Part shown: positions 1 to 64,000 of the stretch, piece after piece
Numbering within the stretch: position 1 is the first letter of the stretch
Layout of the letters: every line of letters begins with the position of its first letter
Source: Naegleria gruberi
Taxonomy: Eukaryota
NCBI GenBank assembly: GCA_000004985.1
Contig: GG738893.1
Direction: 5' to 3' (one strand)
DNA length: 64,000 nt
Notes under the pieces: generated by a model
What the model saw: the letters and a program-made list of their open reading frames with translations, nothing else
The model's database searches: none
What the model was told of the DNA's origin: nothing
Program-made: the position numbers and the translations under genes

Positions 1-189
1 TCCTTTTGGTGATCCAAGAGAAAGTTACTCATTCAGAGAATCATCTGATTAACCTTGTATAGTAAAATTTGTATTATATTCACTGTTATGGAGTTTTCAT
101 GCTGTTAAGAAATTGAAAAAAAATTGATAAGTCACAACTAGTTAATCAGCAGTAGATGTTTAGACGCAGTCATCAGAACACCAAAATAT

Positions 190-2622
190 TTATTCAAAGA
201 CAACATCTTTGGAGATGAGCTCAAACATTGGATCAACACATCTAAGGGTAACAGATTGGTTGGTGAGTAAAGAAACTGCTGGATAAAGAACGCCTGTGAT
301 ATTTCTAAAGCATTCACCAATGCATTTACCATTCAGATACCAAGAGAGGGTTGCACCAATATTATTCTTTGGATCGACAGCATCTTCAAAAGCTTTCAAG
401 TAGTACTTGACACGAGCCTTGACAATATCTCCCTCATTGAATGGAACGTTATTCCACTGTACGACAGGGTCACATGTGAAGGCTTGCTTATGTTTGAGAT
501 GAGTATTGGAATAAAAGTGTAAATTATCACCATTTCCGCCTGCATATCCAAAACCTCCATGTCTATCATATCCTACAAGATTGGTTGGTGTGGATTCCTT
601 GTAAGGGAAGGTTTCGGTTTCCAATCCAATTACAATCCACCAACCATTAGCGTTAGTCTTGTCGAATTTTTCAATCTTAATTTCCACTTCTAAAATTGCA
701 ACATCATCAGTGATAATATCCACATCTCCATTTTCAAGATCCAATGGTGAAATGAGAGGAAGTGTCATGTATCCATTCTTTCTCTTTTCAATTTCTGTTG
801 GAATTCTGATTGGAAGGTTAGTTCTCACAGTTTGCCAATGATATGTAATATTATCCTCTCTGTAGACAGTGGCATTGTTATTCTTGAACTTGATATTGTT
901 ACCTCTTTCACATGTATCCCAACACAATTTCAAGGCCCAATTAATAAAGAATCTATAATAGGTCTTCCATGACTTGTAATAACATGGTGGTTTTTCACAA
1001 ACAGTCATGAATCGTTTTTTAATCTCGTTAAGAGGAGTCTGAGAAAAGAATCTTGGACACTTGTCTAATGATTTAGAATTAGTAACATTTTGATATTTTC
1101 TCTTGACATAGTAGCTGTATACGTTCATACAAATCTCTTTCCAAAGCATTTCATTCTTTGCGAATTCTCTTTCAAATTCTTTACAAACCAATCCAATACC
1201 CAAAGCTAATTCCTTGTGAGTTAGGAATGAGAAAATTTGATAGTACAATTCTGGAATTAGTCTGATAACTTGTTTCTTTGTTCTTGGAGGAGTGCTAGTG
1301 TAGTGAGATGGGGAAGCAAAATGTATTGGATTACCTGCAAATGGTAATGAATCAACCATAGTAGTAACTTGATAAGAATGTGGTCTATGTACAGAAACAA
1401 TTTGGGAGCGAGGTGTTCTAATGATTGGAGAAGAAGTGTTGGAAAATTTGTTATTGTTACTCTTTTTGGTTGGAGTGAGAATAGTTTCAGTATTATTGCC
1501 AACTGGTTGTACAGATTCATTGGCCAATTCAATATTTGATCTCTCCAAAGATGCTAATGATGAAGCAACTGGTTGTTGTGGAGGACCAACGAGAATTTCT
1601 TCTGCATTCTTTTGAACTTTCTGATTGAGAATTGTTCTAGATGGAATTGCAGTGGCAGGAGGGGTATAGACTTGGTAGGCTCGTTGTTGAGAAGAATCAA
1701 TATTACTCAAAATAACTCTCTCAATGCTAATAGGTGGTCTGAATGGTTCGTTCGGTGGAACGAAGCAAAATGTATCATTATTGACAATTTGATCAATGCC
1801 ATCTACTTCTGTTCCTCTTAATGAAATTAATTTTGGCAAAATGTCAGAATTATCACTTCTTCCAATATCATTGAAAGGAGTGTATCTAAACTTGGAGCAA
1901 ACCATCATTATTAAATCTTCAAAAGAAGTACCAGTTGGATCGAAGGAAACAATCTTTCCATGTTGCAAACTACCATTAGGAAAGATGTGAATCCTCATCA
2001 TTGGTCTCGAGTACAAGGAAGGATAGTGGTTTTGTTCTATACTGGCATGTTCCATGAAACCATCTCTCTTTGCTGCATAAATTGGTTGTCCTGTGGTCAT
2101 ATTTGCAGCAACAGTGTGAGAGGATGACATGAATGGATGTTGCACATATTGATAGTGTTGATGATCATGATGAGATCTGTGATGTTGTTGAAGAAATTCA
2201 AAATCATCCTCATTTTGTTCATACATATCATATTGATCGGAGCATGATGGTTCTGCTAATTGTTGTTGTGATGAATAATTATTAAAGGAAAAGTTTTCAT
2301 ACAAATGTTGTGAAGATGAGTCGGAATATGTATGATCATCTTCCACAGAATTATTACTACTATTGTATCTGACAACGTTATCGAGTGAGGATTTTTTAAT
2401 CATATTGTTATTATTATTAATAGTTTCTTGAATGTCGGTATTGGAGTTGCTATTCGAATTACAACTCATACTTGATAGAGGCGGAGAGGATGAAAGGTTA
2501 GAATAGGAATTCACTTCTCCGAAATATGTATTAGAAATGGATTGAAATTGTTGTTGCTGTTGTCTGGTTAGATGATGAAGGGAGGAGAAATAGTGATTGT
2601 TAGCAGCAGCAGAATGAGACAT
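190..2622 (-). CDS. DCX-like / F-box / SPRY (B30.2) domain protein with a long N/Q/S-rich N-terminus; the C-terminal half resembles F-box/SPRY protein FBXO45
   Basis: Single 810-aa ORF. A doublecortin-type ubiquitin-like segment (RIHIFPNGSLQHGKIVSF...GTEVDGIDQIVNNDTFCFVP) is followed by an F-box (IRLIPELYYQIFSFLTHKELALGIGLVCKEF...LWKEIC). A C-terminal SPRY domain follows (GYDRHGGFGYAGGNGDNLHFYSNTHLK...WYLNGKCIGECF). The N-terminal third is low-complexity (QQQQQ, NSNSNSN, NNNNN). Confidence 0.6.
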   Translation of the reverse strand: MSHSAAANNHYFSSLHHLTRQQQQQFQSISNTYFGEVNSYSNLSSSPPLSSMSCNSNSNSNTDIQETINNNNNMIKKSSLDNVVRYNSSNNSVEDDHTYSDSSSQHLYENFSFNNYSSQQQLAEPSCSDQYDMYEQNEDDFEFLQQHHRSHHDHQHYQYVQHPFMSSSHTVAANMTTGQPIYAAKRDGFMEHASIEQNHYPSLYSRPMMRIHIFPNGSLQHGKIVSFDPTGTSFEDLIMMVCSKFRYTPFNDIGRSDNSDILPKLISLRGTEVDGIDQIVNNDTFCFVPPNEPFRPPISIERVILSNIDSSQQRAYQVYTPPATAIPSRTILNQKVQKNAEEILVGPPQQPVASSLASLERSNIELANESVQPVGNNTETILTPTKKSNNNKFSNTSSPIIRTPRSQIVSVHRPHSYQVTTMVDSLPFAGNPIHFASPSHYTSTPPRTKKQVIRLIPELYYQIFSFLTHKELALGIGLVCKEFEREFAKNEMLWKEICMNVYSYYVKRKYQNVTNSKSLDKCPRFFSQTPLNEIKKRFMTVCEKPPCYYKSWKTYYRFFINWALKLCWDTCERGNNIKFKNNNATVYREDNITYHWQTVRTNLPIRIPTEIEKRKNGYMTLPLISPLDLENGDVDIITDDVAILEVEIKIEKFDKTNANGWWIVIGLETETFPYKESTPTNLVGYDRHGGFGYAGGNGDNLHFYSNTHLKHKQAFTCDPVVQWNNVPFNEGDIVKARVKYYLKAFEDAVDPKNNIGATLSWYLNGKCIGECFRNITGVLYPAVSLLTNQSVTLRCVDPMFELISKDVVFE

Positions 2623-3223
2623 ATTTAAAAATCAAACGTGATTACCTTTCTTCTTTTAATAAAAAGTAGAGAAGGAATGTATAATATAAATATATAAATA
2701 ATACTATCTAGATAGAAAGGAGGAGAACAACATCAATATATATTTACAACAAATAACGTGTGCTGTTCCGTATAGTCTCTATGAGTATACAACAACAACA
2801 ACAACAAACAACAAAATAACACTCCTAATATCGCGATAGATACGATTCAACAATGTGTATGTTGAGGTGTAGAGTATTAGTAAATGTACAAGGGATTGTG
2901 TGGTTTTATTTTTTTGCTGCTTGGAACAAAATACATGGAAAAGGCGAAACGGTCTTTGCAAATTCATTCCTTATTGGATCTTGAGACAGACAAATTTGTG
3001 GAGTGAGCATTTTACGTAAAGCTTTACTGTCGAATACATTTGAAGACATTTAACGTTGTTGCTTGTAAGATTATAATGAATGAACGGTTGAGTATTATTC
3101 TAAATGTGTTGAAATTGTTACCTTAATAAAAAATTCAAATGATCTATCATGTTTGAGAATTGAAAAACAAGAGAAAGAAGAATCATGACCTATTACAATG
3201 TAGAAACACAATGTTCTCTATCT

Positions 3224-4339
3224 TTATTTTCTTGGGAATGCAAACATGTATTGAGGAGGAACAGCGACTGGGTAATCCAAATCTTGAGCAGCTCTAATTG
3301 GCCAGTAAGGATCATTCAAATCTTGTCTTCCAATTAATACTAAATCTGCCTTTCCATCCTTCACTAAATCATTAGCAAATTTAGCTTCCACTATTTTACC
3401 AACTGCACCAGTGGCCAATCCATCAACTGATTTCTTGACGCCCTCAGAGAATGGAACTTGATAACCTTGCACAATTCCAATTGGTGAAATTTTGGCTTTG
3501 GCATTATTACCACCAGATGAACAGTCCAACAAGTCAACTCCAGAATCACGTAAAACCTTTGCTAGCTCTGTAGTGTCTTTCATGGTCCAGCCCTCTTCAC
3601 CAACGTATTCATCAGCTGAAACTCTGACAAATAATGGCATTTCAGTTGGAATATTCTCTCTAATTCTTTGAACAATTTCAATCAAGAATCTAATACGATT
3701 TTCGAATGATCCACCATAAGCATCAGTTCTTTGATTTGAAGTTGGTGAAAGGAATGAGGAAATTAAATATCCGTGAGCTCCATGAATTTCAATAACATCA
3801 AATCCTGCCTTAACAGCTCTCTTAGCAGCATCCACAAATTGTTGAATCACTTCTTGAATTTGTTCAATGGACAATTCTGCAGGAACTTTGTGATTATCAT
3901 CAAATGCAATTGGAGATGGACCAACAACGTCCCATCCTCCTTCTTCATTTGTCAATGCTTTTCTTCCTAGAGCTTCCCACAATCTTCCAGTTGATGCCTT
4001 TCTACCAGCATGACCTATTTGTATTCCGATATGTCCACCCTGTTCGTGTGTAAATTGACAAATTTTAGACAACATGTCAACATGTTCATCTTTGTAAATT
4101 CCTAAACATCCTGGTGAAATTCTACCAATATCCGAAACACCAGTGGCTTCTACAATAAATAAACCAGCTCCACCTACAATTCTACTGCCAATATGTTGAA
4201 CATGCCAGAAATTAGCAAATCCATCAACCGATGAGTACTGACACATTGGGGAGACTACAATACGATTCTTTAAAGTCAATCCTCTAATTTTGAATGGTTG
4301 AAAGAGTGGAGGAACAGATGAGATATCTTGTGCTGACAT
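3224..4339 (-). CDS. NADH:flavin oxidoreductase, Old Yellow Enzyme family (YqjM/NamA-like class), intronless
   Basis: Uninterrupted 371-aa ORF. Hallmark motifs are present: FKIRGLTLKNRIVVSPMCQYSS near the N-terminus (compare Bacillus YqjM ...KNRIVMSPMCMYSS) and the TIM-barrel FMN/substrate signature IHGAHGYLISSFLSPTSNQRTDAYGGSFENRIRF. No intron, and length is typical of the family. Confidence 0.85.
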   Translation of the reverse strand: MSAQDISSVPPLFQPFKIRGLTLKNRIVVSPMCQYSSVDGFANFWHVQHIGSRIVGGAGLFIVEATGVSDIGRISPGCLGIYKDEHVDMLSKICQFTHEQGGHIGIQIGHAGRKASTGRLWEALGRKALTNEEGGWDVVGPSPIAFDDNHKVPAELSIEQIQEVIQQFVDAAKRAVKAGFDVIEIHGAHGYLISSFLSPTSNQRTDAYGGSFENRIRFLIEIVQRIRENIPTEMPLFVRVSADEYVGEEGWTMKDTTELAKVLRDSGVDLLDCSSGGNNAKAKISPIGIVQGYQVPFSEGVKKSVDGLATGAVGKIVEAKFANDLVKDGKADLVLIGRQDLNDPYWPIRAAQDLDYPVAVPPQYMFAFPRK

Positions 4340-5031
4340 TTTTTTAATGTTTGTTGAATGAATTGAGTGCGACAGAGATTATTGTTGAAAACTATTTATT
4401 TCATAGAGAGTTAATGTAAATGCGTCCTTTCTTGTTGTGAAGTTCCAAACTATTAGCAGAGGAAGCATAAATCATCTGATGAGGTTGCACAATTATTATC
4501 TTACGACTTTGTGCGTTTCAACAAAGTTTCCGAGACTTTCCGACTAGGTTGAAGATAACAAACTTCCGATACTAAATTATTTATACAAACAATTGCAATT
4601 TTACTCAATCATCATGTTGAATATCATGCAAAGATCACACCCCAATCAAAACCTCATTATTCCCTCATCAATTCCATCAACAAAACATTCAATCTTAATA
4701 CATATTGCAACAAATATTAAATAAATTGAAAAAAATGAAAAACCACAAACACCCATTTATTTTTTGTTGGTAAAATTTGCAGAGCATGAAGGATTTGTTA
4801 GTAGATAGACATGTGTTCAGACCACAATCCCGAAATCTCTAACATACCGTAATGGGCAAGTTTCTGGCTTCTGGTGTGGTCTGATATAGTAAGCCGTCTT
4901 CAGATTAACGTGATGCTGTCAAGATTTGCATTGCAGGGTCCGTTCTGGTTTCGTTACATCCAACCTTTTGTTTTTTGGATTTAAAATAATTAAAGATGGA
5001 TTTTAATTATTATTTAATTATTTAAATAAAA

Positions 5032-5748
5032 ATGATTCAACAAGATTTAATTGCTTCGGAACAAGAAAATAACCAAGACAAGATTGAACACGAAGCACCA
5101 TCTAATAATTCGGTCACAAATTTTGGATTGGAATGTCTGGGAAGGGATTATTACATTTCGGAAAAGTATTGCAAAATCAATGAAGCAAACAATAATTCGG
5201 AGAAGAAGATTATCGATTGGAAATCCATTCCTAAATTCGAGAAGAAACCCAAACTCGACTACTTTTACATTCTAAAGGAAATGGAAGATTTTGTAGAGGA
5301 ATTAGATGAAAAGTGTTCGTTAGAATTCAGCTGCAAATTGGAACAATTTTCAACTCACATCAACATGATTCAAAAAGGACTTGAACGAATCATTCGAACA
5401 ATGAATGATTTCTTCTCTTTGCATTCCAATTATAAGAGGGGAGATTTGGAAAAGACTTTTAATAATTTAATTCTCATTCTCACTTCACTCACTGACCTCA
5501 CCAAGGACTATATGAGTGAGAGAATGAAGAGTGATCTGATTGTTTCAAAATATGGTGAGATGGCTTCTAGAAACACTGTAGATTCTGAACAATTACAAGA
5601 ATCCACTCACTTTCAATTAATTTCCAACATTTTACAAGAACAAGTATTATCTCTTCAATCGAAAATTATGCAATATGGTGAGATTAAAAAGACTCAATTT
5701 GAAGTCAATGTTAAGCAATTGCAACGTGTGGACAAGTTGAGATTGTAA
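5032..5748 (+). CDS. hypothetical helical protein (no recognisable domain)
   Basis: 238-aa ORF with an ATG start, coding-like composition, and flanking A/T-rich spacer. No family recognised. Confidence 0.3.
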   Translation: MIQQDLIASEQENNQDKIEHEAPSNNSVTNFGLECLGRDYYISEKYCKINEANNNSEKKIIDWKSIPKFEKKPKLDYFYILKEMEDFVEELDEKCSLEFSCKLEQFSTHINMIQKGLERIIRTMNDFFSLHSNYKRGDLEKTFNNLILILTSLTDLTKDYMSERMKSDLIVSKYGEMASRNTVDSEQLQESTHFQLISNILQEQVLSLQSKIMQYGEIKKTQFEVNVKQLQRVDKLRL

Positions 5749-5834
5749 ATTATTTCTACTGGAACAAATCAAAATCGGAATGTGATGATTGTAATTTTAA
5801 ATCATTTAATTATATTTAAATCAATTAAAAAAAT

Positions 5835-7930
5835 ATGAAGAGAATCATTCCATCATTTAAGAAGGGATTGGAGAAATCTTTTCAATGTGAGCAGTATCGA
5901 TCATTCCGATTGCAAAATTGTAAATTAAAACCAATAACAACGATAAATTCATTGATGAGGAATGGAAATTACAATTCAATGATGAAGGCTAAATATTTCG
6001 GAAGAAGAAATTTTGGAACTGATTCTTCTTCAAGAAGGTTATTGTCTTGGAATAGTTTTAAATTGTGGAGTGCTTGGATATTGCTAGGATTTGGTGTTTT
6101 TGTTGGTGTTGATTCGATTTATAGTACATACAAGGTTCAATTTGATAGATTGATGAGGTTTTTTACTTCGGAAGAGATTTTACCTGATGAGAGTTGGGAT
6201 TCTTCATGTTTTGTTGATAAAAAGACTTTGGAAATGCTCAAATACTTGTTTAACAAGTATTCACATGGAAAGGATGTCATGTCTATTGAAGAGTTGAGAG
6301 AATTCTTCAGTCAAGAGCAACAGGATGAATTGCCCAATAATATTAATCGAGATTCCATTGATTTTCAACAATTTATATCAATTTTACTGACCACTTCATT
6401 CATGAAACTGGAAGAGTTTGAAGATGACTTACCGTTGTCAGATTATTTAATTTCCTCCTCTCACAATACCTATCTGGAGGGAAATCAGCTTACTAGTGAA
6501 AGTTCTAAAAAGGCCTATATTGATTGCCTTAAAGCTAATTGTAGATGTATCGAAAGTAAGTAATATTCATCAATGGAAATAATTTAACTGATCATGTGCG
6601 AATAGTTGATTGTTGGGATGGTCCTAATGGAGAACCAATAGTCTATCATGGTTGGACTCTCACCTCAAAGATTACACTCAAGGAAGCACTTGAAGGAATC
6701 AAACAATATTCATTCCACACAACTGACTATCCTCTCATCATCTCATTGGAAATTCATTGTAATTTTGATCAACAGAAAAAAATTGCACAACATTTGAAAG
6801 ATGCATTTGGTGAGAAGATTATTGCTCCATCAGAATTGAGTAATACTGAGCAACTTCCAAAACTTTCTGAATGTAGAGGAAAGGTCTTACTTCAGGGAGA
6901 GTTGGCAAAGTTGGAAAACAAATTGAGACAAGTTGAGGTGGATATTGTTTCTGATATATTTTTCGAAAAGAATATTTCACACAATGAATTTGATCCTCCA
7001 GAACTTGTATGGGCCAGAAATGTCATTCCAAACATTAATATAGATGAAAAGTTTGTTGTGGAAAAGATGGACGAATCAATGAAGACTCTCGACACAACAT
7101 TTCCAACCATGCAACCTGATAAGGACAAAATAGGACAGTGGACTAAGGAGCTGTATGACCTCTTATTTTTTAAATCTGTGGTCGATGTACATCATGAATA
7201 TCCAGAGGAAACTTCTCAAATTCACAAAATGATTAATCTCTCAGAAGGAATGGGACTGACTCATATTATCAAGAAGGGTTCCCATTTTTTCAAACACAAT
7301 GAAACTCTAATGACTAGAATTTATCCAAAAGCTACAAGAGTATTCTCCACTAACTTTAGTCCAGTAATGTATTGGGCTGCAGGTTGTCAGATTGTATCTC
7401 TCAATTATCAATTTTGTGATCAATTTTTGAGAATTAATAATGCTCTCTTCTCATCCAATCCAAGTGGATACGTACCAAAAGCCAAGCTAGACGAAACAAC
7501 ACCATTCAAAAATGTTAAAATTGAAGTAATTGATTTCATTCCAGCCAAGTCAACTCTTCAAAAGGTCAACCAACTTTCCATTGGAGTTATTGAAACAGGT
7601 TCTTTATCTGTTTCGAATAAGAAAATATACTCGAACCTTGTCAAGGTATTGAAAGATTCATTGAATGGGGAGACAGCACTCACTTCCAAGCAAACTATTA
7701 ATGCACCACTGGATGATAAGAAATCTATCATTTCATTTGGACTTTTTAAAAAGAAGAATCCTCTTATTAGACCATTCTCTACATTGTTTAGATTGGGTAA
7801 TTTTGAATGTGTTGGATATTCATCTCTACTCACTCATCAACTTTTGCCAGGATTCAGATTCCTTCCTATGAGAAATTATGAAGGTCAAATCGTTGGTGGA
7901 TTTCTTGTACACATTACAAAGCAATCATGA
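5835..7930 (+). CDS. phosphoinositide-specific phospholipase C (X and Y catalytic boxes). Two exons: 5835..6555 and 6606..7930
   Basis: The PLC X-box is split by a 50-bp GTAAGT...AATAG intron (6556..6605): ...[34 protein letters not shown]|[37 protein letters not shown]...[11 protein letters not shown]. The splice restores the canonical C(R)CIE(L)DCWDG motif. The Y-box reads [34 protein letters not shown]. An EF-hand-like region precedes the X-box. The N-terminus has a hydrophobic segment ([16 protein letters not shown]). Confidence 0.8.
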
Positions 7931-8195
7931 ATTTCATAGATTTGAGAGTATTTACTAACCGATCTACAAGTTTTAACCATCATAATGGAAGAGATAACAC
8001 ACAATTGGGAATGTTATTTCATAATTATTTTATGAAAATTATTCGAAAGTAAAGGAAATGAATTCATTTTCCCTTATCATCCATTTAAGGATTTTGGGAG
8101 TCGTCATGAGGATTCGAAAATGAAAATCACCATGATTTGGCTGTCATACGAAAGGATGGATTCTATCCACTTGTCACTAATCATTTTTAAAAAAA

Positions 8196-10775
8196 ATGTC
8201 GACACTATCAACCGAGTCTTTTTACACAACTCTTGAACAAAAATTCTCTACAGTCTTTTTCTTTCTGAATGGGGTTGTTGCTAACTCATCCAATCCATTC
8301 CGAATTTTGATTAATGATGAGGTAAATAATTGCTCTCTGAAAATTTATTTTACCATTTATCCGAAAGTGTGTTTTAAAGCTTGAATCCAACTGTAATAGT
8401 GTTGTCTATGCAACACAAGTCGAAGAACCAAGAGTTGGTGGCCATCACTTTATTAGAGTGAAAGCTGATTGGTAAGTTTCTCAAAGTTTAGTTTTCTTTA
8501 AACCAAAGAAGTCCATTGTTGAGATCAGGATCAGGTTTATCGAGCCAATACGAAAGATATAATTTGAGTATTAATGGATTCTTTATTTTGATTGATTGTA
8601 CTGAAGAAATTGGAGGTTCAGATACTGGAATTCGTATCATTCAACAAAAACATGACAATTTTGGACCAAATTATAAGAATTACAAGTTTGGAAATAAGGA
8701 GACTGAGAATGCAATTTTAAAAGGTTTATCATCTACCAGAAATTTAATCAAATCCAATTTACCACCTAAACAACTTGAAGAACAATTGAAAAAACTTGAA
8801 CAATTGTTTAGAAAGGACATTTTGACAAGAGAAGAATTTGAATCTAAATGGAAAATGGTTTACAATCCAGCAAATAGTGGATCAGAAATGACCTATGCCA
8901 CCACTTCTAATAATCAACAAACTAATACACAGAGTAGTGGCAATATGGATGGCCTCACACAAGATCAATTAGATTTACTTTCCAAGTTGAGAGGGTAAGT
9001 ATTGTGAAATTCACTTTCTAAATTGTAACATTTGTAATAGATTGATTGGAAGAGGCATTATCACACAGGAAGAGTACAATGCCAAGCTCAATAAGCTGAA
9101 AGAAGAAAATCAAAAATCCTCCCCTCCAAAACAACCATCTCTTACTCCAGAACAGAAGCAAATGATTGAAAAATTGGAAAGCCTTTTATCAAAGGGAATT
9201 CTCACACAGGAAGAATTCGAAATGAAAAAGAAACAAATTGTTGGAAATAATTCTCAAATCAGCAGCTCTACATCTGGTCAGAAATCTCCAACTGCAGTAG
9301 AAACAATTTCATTTGAAAAGTATGCACAACAATATGAAGATTTAAAGTGCATGATGAATGAATCTCAAAAACACCAAATGAGAACTCTTGAAAGATTTGT
9401 CAACGATGGAATAATTACACAAGACGAATATGAAATGAAAAAGAAAAAAGTTTTGGGAAATCTTTACACTCCAACAAATTGGATTTATCAAAAGCAACTT
9501 TCTGAAAGAGAACAAACCAGTAGCTCTCCATCTTCTCCTTCTACTCCTTCCTCTACAGAATCTCTATCCGAAAGTCAAAAAGAAAGAATTGAAAAATTGA
9601 AAATATCAAAGGAGAAGGGAATTTTAACCAATGAAATGTTCGAATCGAGAATGCAACAAATTTTGGATGAAAACAAGCCAGTTCAAGACACTGAAGATTA
9701 TTCACATCTCACCTCTGATCAACAAAATTATATTGCCAAACTGAAATATTTCAAAAAGATGGGAATTCTTACACCATCCGAATTTGACATTCAAATGGAA
9801 AAAATCATTTCAGACCCTGATAGTGTCAAGACCGGTGCTCTAGTTTCTTCACCTCAAACACCTACAAGTAGTTCATCAAATTCCTCTCCAAAAACCCCAA
9901 CAGACTCCAAGCCATCCACTCCAACCATTATTTCTAACAAGTCAAGTAAGCCATCTACTCCTACTCCTGTCTTTACTTCAGAAGAAGTGGAAACTCCAGT
10001 CACTCCAACTGATAGCTCTCAAAAGAATCAACAAACCAATACAGTTCCAAAATTGGAAGAAAAGAAGCCAACCACACCAGTACCTATCGTTGAAACCAAG
10101 AAAAAACCATCTTCAGAAAAGATTGTTAAGGAAAGTCCAAAAGAAACAACTCCTAAACAATCATCAACACCAATCAGTAGTGGTGCAGAGCAAGATGAAG
10201 AAATTCAAGATCAACTGGAAAGACTCAGATCACTTGTCGATATGGGAATCATCTCAGAGGAAGATTACAAACAAAAGGAAGAAAAGCTCTTGAAGGGAAC
10301 ACCAACCCCTGCATCTCCAGCTGCTACACCAGAAGAATCCAAACCTGTAGTCAATCAACAAGCAACCAATAATCAAGTCAAACAATTGGAAAAGCTCTAC
10401 AATTCTGGAATTATTTCAAAGGAAGATTTTGAGCAAAAAGTCAACAAAATTCTTGGAAAACCTCAAAATGAGACAACCACCACAAAGGTTGAAAGTCCAT
10501 CCTCTCCAAGAAACACCTCAAATGTCAAAGATCAAAATGTTAAAGTAGAATTGGCCAAATTGAAGAAACTTTTGGAGAATGGAATCATTGCACAAGAACA
10601 ATTCGAAATGAAACAATCTAAATTATTGGGCACTTCTCCATCAAGTACCACCACTGAAACTGAATTATCATCAGAACAAGAGGAGCAAATTGCCAAATTG
10701 AAATCCTTCCTTGATGAGGGTCTCATAGATCAGGACGATTATCAAGAAGAGTTGAATAAAATCTTGAATAAATAA
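8196..10775 (+). CDS. SHOCT-repeat protein with about 10 tandem SHOCT-like motifs separated by S/T/P-rich linkers. Exons (5' ones tentative): 8196..8321, 8380..8471, 8512..8994, 9041..10775
   Basis: Ten repeats match the SHOCT (PF09851-type) consensus '(L/I)xKLxxLxxxG(I/L)ITxEE(F/Y)ExKKxK(I/L)LG'. Examples: LEQLFRKDILTREEFESKWKMV, IEKLESLLSKGILTQEEFEMKKKQIVG, LERFVNDGIITQDEYEMKKKKVLG, LERLRSLVDMGIISEEDYKQKEEKLL, LAKLKKLLENGIIAQEQFEMKQSKLLG, IAKLKSFLDEGLIDQDDYQEELNKIL. The 46-bp intron 8995..9040 (GTAAGT...TAATAG) joins ...LSKLRG to LIGRGIITQEEY in frame. The upstream exons (8196.., 8380..) and the 40-bp intron 8472..8511 are inferred only from frame continuity. They encode a non-repeat N-terminal region (FFFLNGVVANSS...GGHHFIRVKAD...NGFFILIDCTEE). 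Confidence 0.6.
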
Positions 10776-10895
10776 TAACATTATTGAATAAAGAAATATA
10801 ATATATGATTTATTCCTATTTAAATATCAAAGATTATTGAAAACCTATTAATGTTTGGAACTATGCATTGAAATCGAACATATGAACTCAGTTCC

Positions 10896-12181
10896 TTGAA
10901 CTTTTTGTTCAAACCAAAAAAAATGGCTCCACATGCAACTTTATTCTCATCACTTCCCTATGAAATATTCCAACATATTTTATCGTTTGGAGCTGATAGC
11001 GAATTGAAAAATCCATCAAGTAGAAATTCAGATATCCGAATGGTTGCCAAATTTCAATCAATTAATAAGAAAATTTCGAATATGAAGGAAATGCAAGATT
11101 ATTTCAATGCCTTTTGGTGGAAAGTATTCGAAAAGAATTTTGGAATTGGTCAATTATTTGGAAATGATTTGGAGAAACTTCGATTACGAATGATTAAACG
11201 AGACGAAATGAAGAGGAAAATTTTATTAGCAAGTTATATCAAATTTAAACTTTACAAACGACCAAAATATGATCCTAATGCACAACAACAACAAGAGGAA
11301 GTTAAAATAATAGTGCTTGGGGAAGGAGGAGTGGGTGAGTAATAATAATTCTATTATTCGATTCTAATAGAATTTTATTATGGACCTATTTATTTCACAT
11401 TTACCATAATTATGAAAATAAGGAAAATCTGCAATAACCATTTTCTTTATTCAGCATATTTTTATTACTGAATACGATCCGACAATTGAGGATACATACA
11501 GAAAGTATTTTAGGGTTGATGAAGAGCCAGCCATGGTAGAAATTCTCGATACTGCAGGTGAGTTTTTGTAATGTTTGGCAATAATTATGATTAACTAATT
11601 TTGATGATAACTATTAGGACCTGAGGAGTTTTCTAGTAAGTAAATTTAATTAGAAACTCGACTAATATTATGTTAGCATGGAGAGGTAAGAGATTTTATT
11701 TGGGATTGTAATATAATTCAATTAATAATACCTCTTAATAGATCAATATATGAGAGTTGGAGATGCATTTGTAATTGTATGTTCTTCAAGTGATGAAAAC
11801 TCTGTATCAGATATGCGTAGACACGTAGAGAACATGTTACGTTGCAAAGATGTTGAAGTTAATGATAGGCCTGTGGTGTTTGTTTTAAACAAGATGGATT
11901 TATTGGTTAGTGCCAATAGAAATGAAACAATTGATCGTTTTAGACAAGAAGTTAATTCAATTGTTTCAGATAATTCATTATTGAACTATTCCATTATTGA
12001 ATGTAGCGCCAAAAATGGAGAAAACATCGATGCCATATTTGAGGAAACTGTTAGAAAGCAAAGACTTGGTGGAATTGATAATCTTACTTTATTGAAAGGA
12101 TGCATTGAACAAGACATCTCATACATTGAGGAATGTAAAAAGAGGGTACAAGTCAAAAAGAAGAAATGCTCAATAATGTAA
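10896..12181 (+). CDS. Ras-family small GTPase with CAAX box (CSIM) and a ~145-aa N-terminal extension carrying an F-box-like motif. Five exons: 10896..11334, 11423..11557, 11618..11635, 11677..11685 (9-nt micro-exon, tentative), 11742..12181
   Basis: Splicing reconstitutes G1 to G5 in order: [11 protein letters not shown]|[46 protein letters not shown]|GPEEFS|TWR|[13 protein letters not shown]...FVLNKMDL...[18 protein letters not shown]...KKKKCSIM*. Compare H-Ras GAGGVGKSALTIQ...[13 protein letters not shown]...[24 protein letters not shown]...NKCDL...ETSAK...CVLS. Introns are 88, 60, 41 and 56 bp with GTGAGT/GTAAGT donors. The N-terminal exon has [12 protein letters not shown] (F-box-like). 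Confidence 0.7.
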
Positions 12182-12246
12182 AGAATTAATAATAAATAAT
12201 TTTTAATTTGGACCTAGTTCATAAACCTTTATTTAATATTTTAGAT

Positions 12247-12365
12247 GGCTACGGCCATATCACGATGAATGCACCTCATCCCGTCCGATTTGAGAAGTTA
12301 AGCATCGTCGAGCCACATCAGTACTGAGGTTGGAGACAACTTGGGAACCTGTGGCGCTGTAGTCT
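12247..12365 (+). rRNA. 5S ribosomal RNA, solitary copy followed by a TTTT Pol III terminator
   Basis: GGCTACGGCCATATCACGATGAATGCACCTCATCCCGTCCGATTTGAGAAGTTAAGCATCGTCGAGCCACATCAGTACTGAGGTTGGAGACAACTTGGGAACCTGTGGCGCTGTAGTC TTTT. The 5' GGCUACGGC pairs with 3' GCUGUAGUC (helix I). The conserved AAGUUAAGC loop C region and the GUACU.GG...GGGAA segment are present. Confidence 0.85.
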
Positions 12366-12372
12366 TTTGCTC

Positions 12373-13117
12373 TTATTTGGTTTGCTTACAAGGAATATGA
12401 TTCCTAAGATGCGTACTTAATCTACTATTTATTACTTTTACATTAGAGAAACAATCCCGATCATTCTTATTAAAAGTGAAATAGATGGATTGTAATTGAA
12501 TGAACATCTGATCCACAAACACTGAAAATCCAAGTTCGAATGCCTTCCTCACAGCATCGTTCAAACTAACTTTCTTCAAGATAGTGAGAAATCTGTAGTA
12601 TTGAGTCCAACAATTATTCCAAGAGTATCTCTAATAATTGAAAACCAATCTCCTACTGCATGAAATGTCATCTCATAATTCATTGAAAAACATGGAAGAA
12701 TATACATGCTCTTATCATTTTTTTTGTATCTTTGGATAAGATCTTGTTTCGAATAGAACTTTCAGATCCACCTGGTATCCAAATTTCCTGTTGCCATTCA
12801 ATCGTTTGGAATTGTAAATTTTTTGTAAAAGGATTCAAATCCAGAACGCAAACCATGTGGCTTGTTTCCACACCGAACAAATTCACAAAAGTAACACGTT
12901 CCAACTCCAGCCTCTCCCACCACACAATAAGTGGAAATTTAAATTCAGTAAAGACAGATCGATAGAAATTTAACAATTTCAATTCTGAACTATTCAAAAT
13001 ATGTGAAATTACATTGAGATCTCCCTTCTCAGGATGATCCTGATTTCCTAATTTTAAGGATAATTTTAACAAGTATAATCGGATGAAATATTTTACATTC
13101 CCATATTGGAACATCAT
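12373..13117 (-). CDS. hypothetical protein, probably two exons
   Basis: ORFs 12680..13117 and 12373..12579 are on the same strand. They can be joined by a 62-nt intron if a GTTTTT donor is accepted (…CIFFH|RYSWNNCWTQ…). No family recognised (WWERLELERV, WIPGGSES). Splice junction is unverified. Confidence 0.3.
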
Positions 13118-13646
13118 GATTTTGATGACAATTAAATGAAATTTTCAACTCAGAACAACAACCAGTTGTAAATTCGGAAATTCTATCAAAAGTAACAATA
13201 CACAATTTTTTAATTAAATTGTGAAGGCTAAAACATCAATCGGTTGCAAAAATGGAATAATTTCAGCCCAACAATCTTGATGCATTTTTTTTGTAAAGTT
13301 TAATTATTGAATTCCAATAATAAATTGGATGTAATTTGATAGACAACTTCTTCCACTACTAGCACCTCCTTGAACCAGATGGTGAAGATGATCTTCCACC
13401 ACCACTACTTCCAGCTCCACCTCTAGAACCTCCTCCAGAAGATGATCCACCAGCTCCTCTTGAACCTCCACCACCACGTCCTAAAGTGTTGATGTTATTG
13501 TTATCCTCAATTAATTCTAATCTTTAGCAATTAAGACAGTGTCATTATTCAAAATGAGACTAATTGACAAGTTCAATGTCTTTTGAGAATAAATATAAAA
13601 AAATATTATATAATAAATTAAATTTTATCCGCAATAATTATCACAA

Positions 13647-15317
13647 TTATTTCTTTTCCTTTCCACATAAATTTTTGTGATTTGACCAATCCTGCAATTG
13701 GTGTTCTCTGGAACAGTAATATACAGATCTGCATTTAGAGCATTGTTTTAAATTTTGTGTACTATCACAAATAGCACATGCTTTAACTGGTGCCTTGGAA
13801 AGCATTTTTGTTTCTTCAAAGGTTCCAAGTTTTGATGTGCCTGTTTGGAAATTATAAGAATAGAAATTAGAATCATCCATCTTGGAAACATTACTACGAA
13901 GGGCATTTTGCACACGACGTTTTGCATCTACTTATGAAAAACTGGTTGGATTAAATGATCCTTTTCTTTCAAGGTAATTAGCTGCCTTATTCAAGTGAGA
14001 CATTATTTCAGAATGGCTATCCTTATCTTTGGCAAATGAGGGATTGTTCTTGAAGAGAGTTCCGTAGTAATATATTTGAATGGCATCAGCATATCGATGA
14101 ATAGATCCACAATCTTCTGCTGGGCAACAGTTTTCACCATCTTCAACTGTAATAGTTTGATCATTTGAATCCTCAATATTTTCAACTGTGATTTTGTGTC
14201 TGAATGAATCTCCCAAATCATACATGTAAAACATTTCATCTCCAGTCTAATTACATTGTAGTAAAAAGTAAAAAACACATACCTTTTCAAGTAAATGGAA
14301 TAGTTCAACCTTTGTATCATCTGCAGTGTAAATGTTGTGACTAAACTCGTGCATTTTGTCTACAGCTTGACTGTAAATTGGACCAAATACTAGGTCTGGT
14401 TGTGGCATTCTTTGATTTTTAGAGTCTTTCTTTTCGAATGGGATTTTTCTAAAATAGTAGGCATGATAGTTTCGGCACCATCCAAGAACAGGTGAAATAA
14501 CACGATCTTGCAAACTTTGTAGAGTAATAGAACCAGGTAATTTGACTCTTCTCCAAATGTGTGGTCTAAAGTTCAAAACTTGAATTCTCAACTGGTACAT
14601 TTTGCTTCTGAGATGAGTATTTGGTGAGGCAGTGACTTTCTCCACGAGTTCGTCTGCCTTCCTTTCCAGAACGTCCATTCCACCACTGAACATTAAATTT
14701 TGTCTTGCAAACATGAGCTGTTGAACCTGTTCAATACTCAATTCACTCTGATCTTCTCCTTCCACATAATCATCAACTGAACAGAAAATAGATTCCAAAC
14801 ATTTAGCAATTTGGTTGTGAATTTCACCTTTTTGTGCTTTGGAAATTTCTCCAATATCCAATGCAGATTTTAGTGTCTGCACAACAATTTCTCTAATATT
14901 CTTGATTAATTCTCTTTCCTGCTTATCATCAAACACCTTGTCGTGATCACCCAATTTTGCAAAACTAACAAAAGCTTCACCATACAAAACATATCCAGGA
15001 GCAAAACTTGGTTGATTAATAACACATTCTTGTCCACTATTCAGGGCTTTCAATATAGCCAACCTCTTTTCTTCCTTCTCCGAGAGTTGATCAGCCCTTA
15101 TCAATGAAGCCTTGCATCTAGCTTCAAGCAGGAAGGCAAGGTCATCCTTGCTGATGGCAGAATACTTTTCTACATTGCTGTTGGAAAATACCTCATCTAA
15201 CAAAGCTAGCAGGGAATCAACTTGTTCTGGTTTATCCAGTAGAGAAAGTACCTCCTTCTTCTTTTCCAATACATCGGATGAACTTTGTGGTTTGATCGTA
15301 ACTTTGTATTTGGACAT
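13647..15317 (-). CDS. PRiA4b-ORF3-like domain protein with a C-terminal MYND zinc finger. Exons: 14283..15317, then about 13943..14246 (or read through to 13935), and a MYND exon ending 13647
   Basis: The PRiA4_ORF3 signature reads HIWRRVKLPGSITLQSLQDRVISPVLGWCRNYHAYYF ... (36-bp GTATGT..TTAG intron 14247..14282) ... FYMYDLGDSFRHKITVENIE. Compare family consensus IWRRixVPxxxTLxxLHxVIQxAMGWxxxHLHxF ... YxYDFGDxWxHxI. The downstream MYND finger is CAICDSTQNLKQCSKCRSVYYCSREHQLQDWSNHKNLC. The two parts share a frame but are separated by a single TAA (13932..13934); see findings. Confidence 0.65.
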
Positions 15318-15972
15318 TTTGTTGATTGATAAAAATGATTGAATAATAAACCAAAAAGTTTAGCCTAGTGATGAATCATCAAGCAAAGGTCCTAAAGAAG
15401 CTTGTGTTGAAATTGATGAAACAGATATGTCCTGTTAGAAATCCTCCACTTGAAATTTACCAGAGAGCGAATCAATGCATGTTGTTTTTTCGTTTTTTTT
15501 TAGAAATTAAATAACGGTTACTATTGGCGTTTGACCTAATTTTCACTTTACAATTAGTTAATACTGAAGAGATTTATAGACAAGGAAGGTAATCCAATGA
15601 TTGGATTTGCACCTAACAGTATTAATGTAGATGGATGTAATAATTTTACAAAATGTGGATATTGTTGAATGTGAATTGAAAGATGGGACGTTAATTATGG
15701 AGTTGTCTTACCACAAAATCAACCTGAGCTATTTCCTGCCTTTGATGTCAGTGATGCAAATTGTATCTTTGAACTAACAACAAAATGGATTGTATAGTTG
15801 TTTATGAAATATTTACATGATAATTTTTCATGTATACGAAAAACAAACTGTGTATTATTTTGATGAAAATATTCCAATAATGAATATGACATTGTGAGTT
15901 TACTGTTGGAAGTCTGATTTGTTATTGTGATGAGTTGTCATTTACCAATCAAAAAAAAAACAAGAACAACAA

Positions 15973-17367
15973 ATGACCAAGAAGAAAACAGGAATCATGA
16001 CCAACAACGCACCACCATCATCATCACAAATCAAACAACAAGTGCAAGACACAAAAAACCAAACAAGCCTCCTCAAAAAGCAACTCGACTCTATCGTACA
16101 ACAATATGAACAACAATTGGCAAATTTGGAAAAGTTAGAAACTGCCTTGAATGAGAAGGATGAACAAGTCAAAAGTAGAGAAATTCAAGTCGCTCAAAGG
16201 GAACAATCTGTAAAAGATANNNNNNNNNNNNNNNNNNNNNNNNNNNNNNNNNNNNNNNNNNNNNNNNNNNNNNNNNNNNNNNNNNNNNNNNNNNNNNNNN
16301 NNNNNNNNNNNNNNNNNNNNNNNNNNNNNNNNNNNNNNNNNNNNNNNNNNNNNNNNNNNNNNNNNNNNNNNNNNNNNNNNNNNNNNNNNNNNNNNNNNNN
16401 NNNNNNNNNNNNNNNNNNNNNNNNNNNNNNNNNNNNNNNNNNNNNNNNNNNNNNNNNNNNNNNNNNNNNNNNNNNNNNNNNNNNNNNNNNNNNNNNNNNN
16501 NNNNNNNNNNNNNNNNNNNNNNNNNNNNNNNNNNNNNNNNNNNNNNNNNNNNNNNNNNNNNNNNNNNNNNNNNNNNNNNNNNNNNNNNNNNNNNNNNNNN
16601 NNNNNNNNNNNNNNNNNNNNNNNNNNNNNNNNNNNNNNNNNNNNNNNNNNNNNNNNNNNNNNNNNNNNNNNNNNNNNNNNNNNNNNNNNNNNNNNNNNNN
16701 NNNNNNNNNNNNNNNNNNNNNNNNNNNNNNNNNNNNNNNNNNNNNNNNNNNNNNNNNNNNNNNNNNNNNNNNNNNNNNNNNNNNNNNNNNNNNNNNNNNN
16801 NNNNNNNNNNNNNNNNNNNNNNNNNNNNNNNNNNNNNNNNNNNNNNNNNNNNNNNNNNNNNNNNNNNNNNNNNNNNNNNNNNNNNNNNNNNNNNNNNNNN
16901 NNNNNNNNNNNNNNNNNNNNNNNNNNNNNNNNNNNNNNNNNNNNNNNNNNNNNNNNNNNNNNNNNNNNNNNNNNNNNNNNNNNNNNNNNNNNNNNNNNNN
17001 NNNNNNNNNNNNNNNNNNNNNNNNNNNNNNNNNNNNNNNNNNNNNNNNNNNNNNNNNNNNNNNNNNNNNNNNNNNNNNNNNNNNNNNNNNNNNNNNNNNN
17101 NNNNNNNNNNNNNNNNNNNNNNNNNNNNNNNNNNNNNNNNNNNNNACTAAGAAAACAAACACTTCTGATTTGAATTCAAATGTTTTAGGAACAAAATCAA
17201 ATCATTTCAAAGTTAAACTCATATCTAATTGTAATAGTTTAATGATTGGATTTGCACCTAAAAGTATTAATGTGAACGAAACAAATAATAATACAAAATG
17301 TGGATATTATTTATATACTACTACTGGAACCATTTATTCTCAGAATGGAGAATCAAACAAAAGCTAA
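15973..17367 (+). CDS. coiled-coil protein with a C-terminal SPRY-like segment, copy 1 of a local family; interrupted by a 926-bp N-gap
   Basis: The N-terminus is a Q-rich coiled coil (MTKKKTGIMTNNAPPSSSQIKQQVQDTKNQTSLLKKQLDSIVQQYEQQLANLEKLETALNEKDEQVKSREIQ). The C-terminus after the gap reads HFKVKLISNCNSLMIGFAPKSINVNETNNNTKCGYYLYTTTGTIYSQNGE, which is SPRY-like. The middle is unknown (N-run). Confidence 0.5.
   Translation: MTKKKTGIMTNNAPPSSSQIKQQVQDTKNQTSLLKKQLDSIVQQYEQQLANLEKLETALNEKDEQVKSREIQVAQREQSVKDXXXXXXXXXXXXXXXXXXXXXXXXXXXXXXXXXXXXXXXXXXXXXXXXXXXXXXXXXXXXXXXXXXXXXXXXXXXXXXXXXXXXXXXXXXXXXXXXXXXXXXXXXXXXXXXXXXXXXXXXXXXXXXXXXXXXXXXXXXXXXXXXXXXXXXXXXXXXXXXXXXXXXXXXXXXXXXXXXXXXXXXXXXXXXXXXXXXXXXXXXXXXXXXXXXXXXXXXXXXXXXXXXXXXXXXXXXXXXXXXXXXXXXXXXXXXXXXXXXXXXXXXXXXXXXXXXXXXXXXXXXXXXXXXXXXXXXXXXXXXXXXXXXXXXTKKTNTSDLNSNVLGTKSNHFKVKLISNCNSLMIGFAPKSINVNETNNNTKCGYYLYTTTGTIYSQNGESNKS
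16220..17145. other. assembly gap (926 N)
   Basis: Run of n characters. Confidence 1.
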
Positions 17368-17479
17368 TCAATGAATAATAAAAATTTGTTTATGAATATG
17401 ACTGTAAACTTCTTGAAATAACATTATTGAATAACATGATTTATTCTTATTTTGGCTATCGAGATTAAGTTTATTTCTT

Positions 17480-18973
17480 TTACAGGTCATAAATATCTAC
17501 ATGATCTGCTAAATTCATTTCTCGAATGTATTTTTCACCCTCATCGCTTATATTGTTGTCAACTGCGTTAAGTCTTGTTAATTGCTTCATTCCACTTAGG
17601 GCTTTAACGCCTTCGTCACCAATTTCATTGTAACCTATATCTAGAAAAGTTAATTGTTCCATTTCACTTATAAATTTGGCTCCCTCATCTCCAACAGCAT
17701 TGTGATAGATAGAAAGCTGTGCTAGGTGCTTCATTTCACTGATTTGGTTTGCACTTTTCTCTCCAATATTATTATGAGCAATTATTAGATACGTTAAATT
17801 ATCCATTTTACAGATATATTGTATACCTATTGGTGTAATATCAATACTAGAAACATTAAGTTCAGTTAATTGGTTCATTTCACTTATAGATTGGACTCCG
17901 TTATCCCTAATTCGATTATCAGAAATGTCAAGCTTAATTAAATTTTTCATTTGGCTAATGTGAATAGCCCCGTACGGTGTAATCAAATTTTCAGCTATAG
18001 AAAGATGAGTTAATTGATTAAATGATGAAATGTATTTTGTTCCATCCAATCCAATACAACAACTGTTCACATTAAGATCTGTTAATTGTTTCATTTCTCC
18101 AAAACACTTAACACCGTCATTAATAGAATTAAACCCAATATCGAGTTTCCGTATATTCATCATTTCACTAACATACTTGGCACCGTTCTCGCCTATATTA
18201 TTACTAGCAATATCAAGATTAGTTAATTGTTTCATTCCACTAATAAATTTGGCTCCTTCGTCACAAATATTGTTGCCAACAATTTTAAGACCAGTCAACT
18301 GTTTCATTTCACTAATAAATTTTGCTCCATCCATAGTAATTTCATTGGCACGGATATTAAGAAAAGTCAACTGTTCAAGGCCACTAATATACTTGGCTCC
18401 TTCTGGGCCAATATTATTATTAGCAATATGAAGTTGTTTCAATTGCTTCATTTCACCAATATACTTGGCTCCTTCTACACCAATATAATTACCCGTAATA
18501 AGAAGATAAGTTAGTGATTTCAATGATGGTAAATGTTTAGCAATATCAAATCCAAAATAACAGAAAGTCATATAAAGATCAGTCAATTGTTCCAATGAAC
18601 ATATATACTTGAATCCACTTGGATCAATCTTAGAATTAAATTCTATATTGAGTTTTTTCAATTCTTTCATCGAATCCAATATCTCACAATTAAATCCACC
18701 TTCATTCTCTATCACTCTTAGATTTGCAACATTTTCCAAAAACGGCAATTGACCAACCATTTCCAAATCACTACTACGTGTTATCGAGAGGTGTTTACAT
18801 GAATTTTTAATGACATGAAACCACTGTTTGGAAACCAATGCACACCTCTGTACAATAAATTTAAAATCATCGTGAAAAGATAAAATTTCAAAGAGTGAAT
18901 CGTCAGAGAATAGATTATTTTCTTGTATTTTCGAAAATGAAGAAGTGATGGAATGTTTTGGTTGTGTGATCAT
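17480..18973 (-). CDS. F-box-like / leucine-rich-repeat protein (RNI-type 28-residue LRRs, ~14 repeats)
   Basis: 497-aa ORF. The N-terminus has an F-box-like motif (LFEILSFHDDFKFIVQRCALVSKQWFHVI). Perfect RNI-type LRRs follow, e.g. NNIGPEGAKYISGLEQLTFLNIRANEITMDGAKFISEMKQLTGLKIVGNNICDEGAKFISGMKQLTNLDIASNNIGENGAKYVSEM. Confidence 0.8.
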   Translation of the reverse strand: MITQPKHSITSSFSKIQENNLFSDDSLFEILSFHDDFKFIVQRCALVSKQWFHVIKNSCKHLSITRSSDLEMVGQLPFLENVANLRVIENEGGFNCEILDSMKELKKLNIEFNSKIDPSGFKYICSLEQLTDLYMTFCYFGFDIAKHLPSLKSLTYLLITGNYIGVEGAKYIGEMKQLKQLHIANNNIGPEGAKYISGLEQLTFLNIRANEITMDGAKFISEMKQLTGLKIVGNNICDEGAKFISGMKQLTNLDIASNNIGENGAKYVSEMMNIRKLDIGFNSINDGVKCFGEMKQLTDLNVNSCCIGLDGTKYISSFNQLTHLSIAENLITPYGAIHISQMKNLIKLDISDNRIRDNGVQSISEMNQLTELNVSSIDITPIGIQYICKMDNLTYLIIAHNNIGEKSANQISEMKHLAQLSIYHNAVGDEGAKFISEMEQLTFLDIGYNEIGDEGVKALSGMKQLTRLNAVDNNISDEGEKYIREMNLADHVDIYDL

Positions 18974-19419
18974 TTTTTTTAAATATTAATTTTAATATTT
19001 AAATTAAGCCACATAAAAAATATTCGGAATATTTTTCGGAACCACAAGCGAAGAAAGATGTAAAGCATAACAGTGATTGAATAAATAGAGCAGGTTGTAG
19101 CAAGTTTTTCAAAACAACAAACTTACTGAACCAACAATCAATAGATTCGTTGCCTTCACCGTTCATACAGTCAAAGACTGTAGCGGGACAGTCGCCATAT
19201 TCCTGGCAGGCTTCCCGTCTAAATTATTAAATGAAACAAATAATGGCGCCTTTTTTTGTAGCTACGTTTTCATTTGCATAGTTTCTGATTCTTGAATCAC
19301 AATTCTAAGGAATTCAAATAATATTAAAATTTAATTTTTAAAAGAAAAAACAATATTAATTTACTCATTGCCTGTAAAATAATCATGAAAATATCTAAAT
19401 AATACAAAATGTCTGAGCA

Positions 19420-19469
19420 NNNNNNNNNNNNNNNNNNNNNNNNNNNNNNNNNNNNNNNNNNNNNNNNNN
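19420..19469. other. assembly gap (50 N)
   Basis: Run of n characters. Confidence 1.
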
Positions 19470-19591
19470 GTCAAAGTTTCATTCACATTACTGTGTATAT
19501 ATTTGTTAAATAATAATTCAATATTCACTGATTCAATAATGTGTAAAGATCTATTTGGGATTTGGGTCCACTATACACAAATAGCACCTTC

Positions 19592-20182
19592 ATGATGGAA
19601 GATGCCATTGGAACCATCATTTCAACCATCAAGAACGGTAAAGTCAATATGGATCACAAAGCTTTAGAGGCGTGGGCAATTCATAAAATGATTGAACTTC
19701 GAAAGGTTCGTTCCAATCTATTTCAGTTAGAGAAGGGTAAGTTTTTGGTAAATCTAATTAGTACTATAATAATATTATTATTATTACTAATATTAATTAA
19801 TATTAATACTACAAAATGATGATGTTGATATTGATGAATGTGATGAATAATCATGATGAATGAAATTTTTGAAATTATTGGATAAATTTATAACAGGAGA
19901 TGCAATTCAATGGAATGGAAAGAATTACATGATTACCAAAAAGTAAGTGTTTGTCCAATTCATTAATGATTAACAACAACAAATTGATACCTTTCAATAT
20001 GAATACCATTATTATTATTACTAATATTAACAAGACATTCTGATGGAGGTGGATTTAACATTTTGGATGTGGAATCTCAATTAATATTACAAAGAGCACT
20101 CTTGGATGAAAGTGTAGTGCCTTGCTTTGTTGTAAAGGGTGAATTCGTTCCAATTCATGACAATGATAGATACTTGTTGTAA
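19592..20182 (+). CDS. small (~113 aa) three-exon protein, hypothetical (weak profilin-like C-terminus). Exons 19592..19736, 19897..19942, 20035..20182
   Basis: MMEDAIGTIISTIKNGKVNMDHKALEAWAIHKMIELRKVRSNLFQLEKG|DAIQWNGKNYMITKK|HSDGGGFNILDVESQLILQRALLDESVVPCFVVKGEFVPIHDNDRYLL*. Introns are 160 and 92 bp, both GTAAGT...AG and very A/T-rich. The KKxxDGGGxNI...LIL segment faintly recalls the profilin C-terminus (GKKGSGGITIKK / GKEGVHGGGLN). Confidence 0.45.
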
Positions 20183-20457
20183 CCATTACAATAAAATGTA
20201 ATACTATTTAATATTTAATTTATTTAATTTATTTAATTTTTTTTATAATTAAATCCCAAGCTCACTCCAGAAATGATCTTTTTTTCTTTTTTCTTTTTTT
20301 CTTTTTCTACAACTTTATCATTCTTAACAAGTGAGCCATAGGAAAAACATGAGTGCTCCATCACTCACATTCATTGTGAGAGCTTGGCTGATCCCGAAGA
20401 TCACTTTAAAAAAAAGCTCGTACGGGATTACCAATCAAAAAAAAAACAATAAAGAAC

Positions 20458-20723
20458 AAATGACCAAGAAGAAAACAGGAATCATGACCAACAACGCACC
20501 ACCATCATCATCACAAATCAAACAACAAGTGCAAGAAACAAAAAACCAAACAAGCCTCCTCAAAAAGCAACTCGACTCTATCGTACAACAATATGAACAA
20601 CAATTGGCAAATTTGGAAAAGTTAGAAACAGCCTGAATGAGAAGGATGAACAAGTCAAAAGTAGAGAAATTCAAGTCGCTCAAAGGGAACAATCTGTAAA
20701 AGATGAAGAAAATCAAATGAGAA
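20458..20723 (+). pseudogene. second copy of the 5' end of the coiled-coil/SPRY-like family gene (near-identical to 15973..16219), with a 1-bp deletion and truncated by an N-gap
   Basis: 20440..20723 aligns to 15955..16219 with a few substitutions. The copy reads ...EKLETA* (ttagaaacagcctgaatg) where copy 1 reads ...EKLETALNEK (ttagaaactgccttgaatg), a frameshift. It runs directly into gap 20724..20961. This could be an assembly or sequencing artefact rather than a true pseudogene. Confidence 0.35.
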
Positions 20724-20961
20724 NNNNNNNNNNNNNNNNNNNNNNNNNNNNNNNNNNNNNNNNNNNNNNNNNNNNNNNNNNNNNNNNNNNNNNNNNNNNN
20801 NNNNNNNNNNNNNNNNNNNNNNNNNNNNNNNNNNNNNNNNNNNNNNNNNNNNNNNNNNNNNNNNNNNNNNNNNNNNNNNNNNNNNNNNNNNNNNNNNNNN
20901 NNNNNNNNNNNNNNNNNNNNNNNNNNNNNNNNNNNNNNNNNNNNNNNNNNNNNNNNNNNNN
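20724..20961. other. assembly gap (238 N)
   Basis: Run of n characters. Confidence 1.
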
Positions 20962-21014
20962 CAAATCTACTCCCTTCTACTTGTACCTACTGTACAAATG
21001 AATATTGTACCCAG

Positions 21015-22241
21015 ATGAGCTTTGTTCCATCTGATTATTGGATCATTCCAGTTAGCGTACTTGTCATTATATATTATGTAATTTTATTTGCTACTAAATC
21101 ATTTCAGTTACCAGCCATTAAGAGAAGATTGTTAACTCCTTACACACCAATTGTATGTGTCTACTTTGAGACTCAGGAAATGTACGCACTCGATAGTTAT
21201 TGTGCCAAAGTAAGATTAACGATTTTAGGAACTGTTATGAATTGGGTAATTTTGATTTGCATATTCACTGTTATAAGATTCTACTATCTCAGAAATCTGT
21301 ATCATGCTATGGCACAATCGAATACATCTGTAAAGATCGACAGTATTAGAAGGAGAAAAGTACTTTCTAGTGTATGGTTTGGTATTGTTTTTACAGGACT
21401 GATTTCTCTCATTGTTTCATTATTTGTTTCATTACCATACTTGGCTCAAATATTTATTGTGTTTCACAATGACGATTTTGATGAGTTTGCTTTGCATAAC
21501 ATGTTAATAGCCATTTATATCTTGATTGGTTGCATTATTGGAGTTGTGACAGTTCTTGTTGATATGAGTTTAAATTGGAAAAAGATCAAACAAAGAGGAA
21601 TTAGACATTTTTTGATCTTTGACGATCCATTCATGTTCAGAGTTGACATGGCACTATTCATAGTAATTATTATATTGATTATTATTGCTTCAATTCCTAA
21701 AAATCAAGTTCATGTAGATTTATTTTTCAGATTCTTAATCTATTTTACATTTACTTTTGTTGCAGGAGGTGTAGTAATTATCAAATCAATGATTGAAAAG
21801 TGGATGGTGAAAGGGAAAGACTATGAGTCAAATTTCATTCAATACCTTAAAAATCCAGAATTTCAAGAATTACTCAAAAATTACTGCCTTAAAGAAATGT
21901 CCTCTGAAAACTTTGCAATTTATATGGACCTTATGAAGTTAGATAAGGAGGGAAAGAATTCAACAATGGACCTTGAAACTTTACAAACTCTAGAGAAGGA
22001 TTATTTTCTTGCTAATTCAATGTATGAAATCAATATTTCACATGCTGCAAAAATGAATTTCTATAAATTGTTGAATAGTGCCAAACAGAATGAACCTCCA
22101 ACTGTTGGTGAATTGATTGAAGCTCTACTCACTGATGTTGTTAGAAATTTGTATGATACATTCTCAAGACTCGAAAGAACTAAAGAGTTCAAAGTTTGGC
22201 TTGAAATTTATGATATTCAAATAAAAAATCTATTACTCTAA
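21015..22241 (+). CDS. seven-transmembrane protein with a C-terminal RGS domain (7TM-RGS hybrid)
   Basis: 408-aa ORF with about 7 hydrophobic helices (IIPVSVLVIIYYVILFA, LTILGTVMNWVILICIFTVI, VWFGIVFTGLISLIVSLFVSL, LIAIYILIGCIIGVVTVLV, ALFIVIIILIIIASIP, FLIYFTFTFVAGGVVII). A C-terminal RGS signature follows: NPEFQELLKNYCLKEMSSENFAIYMDLMKL...FLANSMYEINIS. Confidence 0.7.
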   Translation: MSFVPSDYWIIPVSVLVIIYYVILFATKSFQLPAIKRRLLTPYTPIVCVYFETQEMYALDSYCAKVRLTILGTVMNWVILICIFTVIRFYYLRNLYHAMAQSNTSVKIDSIRRRKVLSSVWFGIVFTGLISLIVSLFVSLPYLAQIFIVFHNDDFDEFALHNMLIAIYILIGCIIGVVTVLVDMSLNWKKIKQRGIRHFLIFDDPFMFRVDMALFIVIIILIIIASIPKNQVHVDLFFRFLIYFTFTFVAGGVVIIKSMIEKWMVKGKDYESNFIQYLKNPEFQELLKNYCLKEMSSENFAIYMDLMKLDKEGKNSTMDLETLQTLEKDYFLANSMYEINISHAAKMNFYKLLNSAKQNEPPTVGELIEALLTDVVRNLYDTFSRLERTKEFKVWLEIYDIQIKNLLL

Positions 22242-22281
22242 ATTGGAAAAGAGTAATAACAAAGAAAACCAATTATAAAAA

Positions 22282-23335
22282 TTATCTGAATTGTATTTTG
22301 TAAACTTTTTGAAAGTAAATCAATAATAATCCATACAATAATACCTTATCTACTTGCTTTCCTTCATTCGATGAATCCATTTCCACATATAAGGTTCCAT
22401 TCAAATTGAATGACATCCGATCCAGAGTTTCGTATTGTATCCGTTGACTACTTCCTGTTGAATTGATTCCAATAACTATAACTGGTCTATATAAATAATG
22501 ACTATTGTTACTACTTGTATCCATATTCCTATATCCAATATCAGAAACATCATTTCTAATTTTAGCTTCTCTAATTTCATTCATTAAGCGACCATGGAAT
22601 TTAATGTTTTGATTATTACTTGTGTCAATAATTGGGATTAATAAAGATGAATTTTCCATAATTTCTGGATCACATAAGAATTCATGTGTATGCCACCATG
22701 AATAATTAGATTTCAGTTTTTGGTCGCTTAGATTAGGAAGTGGAATTTTTTCTCCAAAAATTGAAAAAGAACCAACATAGGGCTTTTCAACCAGTTTTTT
22801 GAAAGGGTGTCCACTCTTTTCATTCTCCAACATGACAAGGAATTCTAAAGATACAAAATTATTAAACTATTCAAAACTAAACTTACTCGAATCTTCAACA
22901 TTTCCACTTTTACAAAGATTTTTCTTAATTATTGCTTTAAACACAACCAAATTCATATTGAAAACTTACAAAAAACTTCCTATTCTTATAATTATTCAAC
23001 AATGTCATTTCCATCTTTAACCAACTGAAATTAACATTCATCACTTTCATCAAGTTTCCATGTCGTTCCACAATCATGCTAGCCCACTGATAAATAGATT
23101 TCTTGATAGATCGCAACATGAATAACTGTCCCTTCTCTGTACTAAATATTTGCTCAAAATTCCGAAGAGCTGGATTGCTACGATTATTAGTTTGAATTTT
23201 GTCAAATTCCTTTTGAATTAATTCAAAACAAAGAATTCTCCACAGAGAGGAAACTCTCGATAATGTCAATACCCACTCAAGAGAATGCAAAAATCGAAAA
23301 ATATCCATCAAATTATCATCAGCCAATTGATTCAT
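22282..23335 (-). CDS. F-box-like protein, multi-exon (exon structure not resolved)
   Basis: The upstream ORF 22937..23335 begins MNQLADDNLMDIFRFLHSLEWVLTLSRVSSLWRIL (F-box-like). A GTAAGT intron at about 22845..22886 (minus strand) leads into ORF 22282..22833. The junction frames could not be fully reconciled. Possible micro-exons around 22890..22940. Confidence 0.4.
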
Positions 23336-23436
23336 TTTTTTTTAATTAATTTTTAAAATTAAATTTCTTCATCTTCCAAATTTGATGCATCTTCCAAATA
23401 AATCCAAGAATTACGATTAAAAAAAATGAACAGAAA

Positions 23437-25239
23437 ATGATGCACGCAGATACTCTATTTTGTATTATTGAATTTCTTTCGATTCGTGATGGAGTTTCCC
23501 TCCTGTCTGCCTGTAAGGCTTGGAATGAATTGGATCGATATGAAATTGTTTGGAAAACATTGCTGAGCAACTTTTTAAAAACCAAGATGAGTTTGTTTAT
23601 TGGTAAATTATCATCATCGGAGCAGAAAAGAGGAAAATCAAGAAGCACCAAGAAGGGAATTAATCATTACAAGGGTATATTGGATAAATTGAAGAGGTTT
23701 TATCAAACACAGATTTTAAAGGAGGAATCGGTACAAAAGCCTAGTTTTCAAAAGTATATGGATGATGATGAGGGAGAAAAATCAACTGCTTTCGGGATGA
23801 GATTTAAAAAGTTGAGTGAATCAGCTGTTTTCATGTATTATAAATTGATGATGGTGGGAGGATTGGATGAAATTAAGAATGAATTTGATTTGACAGTTAT
23901 TAATTATGAACCTGATGGTTTTTTGGCGCAATATTTTCTTAATCATGTTGAAAAATTCACTCTCAATGGAAGAAATAATGATTCTGTTTTTGCTAATGAG
24001 TATTGGAAACAATATTCTTTTGAAATTGTTGAAAATATGTTCTCGGTTGATTTTGACAGAGAGCTTAGCTCAGAACAATTAACTTCATTTTTAGAAAGGT
24101 TTAAACCTGTTCTTAAAGAAAATAGTTTAGAAAATATTTTGCGTTGTTATGTAGTTCGAGATGTAGATGAAAATGGAGTGGACAAATTTTTAGAATTTTT
24201 ACTGAGCTACATCTCTGTAGAAGGAAATTACCAAAGAGCAAGTGATCCATTTATCACTTTCAGAACATTTATTAACAAAGACAATATGGTGATATTGAAA
24301 TATTTGAAGAAAATCATTAATGTTATTTATCCAAATAGATTCCTGGAAATCTTCAAGAATTGCATAAACCATGCTGGAACCGCCTTCCACTGTTTAGAAT
24401 ATTTCAATCCTAGACTATTTGATAATCCAACAATACTTGTGGACAGTCTTTGTCAGCTTTTGGAAATTATCGAAGAAAAATCTATTCACTATTCGAATAT
24501 TGCAGAGCGCAATATTTTTTTACAGAAAGAGGAACAAGTCATAATAGAGTTATTAGAAAAAAGAGGATTGATTGGAAAGGAAGATTACAAAATAATATTT
24601 CACAAATTCAATTATTCCTCCAAGATTCCAGATTTGCTTCCCAAAATTGAAAATTTTGACCCCTATGAAATAATTGAAACTTCAGAAGGAAATTACAATT
24701 TTATTTACTCAGTATTTAAAAGCTACTCTTTCTGTTCGATCAACACCTCCCTCAAGCCATTCTTTGAAATCTATCCTGAAAAGTTAGATTTAAATATTCT
24801 AACGACAAGATTGAAAATAAGCATGCAATCATTCAAAGAATTAATCAATCATTATATTGTGTGCCATTTTTTGGACTATCATCAAGTGGACGATCTTACA
24901 GAATCAATAGAAATAATGACGAACTATTTTACACCAACAATTTTGGATGTTTCATGTATTGAACGAATTGTAAACTATTTCAAAGTAGTTCTTATGAGTA
25001 GAATGGCTTATCCAGGTATCACAAGTGTTACCCTGCTTGATGGATTTAAGTATATTCTTGAACATATTCAACATGAAGGAGTTCCATTTGACCAATACTG
25101 CAAAGGTATTCGAAACAAATACAGTACAGATACTCTAGTGTTCCATGATTTTGATGGAGAGGAAAGAATGGCCTATCTCTACAAAAGTTGCCTGACCATT
25201 ATCGAAGAGATGCCAAAATTTTATGCAATTAATGATTAG
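23437..25239 (+). CDS. F-box-like N-terminal protein, 600 aa, remainder uncharacterised
   Basis: N-terminus is LFCIIEFLSIRDGVSLLSACKAWNELDRYEIVWKTLL (F-box-like). It lies divergent to the preceding F-box-like gene, with starts about 100 bp apart. No other domain recognised. Confidence 0.5.
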   Translation: MMHADTLFCIIEFLSIRDGVSLLSACKAWNELDRYEIVWKTLLSNFLKTKMSLFIGKLSSSEQKRGKSRSTKKGINHYKGILDKLKRFYQTQILKEESVQKPSFQKYMDDDEGEKSTAFGMRFKKLSESAVFMYYKLMMVGGLDEIKNEFDLTVINYEPDGFLAQYFLNHVEKFTLNGRNNDSVFANEYWKQYSFEIVENMFSVDFDRELSSEQLTSFLERFKPVLKENSLENILRCYVVRDVDENGVDKFLEFLLSYISVEGNYQRASDPFITFRTFINKDNMVILKYLKKIINVIYPNRFLEIFKNCINHAGTAFHCLEYFNPRLFDNPTILVDSLCQLLEIIEEKSIHYSNIAERNIFLQKEEQVIIELLEKRGLIGKEDYKIIFHKFNYSSKIPDLLPKIENFDPYEIIETSEGNYNFIYSVFKSYSFCSINTSLKPFFEIYPEKLDLNILTTRLKISMQSFKELINHYIVCHFLDYHQVDDLTESIEIMTNYFTPTILDVSCIERIVNYFKVVLMSRMAYPGITSVTLLDGFKYILEHIQHEGVPFDQYCKGIRNKYSTDTLVFHDFDGEERMAYLYKSCLTIIEEMPKFYAIND

Positions 25240-25445
25240 TCATCAGATTCATTACAGGAATCCTGTAATGAGATCCCATCATTCTAACAACAATAGATTT
25301 ATTTCTATTAACAAAAACGAAATAAAGGTAAAGGGGTCTTCCTTATCACCAAGACATACATTCATTCAGTGAAATTGTAATACTGAGTGAAAGCCAACAA
25401 AATTGTGAAGGTTACAATTGGAGTAGATCAACATTAAAATAAAAA

Positions 25446-26423
25446 ATGGCAGAAACTGAACCCACACAATGTATTCTTGTTGAGAATCTTGCTGAAATGC
25501 AAACTATTCTCTATTCTAAACTTCAAGAGCAATTCAACCCGAAAACAAAAAACAAGATTGGTTTCTCCTTGAATTTTACTCCTGTCCACACATTCGGCAA
25601 TGGGAAAATCAAGGAGAAAGACAACTTTGTACATCCATTGGATGTAAAAATTTCACATCAATTTCACTGTGTCATAATAACTGACAGAGACAGAATTCAA
25701 GTGTTTGATTTGCATTCAAGAAAATTTAAAAAATCAATTCAATTTCAAAACTATAGAATTAATTATTTAAATATTGAAAAGATTAATCAAAAGGAATATT
25801 TATATGTCACTTCAATGTCTCCTTCAGTCTTGTTTAAATTTGATCTTGAACAATTGCTACTTTCAAATAATGAGCCAATAGAAAATCTCTGTATTTGGAA
25901 GGTAGAAAATCTTAATCATCCTTCAACTGTTGAAATATTGTACAGAGATTATCATGAAAATCAAATTTTAGTCTCTGATATGTCAATAGGAAGAATTCAC
26001 GTATTGGATTCAATTACTGGAATGAAAGTACAAGATATTTTAGCTTCAACACCTTATGGAATTGCCTCTCTCAATTCAAATTCCTTCCTTGTTGGAGATG
26101 CTTGTAATGACAATATCCATATTTATGAAAGAAATGAAAATCAAGAATTTCAAAAAAGTTCAAGTTTTGATTTTAGTGATAAATCAAGACCCTCGACAGG
26201 AATAATAGGTTTTGATAGTGGTGGTCTTCTTTTCGATCCAATTGAGAAGAATATTCTGATTGTTAATATTAGAAAGTCACAAATATGTGCTTTCAAGCAA
26301 GAGAATCGATCATTAATTAAGACTTTCAAATCTGGAATGTTTTCTTATGGAATGTGTTTGGATCAATATACTGGAGAACTTTATGTTTGTACCAATGATA
26401 AGAAGGTGATTGTTTACAAATAA
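25446..26423 (+). CDS. NHL-repeat beta-propeller protein
   Basis: Repeated NHL-like blades: HPLDVKISHQFHCVIITDRDRIQVFD, HPSTVEILYRDYHENQILVSDMSIGRIHVLD, YGIASLNSNSFLVGDACNDNIHIYE, GELYVCTNDKKVIVYK. Confidence 0.5.
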   Translation: MAETEPTQCILVENLAEMQTILYSKLQEQFNPKTKNKIGFSLNFTPVHTFGNGKIKEKDNFVHPLDVKISHQFHCVIITDRDRIQVFDLHSRKFKKSIQFQNYRINYLNIEKINQKEYLYVTSMSPSVLFKFDLEQLLLSNNEPIENLCIWKVENLNHPSTVEILYRDYHENQILVSDMSIGRIHVLDSITGMKVQDILASTPYGIASLNSNSFLVGDACNDNIHIYERNENQEFQKSSSFDFSDKSRPSTGIIGFDSGGLLFDPIEKNILIVNIRKSQICAFKQENRSLIKTFKSGMFSYGMCLDQYTGELYVCTNDKKVIVYK

Positions 26424-27414
26424 AATTATTGTGTCCAGTAATTCAAATTGGTGATGAAGGTGCCAAATCAATAAGTGAAATGAAATAATTTCATTCGAAA
26501 GTGCACCACTACTAAAGAGTGATGTCATTATCAATGCTTAACTGTACTGGCACAATTTTCCAATCTTAATCAGTAATAAACAATCCAAATATAACCAACT
26601 GATCCCGTACAAGAATTGTTACAAATCCCATAAATGAATTTGTTCATTTCAGGTCAAAAATATTTAAGGCAACAATTTAGACCACCTCAATATAAATTAC
26701 AAAAATACCTTCATTCTATCAATCTACAGTAGATTAATCAACAATCAAATCATAATCATGTCAAATCATCTCTCTTTCCTCAATGCCTTTTATGGCAATA
26801 TTTATGCAAGTTGCAAAAATCCAAATTGCATTACGCCAATTTTTCAAAAAACGCGCGAGCAATTAATAGGCCCTTTCTAGGAGCCAAAAGCAAAATTCAG
26901 TCAAAAACGAAAACATTCTTGTTTACCAATCACGATAAGTTTCAACAGCCTGTTGCAGGCAAACACACAAATCATTACGGATGCCTACACAACATGATGA
27001 TCCTTTGTGTATCTCAGACTCCCTGAGATGATTCGCAGAGTAGGGCGGCCATTGAGCATCATCATGTGCGTGTAGAAACTCAGAGAGAAAAAATAACTCT
27101 ACAGAGTACTTTGGTGTTATTGGAACGTTGAATTATTAGACACACAATAGCAACACACAACAAGAAGAAGTGATTGCTGTTAATAATCAAATTGGATTAC
27201 GTAAATTTCTAGCAGTGAAAATAACATTAAAAGCATTGGAGTACTGGTTTGATTTAAAACTTAATCTACTAGTACTTTAGTATTATTGATTGTGAAAAAA
27301 CAGCAATTTTAGTAGTAGTTTATATTTATATATTATACGACAAACGAGTCAATTCTCTAATACCTTATAGAAATTGACTATTTTACTTTTTGTTTTAATT
27401 CGAGTATCTAATTT

Positions 27415-28362
27415 ATGTGTACCTCAGTAACTCCAACCAACAATTTCCTTTCCCATCAAGATATTAATTGTTGTACCTCCTGTTCTTGCAACCCGTATTC
27501 GTTTATCTATAATTGCTCTTCTTTAACATTGGACAAATCGAGAACAGCAACATCATCACCTTGTAGTAAAATTCCACAGATGAATACTCAATCATCTGCT
27601 TGTAAGAGTGGAAAAACTTGTTGTAGTTGTTCATCAAATGAAGCGAATAGTAATGGAGCAAAAGCCCTTAATATTCCATCATCAACAAGTTTACCTCCAA
27701 GCAACAATTCCTCAACTCCTAGTTTTGACAACAAACAATCTTCCCACCATCACTGCAACCAACCTTGCTGTTTATCAAAAACAAATCAAGAATCCCCTTC
27801 TTCTCAGCAAACCTCCATTTCAACTAATTTATTAACAACCCAAAACCCTAATTCTTATTCGACTGTAACTTCACCTTCCTACCACCATTCCTTTACTCAA
27901 AGCCATCTTCATTCAGAAGAACATATAGAACCATCAGATTTAAACGAGATTAAACCTGTAGATGAGACAAATAAGCAAGCCTCAGAGGCTACTTCTAATT
28001 ATTTCAAGATTGTTTTTGGGAGCTCAATCAATGAACCAGCTTGTGGCACATCCAAAGGATCTTGTGAATGTAGTGGATGCAACTATAGTGTTGGACAAAG
28101 TAACAGAGGTGCTGCTATCGTAGCAATTCAAGCTCATTTACCACCAACACCAAGAGGAAGCAGTAACACCTCCAAAAGAGGAGGTGGTTGCAAAGGATCT
28201 TCATCATCAGGAAGTGTAAAGATTCAGAAAAAGTCTGTCATGCAAAACAAGTTAAAGAATCAACTCACAAGAATGAGGGATTCTACTGTTGATGTGACTA
28301 TGCATGAATCGGATAAAGTAGCAGCACATGATGATTCTGGTATCATAGTTTCAACTAATTAA
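27415..28362 (+). CDS. Cys/Ser-rich low-complexity protein, hypothetical
   Basis: 315-aa ORF with Cys clusters (CCTSCSCNPYSFIYNCSS; SACKSGKTCCSCSS; ACGTSKGSCECSGCNY) between S/T/N-rich stretches. No confident family. Confidence 0.35.
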   Translation: MCTSVTPTNNFLSHQDINCCTSCSCNPYSFIYNCSSLTLDKSRTATSSPCSKIPQMNTQSSACKSGKTCCSCSSNEANSNGAKALNIPSSTSLPPSNNSSTPSFDNKQSSHHHCNQPCCLSKTNQESPSSQQTSISTNLLTTQNPNSYSTVTSPSYHHSFTQSHLHSEEHIEPSDLNEIKPVDETNKQASEATSNYFKIVFGSSINEPACGTSKGSCECSGCNYSVGQSNRGAAIVAIQAHLPPTPRGSSNTSKRGGGCKGSSSSGSVKIQKKSVMQNKLKNQLTRMRDSTVDVTMHESDKVAAHDDSGIIVSTN

Positions 28363-28542
28363 AAATATTAAAATTTTGAATTAATTTCTAGATAAATAAT
28401 TGATATCTAAATAGATATCATTTGTGACTAAATTTATTGTACATTATTCACAATGTGGGAAAAGAATTATAGGGAGGGAAATAACTTAGTAAAAAGAGAT
28501 AAACGGTTAGGAAACTTGGCAAGAATTGACACCTGTCAAGGG

Positions 28543-28989
28543 TTAGTTGGATGATGAAACTATTAAAACACCTTTGGGTATCTCCTTTTGTTGTAAAAGT
28601 GTTTTAGAGAGATCATTGTTAGCTTCAGGTTTTCCCTGATAAATAACATGATATGAGTTTCCTCTACCAGTCTCGAGGTCTTTGCAGACTGCTCTATAAG
28701 GATCAATAAAAACAACGCAATTTCTTGGTAGACAATTTTCAAAATCGTTGAGATTAATGCCCAACCTAGAGGCAATATCCATCAATAGAGGATCAGTTTG
28801 AACTCCATCAATTAAAATTGATCGGAAAGCTTGGCCTCTTTGTGGATCGGAAGGATACCAATGTCCTTTGAAGCGAACCAATAATTCGCTTTCCAAGGCA
28901 TTCTTAAATTCATTCACTACCTTTTGGTCAAACTTGTCGCTTAACCATTTTGAAAAGAAAGCAGTAACGGACTTGATTTCTTCCAGCAT
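28543..28989 (-). CDS. BTG/Tob family anti-proliferative protein
   Basis: MLEEIKSVTAFFSKWL...LESELLVRFKGHWYPSDPQRGQAFRSILIDGVQTDPLLMDIASRLGINLNDFENCLPRNCVVFIDPYRAVCKDLETGRGNSYHVIYQG matches the BTG1/2 box A and box B pattern (...[23 protein letters not shown]...DPLI...[29 protein letters not shown]). Confidence 0.8.
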   Translation of the reverse strand: MLEEIKSVTAFFSKWLSDKFDQKVVNEFKNALESELLVRFKGHWYPSDPQRGQAFRSILIDGVQTDPLLMDIASRLGINLNDFENCLPRNCVVFIDPYRAVCKDLETGRGNSYHVIYQGKPEANNDLSKTLLQQKEIPKGVLIVSSSN

Positions 28990-29829
28990 GATGAAATATT
29001 ATGATGATGAGTGTGTGTATGTACAAAAAAAGTTGAAAAGGGATTATAATAGTACTATGGAAAAGTTACTAGAGTAATACCGCGAGTAATATTGTTGCTG
29101 CTGCTGTTGTTGTTGCTGGCAAGGCAAGGAAAGTCGAGTATTGTTGAGAGGGAAAATTTTGTCGGTTGGTTTCAAAAGAGAAAATTGTATGATGCTGTTG
29201 TAGAGAGTGTTGTATAAAAACGGCTTCTAGAATGTTCAAACAATTTTTTTTTTAAATTGATTTACCAAGGATGATAAGTAACGTTCGTTGTTGTTCGATC
29301 GAAATAATAATAATATCGATAGGGAGAGAAAAATACAACACTTGGAAAATTACGCTGTATGATAAGGATAGTAATATGATTGCAAAATCTCTTGTTCTGG
29401 AAAAGGACCACTATCGATGGGTTCAGATAACACAAACGGAGAGATTTTGTTGCCGATCAAAACACACTGAAGGAAAAACACAATGAGCAAGGCAAAGTGT
29501 TGATCGTGGTTTTTTTTGTATGAAGCCTACAGAGGTGTGTTGAATGTGAGTGAACATGAAGGCTTGGATTGCAACGTTCAATTCTTCTCTGGTTTGGTGA
29601 TCGCGAAATTTTGTGTGGCATCATGACAGCGCTCATTGTGTCATCTATTTTTAACTTTTTGTAAAGTGTTGGCAAGTTTTGTAATCATAGTTCCTTTTGT
29701 AGTTTATGGAAGGTGTTAAAAAAGAGCATTGTATTATGGCTTTGAGAAGTGGTAGTATTAAATTGACAGGAATTGATTTTCTCTAATTCAACTCGTTGGT
29801 GTAAAAATCAAAATTTTCTAAAATCATTT

Positions 29830-30988
29830 TCAAACTCTTCTTAAATTGATGGTTGTATTCACATAGGGTTTCACAAATTGATAGAGAAATATTGATTCTG
29901 ATGGGTTCTTAATCTCAAAATTGTATTCCCTCTTAAAAAGTCGCATAATTACATTCTCACTTCCATAATTTCCCAATGGAATGGTTTTCAATTTGGAAAT
30001 GATATTTCTAGAGAATGGAATGGTTGTTCTGAATACTAGTGCATCGTGAGTGTCCTATTTTCATTAGTTATTATAAATGTGAAACATTACAAAACCAATA
30101 TAAATGAATTGAAATAATGAAGCTTCTTACCTTCATGGCTGCAAGACAATTATCTTTATCCTCACATTGTGCCTTCTCGACACTGAAAAGTTGCCTCCTA
30201 GAAAGCATTAGAGGAGTGTTAAATCCAATCTTAGTGGCATGGACAATGGTGTGATCAAAATAAATATTTGGAGTAATTAGAATTACAATTCTATCTTTCA
30301 AATTCTTATTAGAATATTCCATAAAATCAGAAACCATCAATTTACGTCCCAAATTTACAATTTTAATCTTTTCTGAATGGATCATTTGTTTCAAATCAGA
30401 ATTGTAAATTTCACTTTCTTGCAACATGTGAATTTCTGAAATGAAAGGATTCAACAAATTCATTTGAATACTTGCCAACATTTCCTGATACGTTTGCTGT
30501 TCTCTATTTCTTCCAATCAATTGAGTTACAATAGTGAGTTGTGGATTTTCACTCAGTAAATTCCTCTCCAAAACATTTAATGTAAATTTACGCATTGAAT
30601 TTGAATTATCGAAAAAGTAATCCACAGAAAATGGCCTTAAAAGTGAGGTTTTCAATTGGTAATTGTAGAAATTTAATTGATGACCCGATTGTTTAAATTG
30701 TCTGAAATAGGTAAGAATATTTCTACCAGTACTTGAATTATTTGGAGTCATCATTTTAGTTTCGAATAAATTTGAATATTTACTTTTCCACCCCGATAGT
30801 AATGAAGATGATGAATCAAATCGTATTGTTGTAGAATTATTATTGTTGGTAATTTTCCTCCAACGACCGAAAATAAATAGATACGGAATTATCATGACTA
30901 CAATTATTAGAATGGTGATGGAAATTAAAATTCGTTTCCTGGTCATTAGACACATTGAAAGATTTAATGATGTCTTAGAGTTGACCAT
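29830..30988 (-). CDS. type II membrane protein, paralog A of a divergent pair (uncharacterised family, possibly Golgi glycosyltransferase-like). Exons 30131..30988 and 29830..30054
   Basis: It has an N-terminal signal-anchor (RILISITILIIVVMIIPYLFIF). Motifs shared with paralog B: LASIQMNLLNPFISEIHMLQESEIYNSD, KIKIVNLGRKL, DRIVILITPNIYFDHTIVHATK. A 76-bp GTAAGA...AATAG intron (30055..30130) falls at the same position as in paralog B. The second exon DTHDALVFRTTIPFS... is homologous to B's DGAIFRTSADKP.... Confidence 0.6.
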
Positions 30989-31068
30989 TTTTTAAATTCT
31001 TGTTGTATTATCCATTATGATGACACCTTTCGGATAGGATTTCAAAGGTCCAACAGACAACAAAAAAA

Positions 31069-32424
31069 ATGTTCTCAAATAGGGGATTAGCCATCACGTT
31101 TTCTGTAGTTGTTTTAGTTGTTGTGATAATTTCCTTCTTGTTCATATTGAGAGGAGACAATAGCCAAACAAATAATATTCGAAAGGAATCGGTAGTTTCG
31201 GTTTTCATACCACATTCGCGAGGAATTAAATATAATTTACAAGATTATGGTGATTATATGAAGACATCACAGAAACAAATATTGGAAATTGCCCAAGAAA
31301 TTAGAAAGAATGAAATTAAACTTCCGGAAACAGTACTTGTTTCACAGTTAATTGTTGGAATTTCGGCAAGAGATAAAGTTTATTATCTTGATTTGCTGAC
31401 AAGCATTCAAATGAATTTATTGAATCCATCAGTTTCTGAATATCATTTACTTCAAATTGACGAAACTTACAATTCTGAAATCATGTCATTGATGTTTGCT
31501 GATAAGAAGATTAAAATTCATTACATTCGTGAACAGTTGAATAGAGAAATATTTGTGAAATATTGCAATGAGCATTTGAAGGACAAACTCATTGTCTATT
31601 TGAATCAACCTGACATTTATTTTGATCATTCATTGATGCATGCTTCTAAATTAAAGAATGGAGAATTTGTGAAAATTCACAAGAGGATTAGTTTGGCAAA
31701 ACCATACGATTGTGAGGTAAGTTTAGGAACAATTTATAAATATTTATCAAGAGAATTATAGAATGGACAAGGAACTATTCCTGATGGTGCAATTTTCAGA
31801 ACCAGTGCTGATAAACCATTAGAATTGGGAACTGAACCAGATTGGAATGGACAATCAGTTATTTCAATGATTTTCAATGCATTCAGTGTTCATAATTGTG
31901 AAGTGTCAACAGCAATTACTGGATGGTTCTTGCACGATCCAACAAACATTGATAAGAAGGCAGAAAAGGAGGCAGAACTCAGAGAATTGGAACGTAAAAA
32001 ACAGGAAAAGATACGACAAGAAAAGTTGGAAATGGAAAGAAAAATCAAAGAAGCAGAGGAAAAGAAGAAGAAAATGGAAGAGGAGAGAAAACTCAAAGAG
32101 GAGCAAGCAAAGAAGCAAAAGGAAGAGGAAGAGAAAAAGAAAAAAGAAGAAGAAGAAAAGAAGAAAAAGGAAGAAGAGGAGAAGAAGAAAAAAGAGGAGG
32201 AAGAAAAGAAGAAACTTGAGGAAGAGAAGAAACTCAAAGAGGAGCAATTAAAAAAAGAAGAAGAAGAGAAGAAACAAAAGGAAGAACAAGAACGAAAGCA
32301 AAATGAAGAGAAGAAACTCAAAGAGGAAACTGAAAACAAGAAACTAGATGAAGAAAATCAATCCAAGTCAACCAACAACTCTTCAATTAGTGCCGCTACC
32401 TCATCCAATCCTAAATCTGCCTAA
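31069..32424 (+). CDS. type II membrane protein, paralog B, with a C-terminal K/E-rich charged tail. Exons 31069..31716 and 31762..32424
   Basis: Signal-anchor is AITFSVVVLVVVIISFLFIL. Shared motifs: LTSIQMNLLNPSVSEYHLLQIDETYNSE, KIKIHYIREQL, DKLIVYLNQPDIYFDHSLMHASK. A 45-bp intron (31717..31761, GTAAGT..TATAG) joins ...KPYDCE|NGQGTIPDGAIFRTSADKPLELGTEPDWNGQ.... The tail is about 120 residues of (E/K)n repeats (EEKKKKEEEEKKKKEEEE...). Confidence 0.6.
31975..32345 (+). repeat. coding GAA/AAG (Glu/Lys) low-complexity repeat within paralog B
   Basis: gaagaggaagagaaaaagaaaaaagaagaagaagaaaag... repeated. It generates spurious ORFs in other frames and on the opposite strand. Confidence 0.8.
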
Positions 32425-32871
32425 ATATAACAAATTACTAGGTCAATAAATTCTTATTCCAATCGACTTTTTTAAATAGATGAACAGTCACCAACAACTG
32501 AGTGGAATACAAAGAAAGAAAGACGTTTCTGTTAAATATACCTTTTCTGGTGTGGAATGTTCTATCCACTAATCTGTCATCTTAAGGTTCTAATAAGGAA
32601 AGAATGTAAAACAAACGCGCCAAATTCACCGTTGTGTTTTGTTATTAATACATGCACTTATTTGTTCTTGACGAATTCAGAATCAAACTCTTACTTTTGA
32701 TTCCTCCAAAATAACCAAGAAGAAAAAAGATTAAACACACATCTTCTGGATATTTGCTTTTTTCCTTCTTTCTCTCTTTACAACAACAAACACACCAAAT
32801 TTGCAACTTGTCAAGGAAGAAACCCAGACCTGACCCAATTCTTCAACACATTTCTAGCTGCAACAACCCAT

Positions 32872-35800
32872 TTGTTTGAAATTTCATATTTGGGTTATTC
32901 TTCAAAGAAAATGCAAAGAATTACCATCTCAATGTTTGATGACCATAATAATAATAATAATTCTACTAATTACCAACAAGGAGAAGGGAATTCAACATCC
33001 TTAACTTCACCTCTCACTCTTCAACAATATGCTTCACCCAATCAAAATTTAATCACTCCTCTCACACCAAATACTGAATTGTTGAATAATGTAATCGAAT
33101 CTTTAAGGCAGGTTAAAATAGATGGACAACAATACTTGGATACATCAAATTATACAGATAATAGTAATGATGTTAATATATTTGGAGGTGTTTCATCATC
33201 AGCCATGAATTGGAATCATTTACTGTCGAACAACATGTATCAGCAACATCAGCAAGTTGAGCATGCCCATATGATTCAGACAGAAGAATCAAACAATTTT
33301 CATAATGGCAATACATGTAATTCCTCTTCATCATTCAGTAACAATGTAAATAATATCATCAAGGAAAGCAACACTAGTAGTGATGAAGCAAGCAACTTGT
33401 TCTCACTCTTTGATGCACATAGAAAGATTCTTCTATTTGATAATTTGATTGAGGGCGAGCTCATTCGGATGACTGACCGATCCGCTTCAATGAATCTGGA
33501 CAATAACGCCTTAATAGATTTAAGCGAAGATCGAATGAGAAATAGGAACTCCCAAAATCAAACCTCAGAAACCTCAATTCAGCAAATTTCCTTAGATTGT
33601 GACAATGCTTGTCAATCTCAAATTTCTGATATTTTCAATGTTTCACAAGCTCTTCAGAATATAACTAGCTTATCACCCTCAGATCAAAACCAATTATCAA
33701 GATTGATATGGACTGCTTTGATGAATAATTCTAATAATTCACTTACTGATGATTCATCAAAATCTTCATCATTCAATTCAATAGAAAATAATTCGGAATT
33801 GGGGAATAGTGGAGCATACAGAATGTTTGAATCATTTGAGGATGTGCAAATGCAATTTTCACAACATGTGGAAGCCCTAACTTTGCATCAAATGGTGGAT
33901 GAAGATAATTCCCCAACAACAAAATCCAAGTATAGTTCTCAGCCAGTACTAAATTCTAATGGCAGATACTCAATTGACAATTTGAGTAATTCAATGATAA
34001 TGCAAAATGGAAATTCCTCCTCAGTCATTCCTCATTACTCAGATAGTGTGGACATAACAACATTTCTTAATAATCAATTTTCTTCTTTACAAAATCAGAG
34101 TTTGGAATCATCTCAAAGCTCTACAATAATCAGAGGTAATACTGGTATCAGTCCAACATCACCTCAATCTCATTATTCAACACCAATGCAGCAACTTTCA
34201 GACTCTATGACTGAGTCCACACAACAACAATTCATTATCTCTCCGAAAGGCAACTTGAATAGAATATTCAATAATCCGCAACAGGCAACCACACCAAACT
34301 CAGTATTTGATGTTTCTATTAATACTCAACCCAAACAATCAACATTATCATCTCCTCGAAGAATTTCCTCATGTTCTTCATCGATGATATCCAGCAGCCA
34401 CTCACATACTTCCTCTACGAGATCCACTCCAACAACCATCTCGGAACAAACCCTCATTCAATCTACACCAATATTAACACCATCTGATACAAATCCAGGC
34501 CAAGATGAATGTATCCAACCACCACTCCTTCTTCCCAAAACTTCAACCCAAACCTGTTGTGGTGTTGGCAACAACATAAATTTCTCCCTTCCTGGTGATA
34601 GCGAAAGTGCGGCGGTGGTTAAACAATTTGGCAAGAATAATCAGTCAAAAAAATATTCAAACAACAATTTTAGTGAAACTACATTGCCACATACGAGTTG
34701 TGTTGTTAATAACGTTGTTGGTCAGCAGCATTTCATCACCACCACCACTACTAGCACCACTGAAAATCATAGTAGTCATCATAGTAACCCACTTGAGGCA
34801 TCATCTGTTTTAAATATTCAGAAAAGCCTTTCATTACAACAATCTTTAGATAGTAGTAATAGTCCTCGAGTTGTTGTACCATCACCAACATCAGGTAATT
34901 TTCACAACAGCAATCCTCCAACTTTGCTTTGCATCACATCAAAACCAACGGAAAGTAATTTGGACATTATCACCCAACAAACCCTTAACAATATCTCAAC
35001 CGATTATACAATGTCTTCACATTCTCCAATATCATCCTCTAACTCTAATGAACAAAATGGCCAAAACAAACAATATCAAGGGGTTATGCCATTAGAAGGA
35101 AATCAATCGACTTGGGGAGTTAAAGTAAATAGAAAATATAGACAATTAAGAAAATCTTTAAAGACATGCAAACATTTTGAGGATAATTATTTTGTTCTTG
35201 AATTAAACGGGCAAGGTAATAATCCTGGAAATCCATCAGCTGGACAACAACCACCAAAACCAAAAAAGCCAAAGGCTAAAGCTCAACCACATGCTAATCA
35301 TGATGATAAAAAACCATCCATACCGATTCCTTACAAGGAACAAGTTAATTTGATGGGAGAATTTAGTGTAGCTAAAAGTATAGATGATGAGGTTCTTCCT
35401 CTATCAGTTTTAAATAGATCCGAAGAGAGTGATTTATATCTCACAACTCCTAACAGTACAAGTTCAGCATCTTCAAGGTCTAGCTCGGCTAAGGATATGA
35501 CTAAAAAGAAGAGAAAGAATACCTCTCAAGAACCAACGAGAAAGAATAGAAAAAAGGATTCAGAACAAGAAATGTCACTTGGTGGATTAGATTCTACCTA
35601 TAATCATGATATTTTACCTAGTATCAATATGACACTTAATCTTGCTCCAATGCAAACAATACCTTCATTAGATAATTCAGAAATTATGAATTTTAATAAG
35701 GTTACCCCTGATATAATGTCCTATCAACCAAATAATAATATTCATCATCACCAACAACAAATTCCTTCCCTAATTTCACCACACAAACCTCTAGACTACC

Positions 35801-36663
35801 AACCAATAACTCCAAATTTAATTAATTATGAAAATACCACCTCATCAAGCCCACATATCATCAACTTTGAAAATCAAGCCTCCTCAACAAATCAAATTAA
35901 TAACCAAGCAGAAAATAGAAATCTATTTAGTTCAGGGTTTCCTTCAAACAGCAGCTTTGGATTATTTTCTACAAATGAAGATTTTACAACAATGAAATTA
36001 CCAAGCAATAGTAGTATTGACAGCTTTTTCAAGGCAGATCTGACGGATGAAAAGGCAACAAATATGCCTAGAAATATGTCTTCCAGTTCTGACTTTTTAC
36101 CTTTGGAAGAAACCATCGTTCATCACCTTCCTATTACAAATTCAAATATGAATAATCACCATCCAATTCACCCTATTACTGCCACACAGACTCAAATAGT
36201 CCCACCAAAAATCGATATTAAACCACCCAAAAAAGAAGTTGAAAAGAATCATCTCACTAGATGTATGAGTCATGCAAGTTTGTCAATGTTAGATGAAGAA
36301 GAGGAGGAAGAACCTGTTCCTGTTGTAAACAATAATATTTCTAATATTCCTTCAATAGCCATTTCCACAAAAGAAATTCACCATTTGGCTCAAGAACCAA
36401 CTATGGAGGATATTAAGAGTAAGAGTCCACTAATAACCCCATTGAATGCTGTTTTATATAAGAATATTTCTGTGAGTAATATGGATTTGGTAAAATTGGA
36501 TGTACCAAGTGCTTGTGTGCTACGACCAATTCCATCAGAATCAATGATAGAGAAAGATCACGCACATTGGATTAATGAAATCAAAACACTGCCTTCGAAT
36601 GATTCTCTGGCAAATATGGCTATAGTTGATTTTGATATTCTTTCTGAAACAAAAAAGCATTAA
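32872..36663 (+). CDS. large (1263 aa) S/T/N/Q-rich, predominantly disordered protein, hypothetical
   Basis: Single long ORF with codon-like periodicity throughout and no stops. Homopolymeric N/S/T/Q/H runs. A C-terminal ~100 aa is more complex (KEIHHLAQEPTMEDIKSKSPLITPLNAVLYKNISVSNMDLVKLDVPSACVLRPIP...). No family recognised. Confidence 0.4.
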   Translation: MFEISYLGYSSKKMQRITISMFDDHNNNNNSTNYQQGEGNSTSLTSPLTLQQYASPNQNLITPLTPNTELLNNVIESLRQVKIDGQQYLDTSNYTDNSNDVNIFGGVSSSAMNWNHLLSNNMYQQHQQVEHAHMIQTEESNNFHNGNTCNSSSSFSNNVNNIIKESNTSSDEASNLFSLFDAHRKILLFDNLIEGELIRMTDRSASMNLDNNALIDLSEDRMRNRNSQNQTSETSIQQISLDCDNACQSQISDIFNVSQALQNITSLSPSDQNQLSRLIWTALMNNSNNSLTDDSSKSSSFNSIENNSELGNSGAYRMFESFEDVQMQFSQHVEALTLHQMVDEDNSPTTKSKYSSQPVLNSNGRYSIDNLSNSMIMQNGNSSSVIPHYSDSVDITTFLNNQFSSLQNQSLESSQSSTIIRGNTGISPTSPQSHYSTPMQQLSDSMTESTQQQFIISPKGNLNRIFNNPQQATTPNSVFDVSINTQPKQSTLSSPRRISSCSSSMISSSHSHTSSTRSTPTTISEQTLIQSTPILTPSDTNPGQDECIQPPLLLPKTSTQTCCGVGNNINFSLPGDSESAAVVKQFGKNNQSKKYSNNNFSETTLPHTSCVVNNVVGQQHFITTTTTSTTENHSSHHSNPLEASSVLNIQKSLSLQQSLDSSNSPRVVVPSPTSGNFHNSNPPTLLCITSKPTESNLDIITQQTLNNISTDYTMSSHSPISSSNSNEQNGQNKQYQGVMPLEGNQSTWGVKVNRKYRQLRKSLKTCKHFEDNYFVLELNGQGNNPGNPSAGQQPPKPKKPKAKAQPHANHDDKKPSIPIPYKEQVNLMGEFSVAKSIDDEVLPLSVLNRSEESDLYLTTPNSTSSASSRSSSAKDMTKKKRKNTSQEPTRKNRKKDSEQEMSLGGLDSTYNHDILPSINMTLNLAPMQTIPSLDNSEIMNFNKVTPDIMSYQPNNNIHHHQQQIPSLISPHKPLDYQPITPNLINYENTTSSSPHIINFENQASSTNQINNQAENRNLFSSGFPSNSSFGLFSTNEDFTTMKLPSNSSIDSFFKADLTDEKATNMPRNMSSSSDFLPLEETIVHHLPITNSNMNNHHPIHPITATQTQIVPPKIDIKPPKKEVEKNHLTRCMSHASLSMLDEEEEEEPVPVVNNNISNIPSIAISTKEIHHLAQEPTMEDIKSKSPLITPLNAVLYKNISVSNMDLVKLDVPSACVLRPIPSESMIEKDHAHWINEIKTLPSNDSLANMAIVDFDILSETKKH

Positions 36664-36675
36664 AAAATATCATAT

Positions 36676-38959
36676 TTATTTCCATTGAGGTTTTGCATAT
36701 TTAGTCTCTGCTTGTTGCTGCTGTCTCAACAAACTCATAGAGTTGGCTATTTTCTTAATATATTCTGGTGATTTGTGAATTACAGGTTTAAAGCTACACT
36801 CTGCCATCTCGCGTTGATCTTTTTCCTTCTCCATTTCTTCCAATTTCTTTTTGGTATTTTGGCTTCTTGTTTCCAATCTTTCTTTATGACTCTGCGGCGA
36901 ATAGTTCAAGATACCTGTACTCCTAGCGATTGAGGGTTTGAAGGTTGTTTCTTGTTTGAGTTTTAGCTCTGCTTCTTCCCTTTGTTGCTTAATTCTGTGG
37001 GCAATCTTTTCTTGATCACCCTTGCAAAGTTGATCAATTGTTTTACTCGGTTTAGATTTTGCCCTTTCAGTAATGAAGGGCTTAAATGAAAATTGTTCTT
37101 CTTCCTTTTCGTTCTGTAATTTGGTGTGATTAAAAAAAATTGAAGAATAAACTTACAATCTTCTTCCTATGCTTCAGAATTTCATTCCTCTTCTCTTGAT
37201 CCAAACCATGAAATATTTCCATACTCTTATTATTCAAAGCTGGTTTGTAGGAAAACTCTGTCTGTCTAATGAAATCAATCTTTTCCTCCTTCTTTGATAA
37301 TGTTTGATTTTGTCTTTTTAAAAACTCTTCAAAATTTCCTGTTGGTCTATATTTTCCAGCAGATTTAGGCCTAGATTCCTTATTTTGATTTTTCCTTTTG
37401 ATAACTGTATCATCAGACGCTAAACGCCTGCTGAGTCTTAAAAACGGATCTTCTGATAAGTACTTAATACTCGATTGATGTGAAACTTTTGGATCTAAGG
37501 TATTAGGTTTGAAAGTATAATCAATAGATTCATCTTTCTTTTTCTCGATTGGTTTCTTAGGTTCTAAATACTTAGGTTGAGCATTTGAGCTCTTAATTTT
37601 TGGTTTAAATGTACACGTTTTTCTAAATTCATCTTCACTTAGTTTGTATCTATTCTCATCGATTTTGTCCATCACTCTGAATGAATCAACATAAAGCCTA
37701 TCATACACTCCAACTTCTTCATCAAGTTTTCGAAGTGAGATTGGATTAATTTCTGGTTTAAATGAGCAGTCTTTCTTTAGCGAGTCTTGCAGCGCCTTCT
37801 CCATTGTTTTTTTATCTTGTTCTACCTTTTCCTTCCATCTACTCGCTCTTTCAACAAAAGATTCTGTCTCTATTATTGCACTATTATATTTGCTAATGTT
37901 TGGATGAAAAGTACATTCAGCCATTTTCTTTGAATCATCTTCTAGAGATTTGTCCAAATTTCTCTTTCGTTTGTCGAGAGAAAAGCTGAACGGCACTGGT
38001 TTTGTTAGTGTCTTCTTTTCCAATTGTTTTGTCGGTGATGATTTCATTGGAGAGGTATATTGGTTCAATAAATTAATGGATGACTCAGATTTGAAATTTG
38101 TTGATCTCTGATTGTTATATTGTGGAGATGAATAGGAATCAATTTTCTTTTCAGGGCTATTTCCTTGCAACAGTTTGCTTATCATTGAATCTATTTGTTT
38201 CAGTTGTTCACTTGTTTCTGCTATTGAAGAAACATTGGAAAGATGGCTAACATTATGTGAAGGCGATTTCGGAATAATCTGAACTTTCCCACTCTTTTTC
38301 AAGCCATCATCACTGCCATAACTTAAATTAAGCATACTCTTCCCAACTCTACTATTTTCAGGAGATTTTTCTTTTGATTTTGTTTGAGAATTAGACTCTG
38401 TGAAGGAGCAATATTGTTCAATAAATTTAGCAATTTCACTCCTTTCCTCATCTTCAACATATGAAGCTGCATCAGATACAAAATTTCCATCAGACTGTTC
38501 AATAACTCCCAATGCTTCTAACATTGATTCCCTTTCCTTATCATTATTATCAATCATGTCCAAGAAGTGATGATAATGAACATGTTTTTCTTTCGGGCTC
38601 TTTTGTTTACTTTGATCCTCAGCTGTAATGATATTCCACATTGGTTGGTTATTTTCATCCGGTTCTTCATCATCCTCATGGAATGAACGCTTTTCCATTC
38701 CATCATCTTCCTCATTACTCATTCCATCATCCTCAGAAAGCGATAAATCATCAATACTCTGATGTAAATCAAAATCAAACTTTTCTCCTACTCTGGAAAA
38801 TAAGGCTTTTTGTTTCTGAAATTCCTCATCTACATCGTCAATATTTCTTCCCTTATATAAAAATTGATATTTCTGGAGAGGAGTTTGTTCCAAAGATGAT
38901 GATGAAGTATTTCGCTGCTTCTGCTCGACAGTATCAAACAGAGCGCCATTTCTACTCAT
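36676..38959 (-). CDS. acidic/basic repeat protein carrying about 9 copies of a C-x-F-(K/H)-P-x-I motif. Exons 37157..38959 and 36676..37113
   Basis: Motifs: ECTFHPNIS, DCSFKPEIN, TCTFKPKIK, DYTFKPNTL, EFSYKPALN, then after a 43-bp GTAAGT..TTACAG intron (37114..37156) QFSFKPFIT, TTFKPSIA, ECSFKPVIH. The frame is continuous across the splice (...HRKKI|NEKEEEQFSFKPF...). Confidence 0.55.
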
Positions 38960-39195
38960 TTTATTTTGATGATGATTTAAGCGAAGCTCACTGTAGCCTT
39001 TTTATTGTATGTTTTCAAAGTCTGTTTGAAATTATCATAAATTGTATGAGTTTTAAAAATTGCCGCCAAAATTTCTAAAGAATCAATAAGTACAAATGGA
39101 GGGAAAAGTTACTTATTGATTATTTCTGATTCAACTAATGATAACAAATAGTGTTGCTCTCTCCTTATTAATTGAGTAATCATCATGTGATTCAT

Positions 39196-40697
39196 CTATT
39201 TTTTCGAAGATGGTTGTTTAGAATTTCTTCTAATCATTTCAACTGTGGTGGCAACATTTTGTTCAGTTTGTTGAAGGGCACCAGCTTTGTTTTCATTTCT
39301 ATTCTTCAATTGTCCACATGCACCAAGAATATCTTGTCCTTTGCTGTGTCTTACCGGTGCTGAGATTCCATTCTTGTAGAGGTATTTGGAAAATTCTTCA
39401 ATTCTTTCATCTGATGAGCATTCAAATCCACTTCCTTCCCATTCATTAAATGCAATCAAATTGACTGAACATGGAATGTCTTTAACCAATTTTACAAGAC
39501 GTTTGGCATCGTCAATAAAGTCATTCACATGATTCAACATGACATATTCGAAAGTGATATGTCTATTATTGTTTTTGAAGCATTGCTCTCTAAGGGTTTC
39601 AAATAAAACCTCCAGAGGGAAAATCTTATTAATTGGCACAATGTTATCTCTCAATTCATTGGTTGTGGCGTGAAGACTGATTGCTAAATTCACTCCCAAA
39701 TCATTGACAACATCTGGAATCAAGTTACATACTCCAGAAGTACTCACAATGATTTTTCTCTTTGAAATTCCACATCCATCACTCAAAATTTCAATGGCCT
39801 TTTTAACATTTTTGTAATTACTGCAATTAAAGGATTATGGTAAATTATTTAAATAATGAAATCAAAAACCTACTAGAGTGGTTCTCCTTCTCCCATAAAT
39901 ACAATATTATTAACAAATGATTTTTCAATAGAGGCTCTCTTTCTTTCTTCCTCTGTCATGTATATTGGAAAGTCCATCAATCTATGTTTAACTGAAACTA
40001 ATTGGCTTACAATTTCTGAAGCCAATAAATTTCTCTCAATAGGAGCTGTTCCAGTTCTGCAAAACTTACAATTCAATGAACATCCAACCTGACTACTCAA
40101 ACACACAGTTCCTCTTCCAAAACTATCACTAGCTTTTGGTGGATGGTAAATATATACTGCCTCAACTTTGTTAAATTGTTTTTGTTCTTTGAGAGTTGGT
40201 TTCTTCATTGGTGAAATTGCAACATCAGCATCAGAAATATTCTGTTGATTACCACATGATGACGATGCTGATGAAGTGGTGGAAACAATTGTACTATCAA
40301 CACTATTATCTGCAACAGGTGGCACATATTTTGGATTTTGAAAAGCAAATAAAAACTTTCTCGTGTGTTTATCCTTCTTGGATTTAATTTCTTCCTCAAT
40401 ATTTCCCAAAATATCAATAGAGTATAGTTCCGATAATGATTGACGATCGGATTTGGTCAAGACTGTAATATCATCAAATTTTCTGGCTCCAAACTTGTAT
40501 ATGAATTTATAAATTTCATTCAATCGGAATGATGATGCAACATGTGGATGAGTCTTTTCCAATATTTCCTTCATTTCTGTCTTGTTTAATCCCATCAGGG
40601 ATTTTCTAACAATTTGTGTTGAATAGAATCTGTGTTGAAAGTTTCCATTGATGACAATTTGTCGAGCACATAAATTTCCTAAAATCAATTTTTGCAT
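39196..40697 (-). CDS. rlmN-like: radical-SAM rRNA/tRNA adenine-C2 methyltransferase, RlmN/Cfr family, with an N-terminal presequence-like extension. Exons 39874..40697 and 39196..39820
   Basis: Full-length colinear match to bacterial RlmN. Ours: RGTVCLSSQVGCSLNCKFCRTGT (compare CVSSQVGCALECKFCSTAQ; CxxxCxxC radical-SAM cluster). Ours: FMGEGEPL|YNYKNVKKAIEILSDGCGISKRKIIVSTSGV (compare [41 protein letters not shown]). Ours: LAISLHATTNELRDNIVPINK (compare [21 protein letters not shown]). Ours: NLIAFNEWEGSGFE and GQDILGACGQL (compare DDIDAACGQL). The 53-bp intron 39821..39873 (GTAGGT...TTGCAG) sits exactly between GEGEPL and YNYKN. The N-terminal ~35 aa (MQKLILGNLCARQIVINGNFQHRFYSTQIVRKS) is basic and hydroxylated like a mitochondrial presequence. 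Confidence 0.85.
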
Positions 40698-41082
40698 TTT
40701 TTTTCAATCAAATTAAATTTTGAATTTTTTAATAAATTGGAATGAATAATGCTCTTTCCTAATAAATTCCATTCTGAAGAGTTGTGCTGAAATATGAAAT
40801 ACTATTCATTGTTAAATAACAACATTCTCAAACCAAACAAACCAATCATTGTTCTATCAATTAAAGAGCTAGACCATTCTTCTTCTTTCTAATAAATTCC
40901 TCAAATACAAATAGTTATCTTTGTAGTTTACTAACTACATCATCCTTTCCCTGTTACACACAGTCACTGAACTTTGCGTGATAGAGTGGTCGTGTCACTA
41001 AATTTGTTCTCAATCACTATCGAAACTCCACTTAACTCGTTACCCTGTCAGTTTAACTGCACTTCTATCACATACAAAAAAA

Positions 41083-41982
41083 ATGATGAAAAACCTCTCA
41101 TCCAAAATTATAGCAAGTTTGCTCTTGTTGAGTTTGGTTGTTCTCTTTACATTTGTTTCATCAACAAATGCCAAGAAGAGCGAATCATCCTTGTCAACTC
41201 AACTCGCCTCTGCTTTTAAACTTGAAAAGAAGCAAAGAAAGAAGACAAGAACATCAAAGAGAAGACCAGTTAGTAAACGTCTTTTGAAGAAGAGACGTCA
41301 ACTCTGTCGTAGAATTAGACTTGTCAAGAAGCAAATTAAAAAACTCACATTCAAGATTGCTAAAGCCTCTGATAGAGCCATGACCAAGATTGTTAGAAAG
41401 ATCAAGGTTAGAAAACTCTTGCTCCGTGCTTTGAGAAGAAAGCTCAGATCACTCAAGAGAAAGATTCAAAGAAAGCAAAGAAAGGTCAAGAAATCTCAAA
41501 AGAAGAATCGTCGTTTGACTTCTACCTTGAGAAAGCTCAAGAGAAAGGTCCTTAGATTGGCCAGAAAGCAACAACAAAAGAGAAGATCACCAAGAAGAAG
41601 ACCAAGAATTATCATCCTTGCATTCAATCGTGCTCAATTCTTCAACAAATTGGTGAGAAATAGCAAACATCGTTTCTATGGAAAGAGAGGATTCAGAAAG
41701 TATGCTCGTTTGTTGAGTTTACTCAAATTGGTCAGAGCTAAGAAGGCTGCTTTGACAAAGAAGAGAAACTTCTACGCAAAGAAGGAAAAGAGAATTGTCT
41801 CCTTGTTGAGAAAATTAAAACAAAGATGGTCTGTTGGAAGAAGTAGAAGATCATCAAAGAGAACCAAGATTACAAGAATTGTCTTGAGAAATGTTGACTC
41901 AAAGAAGAAGGTTAAACTCGTCATTCCAAAGAGATTGAAGAAGAAGGTTAAGAAGATTGTTGTTTATAGTGTTAAACAATAA
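41083..41982 (+). CDS. secreted polybasic protein (signal peptide plus ~270 aa that is ~45% Lys+Arg)
   Basis: Signal peptide MMKNLSSKIIASLLLLSLVVLFTFVSSTNA | KKSESS.... The mature part is nearly uniform K/R-rich alpha-helical-looking text (KRLLKKRRQLCRRIRLVKKQIKKLTFKIAKA...RKLKRKVLRLARKQQQKRRSPRRRPR...). Confidence 0.6.
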   Translation: MMKNLSSKIIASLLLLSLVVLFTFVSSTNAKKSESSLSTQLASAFKLEKKQRKKTRTSKRRPVSKRLLKKRRQLCRRIRLVKKQIKKLTFKIAKASDRAMTKIVRKIKVRKLLLRALRRKLRSLKRKIQRKQRKVKKSQKKNRRLTSTLRKLKRKVLRLARKQQQKRRSPRRRPRIIILAFNRAQFFNKLVRNSKHRFYGKRGFRKYARLLSLLKLVRAKKAALTKKRNFYAKKEKRIVSLLRKLKQRWSVGRSRRSSKRTKITRIVLRNVDSKKKVKLVIPKRLKKKVKKIVVYSVKQ

Positions 41983-42330
41983 ATATTTAATTTGAATTTC
42001 CTTAAATTGATGAAATAGTTTACAGTTTTTAGGTGGTATGGAAATAATTATTTAATTAGTTGATGATTATGAAAATAACTGTAATTACTTCGGTATGTTC
42101 TGTTAAAGAATGAACATTCTCGCGTTATTGAAACCAATCCAGTTCACGTAGGCGAATGATGACGATTCTTGACGAAACTCAAATAAAAGTTTGTATTATT
42201 AATATCAATAATAAAACAATAGAATTTTCAATCTTGCGTAACAAACAACCATTAGATCATCATAATTAAATTTTGTCACTTGTCTTAGCCAATAGGGAGC
42301 CTTTCGAATAATTAACCATCATAAAAAAAA

Positions 42331-43970
42331 ATGTTAACACGAAACAGAACAGACTCAAATTCTTCGGATCTTTCAACAGGAAGCTATGACAGCGGATCAG
42401 CAGGCAGTGGAAAGGAAAATCTCTTCAAACAAATGTATGCGTAAGTGTCTCCCAATATTACATATATATGTATTATTAATTTGTTGAAACAAAATCAAAA
42501 ACTTCGGAAAATCCTTACGATACATACAAATATCATCAAAATATTTATTATAATATGTGATGAATAATATATTAAAATAGTCAACGTGATTCCATTTCTT
42601 TAAAATCTGGCAAATTAGTAAAACAAGGTAAAACAGTGAAAAATTGGAAGGAACGTTTTTTCATGTTGAGAAGAGATGGACTCTACTATCATGAATTGAC
42701 TACAAAGGGACAAGCAGGAAAGCTGAAAGGTAAAATTTCATTTAAGGAAATCAAGGGAAATCCAACTTGTATTCAGAAAGTAACGGTTACTGTTAAAAAC
42801 AAACAGAGATCAGCAATTTCTATTGAACTTCCTGAACGTGTGTATTTTGTCTATTCTGAATCTGAAATTGAATTCAACGATTGGTACAAATCAATAATTC
42901 AGGTCTTGTCAATGAAGGATGAAGAACCAGCATCAAGATTGACTCCACGTACAGGAACACCAAATACTCCAACAAGTGGGACAATTACACAAGATATTTT
43001 CAATACAAAACCAGCAGCATCACCAAGTGGTGGAAGTGGAACTTTTGGAACACCTCCATTGAGAAGTTTTGATTTGAAGAAAGCTTCACCATCATCAGCT
43101 TCACCTCTTGATTATGGTTCATCACCAATGGATTTCAAACGTACTAATAGTAATTTATCGGATGTGACGACAAGTGATGATTCTGACACAAGCTCCTATC
43201 AAAAATCATTACATGGTGACTTGTTATCGGAATTTGATGAATTTGGTGCCGCAAGAAACAGTGATGCAGAGAGTGTTGATTTTGAACAGCAACCACAACA
43301 AAATGTTGGACCAATCTTGACTGAAGATGATGAGTACAATATTGCAATGAGTGCTGTTGAAATTTTCCTCAAGAAGGAAGAAGAACGAACACCACACGAG
43401 CAAGCATACATTATTGCTCTCAATGATTACAGAAGAAGGTTGGATGAACATGCAAGGAGAGCGAATGCTCGTCCAGAATATTCACTCGCTGTTGGAACTT
43501 GTATATTTTTAACACCAGAAAAGGATAGAACTATCTCAGAACAGGAATATGTTAAGGATGTATTGTCTGCTTTCTTTGAGGATCAAAAAGAATCTGATAA
43601 GAGTAGATTGCTACCTCTCAAGATTCAAATGGATATTGTAAAGGCAGCTAAATTACTCAAAGAAAAACCAGAAAATCAAAGAACAGAAGAAGAGAAGCAA
43701 TATATTTCAAGAGTTGAGGAAATACAGAGACAACTCAATAGATTCTCTCTCAAGAATGGTTTGAAAATCAATCACTCTCTTTCCACACTCCCTCTCCAAT
43801 TACTAACAACAGAGAAAACCAAAGAACCACCTCAACATCCACTCTATCACAATTGTGCCATTAGAGAAGCTGATCCACAAGCTGCAGATGATGAAAAACC
43901 AAATTTACTCTCCGTAGAAGAGAATGATTTCCTCCAGGTCTTTATCGATCAAAACAACCTTAATTTCTAA
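42331..43970 (+). CDS. PH-domain protein with a long disordered/acidic C-terminal region. Exons 42331..42440 and 42581..43970
   Basis: A 140-bp GTAAGT...AAATAG intron (42441..42580) joins MLTRNRTDSNSSDLSTGSYDSGSAGSGKENLFKQMYA|QRDSISLKSGKLVKQGKTVKNWKERFFMLRRDGLYYHEL...KISFKEIKG...VYFVYSESEIEFNDWYKSIIQVL. The PH signature is KNWKxRxFxL...W. Confidence 0.65.
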
Positions 43971-44497
43971 GTGAATGTTCCAAGAGAGATCTGTAATTTT
44001 ATAATAAAACAATTTGATTCAATTTCTACAACAGTAAATAGGATCATATGATAAATCTCACATTCTAATTGAGTCAAGCCACTCTATCACAACTCAACGT
44101 TGCGAATTGAGATACTCAATTTAATATTCTTCCTCAATGCTTTTTGATTCTTCACTGAGGAAAATTAAAATAGAACTGGGCGGTAAATGCCTTCGATTTG
44201 AGGTTCTATTTTCATTTTAAAAAAAATCTGTTGGAATATTCAGCATCCTCCCCATCAGAGAAATTTATTCAGCATTATCAGGTTGTGTTGGATTTATTAC
44301 CGACTGATATCAACAGCAAAAACAAGGTTTTGAATATAACGGATTGTGAATAATAGTATTTATTTTTGTACAGAGTCTCTCTAAGATAACTCTTTTGAAT
44401 TTGAATTGGTTGTACTTCCGAAAATTAATTGTGTGTGATGAAGAATCAATAATATAATTATTATTAATAGTACTAACAATTATTTAGAAAAAAACAA

Positions 44498-46344
44498 ATG
44501 GTAAAAAATTCATCACCTCCAACCAATGGAGAATATCAACCAACACGGATTGAATTATTTAAGCAAAATCATGATATTGCTTTTAATTTCTTGAAAAAGG
44601 GTATTGAACTTGATGAGAGCAAACAATTGGAAAAAGCCAGAGATTACTATCGTGAGGGTATGTAAAAAATTGTTGTAAAATTATTGTAACTGATGATTTT
44701 TTAGGCATTCAATCGATTCTACAAGCAGAAAGAGTTCCTCTCTCACAACAGGAAAGGTATCAAGCAAAAGCCATGTTGGATAAACTTTCAAAACACAAAA
44801 CCATGTTTTATGAGAGAGTGAAAGAAATTGATCAAATTCTTTTCAGTCAACAGCAAGCAAAACAAACTCAATTGGATAATCTCAGCAATAACAATGCAAG
44901 TGGAGGATTTTTCTCTGGGTTTATGAAAATGTTTTCACCACTCTCAACACCTCCTAACAGTTCATCCAACAATAATAGTAACACTCAACAAGCTATCTCA
45001 CAAGAAACAAGAAAATTGTGTAGTGTAAATAATAATAGACACGAGCCAATCTATAATCAATATACGACCAACAGCCAAGTGATTAGGAGCTTCCCAGCAG
45101 TTTCTTCAATTGGTCAATCTTCAACCAACATGTACAATAGTGTCAATATTTGTGATGGTATTTCTTCATCTGAGAAGAGAAGTCCAACACCACCAAGAAA
45201 TAGAAGTAATTCAAATGATAAGATTTTATTTGGCCACTATGATGCTCTTGGATCACTTCCACAAAACAACATGGGTCACTATCAACAACCACCTCAACAA
45301 TCATCTCAACAACAACAGCAACCTTTAGTTCCAAAACAAAATTCTGTAACTGCACTCAGAAATACTACCTCAGCAACATCATCAACAACAACAGCTAACA
45401 ATAAGAAACCTTCCCTTGATCAAATTCCAGAACTCAAAGGTGTTGATAGGAAACTTTTGGATCACATTTTGAATGAAGTGATTGAAACAAAAACAACTAA
45501 TTGGGATGACATTGCTGGACTTAAGGATGCCAAACAAACACTTCTTGAAACAGTAATCTTACCAAGTATAAGACCTGATCTTTTTAATGGACTGAGAGCT
45601 CCATGTAGAGGTATTTTACTTTTTGGACCACCTGGTACAGGTAAAACAATGATTGCAAGAGCATGTGCCTCTCAATGTAATGCTACTTTCTTTTCTATTA
45701 GTGCTGGGTCCTTAGTTTCGAAATATCATGGCGAAGGTGAAAAATTAGTGAGATGCTTATTTGCTGCTGCCAGATATTTGCAGCCGTCTGTGATATTTAT
45801 TGATGAAATTGATTCGATACTATCTGCACGTAGCTCTGAAGAACATGAGGCTAGTAGAAGAATGAAAACAGAGTTTATGATTCAAATGGATGGTGTTAGT
45901 AATATGAATGGGAAAGAAGATAGAGTTCTTGTAATGGGAGCTACAAACATTCCAACCGAATTGGATGAAGCTATTCTCAGAAGATTCACCAAGAGAATAT
46001 ATATACCTCTTCCTGATCATGCAGCAAGAGCATCACTCATTAAGCAACTTTCACATGGTCAAAATATGAGTTTGAGTGAAACCGATATCAACAAGATTTG
46101 TGTAGCCACTGAAGGATTTTCTGGAAGTGATCTGACAGCCCTGTGTAAAGAAACGTCAATGGTTCCTCTGAGAGAAATAAGTATGGATCAACTCATTTCT
46201 ATAGATGCACGAAAGATTAGACCAATCGTGCTCAAGGATTTCCAATCTTCTCTCGTGCATGTTAGACCTTCCACATCACAAGATACTATTAAGAAGTTAG
46301 AAAAGTGGAATGAAAGCTATGGAACTTTTGCAAAGGGTATTTAA
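44498..46344 (+). CDS. meiotic-clade AAA ATPase, spastin-like (MIT-like N-terminus plus AAA+ plus Vps4-C-like end). Exons 44498..44657 and 44705..46344
   Basis: [103 protein letters not shown]...RVLVMGATNIPTELDEAILRRFTKRIYIPLPD is almost collinear with human spastin ([102 protein letters not shown]...). The 47-bp intron 44658..44704 (GTATGT...TTTTAG) lies inside the MIT-like region. Confidence 0.85.
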
Positions 46345-46431
46345 TGAGTAAACATAAACCTTCATTTGACGATTTTACTTCTTTTCCCTTACTCATTTTC
46401 TGTTGTTTAGAAATTATTGGAAGTAGATCGT

Positions 46432-46850
46432 CTATCGAGTAAATTTATACTTTGGTATTTCACCACTTTCTTCTTTCAGTTTCTTTTCGTTTTCATAGGT
46501 TTTTTGTTCTTCAAGTATTTGATGGAAGTCGTGTGTTGGTGCAAATTGTTTGGCAAGACCCAATTGAGATCTATCGAATTTATCTCTTAATTTTTTGGTA
46601 TCAACTTTACCTCCTCTTTGTTCCTCTTTCTTCTTGTCCATCAGAATTAATCTTTCTTCTGCTTGATCGTCTGATAATTCAAATCGTTCTCCAGACATTG
46701 ATTCTACTATTTCTTTGTTATTTCTATAAAATTCTTCCAATTCTTTGCTTTCTTTACTATAGATATGATAATACGTTCCAATAAAACCAAAAATCACAGC
46801 AAATATTCCAATTCTTTTCCAAAAAGTGCTATAATTTTTAATAAATCCAT
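46432..46850 (-). CDS. small single-pass membrane protein, hypothetical (start codon unclear)
   Basis: ORF ...RIGIFAVIFGFIGTYYHIYSKESKELEEFYRNN...KKLRDKFDRSQLGLAKQFAPTHDF.... The nearest upstream ATG (about 46849) is in another frame, so a 1-bp error or non-ATG start is possible. Confidence 0.3.
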
Positions 46851-46869
46851 AAATTCAATTCATTACATA

Positions 46870-47292
46870 CTATAATTTATAGTCGTGCAAATGTCTCTCC
46901 TCAATATCTAAAATTCTCTTTGCCTTTACAAATTCACTCGCTGTGGAAATATCATACAATTGTGACATTTTCCTTGCATAGCAAGATGGAGTCGGAAAGT
47001 GTTCTCTCCAATTAATTTGCATATCCGAGATGATCCTATCCTTTTCTTCATCCGATAAATGTCTCAGAGAATTATTATGCGTAAAAACAGTAGGATTTTT
47101 CCTTTCTGCAGATACTTCTGATGAAAGGCTATTTAATTTTCTCGAACAATCGGAATAACACATGCCACTTTTATGACCACAACTATTTAATAACACCAAA
47201 TGAGAGCAATTTAAATTTCCAATATTGATATTATTTCGCAATCCAAAATATTGCAATTTTGCTCCAAATAAGTTCCTTCTCATTCTTTGCAT
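46870..47292 (-). CDS. small Cys-containing protein, hypothetical
   Basis: 140-aa ORF. It has a C-x7-C-x6-C-x3-C cluster (CSHLVLLNSCGHKSGMCYSDCSRKL). No family recognised. Confidence 0.3.
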   Translation of the reverse strand: MQRMRRNLFGAKLQYFGLRNNINIGNLNCSHLVLLNSCGHKSGMCYSDCSRKLNSLSSEVSAERKNPTVFTHNNSLRHLSDEEKDRIISDMQINWREHFPTPSCYARKMSQLYDISTASEFVKAKRILDIEERHLHDYKL

Positions 47293-47833
47293 TTTTTTTA
47301 ATGTTTTGGAAAATTAATTTAAATCCAACTCTCCTAACAATAATAACAAAGAAAGAGCCAACAAAGAATTCCCGATATTGTCTGGTGCTGGTATCTGAAT
47401 TTTACTTCATCACTGCCAATGTGGAATACTGTTTGTAAAGAAGATATTTTTTTCAATTATTGAATTAAATTCGATACTAAAAGCAAAACATTATGAGTGT
47501 TGTTACATTAGCAGATAATTGTCTCATATTGATAATTCCATTCAATAATCCAGATTAAACATGCTGAGACAAGGCCGATATTGAAATAGATTAAATTTGA
47601 TTTCGAAACACTAAAATGCACAAGAAATGTTTGAAATTGTTGTTCCTTCTTTTTGGAAAAAAGTTAGCAACTAAAAAAGAAATGACTACTATACTTTCAC
47701 CTCATTTTTCAAATTAAAATAAAGCTTACTGACCTAAATTAATCAAGGTGATCACGTTTTCTTTACTTCTTTGCGTAGAATAGTTGTAAACGAAACTCAA
47801 CAGACCAAAAAAAACTAAAAACACGCCCACAAG

Positions 47834-50800
47834 ATGAATTTACTTCATGCTTTCACCATCTTGTTGTTGGTTTTCACTCTCATACTCCAAATAACCAATG
47901 GACCTGTCGAATGCCAAACCATCAACACAATTGCTGGCTCGCTTCCATATGGCTATAATGGTGATAATCAAGTGGCAATAAAAGCAGAACTCTACCAACC
48001 AAAACAATTGGCTTATTACAATAACGAGGTTTATATTGCTGACAGTGCCAATCATATGATTAGAAAAATACTTTCGAATGGGACAATAGTTTCGATTGCT
48101 GGTTGGATGGGTTCACCTGGCTATAATGGTGATAATCAATTGGCTAACATGGCTAAACTCAATGCTCCAAATGGTTTGGCAATTTCTTCTGCCACAGGTC
48201 ACATCTATATCGCGGGTTAGTTGTTAATTTTTATTGGAATTTAACTTTTGCAAGATACTCAAAATTATCGAGTTAGAAAGATTGTAAATGGTGTCATTTC
48301 AACAATTTCTGGAACTGGAGTACAAGGCAGTTGTTCAGATGGAGTTCTAGCTATCAACTGTGCATTATACTCTCCATCCAATATTGCTATTCGAACTATT
48401 GAAGGAGTTGGTGATGAAATTTACATTGCCGATTCGAGTATCGTTAGGAAGATTGGAACAGATGGAAAAATCTATAGATATGCAGGTGGAGGCAATGAAA
48501 ATATTGAGTATGGCTCTGCAGTTTCAGCTCAACTTGCCTCTCCTCTCAGTGTTGGAATTTCACCCACTACAGGAGAGCTCTTCATTGGAATAGGAATCAA
48601 TTATATTATTAGAAAGGTCTTTCTGAATGGTACAATAGTTTCTGTAGCGGAGAAGGAAAGTTCTATTCAGGGTTTTGTTTCGGGTGTTACTGGAATATCA
48701 TTTTCAAATACTTCTCTCTATTACACAGAGTATCAGGCACGTGTTAAACAACTATTCCTCTCAAATGGAACATTTTCTGTTATTGGTGGAAACCTTAATG
48801 TTATGGTTACCAATTATCAAGATAACATTTTGGCAACAGATGCCACTCTATTAGGTCTGAAAGGAATTGCATTCTCTCCAGAAAAGAATGAAGTGTATAT
48901 CTCTGAATATGATTCATTCGCTACTAATGGAAGAGTGAGAAAGATTGGATCTGATGGATATATTGTAACAGTGGCAGGTAATTTGACAAGTTTGAATAGT
49001 GGATATAATGGTGATGATATTATGGCCACGGATGCAAAATTGTATAGACCTGAGGCTGTAATAGTTTCTAATAGTGGGGATGTCATAATTTCAGATACTG
49101 GTAATAGTAGAATTAGAAAGATTCTGTCTAGTGGTAAAATTGTGACCATTGTTGGACAAGGAAACTTTGGTAATACTGCAAATTATAATGGAGATGGTAT
49201 TCCTGCTATTGCTGCAAATATCAAATTTCCAAGTGCTATTTTACTTTCATCTAGCAATGAATTGTACATTGCCGATTTTGGTAATTATCGAGTTCGAAAG
49301 GTACTTGCTAACGGAACGATAACAACCATCGCAGGAACAGGTTCTAACATAGAATCTACTGCCTTAGATTTGGCCATTAATGTTGGAATTGGATCACCAA
49401 TAGGTTTAGCTATTTTTGGTGATGAGGTTTATTTCACCACAAATTCCAATAGAGTTAGAAAGATTTTGAGTAATGGAACTTTAATAGTCTATGCAGGTAC
49501 TGGAACAGTTGGCTATGATTCAAATAATGTATTGGCCGTTAATGCTAAACTAAATGCTCCAACATTCTTGGCTGTTTATCCTAATGGAGATTTGCTGATT
49601 TCAGATAGTTTCAATTATATGATTAGAAAAGTTCTGACAAATGGTACCATTATTCGAGTTGCAGGAACTGGAACATTTGGATACAATGGAGACAACATCT
49701 TGGCTATAAATGCCCAATTGGCTAATCCACAAGGAATTCATATACTTTCGAACGGTGATATTCTATTCTCAGATCAGTTCAATTATAGGGTGAGAAAAAT
49801 TCTGACCAATGGAACAATTTTAACAGTTGCTGGATCTGGAACTTTTGGATACAATGGAGAAAATTTACCAGCTTTAAGTACACAATTATATGCAGCTCAG
49901 GGCTTGGCAGTTTCACCTATCGATGGTTCGATTATTTTAGCTGACACGTCAAATCACAGAATTAGGAAAATATTAGATTTCTGTGATTCGAATAGAACTT
50001 GTAATAATAATGGTTTCTGTAACACAACCTCTAATCAATGCGTTTGTTATTCGGGATGGATTGGGTCAACATGTTCCTCCTTTTCATGTGATGCCTTAAA
50101 CAATTGTAATGGAAATGGAAAGTGTATTGGAAATAACACTTGCCAATGTGATTTGGGATGGAGAGGAAATTCTCAATGCAGTCAATATTCATGTGAAATT
50201 TACAATAATTGTTATGGAAATGGAATGTGTGTGAAAAACAATACATGTGAGTGTTATTCTGGATGGAGAGGATCATCTGCTAATTGTTCACAGTTTTCAT
50301 GTGATGGAGTGGCAAACTGCTCAGAACATGGTATTTGTATGGGAAATAATTCATGCTCATGTCACACTGGATGGAAAAATAACCAATGCTCAGAAATTTC
50401 ATGTGACATTCTCAATAATTGTTATGGAAATGGCATTTGTAAAACGAATAATACATGTGAATGCAATTCAGGATGGAAAGGTGCCTCAAATTGCTCTCTT
50501 TTCACATGTGAAGGTGTTGGAAATTGCAGTTCTCATGGAAAATGTATTGGAAATAACACTTGCCAATGTGATTTGGGATGGAAAGGAAATTCTCAATGCA
50601 GTCAATTTTCTTGTGAGATTTACAATAATTGCAATGGAAACGGATATTGTAAAAGTAGCAATAGTTGTGAATGTAATTCTGGATGGAAAGGTTCATTAGA
50701 TTGTTCCCAATTCTCATGCGAAGGCGTCAACAATTGTTCATCTCATGGTATTTGTTATGGAGCCAATACTTGTGTATGTGAAAAGGGATGGAAAGGAAAT

Positions 50801-52102
50801 TCTCAATGTTCTCGTCCATCATGTGAAGAATTGCAGAATTGTAATGGTAATGGAAACTGCACACTCAATGGCAACTGTTCCTGTAATAGTGGCTGGGAGG
50901 GAGCTGATTGTTCCACCATTTCAAAAGTGATAGCAGCCAATGAATCCAATAATAATACTGTGACCATTGTAGTGACAGTTGTGGCTGTAGTCGTTGTTTT
51001 ATTGATTATTGCTGCCATTGTGATAATAGTCATAGCAGTTATATTGTCAAGAAAGTATGTGAAGAAACCTAGCAATGAGTCGAAGCATGAAACAATTTTG
51101 AAGAATGATTTTGAGCTCATTGATGAAAATACGAATAGCAATACCATGACGTCGATGAAACCTGTTGAAACCATCCAATCGACGTCAATGAACGAAACCT
51201 CAATAGTTTCAGATTACCCATCTGATTCATTTCTTAGCTCAACAAAAGTTTCCTCCATTGTTTCGTCATCAGCAAAACCACTCACTCCAACTAACTCTTC
51301 AAGTCAATTCTCAATGCTTAAGGATCGTTATCAGATACAGGAAGTAATTGGGCAAGGATCTTTCGGCAAATGTTTTCTTTGTTTAGATTTGAAAAAACAA
51401 AATCAACCAGTTGCTATCAAAACCATAAGTATAGGAGAGAACAAACACTCAAAGATCATTGATGAATGCTCCAAGACTATTTCTTACAAACATCCAAGAT
51501 TGGTACAAGTTTATGAATTCTTCGAATCTGAACTTCTCAATTCAATTTGCATTGTAATGAAATTTTACAATGGAGATTTGGAAACACTATTGAAAAAGCA
51601 ACAAGGATTCCTACCTGAAAGTATGATCATCAAAATGATGAAACAATTAGGTGATGGTTTGGATTATCTTCACAATGAAAAGATGATTATTCACAGAGAT
51701 ATCAAACCAAAGAATATTTTCATTGAATCATTCGATATTGAAAGAGAGGAAATCAATGTAGTTATTGGAGATTATGGAGAAGCAAAGGATCTGGGAGAAA
51801 CCAGCAATACAGTTGCAGGAACAATTATCTACATGGCTCCAGAGGTCTTTTCCAGAAAATATGATTGTAGCGCTGATATATTTTCTCTGGGAGTGACACT
51901 TGTACAAAGTATGTCAGCAAGTGGATTCGATTTCTCAGTCACGGACAAACTCATGTACGAAGCAGAGGAGAGTGTACTGCAAAGAGTGAGTGAACATTTA
52001 CTTTCCAGAAACTATTCGATTCATTTGTGTGAGTTTGTAATTTCCATGTTATCAAGAGATCCTAAAAAGAGACCTACCTGTTTAGATATTAAGAATTATT
52101 GA
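47834..52102 (+). CDS. receptor-type protein kinase with a signal peptide, ~11 NHL repeats, ~12 tenascin-type EGF repeats, a TM helix, and a kinase domain. Exons 47834..48215 and 48255..52102
   Basis: Signal peptide MNLLHAFTILLLVFTLILQITNG. NHL blades end in ...N(H/Y)(M/R)(I/V)RK(I/V) (SANHMIRKI, TQNYRVRKI, GNSRIRKI, FNYRVRKI, SNHRIRKI ...). A 39-bp GTTAGT...CAAG intron (48216..48254) lies between blades 2 and 3. EGF repeats follow (CxCxSGWxGxxCSxFSC, 49980..50900). The TM helix is VTIVVTVVAVVVVLLIIAAIVIIVIAVIL. Kinase motifs: GQGSFGK, AIK, HRDIKPKNIF, DYG, YMAPE. Confidence 0.8.
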
Positions 52103-52239
52103 AACAATTTCAAACTTGTAGTATCAATTCTTTATTTGAATTTCAAATTTGTAATATCAATTTCAAATGTTTGTCAATGTTCAACCCAAATATTCCAAAA
52201 TGCACAAGAAATTAAATTTTTTTAATTCATTACAAAAAA

Positions 52240-53012
52240 ATGTCTCCAGAATCGAAGTCGGAATTGAACCTCGTTACCATCACAGAAAATAATAGTCAAG
52301 AAGCAACAAGTTCCTCTCTTGATCAAGCATCATCTTCATCACCAACTACGACGGTGGGTGGTTATAAATTTGAAGAAAAATTTGGTGATTTATTCTCATC
52401 AGAGGATTCGATTTGTCATTGTGTGAGTGAGTGTTTATCTATGAGCAAGGGAATTGCAACCTTTTTCAAGGATAAATATGGTAGAGTGGACGAATTGAAG
52501 AAACAGAGAGCCAAGACGGGTGGTCTTGCTGTTTTGCACATTCCAGAGGAAGGAAAATATATCTAGTAAGTTTTTGAATTTATTCTTTTTTTGTAAACAT
52601 TATTGAAATATTATTCATTCATAATATTAATTTTAATAATATGCTCAATAGCTATTTGGTCACTAAGGAAAAATACTACCTGAAACCAACTTATGAAACT
52701 CTGACCTCGAGTTTGCAAGCCATGAAGAAGCATGCCCAGGAACATTCTGTAAAGAGAATTTCACTCCCATTAATTGGGTGTGGTTTGGACAGATTGTCAT
52801 GGTCTAGAGTGAGACAAATTTTGGATAACACGTTTGGAGATATGGACATGACATTAACACTTTACAAAATTGAAAGCAATAACGACAACAATTCAACAAG
52901 CTCACGTGGTAGAAGTAACAACAGTAGCAATAACAGAAGAGGTAGAGGTGGTGGATCAAGTCAAAAACGTTCTGGAAATTACAACTCTGGAAACAATAAG
53001 AGAGTGAAATAA
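52240..53012 (+). CDS. OARD1-like: OARD1/TARG1-type macro-domain protein (O-acyl-ADP-ribose deacylase-like) with an RG/S/N-rich tail. Exons 52240..52565 and 52652..53012
   Basis: [129 protein letters not shown] is collinear with human OARD1 (YKFEE..GDLFS...[76 protein letters not shown]...[20 protein letters not shown]). The 86-bp intron is 52566..52651. Confidence 0.8.
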
Positions 53013-53179
53013 TTTGTGGACTGTTGAATTATGTAAATATAAATTGATTTCACAATTAGTGCTATCTGATTAATATATTAGAATTTATTAAAAACTCTAA
53101 CTTACGCAACTAATGGGATTGATTTGGTGCAGTAAATGTCAAAATCATTTGCTCTTTCGAAAATATTATTCTCTAAAAA

Positions 53180-53746
53180 ATGTCATTAAATCAAGTTGCT
53201 ATTTCTACCATCACGGACCAAATACGAAATATTTCTTCAACACTTTATCAAGATCTTTGTAATTTTCTTCCTACACTAAAGGAAACTAAACAATTAGATT
53301 CTAAAAATCTAACACTCTTGAATATTCTTCACATTTTTCCATATACAATTATTTCCTTGATTTTTCCTTTCATCATTAGATACTTCTTGGTTGGAAATTC
53401 AGGTATTGATAGCCTTGATTCTTTTTCTAATGGATTTATTCGAATGTCGGGAGCTTTTAGTTTCGGATTATTATTAATGTTATTTAATCATAGAAAATAT
53501 ATTGATTTTGCAGAAAATAATCAACAAGCATCGTCATCACCAACTTTCTCCGGAGAAAGGAAAAGCATCTTCCTCATGATGACTTTCTATTTTGCCTATT
53601 TATTAATTTCTTCAGTGATTAATTTACTTTTTAATTTTGGATTTTTCAAGTTGCTCTTTTCAATTCTCAAGATTTGTTGGTATTTTGTAATGATGTTCCA
53701 CAATGCTACTCAATCCTCAATACTCACCTCAAAGAAGGAAAATTAA
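53180..53746 (+). CDS. small polytopic membrane protein, hypothetical
   Basis: 188-aa ORF with 3-4 hydrophobic helices (IFPYTIISLIFPFIIRYFLVG, GAFSFGLLLMLF, IFLMMTFYFAYLLISSVINLLFNFGFFKLLFSI). No family recognised. Confidence 0.35.
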   Translation: MSLNQVAISTITDQIRNISSTLYQDLCNFLPTLKETKQLDSKNLTLLNILHIFPYTIISLIFPFIIRYFLVGNSGIDSLDSFSNGFIRMSGAFSFGLLLMLFNHRKYIDFAENNQQASSSPTFSGERKSIFLMMTFYFAYLLISSVINLLFNFGFFKLLFSILKICWYFVMMFHNATQSSILTSKKEN

Positions 53747-53966
53747 TAACAATAACAATAACCTATATACACGGCCGTGGCGGCAATTTTTGATGAATTA
53801 TTTTGTAAATTAAATAACCTTAATGTATAATAATAATAATTTTTATTAGTAAATTTATTAAACATTAACTTTGTAAAGTATTTAAATAATTATTATTAAA
53901 GCCTGATCGTGATGATGATGAACTTTGCTCTTTTAATAAATTTAATATTTAAATAATTTTAAAAAA

Positions 53967-54821
53967 ATGCAATCATCTTCCGATTCTCATCCCATCATTA
54001 AAATTATAAAAATCATTCATGGGAGTGAGATTAGACGTTTTTACTTTTCTCCGAGTAGAATCAATACATTGCAACAATTACATGAAAAGATTAGGGAAAT
54101 ATTTGGATTGGCTAGTGATTTTAGAATTATTTTGGTATTTGGAGCAAACAAGGTCATCTCTTCCGATGATTCTCTGTTGTATTTGATAGAGAGTGCTATG
54201 GCTGATCAAAGTGATTTGATATTTAAATTGGTGGATAAGGAACCTGTGGTGGAGAATGTTGCGCTCTCTGTTGAGGATTTCATATCAAAGGTTCAGACAA
54301 TGACCAAGCAGTTGAATATTAATGATAAGGGCATTCTCCTCAACAAGTGTCTGAATTATTTGGAAATTGAATTGAATAATGCAAAGGCAATTGTACCCAC
54401 TGCTGCAGTGGAGAATACAGGGAATACTCTTGTGGAGACTCCTACTGAAAAGACAAAATATGGACAGAAGTTGGCTAAATTTATGGGTGATGTCACAATA
54501 CCTGATCAAACTGTTATCAAGCCATCTACTAAATTTGTAAAAACATGGAAATTTAAGAATTGTGGAAATAGACCTCTTCCAAAGAATAGTAGGCTCATGT
54601 TCTTGAAAGGAAACAAGCGAGTGAATCATTTCAATAGTCCTCCTTTTGTGGAATTGGGAAATACAGAAAATCAAATCAACCCAGGTGATGAGTTTGTTGT
54701 TTCAATAGAATTACAGACCCCAGAAACCGAAGGTGTATTATCATCCTATTTCAGAATGGCAGATGAAAATAGTGAACCATTTGGGCAAAAGGTTTGGGTT
54801 TGTGTGAATGTTGTCAAATAA
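53967..54821 (+). CDS. NBR1-like short protein with a PB1 domain and an NBR1 FW (N_BRCA1_IG) domain
   Basis: PB1: IIKIIKIIHGSEIRRFYFSPSRINTLQQLHEKIREIFGLASDFRIILVFGANKVISSDDSL. FW domain: GDVTIPDQTVIKPSTKFVKTWKFKNCGNRPLPKNSRLMFLKGNKRVNHF...PGDEFVVSIELQTPETEGVLSSYFRMADENSEPFGQKVWVCVNV (compare NBR1 FVRHVTLPDGTQLPPGTKFIKTWRLRNSGTVAWP...RFVGGDQF...QGQWRM...G...FGDVIWV). No ZZ or UBA domain is visible in this ORF. Confidence 0.65.
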   Translation: MQSSSDSHPIIKIIKIIHGSEIRRFYFSPSRINTLQQLHEKIREIFGLASDFRIILVFGANKVISSDDSLLYLIESAMADQSDLIFKLVDKEPVVENVALSVEDFISKVQTMTKQLNINDKGILLNKCLNYLEIELNNAKAIVPTAAVENTGNTLVETPTEKTKYGQKLAKFMGDVTIPDQTVIKPSTKFVKTWKFKNCGNRPLPKNSRLMFLKGNKRVNHFNSPPFVELGNTENQINPGDEFVVSIELQTPETEGVLSSYFRMADENSEPFGQKVWVCVNVVK

Positions 54822-54868
54822 TCAAAAATTAGATTAAGATTACATGAAAATCAAAGATGTTTGGACCT

Positions 54869-55621
54869 TTATTTTTCTGATAATTGTAATTGATTATTAC
54901 TCAATTCATCCTTCTTTGCAAAATACCAATCAGGAAGATTTGAAATGCTCTCTTCAGCAAATCCATTTCCCTCCAAAATATCAATAACTTTTTGCTGAAC
55001 TTGTTTTGCATCGAGATTATTGACATTAATACATGCCAATTTCTTTCCACTCAATACTACATTATTGACCTGGTCGAATCGGTACTTTAAATAATAGGCC
55101 CACATTAAGGAATCAAACAGATTGGAAAATTCCTTATATTCCCTCTTCTTTGTTGACCTTTCCCATCTCCTCTTTTTTGCTACCTCCTTATCTGTGGTAT
55201 CCAAATAGATTACAATATCAAAGTGCTTATCAATTATTGGTTTTTCACAACATGACAAGTACCCTTCAACAATCAAATATTGCTTATTTTTACAAATTTC
55301 CAATTCCTTCACAATTTCATTCTCAAATTTTACAAAATCAACAGATTCTACACATTCCATATTTCCCTTCAATTCCTGTTTCAATTCTTCAAATGGTTTG
55401 CTTCTACATTGATCTTGACAGATAGAATTTGTGTCATACTTTTTACGCAAATATCTACTCAAGGTTGTCTTTCTAAAATCATCATCATTCCGAATATTTT
55501 CAAGAGATATTCCTCATCAAAAACATTCGATTAGTCAATTAACTTACCCTGAAGAAGTGGATCCACAGATGCAAATCACAACTGGTCGACTCGTACTACT
55601 ACTATTGTTGAATCCTTCCAT
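54869..55621 (-). CDS. nicotinamide-riboside kinase / uridine-kinase-like P-loop kinase. Exons 55548..55621 and 54869..55472
   Basis: A 75-bp GTAAGT..TTTTAG intron (55473..55547) joins MEGFNNSSSTSRPVVICICGSTSSG|KTTLSRYLRKKY, giving the P-loop GSTSSGKTTL. Downstream, YLIVEGYLSCCEKPIIDKHFDIVIYLDTTDKEVAKKRRWER...MWAYYLKYR parallels NRK1 ([39 protein letters not shown]...VWPMYLKYR). Confidence 0.7.
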
Positions 55622-55874
55622 TTTTTTTACGTATTTTCTAAATTTAAAGTTCAAATTCAAACATGAAAAACGTTAGATGATGTTTCAAGTTCAGTCAATT
55701 ACAATAATCGACAAATTGAATGTTGTTAGGATTCGAATATGTTTTCATCAATGGTATTGTAAAATGAATAATATTTAATATTATTTAAGATTTAAGATTA
55801 CGCTTCTCATTAAGATTGCAATTTTCAACTATGCTATTAATAACCTCAAACACAGAAGAAAAATTGAAGAGAGA

Positions 55875-56519
55875 TTGAGACAGAAGAGAATGGGAAAATA
55901 TTATGCTGTTCATAAGGGTAGAACACCTGGAATTTACTTTTCCTGGGAAGATTGCAAGAAACAAGTGGAGGGTTATCCAGGCAATGTCTACAAATGCTTC
56001 CCAACCGTTGCTGTGGCTGAGCTATTTGCCAAGAAGGGTCCATTGAAGTATAAACTAGCAGTAAGGACACTTCTTCATCGAGATGCATGGGTCATTTCGA
56101 GTGATGATGAAGATGAGTATATTAACAGTTGCAATGCTGTGAATAAGAACAATAAGAAGGATGATAAGGAAAGTAAAGAAACTACACTGGCTTCATCCAA
56201 TCCCGATAATATTAATAACAGTAACAATAGTGATCAAAAGATGAATAATACTCCAAGCAATAATAATGTTAACTCCAATAACAATAATAATAATAGTGAG
56301 AAAGATGATAATAGACCACCTATTTGCCAATTTTACATGTCACAAAGAGGATGTCGGTTTGGAGATAATTGCAGATTCTATCATCCTCCAAATGATGATT
56401 CTCCTGAACAATGTTATGATGATTCCGATTCCGATGATAGTGATGATGTACCATTGTGTGTCTATTGGCAAAGAGGATATTGTGGAAGGGGCAATTGTTG
56501 TCCATTCTATCATGATTAG
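55875..56519 (+). CDS. protein with an RNase-H1-type hybrid-binding domain (Cauli_VI/HBD), an N-rich linker, and two CCCH zinc fingers
   Basis: The HBD reads MGKYYAVHKGRTPGIYFSWEDCKKQVEGYPGNVYKCFPTVAVAELF (compare RNase H1 N-terminus [44 protein letters not shown]). The C3H1 fingers are CQFYMSQRGCRFGDNCRFYH and CVYWQRGYCGRGNCCPFYH. No RNase H catalytic domain is present. Confidence 0.7.
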   Translation: MRQKRMGKYYAVHKGRTPGIYFSWEDCKKQVEGYPGNVYKCFPTVAVAELFAKKGPLKYKLAVRTLLHRDAWVISSDDEDEYINSCNAVNKNNKKDDKESKETTLASSNPDNINNSNNSDQKMNNTPSNNNVNSNNNNNNSEKDDNRPPICQFYMSQRGCRFGDNCRFYHPPNDDSPEQCYDDSDSDDSDDVPLCVYWQRGYCGRGNCCPFYHD

Positions 56520-57657
56520 ACATCTTAGTATGTGCACCTTAATATGCAAGCTCAGTACCTTAGCGTTGCAGGATCCATAATTCAGAAATTCCATAGGCCT
56601 CTCTTTACACAAGTGCCATCCTACTCATTGAATATGTTTATAAACTAAAAATCAACATTTGAAATTCCTACATTACAACTAAATCTCTTCTTTATTTAGG
56701 TTTCAAAAGTATTGGAATTCTTGAGTTTCCCATTAAGAAATACCATTCAGATTTGAAAGATTACGGTAAGGTGTTAGCTGCGATTCTTCCATTCATTGAA
56801 TAATTTGAAATGATAACTGTTGAATATTTTGTAAAATATCATATCAGGAAATGCTAATTCAAGAGTGTGATACAGAATGTTATCAATTGAAATCAAACCT
56901 AATGTTTACATCAATTTGTATTGAGTTTTTAAGTGTATATGTTGTAAGTATTTGTAATACATTGTAAAAATGATATTCGTATAAAAGTTATGATGTTTCA
57001 AACAAGGAAATTTCATTTTAGTATTGTCCAAAGATTCTTAATGTCCAATAATAGTGGTCTTTAAAAGATTTTTCCTCTATGAAAGAACATTATGGACACA
57101 TATCCGTGTCTTGTCATCCTAATTGCCCAACTAATTTTTGTGTGATCTGAATCCTAACCATTCAAGTACACGCTCAATCGTTTCAATGAACACTAACCTA
57201 GTTACTCCTCAATGAATTTCATTACTTCTCCATTCAACTTTCCCCCATTCGTTCACCAAATTTACTAACTTGTCATTGAGGCATCTTATCTCGATAGGTT
57301 TTTTGTATGTTTTTAGATAGATTCGCTGCAAACTCTCATGATTGCTTCAAAGCCGACTCAAACCGAATGTTTTTACATTCTCTCTTAATAGAAGAATTTC
57401 ATGAAATGATGCAATCAAATAAAAAAACCTTGCCGCCACAATACACCATTAAAAATCAACTTGAAAAAAAACAACACAAACCCATCAACAACTATCACCA
57501 CCATAAATTGATCCATTTAAACCTCAATTGGACATCCATCACACTGCTATTGAGAGAGACGCACAACACTGAACAACAACAATTGAATAAGAATTGACGT
57601 AAATCTCTCTTCAGCATTATCAACATTGGAAAAAAACGAAACTCTTAATCATTATTA

Positions 57658-59466
57658 ATGGGACAACGGTTATCAATTAATACGACAGGTAGCTTTTCGA
57701 TATCGAGTATTGGAAATTTAATACCAGACTCGGAGGTTAGTCAGAGTGATAATCGTGAGGAGGATCAACGACCACCACGAATCATCTCTGAGGAAGAACG
57801 ACAAAACACAGTAAGGCTCAAATTACTGAAAGCTAATATTGTAGCAGCTGCTGCAACGACTCGGTCTGGAACAGCATGTTCAGCCTCTCCTCAGAGTTTT
57901 AGAAGGAGAGCTGCTAGTGATTATGGAATTCATGGAAAACAATCATCACATTCAACGGATGACATGACAATATCAGGATATAAGGATGAACAAACTGCTC
58001 TCTTGTTGGAAAAGATGAAACACATTCCTCCAATTCAGGAATTTGTGGAGCAAATGAGTAATGAAGAAAAACTATTGAAATCATATTTGGACTATAGTTG
58101 GGTTTCAACAGTCGCCATTATTGAGAGGTCTGTATCAGAGAGTATGAGATTTCTTGCTAAGGGTATTGGTGACTTTTTTAATGTTGCCATCAATGAGATG
58201 CATTTAAAAACTCGAGATTCGAATAGTGATGAAGACGGAGATGTAATGAACTCTATGGAATTGAATCCATACGTTGAAGTTAAGCTTCTCATAGTTCCTT
58301 ATATACATCTGAATGAAGGATCCAGTTTCAGCACAGTCAGTTTTCCAGTTCTGGATCATTTTCCTGTAGACACAGAGGAAGATGCCCAGACTGGCAAGAA
58401 ACTTGACCCTCAAAGATTTACATTCTCAAGACCTTCTCGTTTCACTCTCGCTCTTGTAGTAGGTCCTTGGTTGCTCTTCTTTGATCCTTTAACGAATTTG
58501 ATCATTCCAAAGAAGCTGTACGGTATGGCAAAGATAATGGCATCAGGTCTCCCAGAACTTTTCATCACAAAGCAACGAAACAAACTTACAGAGAAACTTG
58601 CCTCATGCATTGTTTCTTGGAACACATCTAAATTGTACAGGACCGATGAAGATATTTTCTCTCGGCACTCACACCCTAACGTTTACGGAAATGGTATTGA
58701 TTTTATTGAAGATTTTATTCGAAATCAATTGAATATTGATTACACAACATTTCCAACTGTAAAATATTTTACCACATTCCTTGATAATATTAAACATCAA
58801 GGATGGTCACCCTTAGTAGTTGATTTGAATAGTGAACTGATGGAGAAGTATGGCAGTTTCATTGAAGCTAAGGATGAAGTAACAGAAAGAGGTAAACGAA
58901 CACTATTTGAATTCACTTCACATGAACAACTCGATAATATGGTGAAAGAAATGATGCTCAGTGACTTGATGAATCACAATCCAATGACAGCCACTGACAT
59001 TTTTAAGGAAACTAAAGAGGTTTCACACTTTTTTGTTGACGTTTTAAAGTTAATGGATAGAGCTTGGTGGATGAGTCATCTATTTGATATCAATGAAGAA
59101 AACCCAGAGCTGTCAGAACCATGTAAAGGACATCACCATTCAGCAATAGCCACTAAGATTACAGATAGCTCCCCTAAGCATGTGAAACAAACCAGAGACA
59201 CTATTGGTCTTCTTGGATGTCCATTTGCTCATCCAATTCCTGACTATGAGAAACTTTTAGAGTGTTACCCGAGACGAAAGAAGAAACGCATGACTTGCTC
59301 CTCTCCAACAAAATCCCCTTCAAGATCTCCTCGCTCAGTATCACCACGTTCTCCTAGATCCCCTCAAACACCTCAATCTCCATATCCTTCCTCCTATGCA
59401 TCACCCTCATCACTACAAGTGCCCAAAAACGATAAGAGACGACATAATTCTGCCACACTAAGGTAG
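57658..59466 (+). CDS. hypothetical protein with an N-myristoylation-type start (MGQRLS) and an SP-rich C-terminus
   Basis: 602-aa ORF. MGxxxS at the N-terminus. The C-terminus reads SSPTKSPSRSPRSVSPRSPRSPQTPQSPYPSSYASPSS (proline-directed phospho-site-like). The middle region has no recognised domain. Confidence 0.4.
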   Translation: MGQRLSINTTGSFSISSIGNLIPDSEVSQSDNREEDQRPPRIISEEERQNTVRLKLLKANIVAAAATTRSGTACSASPQSFRRRAASDYGIHGKQSSHSTDDMTISGYKDEQTALLLEKMKHIPPIQEFVEQMSNEEKLLKSYLDYSWVSTVAIIERSVSESMRFLAKGIGDFFNVAINEMHLKTRDSNSDEDGDVMNSMELNPYVEVKLLIVPYIHLNEGSSFSTVSFPVLDHFPVDTEEDAQTGKKLDPQRFTFSRPSRFTLALVVGPWLLFFDPLTNLIIPKKLYGMAKIMASGLPELFITKQRNKLTEKLASCIVSWNTSKLYRTDEDIFSRHSHPNVYGNGIDFIEDFIRNQLNIDYTTFPTVKYFTTFLDNIKHQGWSPLVVDLNSELMEKYGSFIEAKDEVTERGKRTLFEFTSHEQLDNMVKEMMLSDLMNHNPMTATDIFKETKEVSHFFVDVLKLMDRAWWMSHLFDINEENPELSEPCKGHHHSAIATKITDSSPKHVKQTRDTIGLLGCPFAHPIPDYEKLLECYPRRKKKRMTCSSPTKSPSRSPRSVSPRSPRSPQTPQSPYPSSYASPSSLQVPKNDKRRHNSATLR

Positions 59467-59502
59467 AATTAATTTCACACACAAGATTGAATTCATGGTA
59501 TT

Positions 59503-60438
59503 TCAATAAAATAAATTATTGTTGTGGTTTACTAGTAGTAGCAGCAGCAGCAGTAGTAGTAGTGTACCGTTGGTTGGAATTGGCTTTGGTGGGAGTGGAC
59601 CTTGTATTTGGACACCAGCAAAGTAATTAGCGTTATATTTGATGTATGTCAAAACCGATTCGAAAACACCTGGAATTAAAAAGTTAATATAAACAACATA
59701 GGATGTTGGATGTTTGTCATTGAGCAATGGTTGAATTTTATCCTCGTTAAGAACATTTCCCGAGAATGAAGGTACTTGTGTTTGTAAATATTTCAACATT
59801 TCACTCCACACAATTGTCTTTGGAATGGTAAAACGACCAAAGCAGACAGGTTGTCTTTCTTGTGGTGTTGTTGATTCAGTAGTTGGAACAGCTGTGACTG
59901 TTTGTTGAACAGATTGCATTGTTTGTTGAGCATATGTTGGTTGAGTTACAACTTGTTGTGGAAGTTGTAATTCTTGTTGTGGATTGGTGTTTGCTGGAAT
60001 GGTTACAATATTTGGATGGTGTACCTTCTTGTGATGTTGTCCTCCTCTGTGATGACTTCCTCCTCTGGTACTTTGATTGTTGTGAACTCTATTGTTAGTA
60101 GAAGTAGTAGAAGTTTGTTGATGATTACCTCCTCTAGAATTGGTAGTAGTAGTTGTAGTGGTAGTAGTATTATTAATATGATGATTACCAACTCTTCCAC
60201 CTCTATTTCCTCTTCCTCTTCCTCGGTTATTATTTCCACCTCTTCCCTTGTTATGATGATGGTGTTGTTGATTACCAGTAGTAAAGGAAGCAGCAGTGCT
60301 TGTAGTTGGAGCTTGTTCTTGAGTTTCAACAGTGGTAGCAACAGCAGCAGTAGTAGTAGCGGTTGTTGTTTCTTGTGTTGTGTTATTGTTCTCTTCTGGC
60401 GCTCTCATTTTTGTGTGGATTTTTTTCAAAAAGTTCAA
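59503..60438 (-). CDS. T/N-rich and RGG-box protein with a C-terminal ~90-aa folded region, hypothetical
   Basis: GRGGNNNRGRGRGNRGGR (RGG box), poly-T, His-rich stretches. The C-terminus reads PVCFGRFTIPKTIVWSEMLKYLQTQVP...YVVYINFLIPGVFESVLTYIKYNANYFAGVQIQG. The 3' end runs into a (CTA/CTG)n poly-Leu microsatellite, so the true stop or splice is uncertain. Confidence 0.35.
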   Translation of the reverse strand: MNFLKKIHTKMRAPEENNNTTQETTTATTTAAVATTVETQEQAPTTSTAASFTTGNQQHHHHNKGRGGNNNRGRGRGNRGGRVGNHHINNTTTTTTTTTNSRGGNHQQTSTTSTNNRVHNNQSTRGGSHHRGGQHHKKVHHPNIVTIPANTNPQQELQLPQQVVTQPTYAQQTMQSVQQTVTAVPTTESTTPQERQPVCFGRFTIPKTIVWSEMLKYLQTQVPSFSGNVLNEDKIQPLLNDKHPTSYVVYINFLIPGVFESVLTYIKYNANYFAGVQIQGPLPPKPIPTNGTLLLLLLLLLLVNHNNNLFY

Positions 60439-60885
60439 AATATTCTTGTTTTACAATTTTAATTTTTTTAAAATTTGCAATGATGACACACAATATGACC
60501 CGAGTTGAAGGTGAATTAGGTGCTACTGAAAGGAGTTTGGATGATGAGCAATTGAAAAATGTTTTTTGGGATTTTTTTAATAAGATGACGATTTTATGAA
60601 TTGATGGTTCAGTTTCAAAATGAACAGGATATTTTGGAGTGTTGGGATTGAAGGGACTTTTGCCGTGAAAAACATTACAAAAATGAGGTGGAATTTGATT
60701 CGCTTTCAAAAACAGAATTTTATTGTAAAGTCAACGATTGGGAAGAATTAAGTTATTGAATCAATGAAGCTAATTCTCATGTAACAACCACACTCAAACA
60801 ATTTTTCAACAATCTTTCATCACACTTCTTTCCAATGGTTTATATCTTATCCAAAATTGAAGTATTAGATAAAATAAATTAAATT

Positions 60886-62983
60886 TTAATGCTTGTTGTT
60901 AAATTTACACTTAATGAGATATCTCAAATTGGCTTGGGCAGTATCGTAGATAATAAATTCATTGTACAACAATGAACCACTTCTTTGAACTTGTGTTGGT
61001 TTACCAAGTGGAACTTTAATCTTTTGACCACTACAACTAGAATCAATTTCCAAAAATTCATTATTATCTGGTTCAGTTCTACCTTGACCCCAACATGAAT
61101 GTAAATCTTTTGGCAATTTAGTAACAAATTCAGCTTGAGTTCTATTATAAGTATTACCCAAAGCAACTTCAGTAAGTAAAAGCAAACCACTATTGTTTGA
61201 CAAGTGAGCATGACAATAGTTTGCTGACTTACTACACATATCAGCAAAGTAAACACCCTTACCAACTATTAAATAATAATAAATTAACTTTGAAATAACT
61301 TGAATAACTTGAAACTTACACATATAACCAGTAGCTGGAGCTTCAGGAGGAGCAATTCTCAAACCTTGAGAAAGGATACCAACAAAGTTTGTACTTCTAG
61401 AACCGTGGAAAAGAAGTTGCTTATTACTAATACTATCACTCTTAGCAACATATTTTTCTGTTTCACCATGTCTATTAACAACGAAAGCATCTTCTAATTC
61501 AAGAGTATAATAAGAGTGAGTTGGAGCGTGAGTATTTTGAATAAATTTGTTAATCCACTTCCATTCTTCAGAATCCTTAGCAATTGGTGTAATATCAGTC
61601 TTCAAATCACTATAAATTGAATCAACAATATTGACATCTGACTTTTTAGAAATAATCTTAGAGGCAATTTCAAGTTCACTTAATGATTCAACTAACTTGA
61701 TCTTTTGTTCCAATTGTGTCTTGGTTCTAATAACTATTTTTAAAATTAATTATCATCATTTAAAAAGTGATATTAAATAATAATAACTTACTTGGTGGAA
61801 CTTGTCTATGTCCAAATTGATGAGGAATAATAGTGTAGAATCTTGATGAAAGTGATTCCAAATCATCATCATCATTTTTACCATCAATTACATCTTGAAT
61901 CTTTTTAAGAACTTCATAACCACCTTGAACTTGTTTCTTTGAAAGTTTACCAAGTGGCATCTTATTTGTATCAATTTCAAATTCACGTAAAGTTTGATCA
62001 ATAAAAGATTTGTTACTGATAAATTTAACTAAATCTTGAACTCTAGAATCAAGTTTAGATTCTACAACCTTCTTTTCTTTCTTTTCTTCCTTAGCTTCAT
62101 CATCTTCTTCTTCTTTTTCATCATCATTATCTTCACTATAATCAATTTCTACAAAATCATATTTTCCATTCTTAAATTTGAATGAAGATCTCTTTGACCA
62201 TTCATTACCAGTCTTATCTTTAAACTTTTTAGCAAAGTCATCTTTAGCTTTTTGTAAACTAGCCATCTTTGATAACTTAGATTGTCCTTTTGCAGAAACT
62301 CTACCCCATCTATTAAAAACATAGTATGAAGATCCACTTTCAATCAATTGGATAATATAGAATTTGTTATTATTATTTCCAATATTTGTTTGATTGAGAG
62401 TAGCACTCCAAATATCATTTCCTTCAATATAAACTTTACCAGAAGTTTGCATACCAGATTCTAATAATTAGAATAAATTATTTTGTTAATTAATTAAATA
62501 ATTTTCGTGAACATACCTTCATCAACAGGAACTTTACCAGTTGAAACAACCTTCTTCTTCTTAGAGGCTGGTTCTTCAACCTTTTCTTCTTCTTCTTCCT
62601 CTTCCTCCTCTTCTTCTTCCTCATCTTCTTCTTCAGCCTTTCTCTTCTTTGAAACCTTCAATTCAAATGATGCAGAGTCAAGCCTTTGTTAAAATGGAGA
62701 TAAATTCCATCAATGATCATCATAATTATACCTACAATTTTTCTTGTTCAGCCGATTGATTAATAAAATCACTATTAACAACTTTAATTTTCTTAGTAAA
62801 GGCTGATTTGACTGTAGCTCCATTTTCATTGACAGCCTTCTCTGTAGTAACCAAATAATTGGTATCATTCTTTACGGATTTGTGAATTGTACCTCCTTCT
62901 TCTTCGATCAATTCAACAAGTTTGGATTTTTCACCTCCGTTGATGCCAACAAAAGCAAAGTTCAAATCATCAAATATACCCAT
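60886..62983 (-). CDS. poly(ADP-ribose) polymerase, PARP1-type core (BRCT, acidic/NLS linker, WGR, helical domain, catalytic) but lacking N-terminal zinc fingers. Five exons: 62736..62983, 62517..62683, 61792..62460, 61320..61733, 60886..61265
   Basis: BRCT: MGIFDDLNFAFVGINGGEKSKLVELIEEEGG...TNYLVTT. Linker: KKRKAEEEDEEEEEEEE...KKKK. WGR: GKVYIEGNDIWSATLNQTNIGNNNNKFYIIQLIE..YYVFNRWGRVSAKGQ (compare PARP1 [28 protein letters not shown]...YWIFRSWGRVGT). HD: [22 protein letters not shown]...SSRFYTIIPHQFG (compare [22 protein letters not shown]...SNRFYTLIPHDFG). CAT: LLFHGSRSTNFVGILSQGLRIAPPEAPATGYM|FGKGVYFADMCSKSANYC...LLLLTEVALGNTY...LLYNEFIIYDTAQANLRYLIKCKF (H-G-S ... Y ... E triad). Introns are 52, 56, 58 and 54 bp (GTAGGT/GTATGT/GTAAGT ... 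TAG). Confidence 0.85.
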
Positions 62984-63720
62984 CTTCTTTTTAATTGTTG
63001 TTGCTTAACTTTTTTTCTTTAGTTGTTGTTCTTGTCAAAATGACGCGATCACTCCATGTTTATGAATGACGAGAAATCATCAACTTGCTGGAAAGATGGT
63101 GAAAAAAAAGTGGCGCCATTCCAATCATGTTCTGATATTGTAAATGGATAACTTTTACGCGCATCTCTACGGACATTAAGGGAATTTACTTGAATATTTT
63201 GTTGTTGTTTTACATGTTTAATTTACTTGCTTGATTTTGTTTAATTCAAGACATGAAAGTGCAAACAAATTCCATTGGTGGTAGTACATCAATTTAATTA
63301 CATTTTTTGTTGTTTTGCCAGATCGTGAGATGAAAATTTTAAGGATTTGGCAATTATTGAATAAAGACTTGATGTTATTTGAAAAGATTTCAAAGTTGGC
63401 TCAATCTTCAGCTAATTATCAAAAGATTGTTGTTTGATTTCTTGTGTTGTTTCAAAATAAAGTACTTTAAAACACAAAAAAGTTGTTTTGCCAAATTGCT
63501 TAAAATCATGTGCGAAGCCAATCTCCAGACGTGGCAATTGAGAATTGAAATGAATCTATTTATTTGCTAAACATAATACTTACAGTTTTAATACAGAACT
63601 ATTAACTGAGTCAACTGTTAGATATTAAATACCAAGCAAATTCTTTTGATAATCTGAGGTTAGTAGTATGCTAAAATGAATGCCACACGATGAAATACCT
63701 TAATTATACCAAAATAACAA

Positions 63721-63809
63721 GGGCGGTTAGCTCAGCGGTAGAGCACCGGATTGCAAAGTTAATTGCAGCAGACATCCGATGGTCACGTGTTCGATCCACG
63801 TACCACCCT
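63721..63809 (+). tRNA. tRNA-Cys(GCA): tRNA-Cys (anticodon GCA) with a ~17-nt intron 3' of the anticodon
   Basis: GGGCGGT-TA-GCTC-AGCGGTA-GAGC-A-CCGGA-TTGCAAA-[gttaattgcagcagaca]-TCCGA-TGGTC-ACGTG-TTCGATC-CACGT-ACCACCC-T. D and T arms are canonical and U33 is present. The intron contains TGC complementary to anticodon GCA. One C4:A69 mismatch in the acceptor stem lowers confidence. Discriminator is U. Confidence 0.6.
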
Positions 63810-64000
63810 TCCTTTTACTGCCACTTCCTATAATAATTTGCCAATAGATCAATACTATTTTTTGTTGCCTTTAGTGCAGCATCCACTGCCTCGGTCACTG
63901 TTTTCATATTCACTGAAGGCTCTTTCATTTTATCAAGTCTTGATTTAGAAATTTGCAAGTAATTGAGAGCTGCCTTAGCATGTTGGGAATATTGTTACGT

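Follow-up and report, generated by a model that had tools for sequence, protein, structure and literature searches.

Between two eukaryotic genes of Naegleria gruberi lies an uninterrupted open reading frame for an Old Yellow Enzyme (OYE) of bacterial type, which raises the question of whether the gene was acquired horizontally and, if so, at what depth in the history of its host. The first-pass annotation of the 64,000-nucleotide stretch of DNA analyzed here (the window) had proposed it as a horizontal transfer candidate, describing an intronless YqjM-class enzyme among intron-rich genes. It had also set the protein against a metazoan enzyme family, a contrast that is misplaced for this host, a heterolobosean amoeboflagellate. 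The features of the locus on which the analysis draws are listed below by their position in the window.

3224..4339, minus strand: OYE coding sequence, 371 amino acids plus stop, single exon (open reading frame list, ATG to stop)
4229..4252, minus strand: SPMCQYSS motif, which holds Cys33 and Tyr35 (translation)
3767..3784, minus strand: HGAHGY motif, which holds His186, His189 and Tyr191 (translation)
3695..3730, minus strand: RTDAYGGSFENR motif, the conserved YGGS loop of OYEs (translation; invariant columns of alignment A1)
3242..3253, minus strand: QYMF, C-terminal, which holds Phe366 (translation, aligned to YqjM)
190..2622, minus strand: F-box-like/SPRY protein gene, 810 amino acids, single exon, identical to XP_002673116.1 (open reading frame, Pfam, exact protein match)
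5032..7930, plus strand: phosphoinositide phospholipase C (PLC) gene, at least three open reading frame segments, divergent from the OYE gene (open reading frames, Pfam)
4340..5031, no strand: intergenic spacer of 692 bp separating the start codons of the divergent OYE and PLC genes (coordinates)

The reading frame runs uninterrupted through 371 codons from ATG to stop, as first described, and lies on the minus strand, which that description had omitted; an in-frame stop 13 codons upstream of the ATG bounds the stop-to-stop frame. The motifs quoted for it (SPMCQYSS, HGAHGY and RTDAYGGSFENR) are all present in the translation, which is letter for letter that of XP_002673117.1 (EFC40373.1, NAEGRDRAFT_60833, UniProt D2VS66), a protein encoded on a 337,165-bp N. 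gruberi scaffold. The flanking genes are eukaryotic and the OYE gene is integrated between them, again as first described: the sequence from the F-box gene through the OYE gene to the PLC gene is gap-free and annotated on this 337-kb scaffold. The F-box-like and SPRY matches in 190..2622 both fall slightly below the Pfam gathering cut-offs, and the PI-PLC-X domain of the PLC gene is divided over two open reading frames by an intron. Runs of N occur in the window only at 16220-17145, 19420-19469 and 20724-20961, so that positions 1-16219 are continuous and the nearest run is more than 11 kb from the OYE gene. The spacer at 4340..5031 is presumably the site of both the OYE and the PLC promoters. 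No second OYE copy was found within the 64-kb window by tblastn; a second copy, XP_002668376.1, identical at 369 of 371 positions, lies on a scaffold of 7.9 kb, for which the simplest explanation is an allelic haplotig.

Enzyme class and active-site residues

The protein consists of one full-length Oxidored_FMN domain (Pfam PF00724, 6e-80), with residues 12-354 matching profile positions 2-339 of 342. Sequence matches in the PDB are led by the Thermus scotoductus OYE (7e-111), followed by YqjM (2e-89) and XenA (~1e-81), and class I enzymes (PETN reductase, OPRs) are matched at only ~1e-33. An AlphaFold model of the monomer, prepared with a 20-sequence alignment as input, has a mean pLDDT of 86.6 and a pTM of 0.90, and superimposes on CaOYE, TsER, YqjM, AfOYE1, BfOYE4 and AnOYE8 with TM-scores of 0.88-0.92. 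Against the NamA equivalog model (NCBIfam NF010047) the protein scores 374.3 bits, below the curated cut-off of 431, which makes it a relative of NamA and not an equivalog.

Active-site positions were assigned using YqjM numbering as the ruler, the YqjM sequence having been verified against PDB 1Z41 (338/338). Residues C26, Y28, A60, Q102, H164, H167, Y169 and R215 of YqjM correspond to C33, Y35, A65, Q107, H186, H189, Y191 and R239 of the window OYE, respectively, and all are conserved; YqjM Lys109 is likewise matched by an identical residue, Lys114 in HAGRK, which occupies an invariant column of alignment A1. Cys33 and Tyr35, as aligned, are the equivalents of YqjM Cys26 and Tyr28, the signature residues of class II, and are invariant in the bacterial homologues (286 of 286) and in all eukaryotic ones, apart from a Tyr-to-Phe replacement in P0016.

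The one departure from the class is found near the C terminus. [quoted passage not shown] At the aligned position the window OYE has Phe366, and thus lacks the arginine finger that is listed for class II together with His164/His167, Tyr169 and Lys109 (PMC3915301). Among the 262 bacterial sequences having a residue in this column, 253 have Arg; the core heterolobosean clade described below has Phe or Tyr, with Arg only in the Willaertia sequence P0007 and in two basal metagenome proteins, P0141 and P0146. Pfam, PDB matches and conserved residues all agree with the YqjM-class assignment of the first-pass annotation, and as judged from sequence and model the protein is a class II (YqjM / thermophilic-like) OYE, best named a class II variant without the arginine finger, because all class II criteria checked fit except the Arg336 equivalent. 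Loss of the finger could alter the oligomeric active site. A more far-reaching proposal, which is regarded as rather doubtful, is that the core clade constitutes a eukaryote-specific sub-class, with Phe or Tyr in place of the Arg finger, four to five paralogs per genome, remodelling of the shared active site, and new physiological substrates that might include electrophiles of bacterial prey. The Arg-to-Phe/Tyr change across the clade may be of interest to biocatalysis groups seeking ene-reductases.

The same pattern of likeness and difference emerges from comparison with individual OYEs. YqjM (NamA) of Bacillus subtilis (PDB 1Z41), the founding class II OYE, has the same fold and domain at ~46% identity, and differs in having the Arg336 finger where the window OYE has Phe366 and in being without a segment of ~17 residues after HAGRK (…WEALGRKALTNEEGGW…) that the window OYE and its closest bacterial relatives have. 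The best solved relatives are TsER (the Thermus scotoductus OYE / chromate reductase, 3HF3; 51-52% identity) and Chloroflexus aggregans CaOYE (7O0T; 48%), on which the window OYE model superimposes with TM-scores of 0.90-0.92 and an rmsd of ~1.6 Å; unlike the window OYE, these enzymes are bacterial and thermophilic, with the arginine finger kept in a QYQR motif and a shorter loop following HAGRK. The fungal class II OYEs AfOYE1 (8J59), BfOYE4 (7BLF), AnOYE8 (7QFX) and Penicillium steckii ER (8S4P), which are the sole other eukaryotic members of the class with structures and show the class to extend beyond prokaryotes (PMC3915301), have the same fold (TM-score 0.92), but they are longer (386-455 amino acids), bear N-terminal extensions and share only 42-46% identity with the window OYE. 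XenA of Pseudomonas putida is a class II relative that is more distant in sequence (~41% identity). Its C-terminal Trp358, not an Arg, reportedly reaches into the neighbouring active site, as Griese et al. are said to have described in 2006; the PDB holds an entry named 'XenA - W358A', and Trp358 is a possible analogue of Phe366.

By inference from its family, this probably functional nuclear N. gruberi gene would encode a cytosolic FMN-dependent, NAD(P)H-linked class II ene-reductase acting on activated alkenes. The bound FMN would be reduced by NAD(P)H, and a hydride would then pass from FMN N5 to the beta-carbon of the activated alkene (an enal, enone, quinone, maleimide or nitro compound), while His186 and His189 would hold the substrate carbonyl and Tyr191 would protonate the alpha-carbon; Cys33 and Tyr35 are predicted to tune the flavin and to help form the pocket. 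The role of the enzyme is probably the detoxification of reactive electrophiles or of products of oxidative stress. YqjM itself is induced under oxidative stress and by xenobiotics, according to the work cited in PMC5845897.

Introns, composition and the heterolobosean family

Intronlessness was central to the original proposal, which held that almost all of the remaining window genes contain at least one intron. This does not hold: four window genes modelled as single open reading frames, at 190-2622 (minus strand), 23437-25239 (plus), 37130-38959 (minus) and 57658-59466 (plus), are letter for letter annotated N. gruberi proteins of the same scaffold, and the first of them is the F-box/SPRY gene adjacent to the OYE gene. 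The window has several other long open reading frames that begin with ATG and have no partner segments, and ~10 genes are clear chains of several open reading frames (e.g., PLC and PARP, with their domains split). The mean for N. gruberi is 0.7 introns per gene, a figure given in PMC5862402 with citation of the genome paper, and a 1.1-kb gene without introns is therefore unremarkable. With intronless neighbours, this low mean and a family member that does have an intron (see below), intronlessness is no evidence of transfer here, and the case cautions against reading missing introns as a transfer signal in a genome with so few of them.

The composition of the gene, proposed earlier as a further check against its neighbours, likewise lends nothing to the idea of a foreign gene. 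The OYE open reading frame has a GC content of 0.38 and a GC3 of 0.22, within the GC3 range of 0.20-0.39 of the other long open reading frames in the window. Scored with a leave-one-out synonymous-codon model built from the 15 other window genes, it has a host codon score of 0.48 and ranks second of 16; 80 bacterial homologues have a median GC3 of 0.74 and a median host codon score of -0.95. Thus neither GC3 nor the codon model, each compared with the window genes, gives any foreign composition signal in the OYE open reading frame.

The gene is one of a family. N. gruberi encodes at least three other paralogs, NAEGRDRAFT_81529, NAEGRDRAFT_60504 and NAEGRDRAFT_74504 (85%, ~65% and 61% identity to the window OYE, respectively), and further members occur in N. 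lovaniensis (one, 68%), Willaertia magna (four, about 60-62%) and the transcriptome of Heterolobosea sp. BB2 (two, 58%); several metagenome proteins also fall among the heterolobosean OYEs. Typical eukaryotic genes (CYRI, IQGAP/filamin, RIO1, PPR, CLN5, PARP, SCAMP) are present on the contigs of a Willaertia copy, of the Naegleria-like metagenomic P0004, and of the basal P0141 and P0146. The N. lovaniensis member, orthologous to NAEGRDRAFT_60504 at 80% identity, is interrupted by a 167-nt phase-1 GT-AG intron (L001 10611-10777), located within the Ala codon that follows HG in the HGAHGY motif. Synteny argues neither for nor against transfer, the copies in N. lovaniensis, in Willaertia and in Naegleria-like metagenome sequence having unrelated neighbours.

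Phylogenetic analysis was performed by neighbour-joining (NJ) only. A tree of 127 taxa contains a heterolobosean clan of 21 sequences with 99% bootstrap support. With 311 taxa the Naegleria and Willaertia core is supported at 95%, a group that also includes BB2 at 65%, and one that includes P0141 and P0146 as well at 70%; with 406 taxa a eukaryotic clade of 25 sequences appears whichever of the three distance corrections tried is applied. Given this supported heterolobosean clade, any transfer would be older than the split between Naegleria and Willaertia and not specific to the locus at 3224..4339.

Relatives outside Heterolobosea were sought in three protein searches, with the window OYE, BB2 and P0146 as queries and the best 120 matches of each retained, in a database that includes EukProt. 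Among these best 120 matches per query, the named ones outside the heterolobosean clade are bacterial without exception, with no eukaryote database tag on any match there; named eukaryotes beyond Heterolobosea, whether fungi, euglenozoans, jakobids or others, are missing from them. Most of the matches are metagenome proteins lacking names, of which two (P0141 and P0146) lie on eukaryote-like contigs. Bacterial identities are 53-58% to the window OYE and reach 60-63% to BB2 and P0146. When prokaryotes were scanned with one genome for each species, at least 600 matches were obtained, the best of which are spread over Bacteroidota (Larkinella, Flavitalea, Chitinophagales, Pedobacter, Flavobacterium), Acidobacteriota, Pseudomonas, Cyanobacteria, Verrucomicrobia, Streptomyces and even haloarchaea. 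The first-pass annotation had named closest homologues in related eukaryotes with a vertical phylogeny as grounds for rejecting a transfer, and what was found is divided in this respect: the closest homologues are indeed from related eukaryotes in one clade, and beyond that clade they are bacterial.

Origin of the OYE family

The depth at which the eukaryotic clade joins the NJ trees depends on the distance correction. When the trees are rooted with YqjM, the clade lies near the base under the Kimura correction or with gamma=1, and deep inside the bacteria with gamma=0.6. The basal branches are only 0.007-0.036 long, and no donor group is supported. The YqjM branch joins beside the eukaryotic clade with just 20-23% support, and rooting by YqjM or by midpoint is unstable basally; neither a nested nor a basal position is therefore claimed for the clade, whose own stem is short (0.03-0.05 substitutions per site). 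Two sequences from metagenome-assembled genomes that are nominally sister to the clade (L062 and L063) were rejected as donors, having long branches and being only 44-56% identical to everything.

The OYE gene is neither a recent transfer nor a contaminant. A recent bacterial transfer specific to this locus of N. gruberi might be suggested by the uninterrupted reading frame and by the bacterial identity of the best matches beyond Heterolobosea, but is very improbable given that the gene is closest to paralogs and orthologs from Heterolobosea in a supported clade, that its codon usage and its GC3 are fully those of the host and rank with the most host-like of the window genes, that at least four other window genes also have no introns, and that even the best bacterial identity to the window OYE is only ~55-58%. 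Bacterial contamination or a chimeric assembly is scarcely credible at all: the scaffold is a draft with three N gaps in the window, but these are more than 11 kb off, outside the continuous sequence of 1-16219; GC content (0.38), GC3 (0.22) and codon usage are host-like; there is a near-identical second allele or scaffold; and homologues from N. lovaniensis, from Willaertia and from two further eukaryotic assemblies are surrounded by eukaryotic genes, and one of these homologues has a spliceosomal intron.

The best explanation, considered likely, is that the N. gruberi class II OYE gene belongs to an old heterolobosean family that was acquired anciently from a bacterium; the bacterial-leaning identities and the shortness of the clade's stem both favour such an ancient bacterium-to-heterolobosean transfer. 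Alternatively, an early eukaryote may have had a class II OYE that descended vertically and was lost from most lineages, with no bacterial transfer to Heterolobosea. This would accord with the commonness of class II OYEs in fungi, where they are widespread (127 genes in 60 species; PMC3915301) and structures are known, and with the position of the eukaryotic clade near the YqjM root in NJ trees under mild distance correction. It is nevertheless unlikely, as fungal identity is 42-46% versus 53-63% for many bacteria (a comparison of similarity scores only, the trees being without fungi), no other named eukaryote is among the best 120 matches of the three queries even with EukProt included, the heterolobosean stem is short, and stronger rate correction (gamma=0.6) nests the clade in bacteria. 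Several independent bacterial acquisitions in Heterolobosea, by which for example the Arg-bearing basal P0141 and P0146 would be separate from the Phe/Tyr core, are quite improbable. The best matches of P0146 are Cytophagales sequences (59-62%), slightly above Willaertia (58%), and BB2, P0141 and P0146 join the core at 65-70% only; against this, all 25 of the 25 sequences with a eukaryotic context fall in one clade under every distance correction tried, and the occurrence of Arg within the core in Willaertia P0007 alone fits a single Arg-bearing ancestor. Under the preferred reading of a single ancient acquisition, the OYE family would most likely have passed from a bacterium into an early heterolobosean. 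There it would then have duplicated and adapted its codon usage to the host; one lineage would have acquired an intron, and an aromatic residue would have taken the place of the Arg finger.

A precedent in Discoba is the OYE of Trypanosoma cruzi, TcOYE, a discoban enzyme also proposed to be bacterial in origin (PMC5845897). TcOYE differs in being a class I enzyme of a proteobacterial-like lineage rather than of the YqjM lineage, and since it belongs to this other major lineage, its acquisition would be an event independent of that of the Naegleria OYE.

Transfer had been reported for this gene before. An independent phylogenomic screen by Clarke et al. (2013; Genome Biol 14:R11, PMC4053784) listed ~400 bacterial-derived Naegleria genes, and XP_002673117 is among those given for Naegleria gruberi in its Additional file 2 (sheet 'LGT-derived genes'). 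There its nearest neighbour is Hydrogenobacter thermophilus (Aquificae), and that of the paralog XP_002678883 is Flavobacteriaceae bacterium 3519-10 (PMC4053784); the assignment of paralogs from one clade to Aquificae and to Flavobacteria indicates that single-gene donor calls are unreliable. No paper treating the N. gruberi OYE gene individually was found in the full texts searched. The candidacy of XP_002673117 for lateral transfer is thus already known, and the gene is publicly annotated. As to origin, what stands of the original proposal is that the nearest relatives beyond the host's own protist lineage are bacterial, which makes acquisition from a bacterium the most likely history; the event, however, appears ancient and family-wide. 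The significance of the locus is accordingly slight and mostly a matter of bookkeeping, the mildly new observations being the clade-wide change of the Arg finger to Phe or Tyr and the intron in the catalytic motif of the N. lovaniensis member.

Arginine-finger position and intron content of the OYE copies

In nearly all heterolobosean OYE copies the QY-x-R of class II is changed to QY-x-F or QY-x-Y; the changed motif, in which an aromatic residue replaces the arginine finger (C-terminal Arg336 of YqjM), is encoded at 3242-3253 (minus strand) in the window OYE, where that residue is Phe366, and is present also in homologous proteins P0005, P0008, P0009, P0126 and others. Among bacterial homologues Arg occupies the finger position in 97%, with Trp or Tyr in a few. 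Contigs L085 (GCA_006365135.1, VFQM010008585.1) and L083/L084 (JGI 3300062347), all eukaryote-like and with GC of 0.35-0.38, encode basal OYE-clade members in which the arginine finger is retained.

The OYE homologue of N. lovaniensis (contig L001, PYSW02000040.1) contains a phase-1 GT-AG intron of 167 nt (L001 10611-10777), which splits the codon for Ala in HGAHGY, the catalytic motif; the ORF behind the N. gruberi ortholog (protein P0122) appears to be uninterrupted, as does that behind metagenomic P0006. Genes with NHL and teneurin-EGF domains adjoin this homologue (L001 11516-14842), and a gene of similar type lies in the window:

47819-52102, plus strand: large receptor-like protein; NHL and EGF repeats of teneurin type, protein kinase domain at the C-terminus

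The presence of NHL/teneurin-EGF genes in both places probably reflects a large dispersed family and not synteny.

Paralogs and published transfer calls

The window protein, XP_002673117.1, and a second N. gruberi protein, XP_002668376.1, are only two conservative substitutions apart (V138I and V262I). The latter is encoded on a 7.9-kb scaffold that is probably an unmerged haplotig, its OYE having been annotated as a separate gene. In Additional file 2 of Clarke et al. (2013, PMC4053784), two paralogs from a single heterolobosean OYE clade are entered as LGT genes with different putative donors, Aquificae for one and Flavobacteria for the other, and three further copies (XP_002671524, XP_002670543 and XP_002668376) are not entered; these entries show that automated calls of LGT and donor are inconsistent.

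Scaffold gaps and other bacterial-type domains in the window

Three runs of N interrupt the window:

16220-17145: scaffold gap, 926 bases
19420-19469: scaffold gap, 50 bases
20724-20961: scaffold gap, 238 bases

These fall within or beside the ORFs at 15934-17367 and 20721-22241, and gene models of that region are unreliable. Bacterial-type domains were found in three further places:

8991-10775, plus strand: ORF of 594 aa with six SHOCT domains (Pfam, 1e-45)
14247-15317, minus strand: ORF with a PRiA4_ORF3 (plasmid pRiA4b ORF-3-like) domain (8.9e-11)
39196-40703, minus strand: gene in two ORFs, RlmN_N in the first part (1.7e-5)

SHOCT is a short domain characteristic of proteins from bacteria, archaea and phages, and the first ORF, which also has GvpG- and XkdX-like matches and a probable upstream exon (8492-8998, plus strand), may therefore be a further bacterial-type gene. 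The PRiA4_ORF3 domain is known chiefly from bacteria and plasmids; the single-ORF model of this gene has no exact match in the public annotation. RlmN is a bacterial-type radical-SAM rRNA methyltransferase, and the RlmN_N gene may be of organellar or bacterial origin.

Follow-up and report, generated by a model that had tools for sequence, protein, structure and literature searches.

A Ras family gene of Naegleria gruberi with two micro-exons, a K-Ras4B-like tail and a putative divergent F-box at its N-terminus

RhoBTB proteins carry BTB domains C-terminal to a Rho domain, recruit Cul3 and display an atypical GTPase chemistry. Among Ras proteins, K-Ras4B has a tail composed of a polybasic stretch and the CVIM motif, a CaaX motif in which X is Met leads to farnesylation, and the combination of a polybasic stretch and a farnesyl group places K-Ras4B at the plasma membrane. 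RhoBTB is present in Naegleria according to Herman et al (2021, BMC Biol; PMC8296547), who also found the F-box to be the most frequent accessory domain of the Naegleria Ras-superfamily GTPases (PMC8296547, Additional file 4). Prenylated F-box Rab-like proteins were described in the same work, one F-box Rab-like subgroup being endowed with a CaaX motif, and GTPase-dependent ubiquitination was proposed to occur in Naegleria (PMC8296547). The Ras family is reported there with BTB only and is absent from the F-box combinations listed (PMC8296547). In another branch of Discoba, the Euglenozoa, the FYVE-F-box-GTPase TbFRP of trypanosomes has been described; its authors propose a link to rapid turnover and found no orthologue of it in N. 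gruberi (PMC3593210).

The gene analysed here lies on the plus strand of a 64,000-nucleotide stretch of N. gruberi DNA (the window), AT-rich eukaryotic DNA with a GC content of ~33%. From exon borders read directly off the sequence, we obtained a Ras gene spanning positions 10923-12181 with five exons and a 337-amino-acid product, which starts at the first ATG (10923), preceded by an in-frame stop, and ends with a TAA stop codon at 12179-12181. The preliminary description of this DNA, made from the sequence alone, had placed the gene at 10896-12181; the location holds, but not the start, 10896 being the mechanical TTG start of the open reading frame. It had also claimed that four short introns are required, and four were indeed read from the sequence, of 88, 60, 41 and 56 nt, each of the GT-AG type and each in phase 1, with the donors GTGAGT, GTGAGT, GTAAGT and GTAAGA, in this order. 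The gene contains two micro-exons, of 18 nt (11618-11635) and 9 nt (11677-11685). The 18-nt micro-exon had not been singled out previously. The features of the gene are the following:

10923-11334, plus strand: exon 1, 412 nt, from M1 to base 1 of codon G138; it encodes residues 1-125 and the start of the G domain; donor GTGAGT.
10923-11297, plus strand: N-terminal helical domain, residues 1-125; defined from the profile search and an AF2 model (pLDDT 88.1, pTM 0.77).
10953-10991, plus strand: F-box-like first helix, codons L11-G23; based on conservation, sub-threshold Pfam F-box-like matches, hhalign (93%, 22 columns) and the AF2 helix 13-23.
11335-11422, plus strand: intron 1, 88 nt, phase 1, within the P-loop codon G138; GTGAGT...AAG; position common to the relative L003 and the paralogue contig L005.
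11423-11557, plus strand: exon 2, 135 nt; (G)KSAITI...ILDTA(G), i.e. the remainder of G1, switch I/G2 and the G3 motif DTAG.
11558-11617, plus strand: intron 2, 60 nt, phase 1, interrupting the codon equivalent to Gly60; GTGAGT...TTAG, containing a branch-like motif, ACTAAT; position common to N. lovaniensis and N. fowleri.
11618-11635, plus strand: exon 3, micro-exon of 18 nt; (G)PEEFS and the first base of T189; its homologue is a 19-nt micro-exon in N. lovaniensis and N. fowleri.
11636-11676, plus strand: intron 3, 41 nt, phase 1; GTAAGT...GACTAAT...TTAG; a 42-nt intron occupies an adjacent position in the relative L003.
11677-11685, plus strand: exon 4, micro-exon CATGGAGAG, 9 nt; completes T189 and encodes W190, R191 and the first base of D192.
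11686-11741, plus strand: intron 4, 56 nt, phase 1; GTAAGA...ATAG; found in this gene alone among the relatives examined.
11742-12181, plus strand: exon 5, 440 nt; (D)QYMRVG..., G4 NKMD, G5 CSAK, two C-terminal helices, polybasic stretch, CSIM and TAA.
12137-12178, plus strand: membrane-targeting tail read from the sequence; polybasic stretch 12137-12166, CaaX motif CSIM 12167-12178.

By exact-sequence look-up, the spliced 337-residue product is identical letter for letter, TWR included, to XP_002673033.1 (EFC40289.1; UniProt D2VS69), a protein of N. gruberi NEG-M encoded on a 337-kb scaffold and named 'ras family small GTPase'; the best database match of the product bears this same name and species. 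Herman et al entered XP_002673033.1 as 'Ras', without a corrected sequence, in their curated Table S8 (PMC8296547, Additional file 10). GenBank already contains this gene with its precise exon structure, so that the model offers nothing new, and the micro-exon reported here confirms the public annotation without being a discovery. A second copy of the family inside the window was considered and rejected, as the tblastn matches fall on this locus alone.

The assignment to Ras-type GTPases made in the preliminary description is borne out by the Pfam Ras profile (PF00071), which matches residues 128-297 with E=2.1e-32, its 112.4 bits lying above the cut-off of 21.6. The complete set of five G motifs can be recognized (G1 GEGGVGKS, G2 with YDPTIED, G3 DTAG, G4 NKMD and G5 CSAK), and the nearest solved relatives of the G domain are M-Ras, Rap1 and H/K-Ras (E=3.7e-36 to ~1e-33). 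The catalytic Gln61 is missing, the sequence reading DTAGP in this gene, in N. lovaniensis and in the contigs L003, L004 and L005, and DTAGL in N. fowleri. Note that Pro at this position makes the protein an atypical member and is no argument against Ras family membership. Der et al are said to have reported in 1986 that substitutions of Gln61 reduce GTP hydrolysis by Ras. Because Gln61 is replaced by Pro, the protein is probably impaired in hydrolysis, turning over GTP poorly and staying mostly in the GTP form. At the other end of the protein, two extra C-terminal helices precede the polybasic stretch, after which the chain terminates in CSIM. This CaaX end, recognized in the preliminary description, is conserved in orthologues and paralogues (CSIM, CLFM, CSVM, CNVM, CLLM and CSLM), one paralogue displaying CILN. 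The C-x-I-M ending resembles the tail of K-Ras4B, and the protein is predicted to be farnesylated because the X of its CaaX motif is Met.

Exon 4, CATGGAGAG, yields T-W-R in the context ...EEFS-TWR-DQYM..., as one of the possible solutions in the preliminary description had it. It is bordered by canonical splice sites on both sides (TTAG before and GTAAGA after it), keeps the frame, and restores R191, D192 and the switch II spacing found in all relatives. All 707 in-frame GT-AG solutions over 11500-11800 were enumerated, and each was scored against an HMM to which five relatives, but not this gene, contributed: the micro-exon solution ranks first of the 707 with 427.8 bits, followed by a runner-up at 416.4 bits, while skipping the exon gives 414.9 bits. 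As a control, the interior of the 106-nt interval 11636-11741 was shuffled 2000 times and the score gain brought by an internal exon was compared; none of the 2000 shuffles reaches the gain of the micro-exon (maximum 12.7 vs 12.9 bits), and 26 shuffles attain at least 10 bits. Three residues are found at this site in every relative, namely AMR (XP_002677816 and L003), ALR (L004 and N. lovaniensis) or ALT (N. fowleri).

Two metagenome contigs, L005 (a paralogue) and L007 (a 97%-identical variant), stood in for reference paralogue and haplotig DNA. L005 is uninterrupted in this region and reads GAG TTC TCT GCA ATG AGA GAT CAA, to which the joined exons 3, 4 and 5 of the present gene, GAG TTT TCT ACA TGG AGA GAT CAA, are colinear. 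On L007, the micro-exon is identical and all eight splice sites are unchanged; its intron 4 measures 51 nt as the result of a 5-nt deletion, which fits with intron 4 being non-coding. Small introns are usual in this clade, those of L003 measuring 42 and 48 nt and those of the orthologues in N. lovaniensis and N. fowleri ~50-65 nt. Aligned to solved M-Ras, the protein shows no gap across switch II, and a full-length AF2 model has the switch II helix at residues 188-197, with T189-W190-R191 as its first turn. A literature search returned nothing specific on micro-exons in Naegleria.

The extension ahead of the GTPase domain comprises ~125 residues, and not the ~145 put forward initially. A profile built from four N-terminal sequences and run against 1.84 billion representative proteins retrieved 22 proteins at E<=0.001, the family alone; all matches long enough to show the downstream part continue into a Ras-like P-loop. 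Neither generic F-box proteins nor the Naegleria F-box-GTPase fusions were retrieved from these 1.84 billion representatives. Every named match is from Naegleria, the others being unnamed environmental sequences. Counting the paralogues of the curated table, at least six N. gruberi paralogues possess the extension, to which members from N. lovaniensis and N. fowleri are added. The conserved blocks of the domain are LPxEIxxxIL(S/E)F, QS(L/I), YFNxFWW and (M/L)KR; across 18-19 homologues, P12 and I19 never vary, and conservation at L11 and E14 is 90% or higher. From an alignment of 18 sequences, AF2 predicts with confidence (pLDDT 88.1, pTM 0.77) a helical domain whose helices span residues 13-23, 31-47, 49-53, 55-73, 77-92 and 96-110. 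Directly behind helix 1 the orthologues have insertions of 25-45 residues, an arrangement not typical of F-boxes.

The motif of F-box helix 1, L-P-x-E-(I/L)-x-x-x-I-(L/F), is present in the N-terminal domain. Across 19 family members, PF12937 (F-box-like) is the commonest sub-threshold Pfam match, found in 12 of them at E<=1 (best E 2.2e-4), the other matches being PF00646 (four members), PRANC (three) and F-box_4 (two). The Pfam F-box threshold is reached by none of the 19, the best member scoring 21.1 vs 24.3 bits, and the matches are confined to the first 26 of the 47 profile positions. For the present protein, the Pfam F-box score, which the preliminary description had named as a check, falls below the cut-off, with 11.6-11.7 bits for PF12937 (cut-off 24.3) and 12.9 bits for F-box_4 (cut-off 32). 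With hhalign, we obtained a probability of 93% over 22 columns, covering helix 1 only, against a small, partly hand-entered F-box alignment of canonical sequences together with three Naegleria F-box GTPases (PMC8296547). The N-terminal profile gave nothing significant against PDB sequences (best E 0.24), five of the eight weak matches being to the F-boxes of F-box proteins (FBXL5, MAX2/D3), and a Foldseek comparison of the N-terminal model with the PDB gave no match at E<=0.001. The label 'F-box-like' given in the preliminary description holds as far as a near-invariant LPxEIxxxIL helix recurs in 19 members, but this likeness is limited to helix 1 and the Pfam thresholds are not attained.

Two other readings of the gene structure have to be weighed against a single gene with an included 9-nt exon. 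The 9-nt segment could be no exon at all, a single 106-nt intron (11636-11741) then giving ...EEFS-NQYM..., or it could be included optionally. Such skipping leaves the reading frame intact, and the 26-nt junction formed by splicing exons 3, 4 and 5 had no match in the metagenome contigs scanned. One public model also skips exon 4: XP_002668509.1 (333 aa, 98% identical), from a 9.6-kb contig that presumably represents the other haplotype, reads EEFS, a three-residue gap, then NQYM. However, skipping scores 12.9 bits lower than inclusion, a gain unequalled in the 2000 shuffles, and it removes three residues of the switch II helix that are kept in every relative and in every solved Ras. The segment moreover has a strong GTAAGA donor, a TTAG acceptor and an upstream CTAAT motif, the 12 nt around it are colinear with the uninterrupted codons of the paralogue, the segment remains constant in L007 together with its splice sites despite the 5-nt deletion in the next intron, and the public model of the scaffold copy, XP_002673033.1, contains it. 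We consider absence or optional use of the exon very improbable, and these comparisons indicate with high confidence that the 9-nt exon is included, as the preliminary description had suggested. Since the three switch II residues are absent from the haplotig model XP_002668509.1, its annotation is very probably wrong. The first exon might alternatively belong to a different transcript, as also envisaged in the preliminary description, with a Ras gene beginning downstream of 11340. Exon 1, however, carries the N-terminal extension as well as the beginning of the G domain, namely its first strand and one half of the P-loop, so that the G domain cannot begin downstream of it and would be incomplete without it. 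In N. lovaniensis (L001), N. fowleri (L002) and the metagenomic relative L004, one uninterrupted exon encodes the extension together with G1, G2 and G3, the extension being continuous through DTAG in the two Naegleria species, and the N-terminal profile matches run into the P-loop wherever they are long enough to tell. In the two closest N. gruberi paralogues, the identity of the extension is 65%, vs 59-65% for the G domain. A separate upstream transcript is refuted by these data, and we give it practically no credit.

In the single gene with its included micro-exon, we read the N-terminal domain from its sequence signature, with moderate confidence, as a putative divergent F-box followed by a helical linker. 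The domain could instead be a helical module, so far encountered in Naegleria and environmental sequences only, that does not bind Skp1; LPxEI would then be a chance resemblance or a relic, the protein would be an atypical Ras that is farnesylated and carries one additional domain, and the module might act in regulation, dimerisation or effector docking. This would account for Pfam F-box matches that are all sub-threshold and do not go beyond positions 1-26 of the 47-position profile, for a profile search that retrieved the family itself only and for the lack of a Foldseek match in the PDB. It also agrees with the curators of the Naegleria GTPase inventory, who left the domain entries of this gene and of its paralogues empty (XP_002673033.1, XP_002677816.1 and XP_002673837.1; PMC8296547, Additional file 10). 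It does not sit well with a recurrent Pfam signal that comes, across the family members, from F-box families only, with the 93% probability given by hhalign, nor with the recognisable F-boxes that sister GTPase families of the same organism bear at the same N-terminal position. We regard a helical module unrelated to Skp1 as a possibility to be taken seriously, though a rather doubtful one.

The gene belongs to a Ras subfamily, all named members of which are from Naegleria. On the reading of the N-terminal domain as a divergent F-box, its product would be a GTP-bound, membrane-held Ras linked to SCF by an F-box-like head; on balance we find this reading the likelier one. The farnesyl group and the polybasic stretch would hold the protein on a membrane, and the replacement of Gln61 by Pro (Leu in N. 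fowleri) would keep it mostly GTP-bound. The N-terminal domain would most likely act as an F-box with a helical linker recruiting Skp1/SCF. By analogy with RhoBTB-Cul3 and with the other Naegleria F-box-GTPases, a membrane-bound ubiquitin ligase could use the G domain to recognise substrates in a nucleotide-dependent manner, or else the abundance of the protein itself could be set by SCF-dependent turnover instead of by GAPs. In its most specific form, the Ras domain would be a nucleotide-gated substrate receptor of a farnesyl-anchored SCF, in which a GTP-locked Ras, connected to the F-box by a rigid helical linker, presents effector-like partners to Skp1-Cul1 at the membrane. We put this forward as a speculation that is unlikely as it stands; if true, it extends the GTPase-dependent ubiquitination of Naegleria to the Ras family proper.

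The point that is new here is modest, namely a Ras subfamily, with at least six paralogues in N. gruberi, that combines an F-box-like helix, a lost catalytic Gln and a K-Ras4B-like tail. Should the F-box reading be true, it offers a compact test case for GTPase-coupled ubiquitination. A prenylated Ras with an SCF-recruiting module was called unusual in the preliminary description. For Naegleria this is not borne out, because F-box-GTPases, some of them prenylated, have been described in this organism, including F-box Rab-like proteins with a CaaX motif, and the F-box is its commonest accessory domain (PMC8296547). It is plausible that an F-box-Ras is a further member of this known Naegleria F-box-GTPase theme.

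Compared with the sequences already deposited, the product is the same as in the public record XP_002673033.1 and the curated table, where the N-terminal domain is without annotation, and it differs from the allelic haplotig model XP_002668509.1, of 333 instead of 337 residues, which omits the micro-exon. Like the Naegleria F-box-GTPase fusions (Rab-like, Rho/Rac, Ran and G-alpha; PMC8296547, Additional files 4 and 10), it has an N-terminal extension that is conserved, bears an LPxE(I/L) helix and precedes a Ras-superfamily G domain, and it shares a CaaX end with one F-box Rab-like subgroup (PMC8296547); unlike in these fusions, its F-box signal is sub-threshold in Pfam, in all 19 members. With TbFRP it has in common the position of the (here putative) F-box, N-terminal to a Ras-like G domain, whereas TbFRP lacks a CaaX motif, is targeted to PI3P by a FYVE domain and has a G domain resembling Rab18/Ypt6 (PMC3593210). 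As in RhoBTB, a small GTPase domain with an atypical chemistry is fused to an adaptor module of a cullin-RING ligase, a putative one in the present case; unlike in RhoBTB, the F-box-like head is N-terminal to a Ras domain and would recruit Skp1-Cul1 instead of Cul3. Finally, M-Ras, Rap1 and K-Ras4B are the closest solved relatives of the G domain and share its switch I sequence YDPTIED, and the Naegleria protein departs from them by Pro in place of Gln61, an insertion of ~10 residues between G4 and G5, two C-terminal helices and a 125-residue N-terminal domain.

The introns in the coding region of switch II were compared at six loci: window 11558-11741, the orthologous loci of N. lovaniensis (L001, 3648-3775) and N. 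fowleri (L002, 3676-3807), and relatives of the Ras gene on the metagenome contigs L003 (2539-2580), L004 (749-804) and L005 (1050-1099). Between orthologues and paralogues, the intron sites lie 1-3 nt apart, distributed as follows.

Intron sites in the switch II coding region (Ras numbering)
Window: phase 1 at codons 60, 66 and 69, the last shared with none of the other loci compared
N. lovaniensis and N. fowleri: phase 1 at codon 60, phase 2 at codon 66
L003: phase 0, at the boundary of codons 65 and 66
L004 and L005: phase 1 at codon 59

The pattern suggests that introns have slid, or have been gained more than once, within a very small interval.

The 9-nt exon is present in the scaffold-copy model but absent from XP_002668509.1, the model of the haplotig copy allelic to window 10923-12181, which reads EEFS-NQYM; this omission is probably a misannotation. 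Both the exon and its splice sites are kept in a third variant, the 97%-identical L007.

In the metagenomic relative L004, a TAA codon stands in frame within the G domain at ~880-900 (…VNDKY*LREIR…), which may reflect a pseudogene or an assembly error. Contigs L003, L005 and L007 all come from a single assembly labelled 'metagenome' (ENA ERZ929261 / ERR1078381, PRJEB11402), one being 97% identical to the window and the two others carrying paralogues of the Ras gene family. Because this assembly holds several such N. gruberi-like contigs, the underlying sample evidently contained a Naegleria close to N. gruberi.

Besides the Ras gene, the window contains the following features.

Features of the window
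9042-10775, +, SHOCT-repeat ORF (PF09851, E=7.9e-46)
12247-12365, +, complete 5S rRNA gene (Rfam RF00001, 103.1 bits, E=1.8e-21)
14247-15317, -, ORF with a PRiA4_ORF3 domain (PF07929, E=8.9e-11)
63721-63809, +, tRNA match spanning 89 nt (Rfam, 50.4 bits)

The 5S rRNA gene begins 65 nt past the Ras stop codon, on the same strand. ARAGORN reported no tRNA at 63721-63809, in contrast to the Rfam match; the gene is probably intron-containing. GC content drops sharply to 0.166 at 16001-18000, against ~0.33 in the rest of the window. The PRiA4_ORF3 family takes its name from a bacterial plasmid ORF. Upstream of the Ras gene, the ORF at 9042-10775 is listed at 577 aa, a length counted from a TTG that is only its mechanical start. 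It has at least seven SHOCT repeats with the motif GI(I/L)TxEE(F/Y)ExK, a striking copy number for a single eukaryotic protein. This motif also occurs in an ORF at 8516-8998.

Follow-up and report, generated by a model that had tools for sequence, protein, structure and literature searches.

Gene structure and domain content of the locus

The window analyzed here is a 64,000-nt stretch of Naegleria gruberi DNA (contig GG738893.1) with a G+C content of 33%, in which neighboring ORFs are exact matches to the N. gruberi NEG-M proteins spastin, EFC40291.1, and EFC40378.1 (337,165-nt scaffold). The window is of draft quality and contains three N-gaps, the nearest of which begins 2.3 kb from the gene described here. 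On the minus strand, a single PRiA4_ORF3-MYND gene has its entire coding region at positions 13647..15317; this gene is collinear with two metagenome contigs, L004 (98.1% identity) and L002 (74.9% identity). The gene consists of exon 1, a 36-nt intron, and exon 2, and it encodes a helical N terminus, a PRiA4_ORF3 domain, a linker, and a MYND finger, in that order. Read from 15317 to 13647, the frame is 1,671 nt long, a multiple of 3, and contains just two internal stops, namely, the TAG at the 3' end of the intron and a TAA at 13934..13932. If the latter, codon 450, were a sense codon, the product would be 544 residues long.

Exon 1 (14283..15317, minus strand) comprises 345 codons, beginning with the ATG and covering the first half of the PRiA4_ORF3 domain after an N-terminal region that is predicted to be all-helical. 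A Pfam search with the N-terminal region (~230 residues) gave no match, and a structure model of the exon 1 product was all-helical over residues 13 to 229, at low confidence (pLDDT 57). The intron (14247..14282, minus strand; GTATGTGTTTTTTACTTTTTACTACAATGTAATTAG) is spliceosomal and runs from GTATGT to AATTAG; it is in frame and ends in TAG. An intron interrupts the same codon in related sequences. It is identical in L004; in L002 it is also 36 nt long but diverged in sequence; and in L001, a related organism's sequence from Logan run ERR1598038, it is 41 nt long (GTATGT...ACAG), a length not divisible by 3. In both L001 and L002, the exons on either side of the intron are conserved. Judging from this pattern, in which the position of the element is conserved but its sequence and length are not, 14282..14247 is a real intron.

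The PRiA4_ORF3 domain spans the intron; with the 36 nt removed, the product up to the TAA comprises 449 residues, of which PF07929 matches 239 to 404 (14070..14603, minus strand) with 106.6 bits against a cutoff of 26.6 (E = 1.6e-30). Upstream of the premature stop, exon 2 (13935..14246, minus strand) contributes 104 codons, which encode the second half of this domain and its C-terminal helices. The premature in-frame TAA occupies 13932..13934 (minus strand), with the A at 13933 as its middle base. Beyond it the frame stays open for another 94 codons, for which the chance is ~7e-4 at 33% G+C (an estimate from base composition). Encoded in this part, which includes the peptide segments VDAKR, VQNALR, and MDDSNFYSYNFQTGTSK, are a conserved linker (13779..13931, minus strand), composed of a predicted helix (VDAKRRVQNALR...), a DDSN motif, and a disordered stretch, and then the MYND zinc finger (13665..13778, minus strand). 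The natural terminator, TAA at 13647..13649 (minus strand), lies at the same position in L002, whose exon 2 has 600 nt like that of the Naegleria gene and aligns with it without gaps.

In the part following the premature TAA, zf-MYND (PF01753) is matched over its full profile (positions 1 to 39) with 44.8 bits against a cutoff of 22.7 (E = 1.2e-11). The zinc ligands can be read directly as CAIC-x8-CSKC-x5-C-x3-H-x7-H-x3-C, which fits the MYND spacing C-x2-C-x7-8-C-x2-C-x5-C-x3-C/H-x7-H-x3-C. Seven ligand columns are invariant across nine relatives; the sixth ligand is His in the Naegleria finger (CSREHQ) and in most of the family, with Cys in two members, whereas classical MYND fingers have Cys at this place. 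A sequence-only reading of this DNA had called the plasmid pRiA4b ORF-3 signature, a 36-bp intron at 14247..14282, and a MYND finger in the same frame with one TAA between the two parts; the two Pfam matches, the intron position shared with L001 and L002, and the TAA present in the sequence bear out these calls.

Relatives of the gene and possible function

PRiA4_ORF3-MYND proteins form a widespread, uncharacterized eukaryotic family, and their domain architecture was already known. When 1.84 billion cluster representatives were searched exhaustively with a profile, 307 proteins scored E ≤ 1e-30, and among the 150 best representatives, roughly 100 were covered from the domain through the finger by a single match. 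A relative from the Heterolobosea, Acrasis kona AKO1_001793 (P0007, 356 aa, annotated as a "MYND-type domain-containing protein"), is 34 to 40% identical to the Naegleria protein over the shared part and has the same order of elements, i.e., an acidic/helical lead-in, PRiA4_ORF3, an F-S-[L/I] helix, DDSN, a disordered linker, and a C-terminal MYND finger. It differs in that it is without the ~180-residue N-terminal extension, has Ile at the position of the premature TAA, and is encoded by an uninterrupted ORF. The fusion, with Leu at the TAA position, is also shared by PROFUN_10925 of Planoprotostelium fungivorum (P0013, 371 aa), although this organism belongs to another supergroup (Amoebozoa), and by P0008 and P0012, whose N termini carry TPR repeats recognizable by Pfam, unlike the N terminus in Naegleria.

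The same domain, with its WRR..P...T and YxYDxGDxxxH motifs, is found in MM3350 of Methanosarcina mazei (PDB 2I1S) and in the bacterial "plasmid pRiA4b ORF-3 family". In contrast to the fusion proteins, prokaryotic PRiA4_ORF3 proteins are mostly stand-alone domains of ~190 residues without a MYND finger. A family profile built from the Naegleria protein and three relatives matched 2i1s_A (MM3350) with an E value of 6.1e-15 and solved MYND domains with E values of 1e-7 to 1e-3. The fold comparison was made on the Acrasis relative, standing in for the Naegleria protein; its model (pLDDT 69) matched 2I1S with a Foldseek E value of 1.1e-10, a target-normalized TM-score of 0.73, and a root mean square deviation of 3.7 Å, and it matched MYND structures within 1 to 2 Å over ~45 residues. 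In this model, a conserved helix immediately downstream of the domain begins at the residue aligned with the premature TAA and is followed by a disordered linker and the MYND finger.

The MYND fingers matched by the family profile and by the Acrasis model include those of ZMYND10, SMYD1 to SMYD3, DEAF1, and ETO/CBFA2T1. The partner domain of the finger is SET, SAND, or NHR in these classical proteins and PRiA4_ORF3 in Naegleria. MYND fingers dock on partners with proline motifs in ETO, BS69, and SMYD proteins, and, by analogy, the finger described here may dock the Naegleria protein onto a partner with a proline-rich motif. The 2I1S deposition reportedly labels its protein as being of unknown function, and a literature search for the function of PRiA4_ORF3 or MM3350 gave mentions in genome annotations only.

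The premature TAA in comparison with relatives

The 2,246-nt metagenome contig L004, from ENA run ERR1078381, aligns with the Naegleria gene over 1,448 nt (window 15095..13657). At window position 13933 it has T rather than A, which makes the codon TTA (Leu), and its frame, reading ...SFSLVDAKRR... across the site, runs without a stop until the contig ends, 8 codons short of the natural stop. The 5' end of L004 is rearranged by an inversion, so that the first 74 codons are absent, and no inverted repeats accounting for the inversion were found. With this rearranged end, L004 is no pristine copy of the gene, a circumstance that was counted against the TAA being a real allele.

The orthologue P0009, encoded on the metagenome contigs L002 (from ENA) and L003 (from JGI), is 71% identical to the Naegleria protein, at ~75% nucleotide identity, and has CTA (Leu) at the TAA codon. 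In an alignment of nine family members, which includes Acrasis kona, Planoprotostelium fungivorum, and metagenome proteins, the TAA position is Leu in eight members and Ile in the ninth, within a motif F-[S/D/E]-[L/I] whose Phe is invariant. Because L004 has TTA, L002 has CTA, and Leu or Ile is found across the family, the TAA is derived, by a single T-to-A replacement in a conserved Leu codon. The two domains lie in one uninterrupted polypeptide in L004, L002/L003, and the named relatives, whereas in the reference sequence the TAA stands between them; on this comparison, the locus is an interrupted copy of a PRiA4_ORF3-MYND fusion gene.

The codons on the two sides of the stop have similar substitution patterns. 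Compared with L002, dN/dS is 0.118 in the 104 pre-stop codons of exon 2, 0.103 in the 94 post-stop codons, and 0.25 in the linker, and on either side of the TAA the differences fall mainly at third codon positions; compared with L004, dN/dS is 0.07 before the stop and 0.083 after it. The 94 post-stop codons contain no further lesion and exhibit no relaxation of constraint. By these comparisons, the post-stop part has evolved as a translated continuation of the same protein. Since its constraint is not relaxed, the stop must be either very recent or not real.

A nonsense allele or an error in the consensus

The lesion is an ordinary point change or a point error, and it gives no indication of a new kind of intron, of recoding, or of a gene boundary. 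One option offered by the sequence-only reading was that the TAA is either a sequencing error or a genuine nonsense allele, and this is the option upheld by the TTA in the 98%-identical contig, the CTA in the orthologue, and the family-wide Leu or Ile. Between its two halves, we favor the nonsense allele. Codon 450, a conserved Leu codon, would have been turned into TAA via one T-to-A substitution at window position 13933, giving rise to a recent nonsense allele that is specific to NEG-M and possibly heterozygous. Translation of that allele would end right after the PRiA4_ORF3 domain; its product would keep the helical region and the complete domain and would lose the helix, the linker, and the MYND finger that follow, with the stop presumably removed by neither splicing nor recoding. 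For this account as a whole (one gene, T to A at 13933, a NEG-M nonsense allele, and no splicing or recoding of the stop), we put the probability at roughly 55%. That the A at 13933 is itself real rather than an error seems to us a somewhat better than even bet.

We favor a real allele for the following reasons. A multi-fold Sanger consensus contains far fewer substitution errors per base than there are true differences between haplotypes or strains, and at this locus such differences amount to 0.2 to 1.9% (1.9% for L004; one amino acid in 146 codons for a second NEG-M copy). The base context of the site, TCAT[A/T]AGTAG, contains no homopolymer, and for this reason we consider the site not to be error prone. 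Naegleria has been described as mainly a heterozygous diploid that divides by mitosis, and heterozygosity has been reported for N. gruberi (PMC9928731); because the strain is heterozygous and clonally propagated, a nonsense allele can be sheltered in it. In addition, a 9,586-nt scaffold carries a second NEG-M gene model, EFC35763.1, in which codons 1 to 146 recur with one amino-acid difference; this suggests a second haplotype of the locus that was assembled separately.

An error in the consensus or base call is a less probable explanation, and one to be taken seriously. In that case, the gene structure would be the same, the true NEG-M base at 13933 would be T (TTA, Leu), and the gene would be intact. 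The fully intact downstream frame, under purifying selection equal to that on the upstream part, fits an error equally well, and the TTA of L004, the draft state of the assembly, and the gaps nearby are also in keeping with it. No other assembly has a record of the 100-residue ORF terminated by the TAA in its exact form, so the truncated form is without independent record. Two metagenome pattern scans for independent N. gruberi sequence over the TAA came back empty; the second scan also missed L003, which contains its pattern, so these zeros are weak. Against an error stand the rarity of Sanger consensus substitutions relative to the differences at the locus, the unremarkable base context, and the capacity of a heterozygous clonal strain to shelter such alleles. 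Should the A at 13933 prove real, NEG-M would harbor a naturally occurring allele that lacks the MYND finger, and this allele could be used to probe the contribution of the finger.

Readthrough, separate genes, and splicing

The other explanations take the TAA to be real and give it a function or a way around it. In programmed readthrough, the TAA would be partly decoded, giving a short isoform with PRiA4_ORF3 only and a long isoform bearing the MYND finger. An open and conserved downstream frame is the usual signature by which such extensions are found, but here the stop itself is not conserved, since the closest relatives have Leu codons in its place and the family has Leu or Ile. The stop is also followed by G, and UAA with a following G is an efficient terminator context; moreover, for the 126 nt that surround and follow the stop, folding was less stable than for shuffled versions (z = +1.65). 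No instance of readthrough in Naegleria came up in a literature search, and we regard this explanation as very unlikely. A strain-specific readthrough newly arisen in NEG-M, in which one mRNA would give rise to domain-only and full-length MYND proteins, is one that we hardly expect, although if true it would amount to functional stop-codon readthrough in a heterolobosean.

The locus might alternatively hold two genes, i.e., a PRiA4_ORF3 gene terminated by the TAA, which is the normal stop codon in this genome, and a small MYND gene starting at the ATG at 13880 (MDDSNFYSY...), 51 nt after the TAA. This option, too, had been raised from the sequence alone, and we now consider it scarcely credible. 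Relatives encode both domains in one polypeptide from an uninterrupted ORF, and the 17 codons from the TAA to that first downstream ATG are themselves conserved as protein, with 13 of the 17 residues identical to those of P0009. The proposed start Met is not conserved, being aligned with Leu in P0009 and with Gln in Acrasis, and 51 nt are too few to accommodate a promoter. Look-ups of the 77-residue product found no exact match in any collection.

Removal of the TAA by an unusual intron is the explanation to which we assign the least probability, despite the GT and AG dinucleotides that flank the stop. The sequence-only reading had proposed a 62-nt intron (13942..13881, minus strand; GTTTTT...AG) joining ...NPT to MDDSNFYSY. 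Its length is not a multiple of three, and its removal breaks the frame and yields ...SFNPTNG*; the proposed junction would need 63 nt, and such a stretch starts with AG. The stretch 13942..13881 is, furthermore, coding and conserved in orthologues. A 15-nt mini-intron (13942..13928; GTTTTTCATAAGTAG) keeps the frame, but it deletes the invariant Phe and the Ser of the F-S-L motif; its GT is absent from L002, which reads TAC TTT, and its five codons are coding in P0009 and L004. Its initial appeal was that the excision made the linker equal in length to the Acrasis linker. Longer in-frame GT..AG excisions, of 102 to 240 nt, are also possible on paper, but each deletes sequence that is kept gapless as coding sequence in L002 and L004. 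The question of an intron over the TAA is settled because close relatives were compared.

The donor proposed for the 62-nt intron also differs from those of the candidate introns at junctions of long ORFs in the window, which use GTAAGT or GTATGT donors and are 36 to 103 nt long. The bridging introns that stand out at such junctions (6556-6605, 8995-9040, 61791-61734, and 22969-22867) are 46 to 103 nt long, with GTAAGT as the donor and, in most cases, AATAG as the acceptor. The window contains 98 copies of GTTTTT, compared with 26 each of GTAAGT and GTATGT; because the window is T rich, a GTTTTT near any given site is to be expected. A second GTTTTT intron that had been suggested at about 12580..12680 (about 12691..12574 in our analysis) lies in an ORF cluster that changes frame at least twice, where many GT..AG joins are possible and none is supported; a Pfam search of this cluster gave no match. 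The hint that a minor class of GTTTTT donors is in use finds no support in these data, and we caution that an in-frame stop with a GT and an AG nearby is no evidence for a new splice-donor class.

A reassigned TAA can be dismissed: ORFs in the window run for up to 1,284 codons without a stop, TAA terminates 14 of the 21 long ORFs, and the gene has a single internal TAA, so that the standard code applies and TAA is the usual terminator.

Revision of the public gene model

The corrected gene model is of practical value and brings N. gruberi into the PRiA4_ORF3-MYND family. The proposed exon structure replaces the public NCBI/JGI model of the locus, EFC40374.1 (= XP_002673118.1 = NAEGRDRAFT_51837; 403 aa), with which it shares an identical exon 1 (the first 345 residues) and the intron donor at 14282. 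Downstream of this donor, EFC40374.1 contains an annotation artifact (13307..14282, minus strand), consisting of an 802-nt intron (14282..13481) and a last exon (13480..13307). The 802-nt intron is spurious, the gene predictor having evidently stepped around the TAA. As a result, EFC40374.1 retains only positions 1 to 83 of the 173 positions of the PF07929 profile, and the linker and the MYND finger are absent from it; its last exon instead runs through a Gly/Arg-rich stretch out of frame (DVVVEVQEELV...).

Sequence divergence within the gene

The PRiA4_ORF3-MYND gene (minus strand, 15317..13647; in-frame TAA at 13934..13932) lacks 9 nt in NEG-M, at about window position 14885 on the minus strand, that encode Gly-Leu-Gly (IREI[GLG]VVQ). 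L004, a 2,246-nt environmental contig with 98.1% identity to window 15095..13657 and TTA (Leu) at the TAA codon, has this stretch, and so does P0006, a more distant orthologue. The three codons seem to have been deleted in frame in the reference lineage.

Relative to L004, pS rises about 3.5-fold across the TAA, from 0.03 before it (13935..15095) to 0.11 after it (13657..13931), and dN/dS is equal on both sides. The two parts differ at a Fisher p of about 0.02, calculated on raw differences; the higher synonymous divergence after the TAA could have arisen by chance, or the gene could be a mosaic produced by recombination between haplotypes.

Possible structural variation at the locus

When L004 (positions 1..800) was compared with window 12245..15559, the gene segment (13657..15559) was found in inverted orientation relative to the block containing the 5S rRNA gene and its neighbor. 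The contig is also without window 12709..13279 and 15096..15396, the latter of which contains the 5′ end of the PRiA4_ORF3-MYND gene, from the ATG through codon 74. The inversion junction recurs in L005, a Logan contig from the same run (ERR1078381), and no inverted repeats were found at the breakpoints. The L004 arrangement may reflect structural polymorphism, damage to this copy, or chimeric joining during assembly.

Codons 1 to 146 of the gene are repeated in a second N. gruberi NEG-M gene model, EFC35763.1 (P0066), located on a 9,586-nt scaffold, with a single Leu-to-Phe difference. Beyond these codons, the model runs into the neighboring open reading frame (ORF) as “GDWFSIIRDTLGIIVGLNTTDFSLSS”, a stretch that has the L004-type 3-nt insertion. 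This scaffold is probably an alternative haplotype of the PRiA4_ORF3-MYND locus; at the TAA site it could carry the other allele, or the gene could be deleted from it.

Named relatives of the gene

The named relatives retrieved by protein searches were from Acrasis and Planoprotostelium; proteins of N. fowleri and N. lovaniensis, the proteomes of which are both public, were not among the matches. The N. fowleri/N. lovaniensis lineage may lack the gene or carry it without annotation.

Neighboring features

An ORF cluster on the minus strand (12373..13285) has an F-box-like start (MHQDCWAEIIPFLQPIDVLAF) and at least two frame changes, had no match in a Pfam search, and differs from L004 by one 3-nt indel and one 4-nt indel. 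The cluster probably represents either a pseudogene or a gene with a poor model. The second GTTTTT intron proposed in the sequence-only reading sits inside this cluster.

Adjoining the cluster, on the opposite (plus) strand, is a complete 5S rRNA gene (12247..12365; Rfam RF00001, 103 bits, model positions 1 to 120), and the start of L004 carries the same gene. At about 13370..13520, the minus strand contains a Gly/Arg/Ser-rich open frame (GRGGGGSRGAGGSSSGGGSRGGAGSSGGGRSSSPSGSRRC) without an ATG; the last exon of the public model of the locus, EFC40374.1, is this same stretch read in a different frame.

Follow-up and report, generated by a model that had tools for sequence, protein, structure and literature searches.

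Does the stretch between about 15.5 and 21 kb hold a young tandem array of whole genes, or only pieces of a gene family in a draft assembly? An earlier note had described duplicated coiled-coil/SPRY-like genes here, bracketing an F-box/LRR gene and coinciding with all three assembly gaps. The window, the whole stretch of 64,000 nt analysed, belongs to a known scaffold: eight of its long ORFs correspond exactly to proteins of Naegleria gruberi NEG-M, all on one scaffold of 337,165 bp. Gap 1 covers 16220..17145 (926 N), gap 2 19420..19469 (50 N) and gap 3 20724..20961 (238 N). Duplicated family sequence abuts only gaps 1 and 3. Gap 2 adjoins no duplicate; its flanks are unique sequence and resemble neither the family nor any other long repeat. 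Scans of 13-24 kb for tRNA genes and Rfam families gave no matches.

The proposed pair of near-identical 5' copies, in direct orientation and about 4.5 kb apart, is clearly present, and each copy runs into an N-gap. Positions 15942-16218 and 20428-20704, 4.49 kb apart, align over 278 columns with 97.8% identity (BLASTN E 6e-134). The similarity begins at an identical 22-mer, TTACCAATCAAAAAAAAAACAA, located on the plus strand at 15942..15963, 10 nt upstream of the ATG of copy 1, and at 20428..20449 in copy 2. This 22-nt sequence includes a CCAAT and has exactly two matches in the 64-kb window with up to three mismatches allowed, against 0.03 expected by chance. We infer only a putative promoter or leader role for it. 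It was considered as a general promoter motif or a mobile element, and both were rejected because it occurs at the two copies only within the 64 kb. It is not conserved upstream of the environmental homologues.

Upstream of the 22-mer, the flanks of the two copies are unrelated, and the flanks as well as the genes between the copies are unique. What is repeated is only the leader and about 88 codons, with 278 nt in common at 98%; a whole unit of gene and spacer in direct orientation was not found. The copies differ by one inserted base and two substitutions in the 5' leader (15964-15967), a C/A change at 16050 (D26E), a synonymous T/A change at 16143, and T16147, which is missing in copy 2. 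Three of these six differences lie within four leader bases, and the upstream flanks are unrelated, which favours real paralogy over a copied read. Copy 1 ends at gap 1 at 16219, and copy 2 at gap 3 at 20723, 19 nt deeper into the gene.

The identity of the family was established through homologues and not from the window fragments; Pfam searches with the two fragments alone returned weak coiled-coil noise only. A profile search recovered 48 cluster representatives at E<=1e-30; full-length matches, 290-420 aa long, are numerous among them. Intact members are about 290-420 aa long and apparently intronless where seen; they start with a coiled coil, followed by a KCTD-type BTB_2 (T1) domain, and end in a SPRY beta-sandwich. 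The homologues agree with the single family, coiled coil at one end and SPRY at the other, that had been proposed from the letters; the BTB_2 domain had been missed because it lies inside gap 1 in the window. In P0001 (XP_002668714.1, EFC35970.1; 'predicted protein, partial' of Naegleria gruberi), BTB_2 (PF02214) scores 44.6 bits (1.9e-11) against a cut-off of 21.4. Paralogues reach 58-65 bits against the same cut-off, with PF02214 matches up to 8e-18. SPRY (PF00622) scores 27.5-36.7 bits in P0002-P0005 (cut-off 26.3), and P0003, P0004 and P0005 carry BTB_2 and SPRY together, both above the Pfam cut-offs. The AlphaFold2 model of P0004 has a pLDDT of about 85-94 in the SPRY region, and its top Foldseek matches are the SPRY domains of RanBP9/10, Ash2L, DDX1, SPSB2 and TRIM. 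The BTB part is closest to KCTD7, SHKBP1 and the Cul3 adaptors of the KCTD13/TNFAIP1 type.

An intact environmental homologue, P0028, contains all three parts in one ORF of 402 aa (metagenome contig k141_1444522, ENA ERZ27315067; L004). Its residues 142-343 align with P0001 at 63% identity, and its residues 20-83 align without gaps with residues 18-81 of copy 1 (E 8e-9). Because P0028 is collinear with both the coil piece of the window and P0001, the two halves seen in the window are parts of one gene type. Another metagenomic candidate, the one TARA contig (L003) retrieved when JGI metagenome contigs were scanned with the 88-aa coil, was discarded as spurious: it encodes an unrelated coiled coil that shares 'QQYEQQLA' and has no BTB or SPRY domain. 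By homology, the BTB_2 domain would oligomerise and recruit Cullin-3, the SPRY domain would bind the substrate, and the coiled coil would contribute self-association. Judged from these sequence relationships, the family members are probably single-chain Cul3 substrate adaptors, that is, ubiquitin-ligase adaptors.

Of the family pieces in the window, copy 1 (15973 to 17367) alone is a candidate gene. Its 5' coding part (15973..16219, plus strand) has 82 codons of the N-terminal coiled coil and is ended by gap 1; its 3' coding part (17146..17367, plus strand) encodes the linker and the first half of the SPRY domain. An ORF is in frame from 15973 to 17367 across the 926 N. This was not taken as evidence, since gap lengths are estimated and the frame would be kept in one case out of three anyway. 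This SPRY piece of 73 aa has no Pfam SPRY match at E<0.1, but shares 54-61% identity with the SPRY regions of P0002 and P0003. Positions 17149-17364 are 100% identical to the last 72 residues of P0001, including the early stop after GESNKS. On the basis of this identical C-terminus, a BTB_2 domain is assigned to copy 1; P0001 supplies the domain that falls in gap 1 here. By homology, gap 1 is expected to contain about 570 coding nt (what is left of the coil, a complete BTB_2 domain and the linker), an estimate derived from about 58 missing residues and the N-terminal 132-133 residues of P0001, to which nothing in the window corresponds. The 926 N exceed this prediction by about 350 nt.

The TAA of copy 1 at 17365-17367 is placed about 59 aa before the end of the paralogues. 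The missing residues amount to about five of the 14 SPRY strands, P0001 stops equally early, and the copy encoded in the window lacks a complete SPRY beta-sandwich. No SPRY tail was found downstream of the stop of copy 1 in any frame. As its SPRY domain ends so early, copy 1 is probably decaying, or it would work only as a coil and BTB protein.

Copy 2 is represented by a 5' coding part only (20460..20723, plus strand, up to gap 3). Over codons 1-58, its protein sequence is 98% identical to that of copy 1. The 1-bp deletion that the earlier note had pointed out is real in the assembly sequence: the base corresponding to T16147 is absent between 20633 and 20634, 90 nt from the contig end, and this creates a TGA at codon 59 (20634-20636). 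Beyond the TGA, the family sequence is resumed in the +1 frame (LNEKDEQVKSREIQVAQREQSVKDEENQMR) and runs as far as gap 3. Copy 2 is located on a contig island of 1,254 nt (19470-20723), whose placement depends on mate pairs. It probably arose by recent duplication of the leader and the initial ~88 codons, with a 1-bp frameshift, and is probably a 5' gene fragment.

The third SPRY-like piece, fragment A, is a decayed 3' relic (SPRY tail) of a family member at 15597..15797 on the plus strand. Its resemblance to the C-terminus of copy 1 held up, with 84.5% identity over 71 nt (15596-15666 vs 17241-17311, E 1e-16); its end at 15675 did not, as the degraded form runs to 15797. A tblastn search with P0002 matched 15570-15776, and the fragment was also aligned to the SPRY tails of paralogues. 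A three-frame translation gives MIGFAPNSINVDGCNNFTKCGY and, after a frame-changing deletion of about 26 codons, IVECELKDGT in the +1 frame; another, small deletion shifts the frame again before NYGVVLPQNQPELFPAFDVSDANCIFEL and a stop. The relic contains in-frame stops and has no 5' part. Being 85% identical and internally deleted, this SPRY relic is older. Intactness is established for none of the three family pieces in the window.

Between the copies lies a gene unrelated to the family, an LRR_6-type leucine-rich-repeat gene of 497 aa on the minus strand (17480..18973). Its LRR part, as suggested before, is well supported (LRR_6 9e-44, LRR_8 1.3e-31), but the F-box stays below threshold: at residues 24-61, F-box scores 15.5 bits (0.017) against a cut-off of 20.5, and F-box-like 15.8 bits (0.012) against 24.3. 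The island of copy 2 also holds a small ORF of 112 aa in three exons (19592..20182, plus strand), spliced by eye at GT..AG boundaries and without a Pfam match. The right boundary of the locus is formed by a multi-pass membrane ORF (21015..22241, plus strand) with a weak RGS-like C-terminus (0.0017, below the cut-off). Annotated proteins yielded no identical or near-identical counterpart, and the best N. gruberi match to this ORF is 36% identical.

The suspicion that copy number and integrity are uncertain proved justified. P0001 is annotated on a separate scaffold of 16,833 bp and not on the 337-kb scaffold, yet its last 72 residues are identical to the 3' end of copy 1, so the assembly is redundant here. 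Moreover, the neighbouring OYE gene (3224-4339) has a twin, identical at 369 of 371 residues, on a scaffold of 7,875 bp. P0001 may be an allele of copy 1, the same locus assembled twice or a third paralogue. These observations are best accommodated by a few partial paralogues of one Naegleria/heterolobosean family, clustered where the scaffold is poorly assembled and probably heterozygous, a reading to which we assign a probability of about 60%. The gaps at copies 1 and 2 would then most likely mark the points where the Sanger assembler stopped extending contigs at near-identical family sequence, present both in the paralogues and in the second assembled version on the 16.8-kb scaffold.

A rival view, which we consider unlikely, is that of an assembly or haplotype artefact, with only one family gene per haplotype here. 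The island 19470-20723 would then be a misplaced part of the other haplotype, or else represent the genuine 5' end of the gene found on the 16.8-kb scaffold, and the 1-bp deletion would be a base called at low quality close to where a contig ends. The island indeed has gaps on both sides, and its deletion is near a contig end. The copy 1 contig ends in A (16219), where copy 2 has G (20705), and the codon that opens the sequence beyond gap 1 encodes T where P0001 has L; together with the position of the deletion, these disagreements form the typical pattern of ragged contig ends. Near-identical small scaffolds demonstrably exist for this region. The gene model of P0001 is truncated at its 5' end, within BTB_2 and downstream of the coil, and so lacks the part that copy 2 supplies. 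Against this, the upstream sequences are wholly unrelated and the leaders differ by an indel and two substitutions, so alleles would require a rearrangement that ends exactly at the leader. Local duplication of family sequence is also independently documented by fragment A.

Quite improbable, in our estimate, is the young head-to-tail array of full-length genes, collapsed in assembly, with the rest of copy 2 lying in a gap 3 that is larger than estimated and with other copies perhaps missing. It would explain why 5' ends that are 98% identical, in direct orientation, both stop at gaps. A further version of the gene is on the 16.8-kb scaffold and other N. gruberi members are on scaffolds of 1.1 and 20 kb, so family members tend to fall in unassembled sequence. 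However, what is repeated does not amount to a gene unit: the copies have different flanks and unique genes between them, and no SPRY tail was found upstream of copy 2. Gap 3 is estimated at 238 nt, whereas a full-length copy 2 would need about 0.9 kb more; with the next ORF at 21015 there is no room for it unless the gap estimate is wrong. No family similarity was found after gap 3. The sole 3' end in the window, that of copy 1, is truncated, and fragment A has diverged by 15% and undergone internal deletion, which points to birth and decay over time rather than to a single young array. As whole units are not repeated, the collapsed tandem array is not supported, and the cluster of partial paralogues is retained.

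For users of the N. gruberi reference, about 15.5-21 kb is a stretch in which gene models are absent or partial, or recur on small scaffolds, and counts of family members need caution there. The combination of a coil with BTB_2 and SPRY defines an uncharacterised candidate Cul3-adaptor family in Naegleria and its relatives. The locus itself is an ordinary matter of gene families and draft assembly.

With two familiar domains and a familiar adaptor logic, the family is mechanistically unsurprising. The closest annotated relative, P0001, matches copy 1 in its last 72 residues and is unlike it in lacking the coiled-coil N-terminus. P0028 keeps the last ~59 SPRY residues, which are absent from copy 1. 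KCTD proteins (KCTD7, SHKBP1, KCTD13/TNFAIP1, KCTD5) are BTB_2/T1 proteins that serve as oligomeric Cul3 substrate adaptors, and the family BTB_2 matches PDB chains of KCTD7, SHKBP1 and BACURD at 1e-8 to 1e-10. To our knowledge, animal KCTDs have C-terminal domains of their own, not SPRY, and usually no long N-terminal coiled coil. The Naegleria family, in contrast, combines a SPRY C-terminus with an N-terminal coiled coil, and its Cul3 binding is predicted by domain homology.

In SPRY-type E3 receptors, a SPRY beta-sandwich is likewise fused to a ligase-recruiting module: SPSB1-4 have a SOCS box (Cul5), FBXO45 has an F-box, and RanBP9/10 belong to the CTLH ligase. TRIM proteins, composed of RING, B-box, coiled coil and PRY/SPRY, share the layout of coiled coil and SPRY. 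The fold match to RanBP9/10, SPSB2 and TRIM is strong (probability 1.0, target-normalised TM-score 0.6-0.78), but the sequence identity to their SPRY domains is only 15-22%, and the recruiting module here is a KCTD-type BTB instead of a SOCS box, F-box or RING. Rapid birth-and-death evolution is known from immune-type or conflict-driven families. Were the family a heterolobosean analogue of TRIM, with a fast-evolving SPRY domain and BTB/Cul3 in place of RING, which we regard as very unlikely, its gene fragments, young and old, would be more than mere assembly noise and would reflect this mode of evolution.

Two stretches of the window, 15942-16218 and 20428-20704, form a direct repeat of 278 aligned columns with 97.8% identity (BLASTN, E 6e-134) and a start-to-start spacing of 4,486-4,487 nt. 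The similarity sets in abruptly at an identical 22-mer, TTACCAATCAAAAAAAAAACAA, which has two sites in the 64 kb, only at these two copies (≤3 mismatches; chance expectation 0.03). Upstream of the 22-mer, the flanks of the two copies show no relatedness. Copy 1, with family gene pieces at 15973-16219 and 17146-17367, meets gap 1 (16220-17145, 926 N) at 16219. Copy 2, a 5' piece at 20460-20723, meets gap 3 (20724-20961, 238 N) at 20723, 19 bases further in the same reading frame. The repeat is real and far beyond chance, and the near-identical direct copies ~4.5 kb apart, each running into an N-gap, are confirmed.

The two copies differ at six points in total. In the 5' leader, two substitutions and one inserted base are all found within 15964-15967. 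In the coding part, a C/A difference at 16050 results in Asp26Glu and a T/A difference at 16143 is synonymous, while T16147 is missing from copy 2. This 1-bp deletion, already noticed in the earlier note, shifts the frame and creates a TGA at codon 59 (20634-20636), after which the family sequence resumes in the +1 frame until gap 3. The third, SPRY-like fragment, which had been said to resemble the C-terminus of copy 1, does so: 15596-15666, within fragment A, is 84.5% identical to 17241-17311.

The piece at 17146-17367 codes for 73 aa, the last 72 of which are identical to the C-terminus of P0001 (XP_002668714.1/EFC35970.1), a 205-aa N. gruberi protein annotated as "predicted protein, partial". 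In P0001, a BTB_2 domain of the KCTD type (PF02214, 1.9e-11, above cut-off) precedes a linker, after which a SPRY domain begins. Among its homologues, BTB_2 and a complete SPRY domain are both above the Pfam cut-offs in P0003 (N. gruberi), P0004 and P0005 (both environmental), and P0006-P0008 carry a long N-terminal coil ahead of BTB_2. Of 1.8 billion cluster representatives searched with a profile, 48 matched at E ≤ 1e-30, many of them 290-420 aa long and matching the entire BTB_2-to-SPRY profile in one stretch. The top match, P0028, is a 402-aa environmental homologue encoded by one unbroken ORF on a metagenome contig (L004, ENA ERZ27315067). An ungapped alignment pairs P0028 residues 20-83 with residues 18-81 of the N-terminal piece of the window (E 8e-9), and P0028 residues 142-343 are 63% identical to P0001. 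Because this protein aligns with both, the coil at the 5' end and the SPRY piece at the 3' end belong to one gene type, composed of coiled coil, BTB_2 and SPRY. Measured against P0028, ~58 aa that should link the coil to the first residue of P0001 are absent, and copy 2 contributes six of them (EENQMR). By homology, gap 1 should thus contain ~570 nt of coding sequence, versus the 926 N in the assembly.

Neither copy 1 nor copy 2 nor fragment A is demonstrably intact. Copy 1 ends in ...YSQNGESNKS followed by a stop, as does P0001, and all complete paralogues extend ~59-61 residues beyond this point, a tail corresponding to 5 of the ~14 SPRY strands in the P0004 model. The 113 nt from the copy 1 stop to the LRR gene hold no trace of this tail, whichever frame is read. 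With the tail gone and absent downstream, a complete SPRY domain is therefore beyond the coding capacity of copy 1. In copy 2 the frameshift is at codon 59, and 3' of gap 3 (estimated at 238 nt) no family similarity was detected; a different ORF begins at 21015. Fragment A (15597-15797) consists of a MIGFAP...CGY block, a frame-changing deletion of ~26 codons, IVECELKDGT in another frame, a second small frame-changing deletion and a 3' end, NYGVVLPQNQPELFPAFDVSDANCIFEL plus stop, with in-frame stops in between. Judged by its sequence, fragment A is a SPRY tail, old and decayed, without a 5' part.

The gene between the copies (17480-18973, minus strand) had been described as F-box/LRR. Its LRR part holds (LRR_6, 9e-44), and its N-terminal F-box-like motif stays below curated thresholds. 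To the right of gap 3 and adjoining it, 21015-22241 (+) encodes a 408-aa multi-pass membrane protein whose C-terminus weakly resembles RGS (E 0.0017, below cut-off). Annotated proteins identical or nearly identical to it were not found (best N. gruberi match 36%, Willaertia magna relative 28%), and it is apparently an unannotated gene. Two adjacent ORFs at 13647-15317 (-), one with a PRiA4_ORF3-like domain (8.9e-11) and the other with a MYND zinc finger (1.1e-11), are likely to be exons of a single gene ending just left of fragment A. A small ORF of 112 aa at 19592-20182 (+), whose three exons and two short, AT-rich introns were delimited by eye, matches no Pfam family and shares a contig island with copy 2.

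Elsewhere in the window, a 577-aa ORF at 9042-10775 (+) contains six SHOCT repeats (PF09851, E 7.9e-46; DNA repeat family D6). SHOCT is a short domain that is known chiefly from bacteria; a multi-repeat SHOCT protein on a Naegleria scaffold may have arrived by horizontal transfer, or eukaryotes may use the domain in a way that has gone unrecognised. A receptor-like 1,284-aa ORF at 48248-52102 (+) combines teneurin-type NHL and EGF repeats with a C-terminal protein kinase domain (1e-47), and includes internal DNA repeats of 105 and 168 nt (families D2, D5, D8, D9). At 31999-32334 (+), purine-rich overlapping direct repeats, ~21-27 nt apart, form lysine/glutamate-rich coding low complexity just 5' of a long ORF (32872-36663) without a Pfam match. 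The 810-aa protein EFC40372/D2VS65 (190-2622, minus strand) has an F-box-like motif (1.2e-4) and, at its C-terminus, a weak match to SPRY (1.7e-5), both just below cut-offs, and is a candidate second SPRY-type ligase adaptor, unrelated to the family. The 523-aa ORF at 44773-46344 (+) corresponds to SPAST_NAEGR, the spastin entry in UniProt; the NCBI model EFC40297 of the same 90% cluster has only 231 aa, so the gene model as deposited appears to be truncated.

In the window, eight long ORFs match N. gruberi NEG-M proteins exactly (EFC40291-40299, EFC40372-40378; UniProt D2VS65-D2VS85), all of them on one 337,165-bp scaffold. P0001 is annotated not there but on a separate 16,833-bp scaffold, and the first homologue search found no model on the 337-kb scaffold covering the C-terminal piece of copy 1. 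Likewise, EFC40373, an Oxidored_FMN gene of the old-yellow-enzyme type at 3224-4339 (-), agrees at 369/371 positions with EFC35632, its twin on a separate 7,875-bp scaffold. This pair is evidence that redundant small scaffolds were kept for this region, as haplotigs or very recent duplicates, and the scaffold of P0001 points the same way for this neighbourhood. Other annotated N. gruberi family members are located on scaffolds of 1,084 and 20,111 bp. As Naegleria has been described as mainly heterozygous diploid (PMC9928731), it is plausible that the small scaffolds are alternative haplotypes.

Gaps 2 and 3 enclose the 1,254-nt contig island with copy 2, and the 2,274-nt island from gap 1 to gap 2 carries the 3' end of copy 1 and the LRR gene; contig order and copy number here depend on mate pairs. 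Duplicates had been proposed at all three gaps. This is wrong for gap 2 (19420-19469, 50 N), since its flanks show no match to the family or to any long repeat.

The best reading, with a probability of about 0.6, is that a truncated gene and two gene fragments, which differ in age, form a genuine local cluster. The older piece would be fragment A (85% identity, internal deletions) and the younger copy 2 (98%), and the near-identical family sequence would have caused the assembler to break. Two features favour copy 2 as a second locus in its own right over a misplaced read: its upstream flank is unrelated to that of copy 1, and half of the differences fall within four leader bases. The same two features speak against the rather unlikely explanation that the copy 2 island is haplotype sequence put in the wrong place, or the missing 5' end of the gene on the 16.8-kb scaffold, with the frameshift as a contig-end error. 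Still less probable is an array of full-length genes collapsed by the assembler, as the earlier note proposed; its observation is largely confirmed and its interpretation partly supported. The cluster of truncated and fragmentary genes is an ordinary case: a lineage-specific family whose duplicates are decaying, in a region where the draft assembly is gappy and redundant.

In sequence comparisons, the BTB part comes closest to KCTD7, SHKBP1 and KCTD13/TNFAIP1-type "adapter for CUL3-mediated RhoA degradation" proteins. In the AlphaFold2 model of P0004, a long helix at the N-terminus is accompanied by a confident beta-sandwich of the C-terminal 150 residues (pLDDT ~85-94), which Foldseek groups with the solved SPRY domains of RanBP9/10, Ash2L, DDX1, SPSB2 and TRIM proteins. 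Going by these domain families, intact members look like single-chain Cul3 substrate adaptors: BTB_2 would oligomerise and bind Cullin-3, SPRY would bind the substrate and the coiled coil may add self-association. A parallel adaptor logic is found in SPSB (SPRY and SOCS box), FBXO45 (F-box and SPRY) and TRIM proteins (RING, coiled coil and SPRY).

What the first reader, a model, noticed from the sequence alone, without database searches (positions are those of the whole stretch)
39196..40697. Full-length RlmN/Cfr radical-SAM RNA methyltransferase with a presequence and a 53-bp intron, in a metazoan-like genome
RlmN (m2A2503 23S rRNA / m2A37 tRNA methyltransferase) is a bacterial and organellar enzyme that animals generally lack. 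Here a colinear homolog is present, with CxxxCxxC, the GEGEPL motif, LAISLHA..E(L/I)RD.IVPINK and the C-terminal AACGQL. The intron sits precisely between GEGEPL and the next conserved block, and there is an added basic N-terminal ~35-aa extension resembling a mitochondrial targeting peptide. This looks like a domesticated bacterial gene, possibly methylating mitochondrial rRNA/tRNA. Cfr-type paralogs of this family confer antibiotic resistance by C8 methylation, so target specificity is worth asking about.
Basis: partly seen in the sequence, partly recalled or inferred. Interest (0 to 1): 0.6.

Follow-up and report, generated by a model that had tools for sequence, protein, structure and literature searches.

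The report
Naegleria nuclear RlmN RNA methyltransferase gene
This is an intact, intron-containing nuclear gene of the amoeba Naegleria gruberi (not an animal) for an RlmN-type radical-SAM RNA methyltransferase, probably sent to the mitochondrion; it belongs to an old, patchy eukaryotic family that resembles alphaproteobacterial RlmN, so it is a modest extension of known biology.

Summary
On the minus strand, two exons (40697..39874 and 39820..39196) flank a 53-nt GT-AG intron and encode a 482-aa protein with every RlmN catalytic feature.

The interpretation needs correcting in three ways.
- The genome is Naegleria gruberi. The protein is 100% identical to XP_002673123.1 / NAEGRDRAFT_71844, which is annotated only as "predicted protein".
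- It is RlmN-type, not Cfr-type, by HMM score, tree and predicted fold.
- It is not a one-off domesticated bacterial gene. Orthologs occur in N. lovaniensis, N. fowleri, Willaertia and Acrasis. The next closest relatives are eukaryotic: Amoebozoa, early-diverging fungi, a chytrid and marine protists. They share an MG(Q/E)GEP motif where bacteria and plants have MGMGEP.

All named bacterial best hits are Alphaproteobacteria, at about 46% identity against about 40% for beta/gamma. This fits a mitochondrial endosymbiont origin, but my neighbour-joining trees do not resolve that node.

The 33-residue N-terminus has no acidic residues and an R-3 cleavage motif (RFY|S), and it is disordered in the model. 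That fits a mitochondrial presequence, but only weakly.

Most likely function (inferred): m2A methylation of mitochondrial LSU rRNA (the A2503 equivalent) and/or tRNA A37. Novelty is low to moderate.

The parts
39874..40697 (-). Exon 1: Met1 to the first two bases of the Tyr275 codon. It covers the leader, the RlmN N-terminal domain, a lineage-specific insertion, Cys199, CxxxCxxC and GEGEPL.
   Evidence: ORF list. Splice reconstruction gives a 1449-nt CDS. Product identical to XP_002673123.1.
39821..39873 (-). Spliceosomal intron: 53 nt, GT-AG, phase 2 in the Tyr275 codon, 23% GC.
   Evidence: Removing it restores the colinear GEGEPLYNYKNV block seen in all homologs. If retained, there is an immediate in-frame TAG. 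The same intron, with one substitution, is in an independent metagenome contig.
39196..39820 (-). Exon 2: third base of the Tyr275 codon to Lys482, plus the TAG stop (39198..39196). It holds the rest of the radical-SAM core, the C-terminal GACGQL and a non-hydrophobic tail.
40599..40697 (-). Residues 1-33, the putative mitochondrial presequence. K+R = 5, D+E = 0, first acidic residue at position 41, R-3 type MPP motif R23-F-Y|S26.
   Evidence: Feature count. pLDDT below 50 for residues 1-25. Fungal and amoebozoan relatives carry clearer R/S-rich presequences. No dedicated predictor was available, so this is an inference.
40416..40598 (-). RlmN N-terminal (RNA-binding) helical domain, residues 34-94.
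   Evidence: Pfam PF21016, 23.9 bits against a cutoff of 24. Aligned end to end by TIGR00048. pLDDT 93-97 with helices 39-49, 56-69 and 82-91.
40176..40337 (-). Low-complexity insertion of about 55 residues (about 121-174) between two beta-strands. It is found only in Naegleria and Willaertia and is predicted to be disordered.
   Evidence: Alignment A1. pLDDT 42-62 over residues 131-170.
40101..40103 (-). Cys199, equivalent to E. coli RlmN Cys118, which resolves the covalent enzyme-RNA intermediate.
   Evidence: HMMER alignment to 3rf9: TLC118VSSQ aligns with TVC199LSSQ. Invariant in A1 and A3. The residue's role is taken from PMC10838301 and from established RlmN literature.
40059..40082 (-). 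C206-SLN-C210-KF-C213, the radical-SAM [4Fe-4S] ligands, equivalent to E. coli C125/C129/C132.
39876..39893 (-). G269EGEPL274, the SAM-binding 'GGE'-type motif. The context VFMGEGEP replaces the bacterial V(M/L)MGMGEP.
   Evidence: Every named protein with G(Q/E)GEP is eukaryotic. Plant RLMNL1-3 keep MGMGEP.
39316..39318 (-). Cys443, equivalent to E. coli Cys355, the methyl-carrying cysteine, within GACGQL.
   Evidence: Alignment to 3rf9. Invariant in all alignments.

Best explanation
This is a functional Naegleria gruberi nuclear gene (NAEGRDRAFT_71844) for an RlmN-type class A radical-SAM methyltransferase.

Proposed mechanism, by homology with E. coli RlmN:
- The C206/C210/C213 [4Fe-4S] cluster cleaves SAM to a 5'-deoxyadenosyl radical.
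- A methyl group pre-loaded on Cys443 is added to C2 of a target adenosine.
- Cys199 resolves the protein-RNA crosslink.

The product is most likely imported into the mitochondrion through its 33-residue acid-free N-terminal leader. There it would make m2A at the A2503-equivalent position of the mtDNA-encoded LSU rRNA and/or at A37 of mitochondrial tRNAs.

The gene belongs to an old, patchily retained eukaryotic RlmN family found in Heterolobosea, Amoebozoa, early-diverging fungi and other protists. The family is marked by MG(Q/E)GEP. Its closest bacterial relatives are alphaproteobacterial, which fits inheritance from the mitochondrial endosymbiont followed by many losses.

Shown: gene structure, family assignment, conserved catalytic residues, eukaryotic orthologs, alphaproteobacterial similarity. 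Inferred: enzymatic activity, substrate, mitochondrial location, endosymbiotic origin.
For: Family and catalytic residues:
- TIGR00048 RlmN equivalog scores 304.8 bits, above its 290 cutoff; the Cfr models fall far below theirs.
- All five catalytic cysteines align to E. coli RlmN.
- The AF2 model (pLDDT 84.8) best matches E. coli RlmN 5hr7/3rfa: E 1e-33 to 1e-30, TM 0.85-0.91. Cfr matches at only 4.7e-17.
- In NJ trees, RlmN separates from Cfr at 100% bootstrap.

Native eukaryotic gene:
- Identical to XP_002673123.1, with a GT-AG intron.
- GC3 0.26 and codon-usage r = 0.91 against neighbouring genes.
- The flanking genes are eukaryotic: PI-PLC, PH domain, Vps4-like AAA ATPase, receptor kinase.
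- Orthologs in N. lovaniensis (79%), N. fowleri (76%), Willaertia (66%) and Acrasis (48%) form a clade with 95-96% bootstrap.
- The N. lovaniensis ortholog and the N. fowleri paralog have introns within 11 nt of the same site.

Wider eukaryotic family:
- An exhaustive HMMER search puts eukaryotes next after the gene's own cluster: Jimgerdemannia, Umbelopsis, Furculomyces/Smittium, Balamuthia, Luapelamoeba, Vermistella, Irineochytrium and an MMETSP protist.
- They share G(Q/E)GEP, which no named bacterium in the sample has.

Alphaproteobacterial affinity:
- Every named bacterial top hit is alphaproteobacterial.
- Mean identity is 46% to alphas, 40% to beta/gamma, 35% to Firmicutes and 32% to Cfr. 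The same ranking holds for all 28 eukaryotic members tested.
- The motifs L-x-(D/E)-(F/W)-P, GEPLYN and TFEYVML are shared with alphas only.

Targeting:
- The leader has K+R = 5, D+E = 0 and an RFY|S motif, and it is disordered.
- Alphaproteobacterial leaders of similar length are acidic.
- Fungal and amoebozoan relatives have classic R/S-rich presequences.
- The C-terminal tail is hydrophilic, unlike the tail anchor of Toxoplasma RlmN (PMC5749711).
- Naegleria mtDNA is gene-rich, with 42 protein genes and 20 tRNA genes (PMC4202320). That supplies mtDNA-encoded tRNA substrates; that it also encodes its own rRNAs rests on my own knowledge.
Against: - No targeting predictor or localisation data were available.
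- The leader's amphipathic moment is only moderate (0.34).
- The Willaertia model has only a 9-residue leader and the Acrasis model is N-terminally truncated.
- The protein was not found in the part of the N. gruberi mitochondrial proteome supplement that is held. That file is truncated, so this is inconclusive.
- NJ bootstrap support is weak: 28-38% for eukaryotes plus alphas as a clade, and 23-27% for eukaryote monophyly.
- Non-alphaproteobacterial sampling was small: four beta/gamma sequences and three Firmicutes.
- I found no report of m2A in any mitochondrial rRNA or tRNA.
- Plant RLMNL3 and Toxoplasma RlmN show that eukaryotic RlmNs can act outside organelle matrices.
Confidence: 0.6

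Rival explanations
1. The enzyme is a genuine RlmN but works in the cytosol or on the mitochondrial surface. It would methylate A37 of nuclear-encoded tRNAs, as Arabidopsis RLMNL3 (cytosolic tRNA) does, or sit like the outer-membrane Toxoplasma RlmN.
For: - Plant RLMNL3 is a cytosolic tRNA m2A37 methyltransferase.
- TgRlmN sits on the outer mitochondrial membrane facing the cytosol.
- The N. gruberi leader is short and only moderately amphipathic, and the Willaertia ortholog model has almost no leader.
- The protein was not seen in the held part of the mitochondrial proteome table.
Against: - The leader has no acidic residue in its first 40 positions and carries an R-3 motif.
- N. lovaniensis and N. 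fowleri orthologs have 70-residue S/T/R-rich leaders, and fungal and amoebozoan relatives have classic presequences.
- There is no C-terminal transmembrane anchor.
- The family differs from plant clades I-III, which keep MGMGEP, and resembles alphaproteobacterial RlmN.
Confidence: 0.25
2. The gene is a recent horizontal transfer from a bacterium into Naegleria, or bacterial contamination of the assembly.
For: Eukaryotic RlmN-like genes have a patchy distribution, which has been read as multiple HGT events (PMC10838301). Identity to Alphaproteobacteria is only about 40-49%.
Against: - The gene has a spliceosomal intron, native GC3 and native codon usage.
- It is embedded among eukaryotic genes.
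- Orthologs are found across Heterolobosea, 96% bootstrap.
- An independent environmental contig carries the same gene and intron.
- The nearest relatives in the exhaustive search are other eukaryotes that share a derived motif.

An ancient HGT into an early eukaryote, rather than endosymbiotic gene transfer, is not excluded.
Confidence: 0.07
3. It is a Cfr-like C8 methyltransferase (m8A2503) that alters the antibiotic sensitivity of the mitochondrial ribosome.
For: It belongs to the same superfamily as Cfr and shares the catalytic cysteines. Some fungal relatives are auto-annotated as 'radical SAM enzyme, Cfr family'.
Against: - The Cfr HMMs score 164-172 bits against cutoffs of 468-550, while the RlmN equivalog passes its cutoff.
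- Identity is 32% to Cfr(C)/Cfr(D) and 46% to alphaproteobacterial RlmN.
- Cfr is the outgroup at 100% bootstrap.
- The fold match to Cfr is 16 orders of magnitude weaker than to RlmN.
Confidence: 0.03

Closest known systems
Bacterial RlmN (E. coli YfgB; PDB 3RF9/3RFA/5HR7), the dual-specificity m2A2503 23S rRNA and m2A37 tRNA methyltransferase; especially alphaproteobacterial RlmN
   Same: - Full-length colinearity: N-terminal helical domain plus radical-SAM core.
- CxxxCxxC and both mechanistic cysteines (C118/C355 equivalents), the GxGEP motif, LAISLHA...VPINK and CGQL.
- Passes the TIGR00048 equivalog cutoff.
- Predicted fold TM 0.85-0.91.
- Shares GEPLYN, TFEYVML and L-x-(D/E)-(F/W)-P with alphaproteobacterial members.
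   Different: - Nuclear gene with an intron.
- Basic rather than acidic N-terminal leader.
- A disordered insertion of about 55 residues after the N-terminal domain.
- VFMGEGEP in place of VMMGMGEP, and NLIAFNEWEGSGF in place of NLIPFNPWPG.
- Only 40-49% identity.
- Activity and substrates are untested.
Fungal 'clade VI' RlmN-like proteins of Duan et al. 2024 (PMC10838301), plus the amoebozoan homologs found here (Balamuthia, Luapelamoeba, Vermistella)
   Same: - Eukaryotic nuclear genes that are closest to alphaproteobacterial RlmN.
- They share the derived MG(Q/E)GEP motif.
- They carry N-terminal presequence-like extensions.
- None has been characterised.
   Different: - The Naegleria/Willaertia/Acrasis 'A' lineage is more divergent, with NLIAFNEW and E instead of Q in the motif.
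- N. fowleri and N. lovaniensis also have a second, more canonical paralog 'B' (P0200, P0358), which was not found for N. gruberi.
- Heterolobosea and Amoebozoa were not part of the published six-clade scheme.
[quoted passage not shown]
   Same: Nuclear-encoded eukaryotic RlmN homologs with proven m2A activity. They set a precedent for organelle targeting and for paralogs that split the rRNA and tRNA substrates.
   Different: Different clades: cyanobacterial-like, deltaproteobacterial-like, and one with no close prokaryotic relative. They keep MGMGEP. They are plastid or cytosolic, not mitochondrial.
Toxoplasma gondii TgRlmN (PMC5749711)
   Same: A protist RlmN homolog associated with the mitochondrion.
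   Different: TgRlmN is anchored in the outer membrane by a C-terminal transmembrane domain and faces the cytosol. The Naegleria protein has a hydrophilic C-terminus and an N-terminal leader instead.
Cfr / Cfr(C) / Cfr(D) resistance methyltransferases
   Same: Same superfamily, fold and cysteine chemistry.
   Different: They methylate C8. They are plasmid-borne in bacteria. They are the outgroup in trees. The Cfr HMM cutoffs are missed by about 300-390 bits.

Membership tests
RlmN (TIGR00048 / EC 2.1.1.192) | Whole-protein score above the curated equivalog cutoff | tested here: met
   304.8 bits against a cutoff of 290, E 7e-91, covering residues 30-451 and profile positions 5-347 of 355.
RlmN (TIGR00048 / EC 2.1.1.192) | Radical-SAM CxxxCxxC cluster motif | tested here: met
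   C206-x3-C210-x2-C213 aligns to E. coli C125/C129/C132. Pfam PF04055, 40 bits against a cutoff of 29.5.
RlmN (TIGR00048 / EC 2.1.1.192) | The two mechanistic cysteines: the methyl carrier (Ec C355) and the resolving cysteine (Ec C118) | tested here: met
   C443 in GACGQL and C199 in TVCLSSQ. Both are invariant across 60 aligned sequences.
RlmN (TIGR00048 / EC 2.1.1.192) | RlmN N-terminal RNA-binding domain (PF21016) | tested here: inconclusive
   Pfam gives 23.9 bits against a cutoff of 24, just below it. However, the domain is aligned within TIGR00048 and modelled as a three-helix domain at pLDDT 93-97.
RlmN (TIGR00048 / EC 2.1.1.192) | Canonical MGMGEP motif | tested here: not met
   The motif reads FMGEGEP: the Gly-x-Gly-Glu-Pro backbone is kept, but Met is replaced by Glu. 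Related eukaryotes have Gln at this position. This is a clade-specific variant whose functional effect is unknown.
RlmN (TIGR00048 / EC 2.1.1.192) | Catalyses C2 methylation of A2503 in LSU rRNA and/or A37 in tRNA | not testable with these tools
   Needs biochemistry or RNA mass spectrometry.
RlmN fold | Predicted structure superposes on solved RlmN better than on other radical-SAM enzymes | tested here: met
   Foldseek: 5hr7 E 1.9e-33 with TMt 0.85; 6fz6 TMt 0.91; Cfr 4.7e-17; the next family (PFL-AE) 8e-9.
Cfr (TIGR04432 / NF000424 / NF011024) | Score above the curated Cfr cutoffs | tested here: not met
   163.7, 172.1 and 170.6 bits against cutoffs of 550, 530 and 468.
Cfr (TIGR04432 / NF000424 / NF011024) | Branches with Cfr in a phylogeny | tested here: not met
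   Cfr(C) and Cfr(D) lie outside an RlmN clade that contains the query, at 100% bootstrap.
Mitochondrial matrix proteins with a cleavable presequence | N-terminal basic, acid-free, amphipathic leader with an MPP cleavage motif | tested here: inconclusive
   33 residues, K+R = 5, D+E = 0, RFY|S at 23-26, disordered. But muH is only 0.34, and no TargetP or MitoFates prediction was available.
Mitochondrial matrix proteins with a cleavable presequence | Experimental detection in mitochondria | tested here: inconclusive
   Accession and sequence are absent from the held part of the N. gruberi mitochondrial proteome table in PMC8134430. The stored file is truncated.
Endosymbiont-derived (alphaproteobacterial) nuclear genes | A monophyletic eukaryotic clade sister to, or within, Alphaproteobacteria with support | tested here: inconclusive
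   Best hits, identity ranking and shared motifs all favour alphas. NJ support for eukaryotes plus alphas is only 28-38%. No ML tool was available.

The most novel reading that the evidence does not exclude
The Naegleria gene may be one visible member of an unrecognised, LECA-age mitochondrial RlmN family. That family would derive from the alphaproteobacterial endosymbiont and be marked by MG(Q/E)GEP. It would survive in Discoba, Amoebozoa, early-diverging fungi and assorted protists, and be lost in animals and Dikarya.

This would imply that m2A exists in mitochondrial rRNA and/or tRNA of these lineages; I found no report of it in any mitochondrion. In Naegleria species with two paralogs (A and B), the rRNA and tRNA duties may have been split, as in chloroplasts.
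Probability: 0.35. Interest if true: 0.5.

Novelty: new member of a known kind. Interest (0 to 1): 0.3.

Why it matters
If the protein is mitochondrial and active, it would add a radical-SAM m2A modification to the set of mitochondrial rRNA and tRNA modifications. None is currently described in animals or yeast.

It would also show that another bacterial ribosome-maturation activity was inherited from the endosymbiont and then lost piecemeal.

There is a practical angle as well. In bacteria, A2503 methylation status changes sensitivity to drugs that bind the peptidyl-transferase centre. The enzyme is present in the pathogens N. fowleri and Balamuthia and absent from humans.

As it stands, though, this is an already annotated but unnamed gene of a well-understood family, so its immediate significance is modest.

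Tried and rejected
- Metazoan origin: rejected, because the protein is 100% identical to an N. gruberi protein.
- Cfr identity: rejected.
- Contamination or recent HGT: rejected.
- A clean indel signature linking eukaryotes to alphas in the 222-275 region: the length is too variable to use. Only the (D/E)(F/W)P motif is informative.
- NJ phylogenies with 169, 52 and 57 taxa: deep nodes are unresolved. In one rooting Proteobacteria nest inside a paraphyletic eukaryote grade, probably a long-branch artefact. No ML or Bayesian software was available.
- The genome-contig scan used motifs that are biased towards alpha-type sequences, so it is weak evidence on its own.
- Literature: no paper in the held library links RlmN with Naegleria, Acanthamoeba or mitoribosomes in a relevant way. 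Atkinson et al. 2013 could not be read.
- N. gruberi mitochondrial proteome supplement: no hit, but the file is truncated. No supplements are held for the Acanthamoeba proteome paper.
- Search for an N. gruberi copy of paralog B: none appeared among the hits (after two time-outs). Absence from the genome was not proven.
- Segmental duplication suggested by two 444-aa ORFs: rejected, since there is no DNA similarity and the Pfam domains differ.
Full report
**1. Observation**

The feature is real and lies on the minus strand. An ATG at 40697 opens an 824-nt exon (40697..39874). It is followed by a 53-nt intron (39873..39821; GTAGG...TTGCAG; 23% GC). Then comes a 625-nt exon (39820..39196) ending in TAG.

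Without splicing, the frame stops immediately after Leu274. With splicing, the 1449-nt CDS encodes 482 residues. The junction reads ...VFMGEGEPL-Y-NYKNVKKAIE..., and this is colinear, without gaps, with every homolog aligned.

One correction: the C-terminal motif is GACGQL, not AACGQL.

**2. Source organism**

The spliced product is identical over all 482 residues to Naegleria gruberi XP_002673123.1 / EFC40379.1. This is locus NAEGRDRAFT_71844, UniProt D2VS80, named only "predicted protein". So the window is N. gruberi nuclear DNA, not a metazoan.

- The neighbours are ordinary eukaryotic genes: PI-PLC, a PH-domain protein, a Vps4-like AAA ATPase, and an EGF/NHL receptor kinase. The last of these may explain the "metazoan-like" impression.
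- GC3 (0.26) and codon usage (r = 0.91 against neighbours) are native.
- A 1.6-kb environmental metagenome contig is 99% identical and includes the intron. The gene is therefore neither an assembly artefact nor contamination.

**3. Family assignment**

- NCBIfam's RlmN equivalog TIGR00048 scores 304.8 bits against a cutoff of 290. The three Cfr models score 164-172 bits against cutoffs of 468-550.
- The best solved relative is E. coli RlmN, at E 2.6e-60; Cfr is at 1.7e-30.
- The alignment to 3RF9 places Cys199 on Ec C118, Cys206/210/213 on C125/129/132, and Cys443 on C355. These are the five residues that carry out the RlmN ping-pong methyl transfer. Their roles are as summarised in PMC10838301 and in established RlmN literature.
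- An AlphaFold2 model built from a 60-sequence alignment has mean pLDDT 84.8 and pTM 0.81. Low confidence is confined to residues 1-25, about 131-170 and the C-terminal tail.
- Foldseek against the PDB gives E. coli RlmN first (E 1.9e-33, TM 0.85-0.91), Cfr at 4.7e-17, and other radical-SAM enzymes at 1e-8 or weaker.
- Pfam's RlmN_N domain is marginal by score (23.9 against 24). It is nonetheless modelled confidently as a helical domain.

**4. Relatives**

Orthologs are found in N. lovaniensis (79%), N. fowleri (76%), Willaertia magna (66%) and Acrasis kona (48%). Several unnamed contigs with eukaryotic neighbours (WD40, Sec7/Ras) also carry it. Together they form a clade with 95-96% NJ bootstrap. 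They share NLIAFNEW(E/D/Q)GSGF, where bacteria have NLIPFNPWPG.

An exhaustive HMMER scan of 1.84 billion cluster representatives found 2060 relatives at E ≤ 1e-30. The representatives ranking just below the gene's own cluster that could be named are eukaryotic:

- Mucoromycota (Jimgerdemannia, Umbelopsis)
- Harpellales (Furculomyces, Smittium)
- a chytrid (Irineochytrium)
- Amoebozoa (Balamuthia, Luapelamoeba, Vermistella)
- an MMETSP protist
- a second Naegleria paralog "B" (N. fowleri FDP41_001815; N. lovaniensis C9374_011684)

Of the sequences retrieved, 92 carry G(Q/E)GEP in place of the canonical GMGEP. Every one of these that has a name is eukaryotic. No named bacterium has the motif, and plant RLMNL1-3 keep MGMGEP. 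This is best read as a shared derived character of one eukaryotic family. That family overlaps the fungal "clade VI" that Duan et al. 2024 described as closest to alphaproteobacterial RlmN. Their survey did not include Heterolobosea or Amoebozoa.

**5. Bacterial affinity**

- All named bacterial best hits in three searches are Alphaproteobacteria: Rhizobiales, Rhodospirillales, Kiloniella, Holosporaceae and Jidaibacter.
- Over 348 trimmed columns, the query is 46% identical to alphas (maximum 49%), 40% to beta/gamma, 35% to Firmicute RlmN and 32% to Cfr.
- All 28 members of the eukaryotic group show the same ranking, with a gap of 4-10.5 percentage points (mostly 5-10).
- The motifs GEPLYN, TFEYVML and L-x-(D/E)-(F/W)-P are shared with alphas but not with beta/gamma or Firmicutes.

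NJ trees robustly give four results: RlmN apart from Cfr (100%); eukaryotes plus Proteobacteria apart from Firmicutes (94%); alphaproteobacterial monophyly (95-98%); and the heterolobosean A clade (95-96%). They do not resolve eukaryotes plus alphas (28-38%) or eukaryote monophyly (23-27%).

The alphaproteobacterial, and hence mitochondrial, origin is therefore the best-supported reading, but it is not demonstrated.

**6. Age in the eukaryotic genome**

- N. lovaniensis A has two introns. One of them (116 nt) interrupts GE-G|EPL.
- N. fowleri B has one intron (136 nt), in the Leu codon of GEPL|Y.
- N. gruberi A has its intron in the next codon, Tyr.
- Willaertia A has no intron.

Three introns within 11 nt of one another in orthologs and paralogs suggest an old intron with some sliding, or a favoured insertion site. 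Either way, this argues against a recent arrival.

**7. Targeting and function (inferred)**

Thirty-three residues precede the RlmN N-terminal domain. They hold five Lys/Arg and no Asp/Glu; the first acidic residue is at position 41. They include R23-F-Y|S26, a textbook R-3 motif for the mitochondrial processing peptidase, and they are disordered in the model.

Alphaproteobacterial RlmNs have leaders of similar length, but theirs are net acidic. So the change is in composition, not in added length.

The N. lovaniensis and N. fowleri orthologs, the N. lovaniensis B paralog and the fungal and amoebozoan relatives have longer or more classic R/S/T-rich leaders. The C-terminus is hydrophilic, unlike the tail-anchored outer-membrane TgRlmN.

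Naegleria mtDNA encodes 42 proteins and 20 tRNAs; that it also encodes its own rRNAs rests on my own knowledge. Bacterial-type substrates are therefore available.

I conclude that the enzyme most likely makes m2A on mitochondrial LSU rRNA (the A2503 equivalent) and/or tRNA A37. Its cluster would presumably be reduced by the mitochondrial ferredoxin system; that last point is an inference.

Weaknesses:
- Amphipathicity is moderate.
- The Willaertia model has a short leader.
- There is no proteomic confirmation in the truncated table I could read.
- I found no report of m2A in any mitochondrion.

A cytosolic tRNA role, as for plant RLMNL3, is the main rival.

**8. Lineage-specific features**

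- A disordered low-complexity insertion of about 55 residues (about 121-174) sits between two beta-strands. It links the N-terminal domain to the core and occurs only in Naegleria and Willaertia.
- The Met-to-Glu change in the GxGEP motif.
- The NLIAFNEW change.

The functional meaning of all three is unknown.

**9. Verdict**

The gene is already in public databases, but unnamed. Eukaryotic RlmN-like proteins are known in plants, Toxoplasma and fungi. What is new is limited to three points:
- the family extends to Heterolobosea and Amoebozoa;
- the MG(Q/E)GEP signature marks it;
- some Naegleria species have two paralogs.

Interest is low to moderate.

Noticed in passing
L095:3001-4384 (N. fowleri) and protein P0358 (N. 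lovaniensis): N. fowleri and N. lovaniensis carry a second, more canonical RlmN paralog 'B'. It is 415 aa and 511 aa in the two species, and the N. lovaniensis copy has an N-terminal extension of about 110 aa starting MLKKNFHRFFGRIL. Its best non-Naegleria hits are Mucorales fungi and Rhodospirillales. No N. gruberi or Willaertia copy appeared in the search, so N. gruberi may rely on paralog A alone.
   Followed up: partly
window 39821-39873; L093:4974-5089; L095:3657-3792: Introns in N. gruberi A, N. lovaniensis A and N. fowleri B all fall within 11 nt of each other inside the GEGEPLY coding block, but at three different codon positions. Willaertia A has no intron. This could be intron sliding or a preferred insertion site.
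   Followed up: partly
window 40176-40337 (-): A Ser/Thr-rich, low-complexity insertion of about 55 residues in RlmN, shared only by Naegleria and Willaertia. It is predicted to be disordered (pLDDT 42-62).
   Followed up: partly
window 12247-12365 (+): A full-length 5S rRNA gene (Rfam RF00001, 103 bits), standing alone among protein-coding genes.
   Followed up: no
window ~63720-63812 (+): tRNA-Cys(GCA) with a 17-nt intron at the canonical 37/38 position. Default ARAGORN missed it; Rfam and ARAGORN -i found it.
   Followed up: yes
window 41083-41982 (+): A 299-aa ORF directly upstream of the RlmN gene and transcribed divergently from it. It has a hydrophobic N-terminus and an extremely Lys/Arg-rich body, and no Pfam hit. 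Its GC3 is 0.40 and its codon-usage correlation is only 0.47, against 0.85-0.92 for the neighbouring genes. It may be a real, unusual basic protein or a spurious ORF.
   Followed up: no
window 15942-16218 and 20428-20704; N runs 16220-17145, 19420-19469, 20724-20961: A 278-bp direct repeat (97.8% identical) abuts two assembly gaps. The 16-18 kb low-GC reading (0.166) in the composition profile is an artefact of the N run.
   Followed up: partly
window 48248-52102 (+): A large ORF that combines NHL repeats and teneurin-like EGF repeats with a C-terminal protein kinase domain. This animal-like receptor-kinase architecture in a heterolobosean is the likely source of the 'metazoan-like' impression.
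   Followed up: no
L096 (ENA ERZ929261, run ERR1078381, 1622 bp): An environmental metagenome contig is 99% identical to window 39150-40780, including the intron. Prokaryotic gene calling split it into two ORFs (P0004 and P0124). This shows how eukaryotic genes end up in metagenome protein catalogues as fragments.
   Followed up: yes
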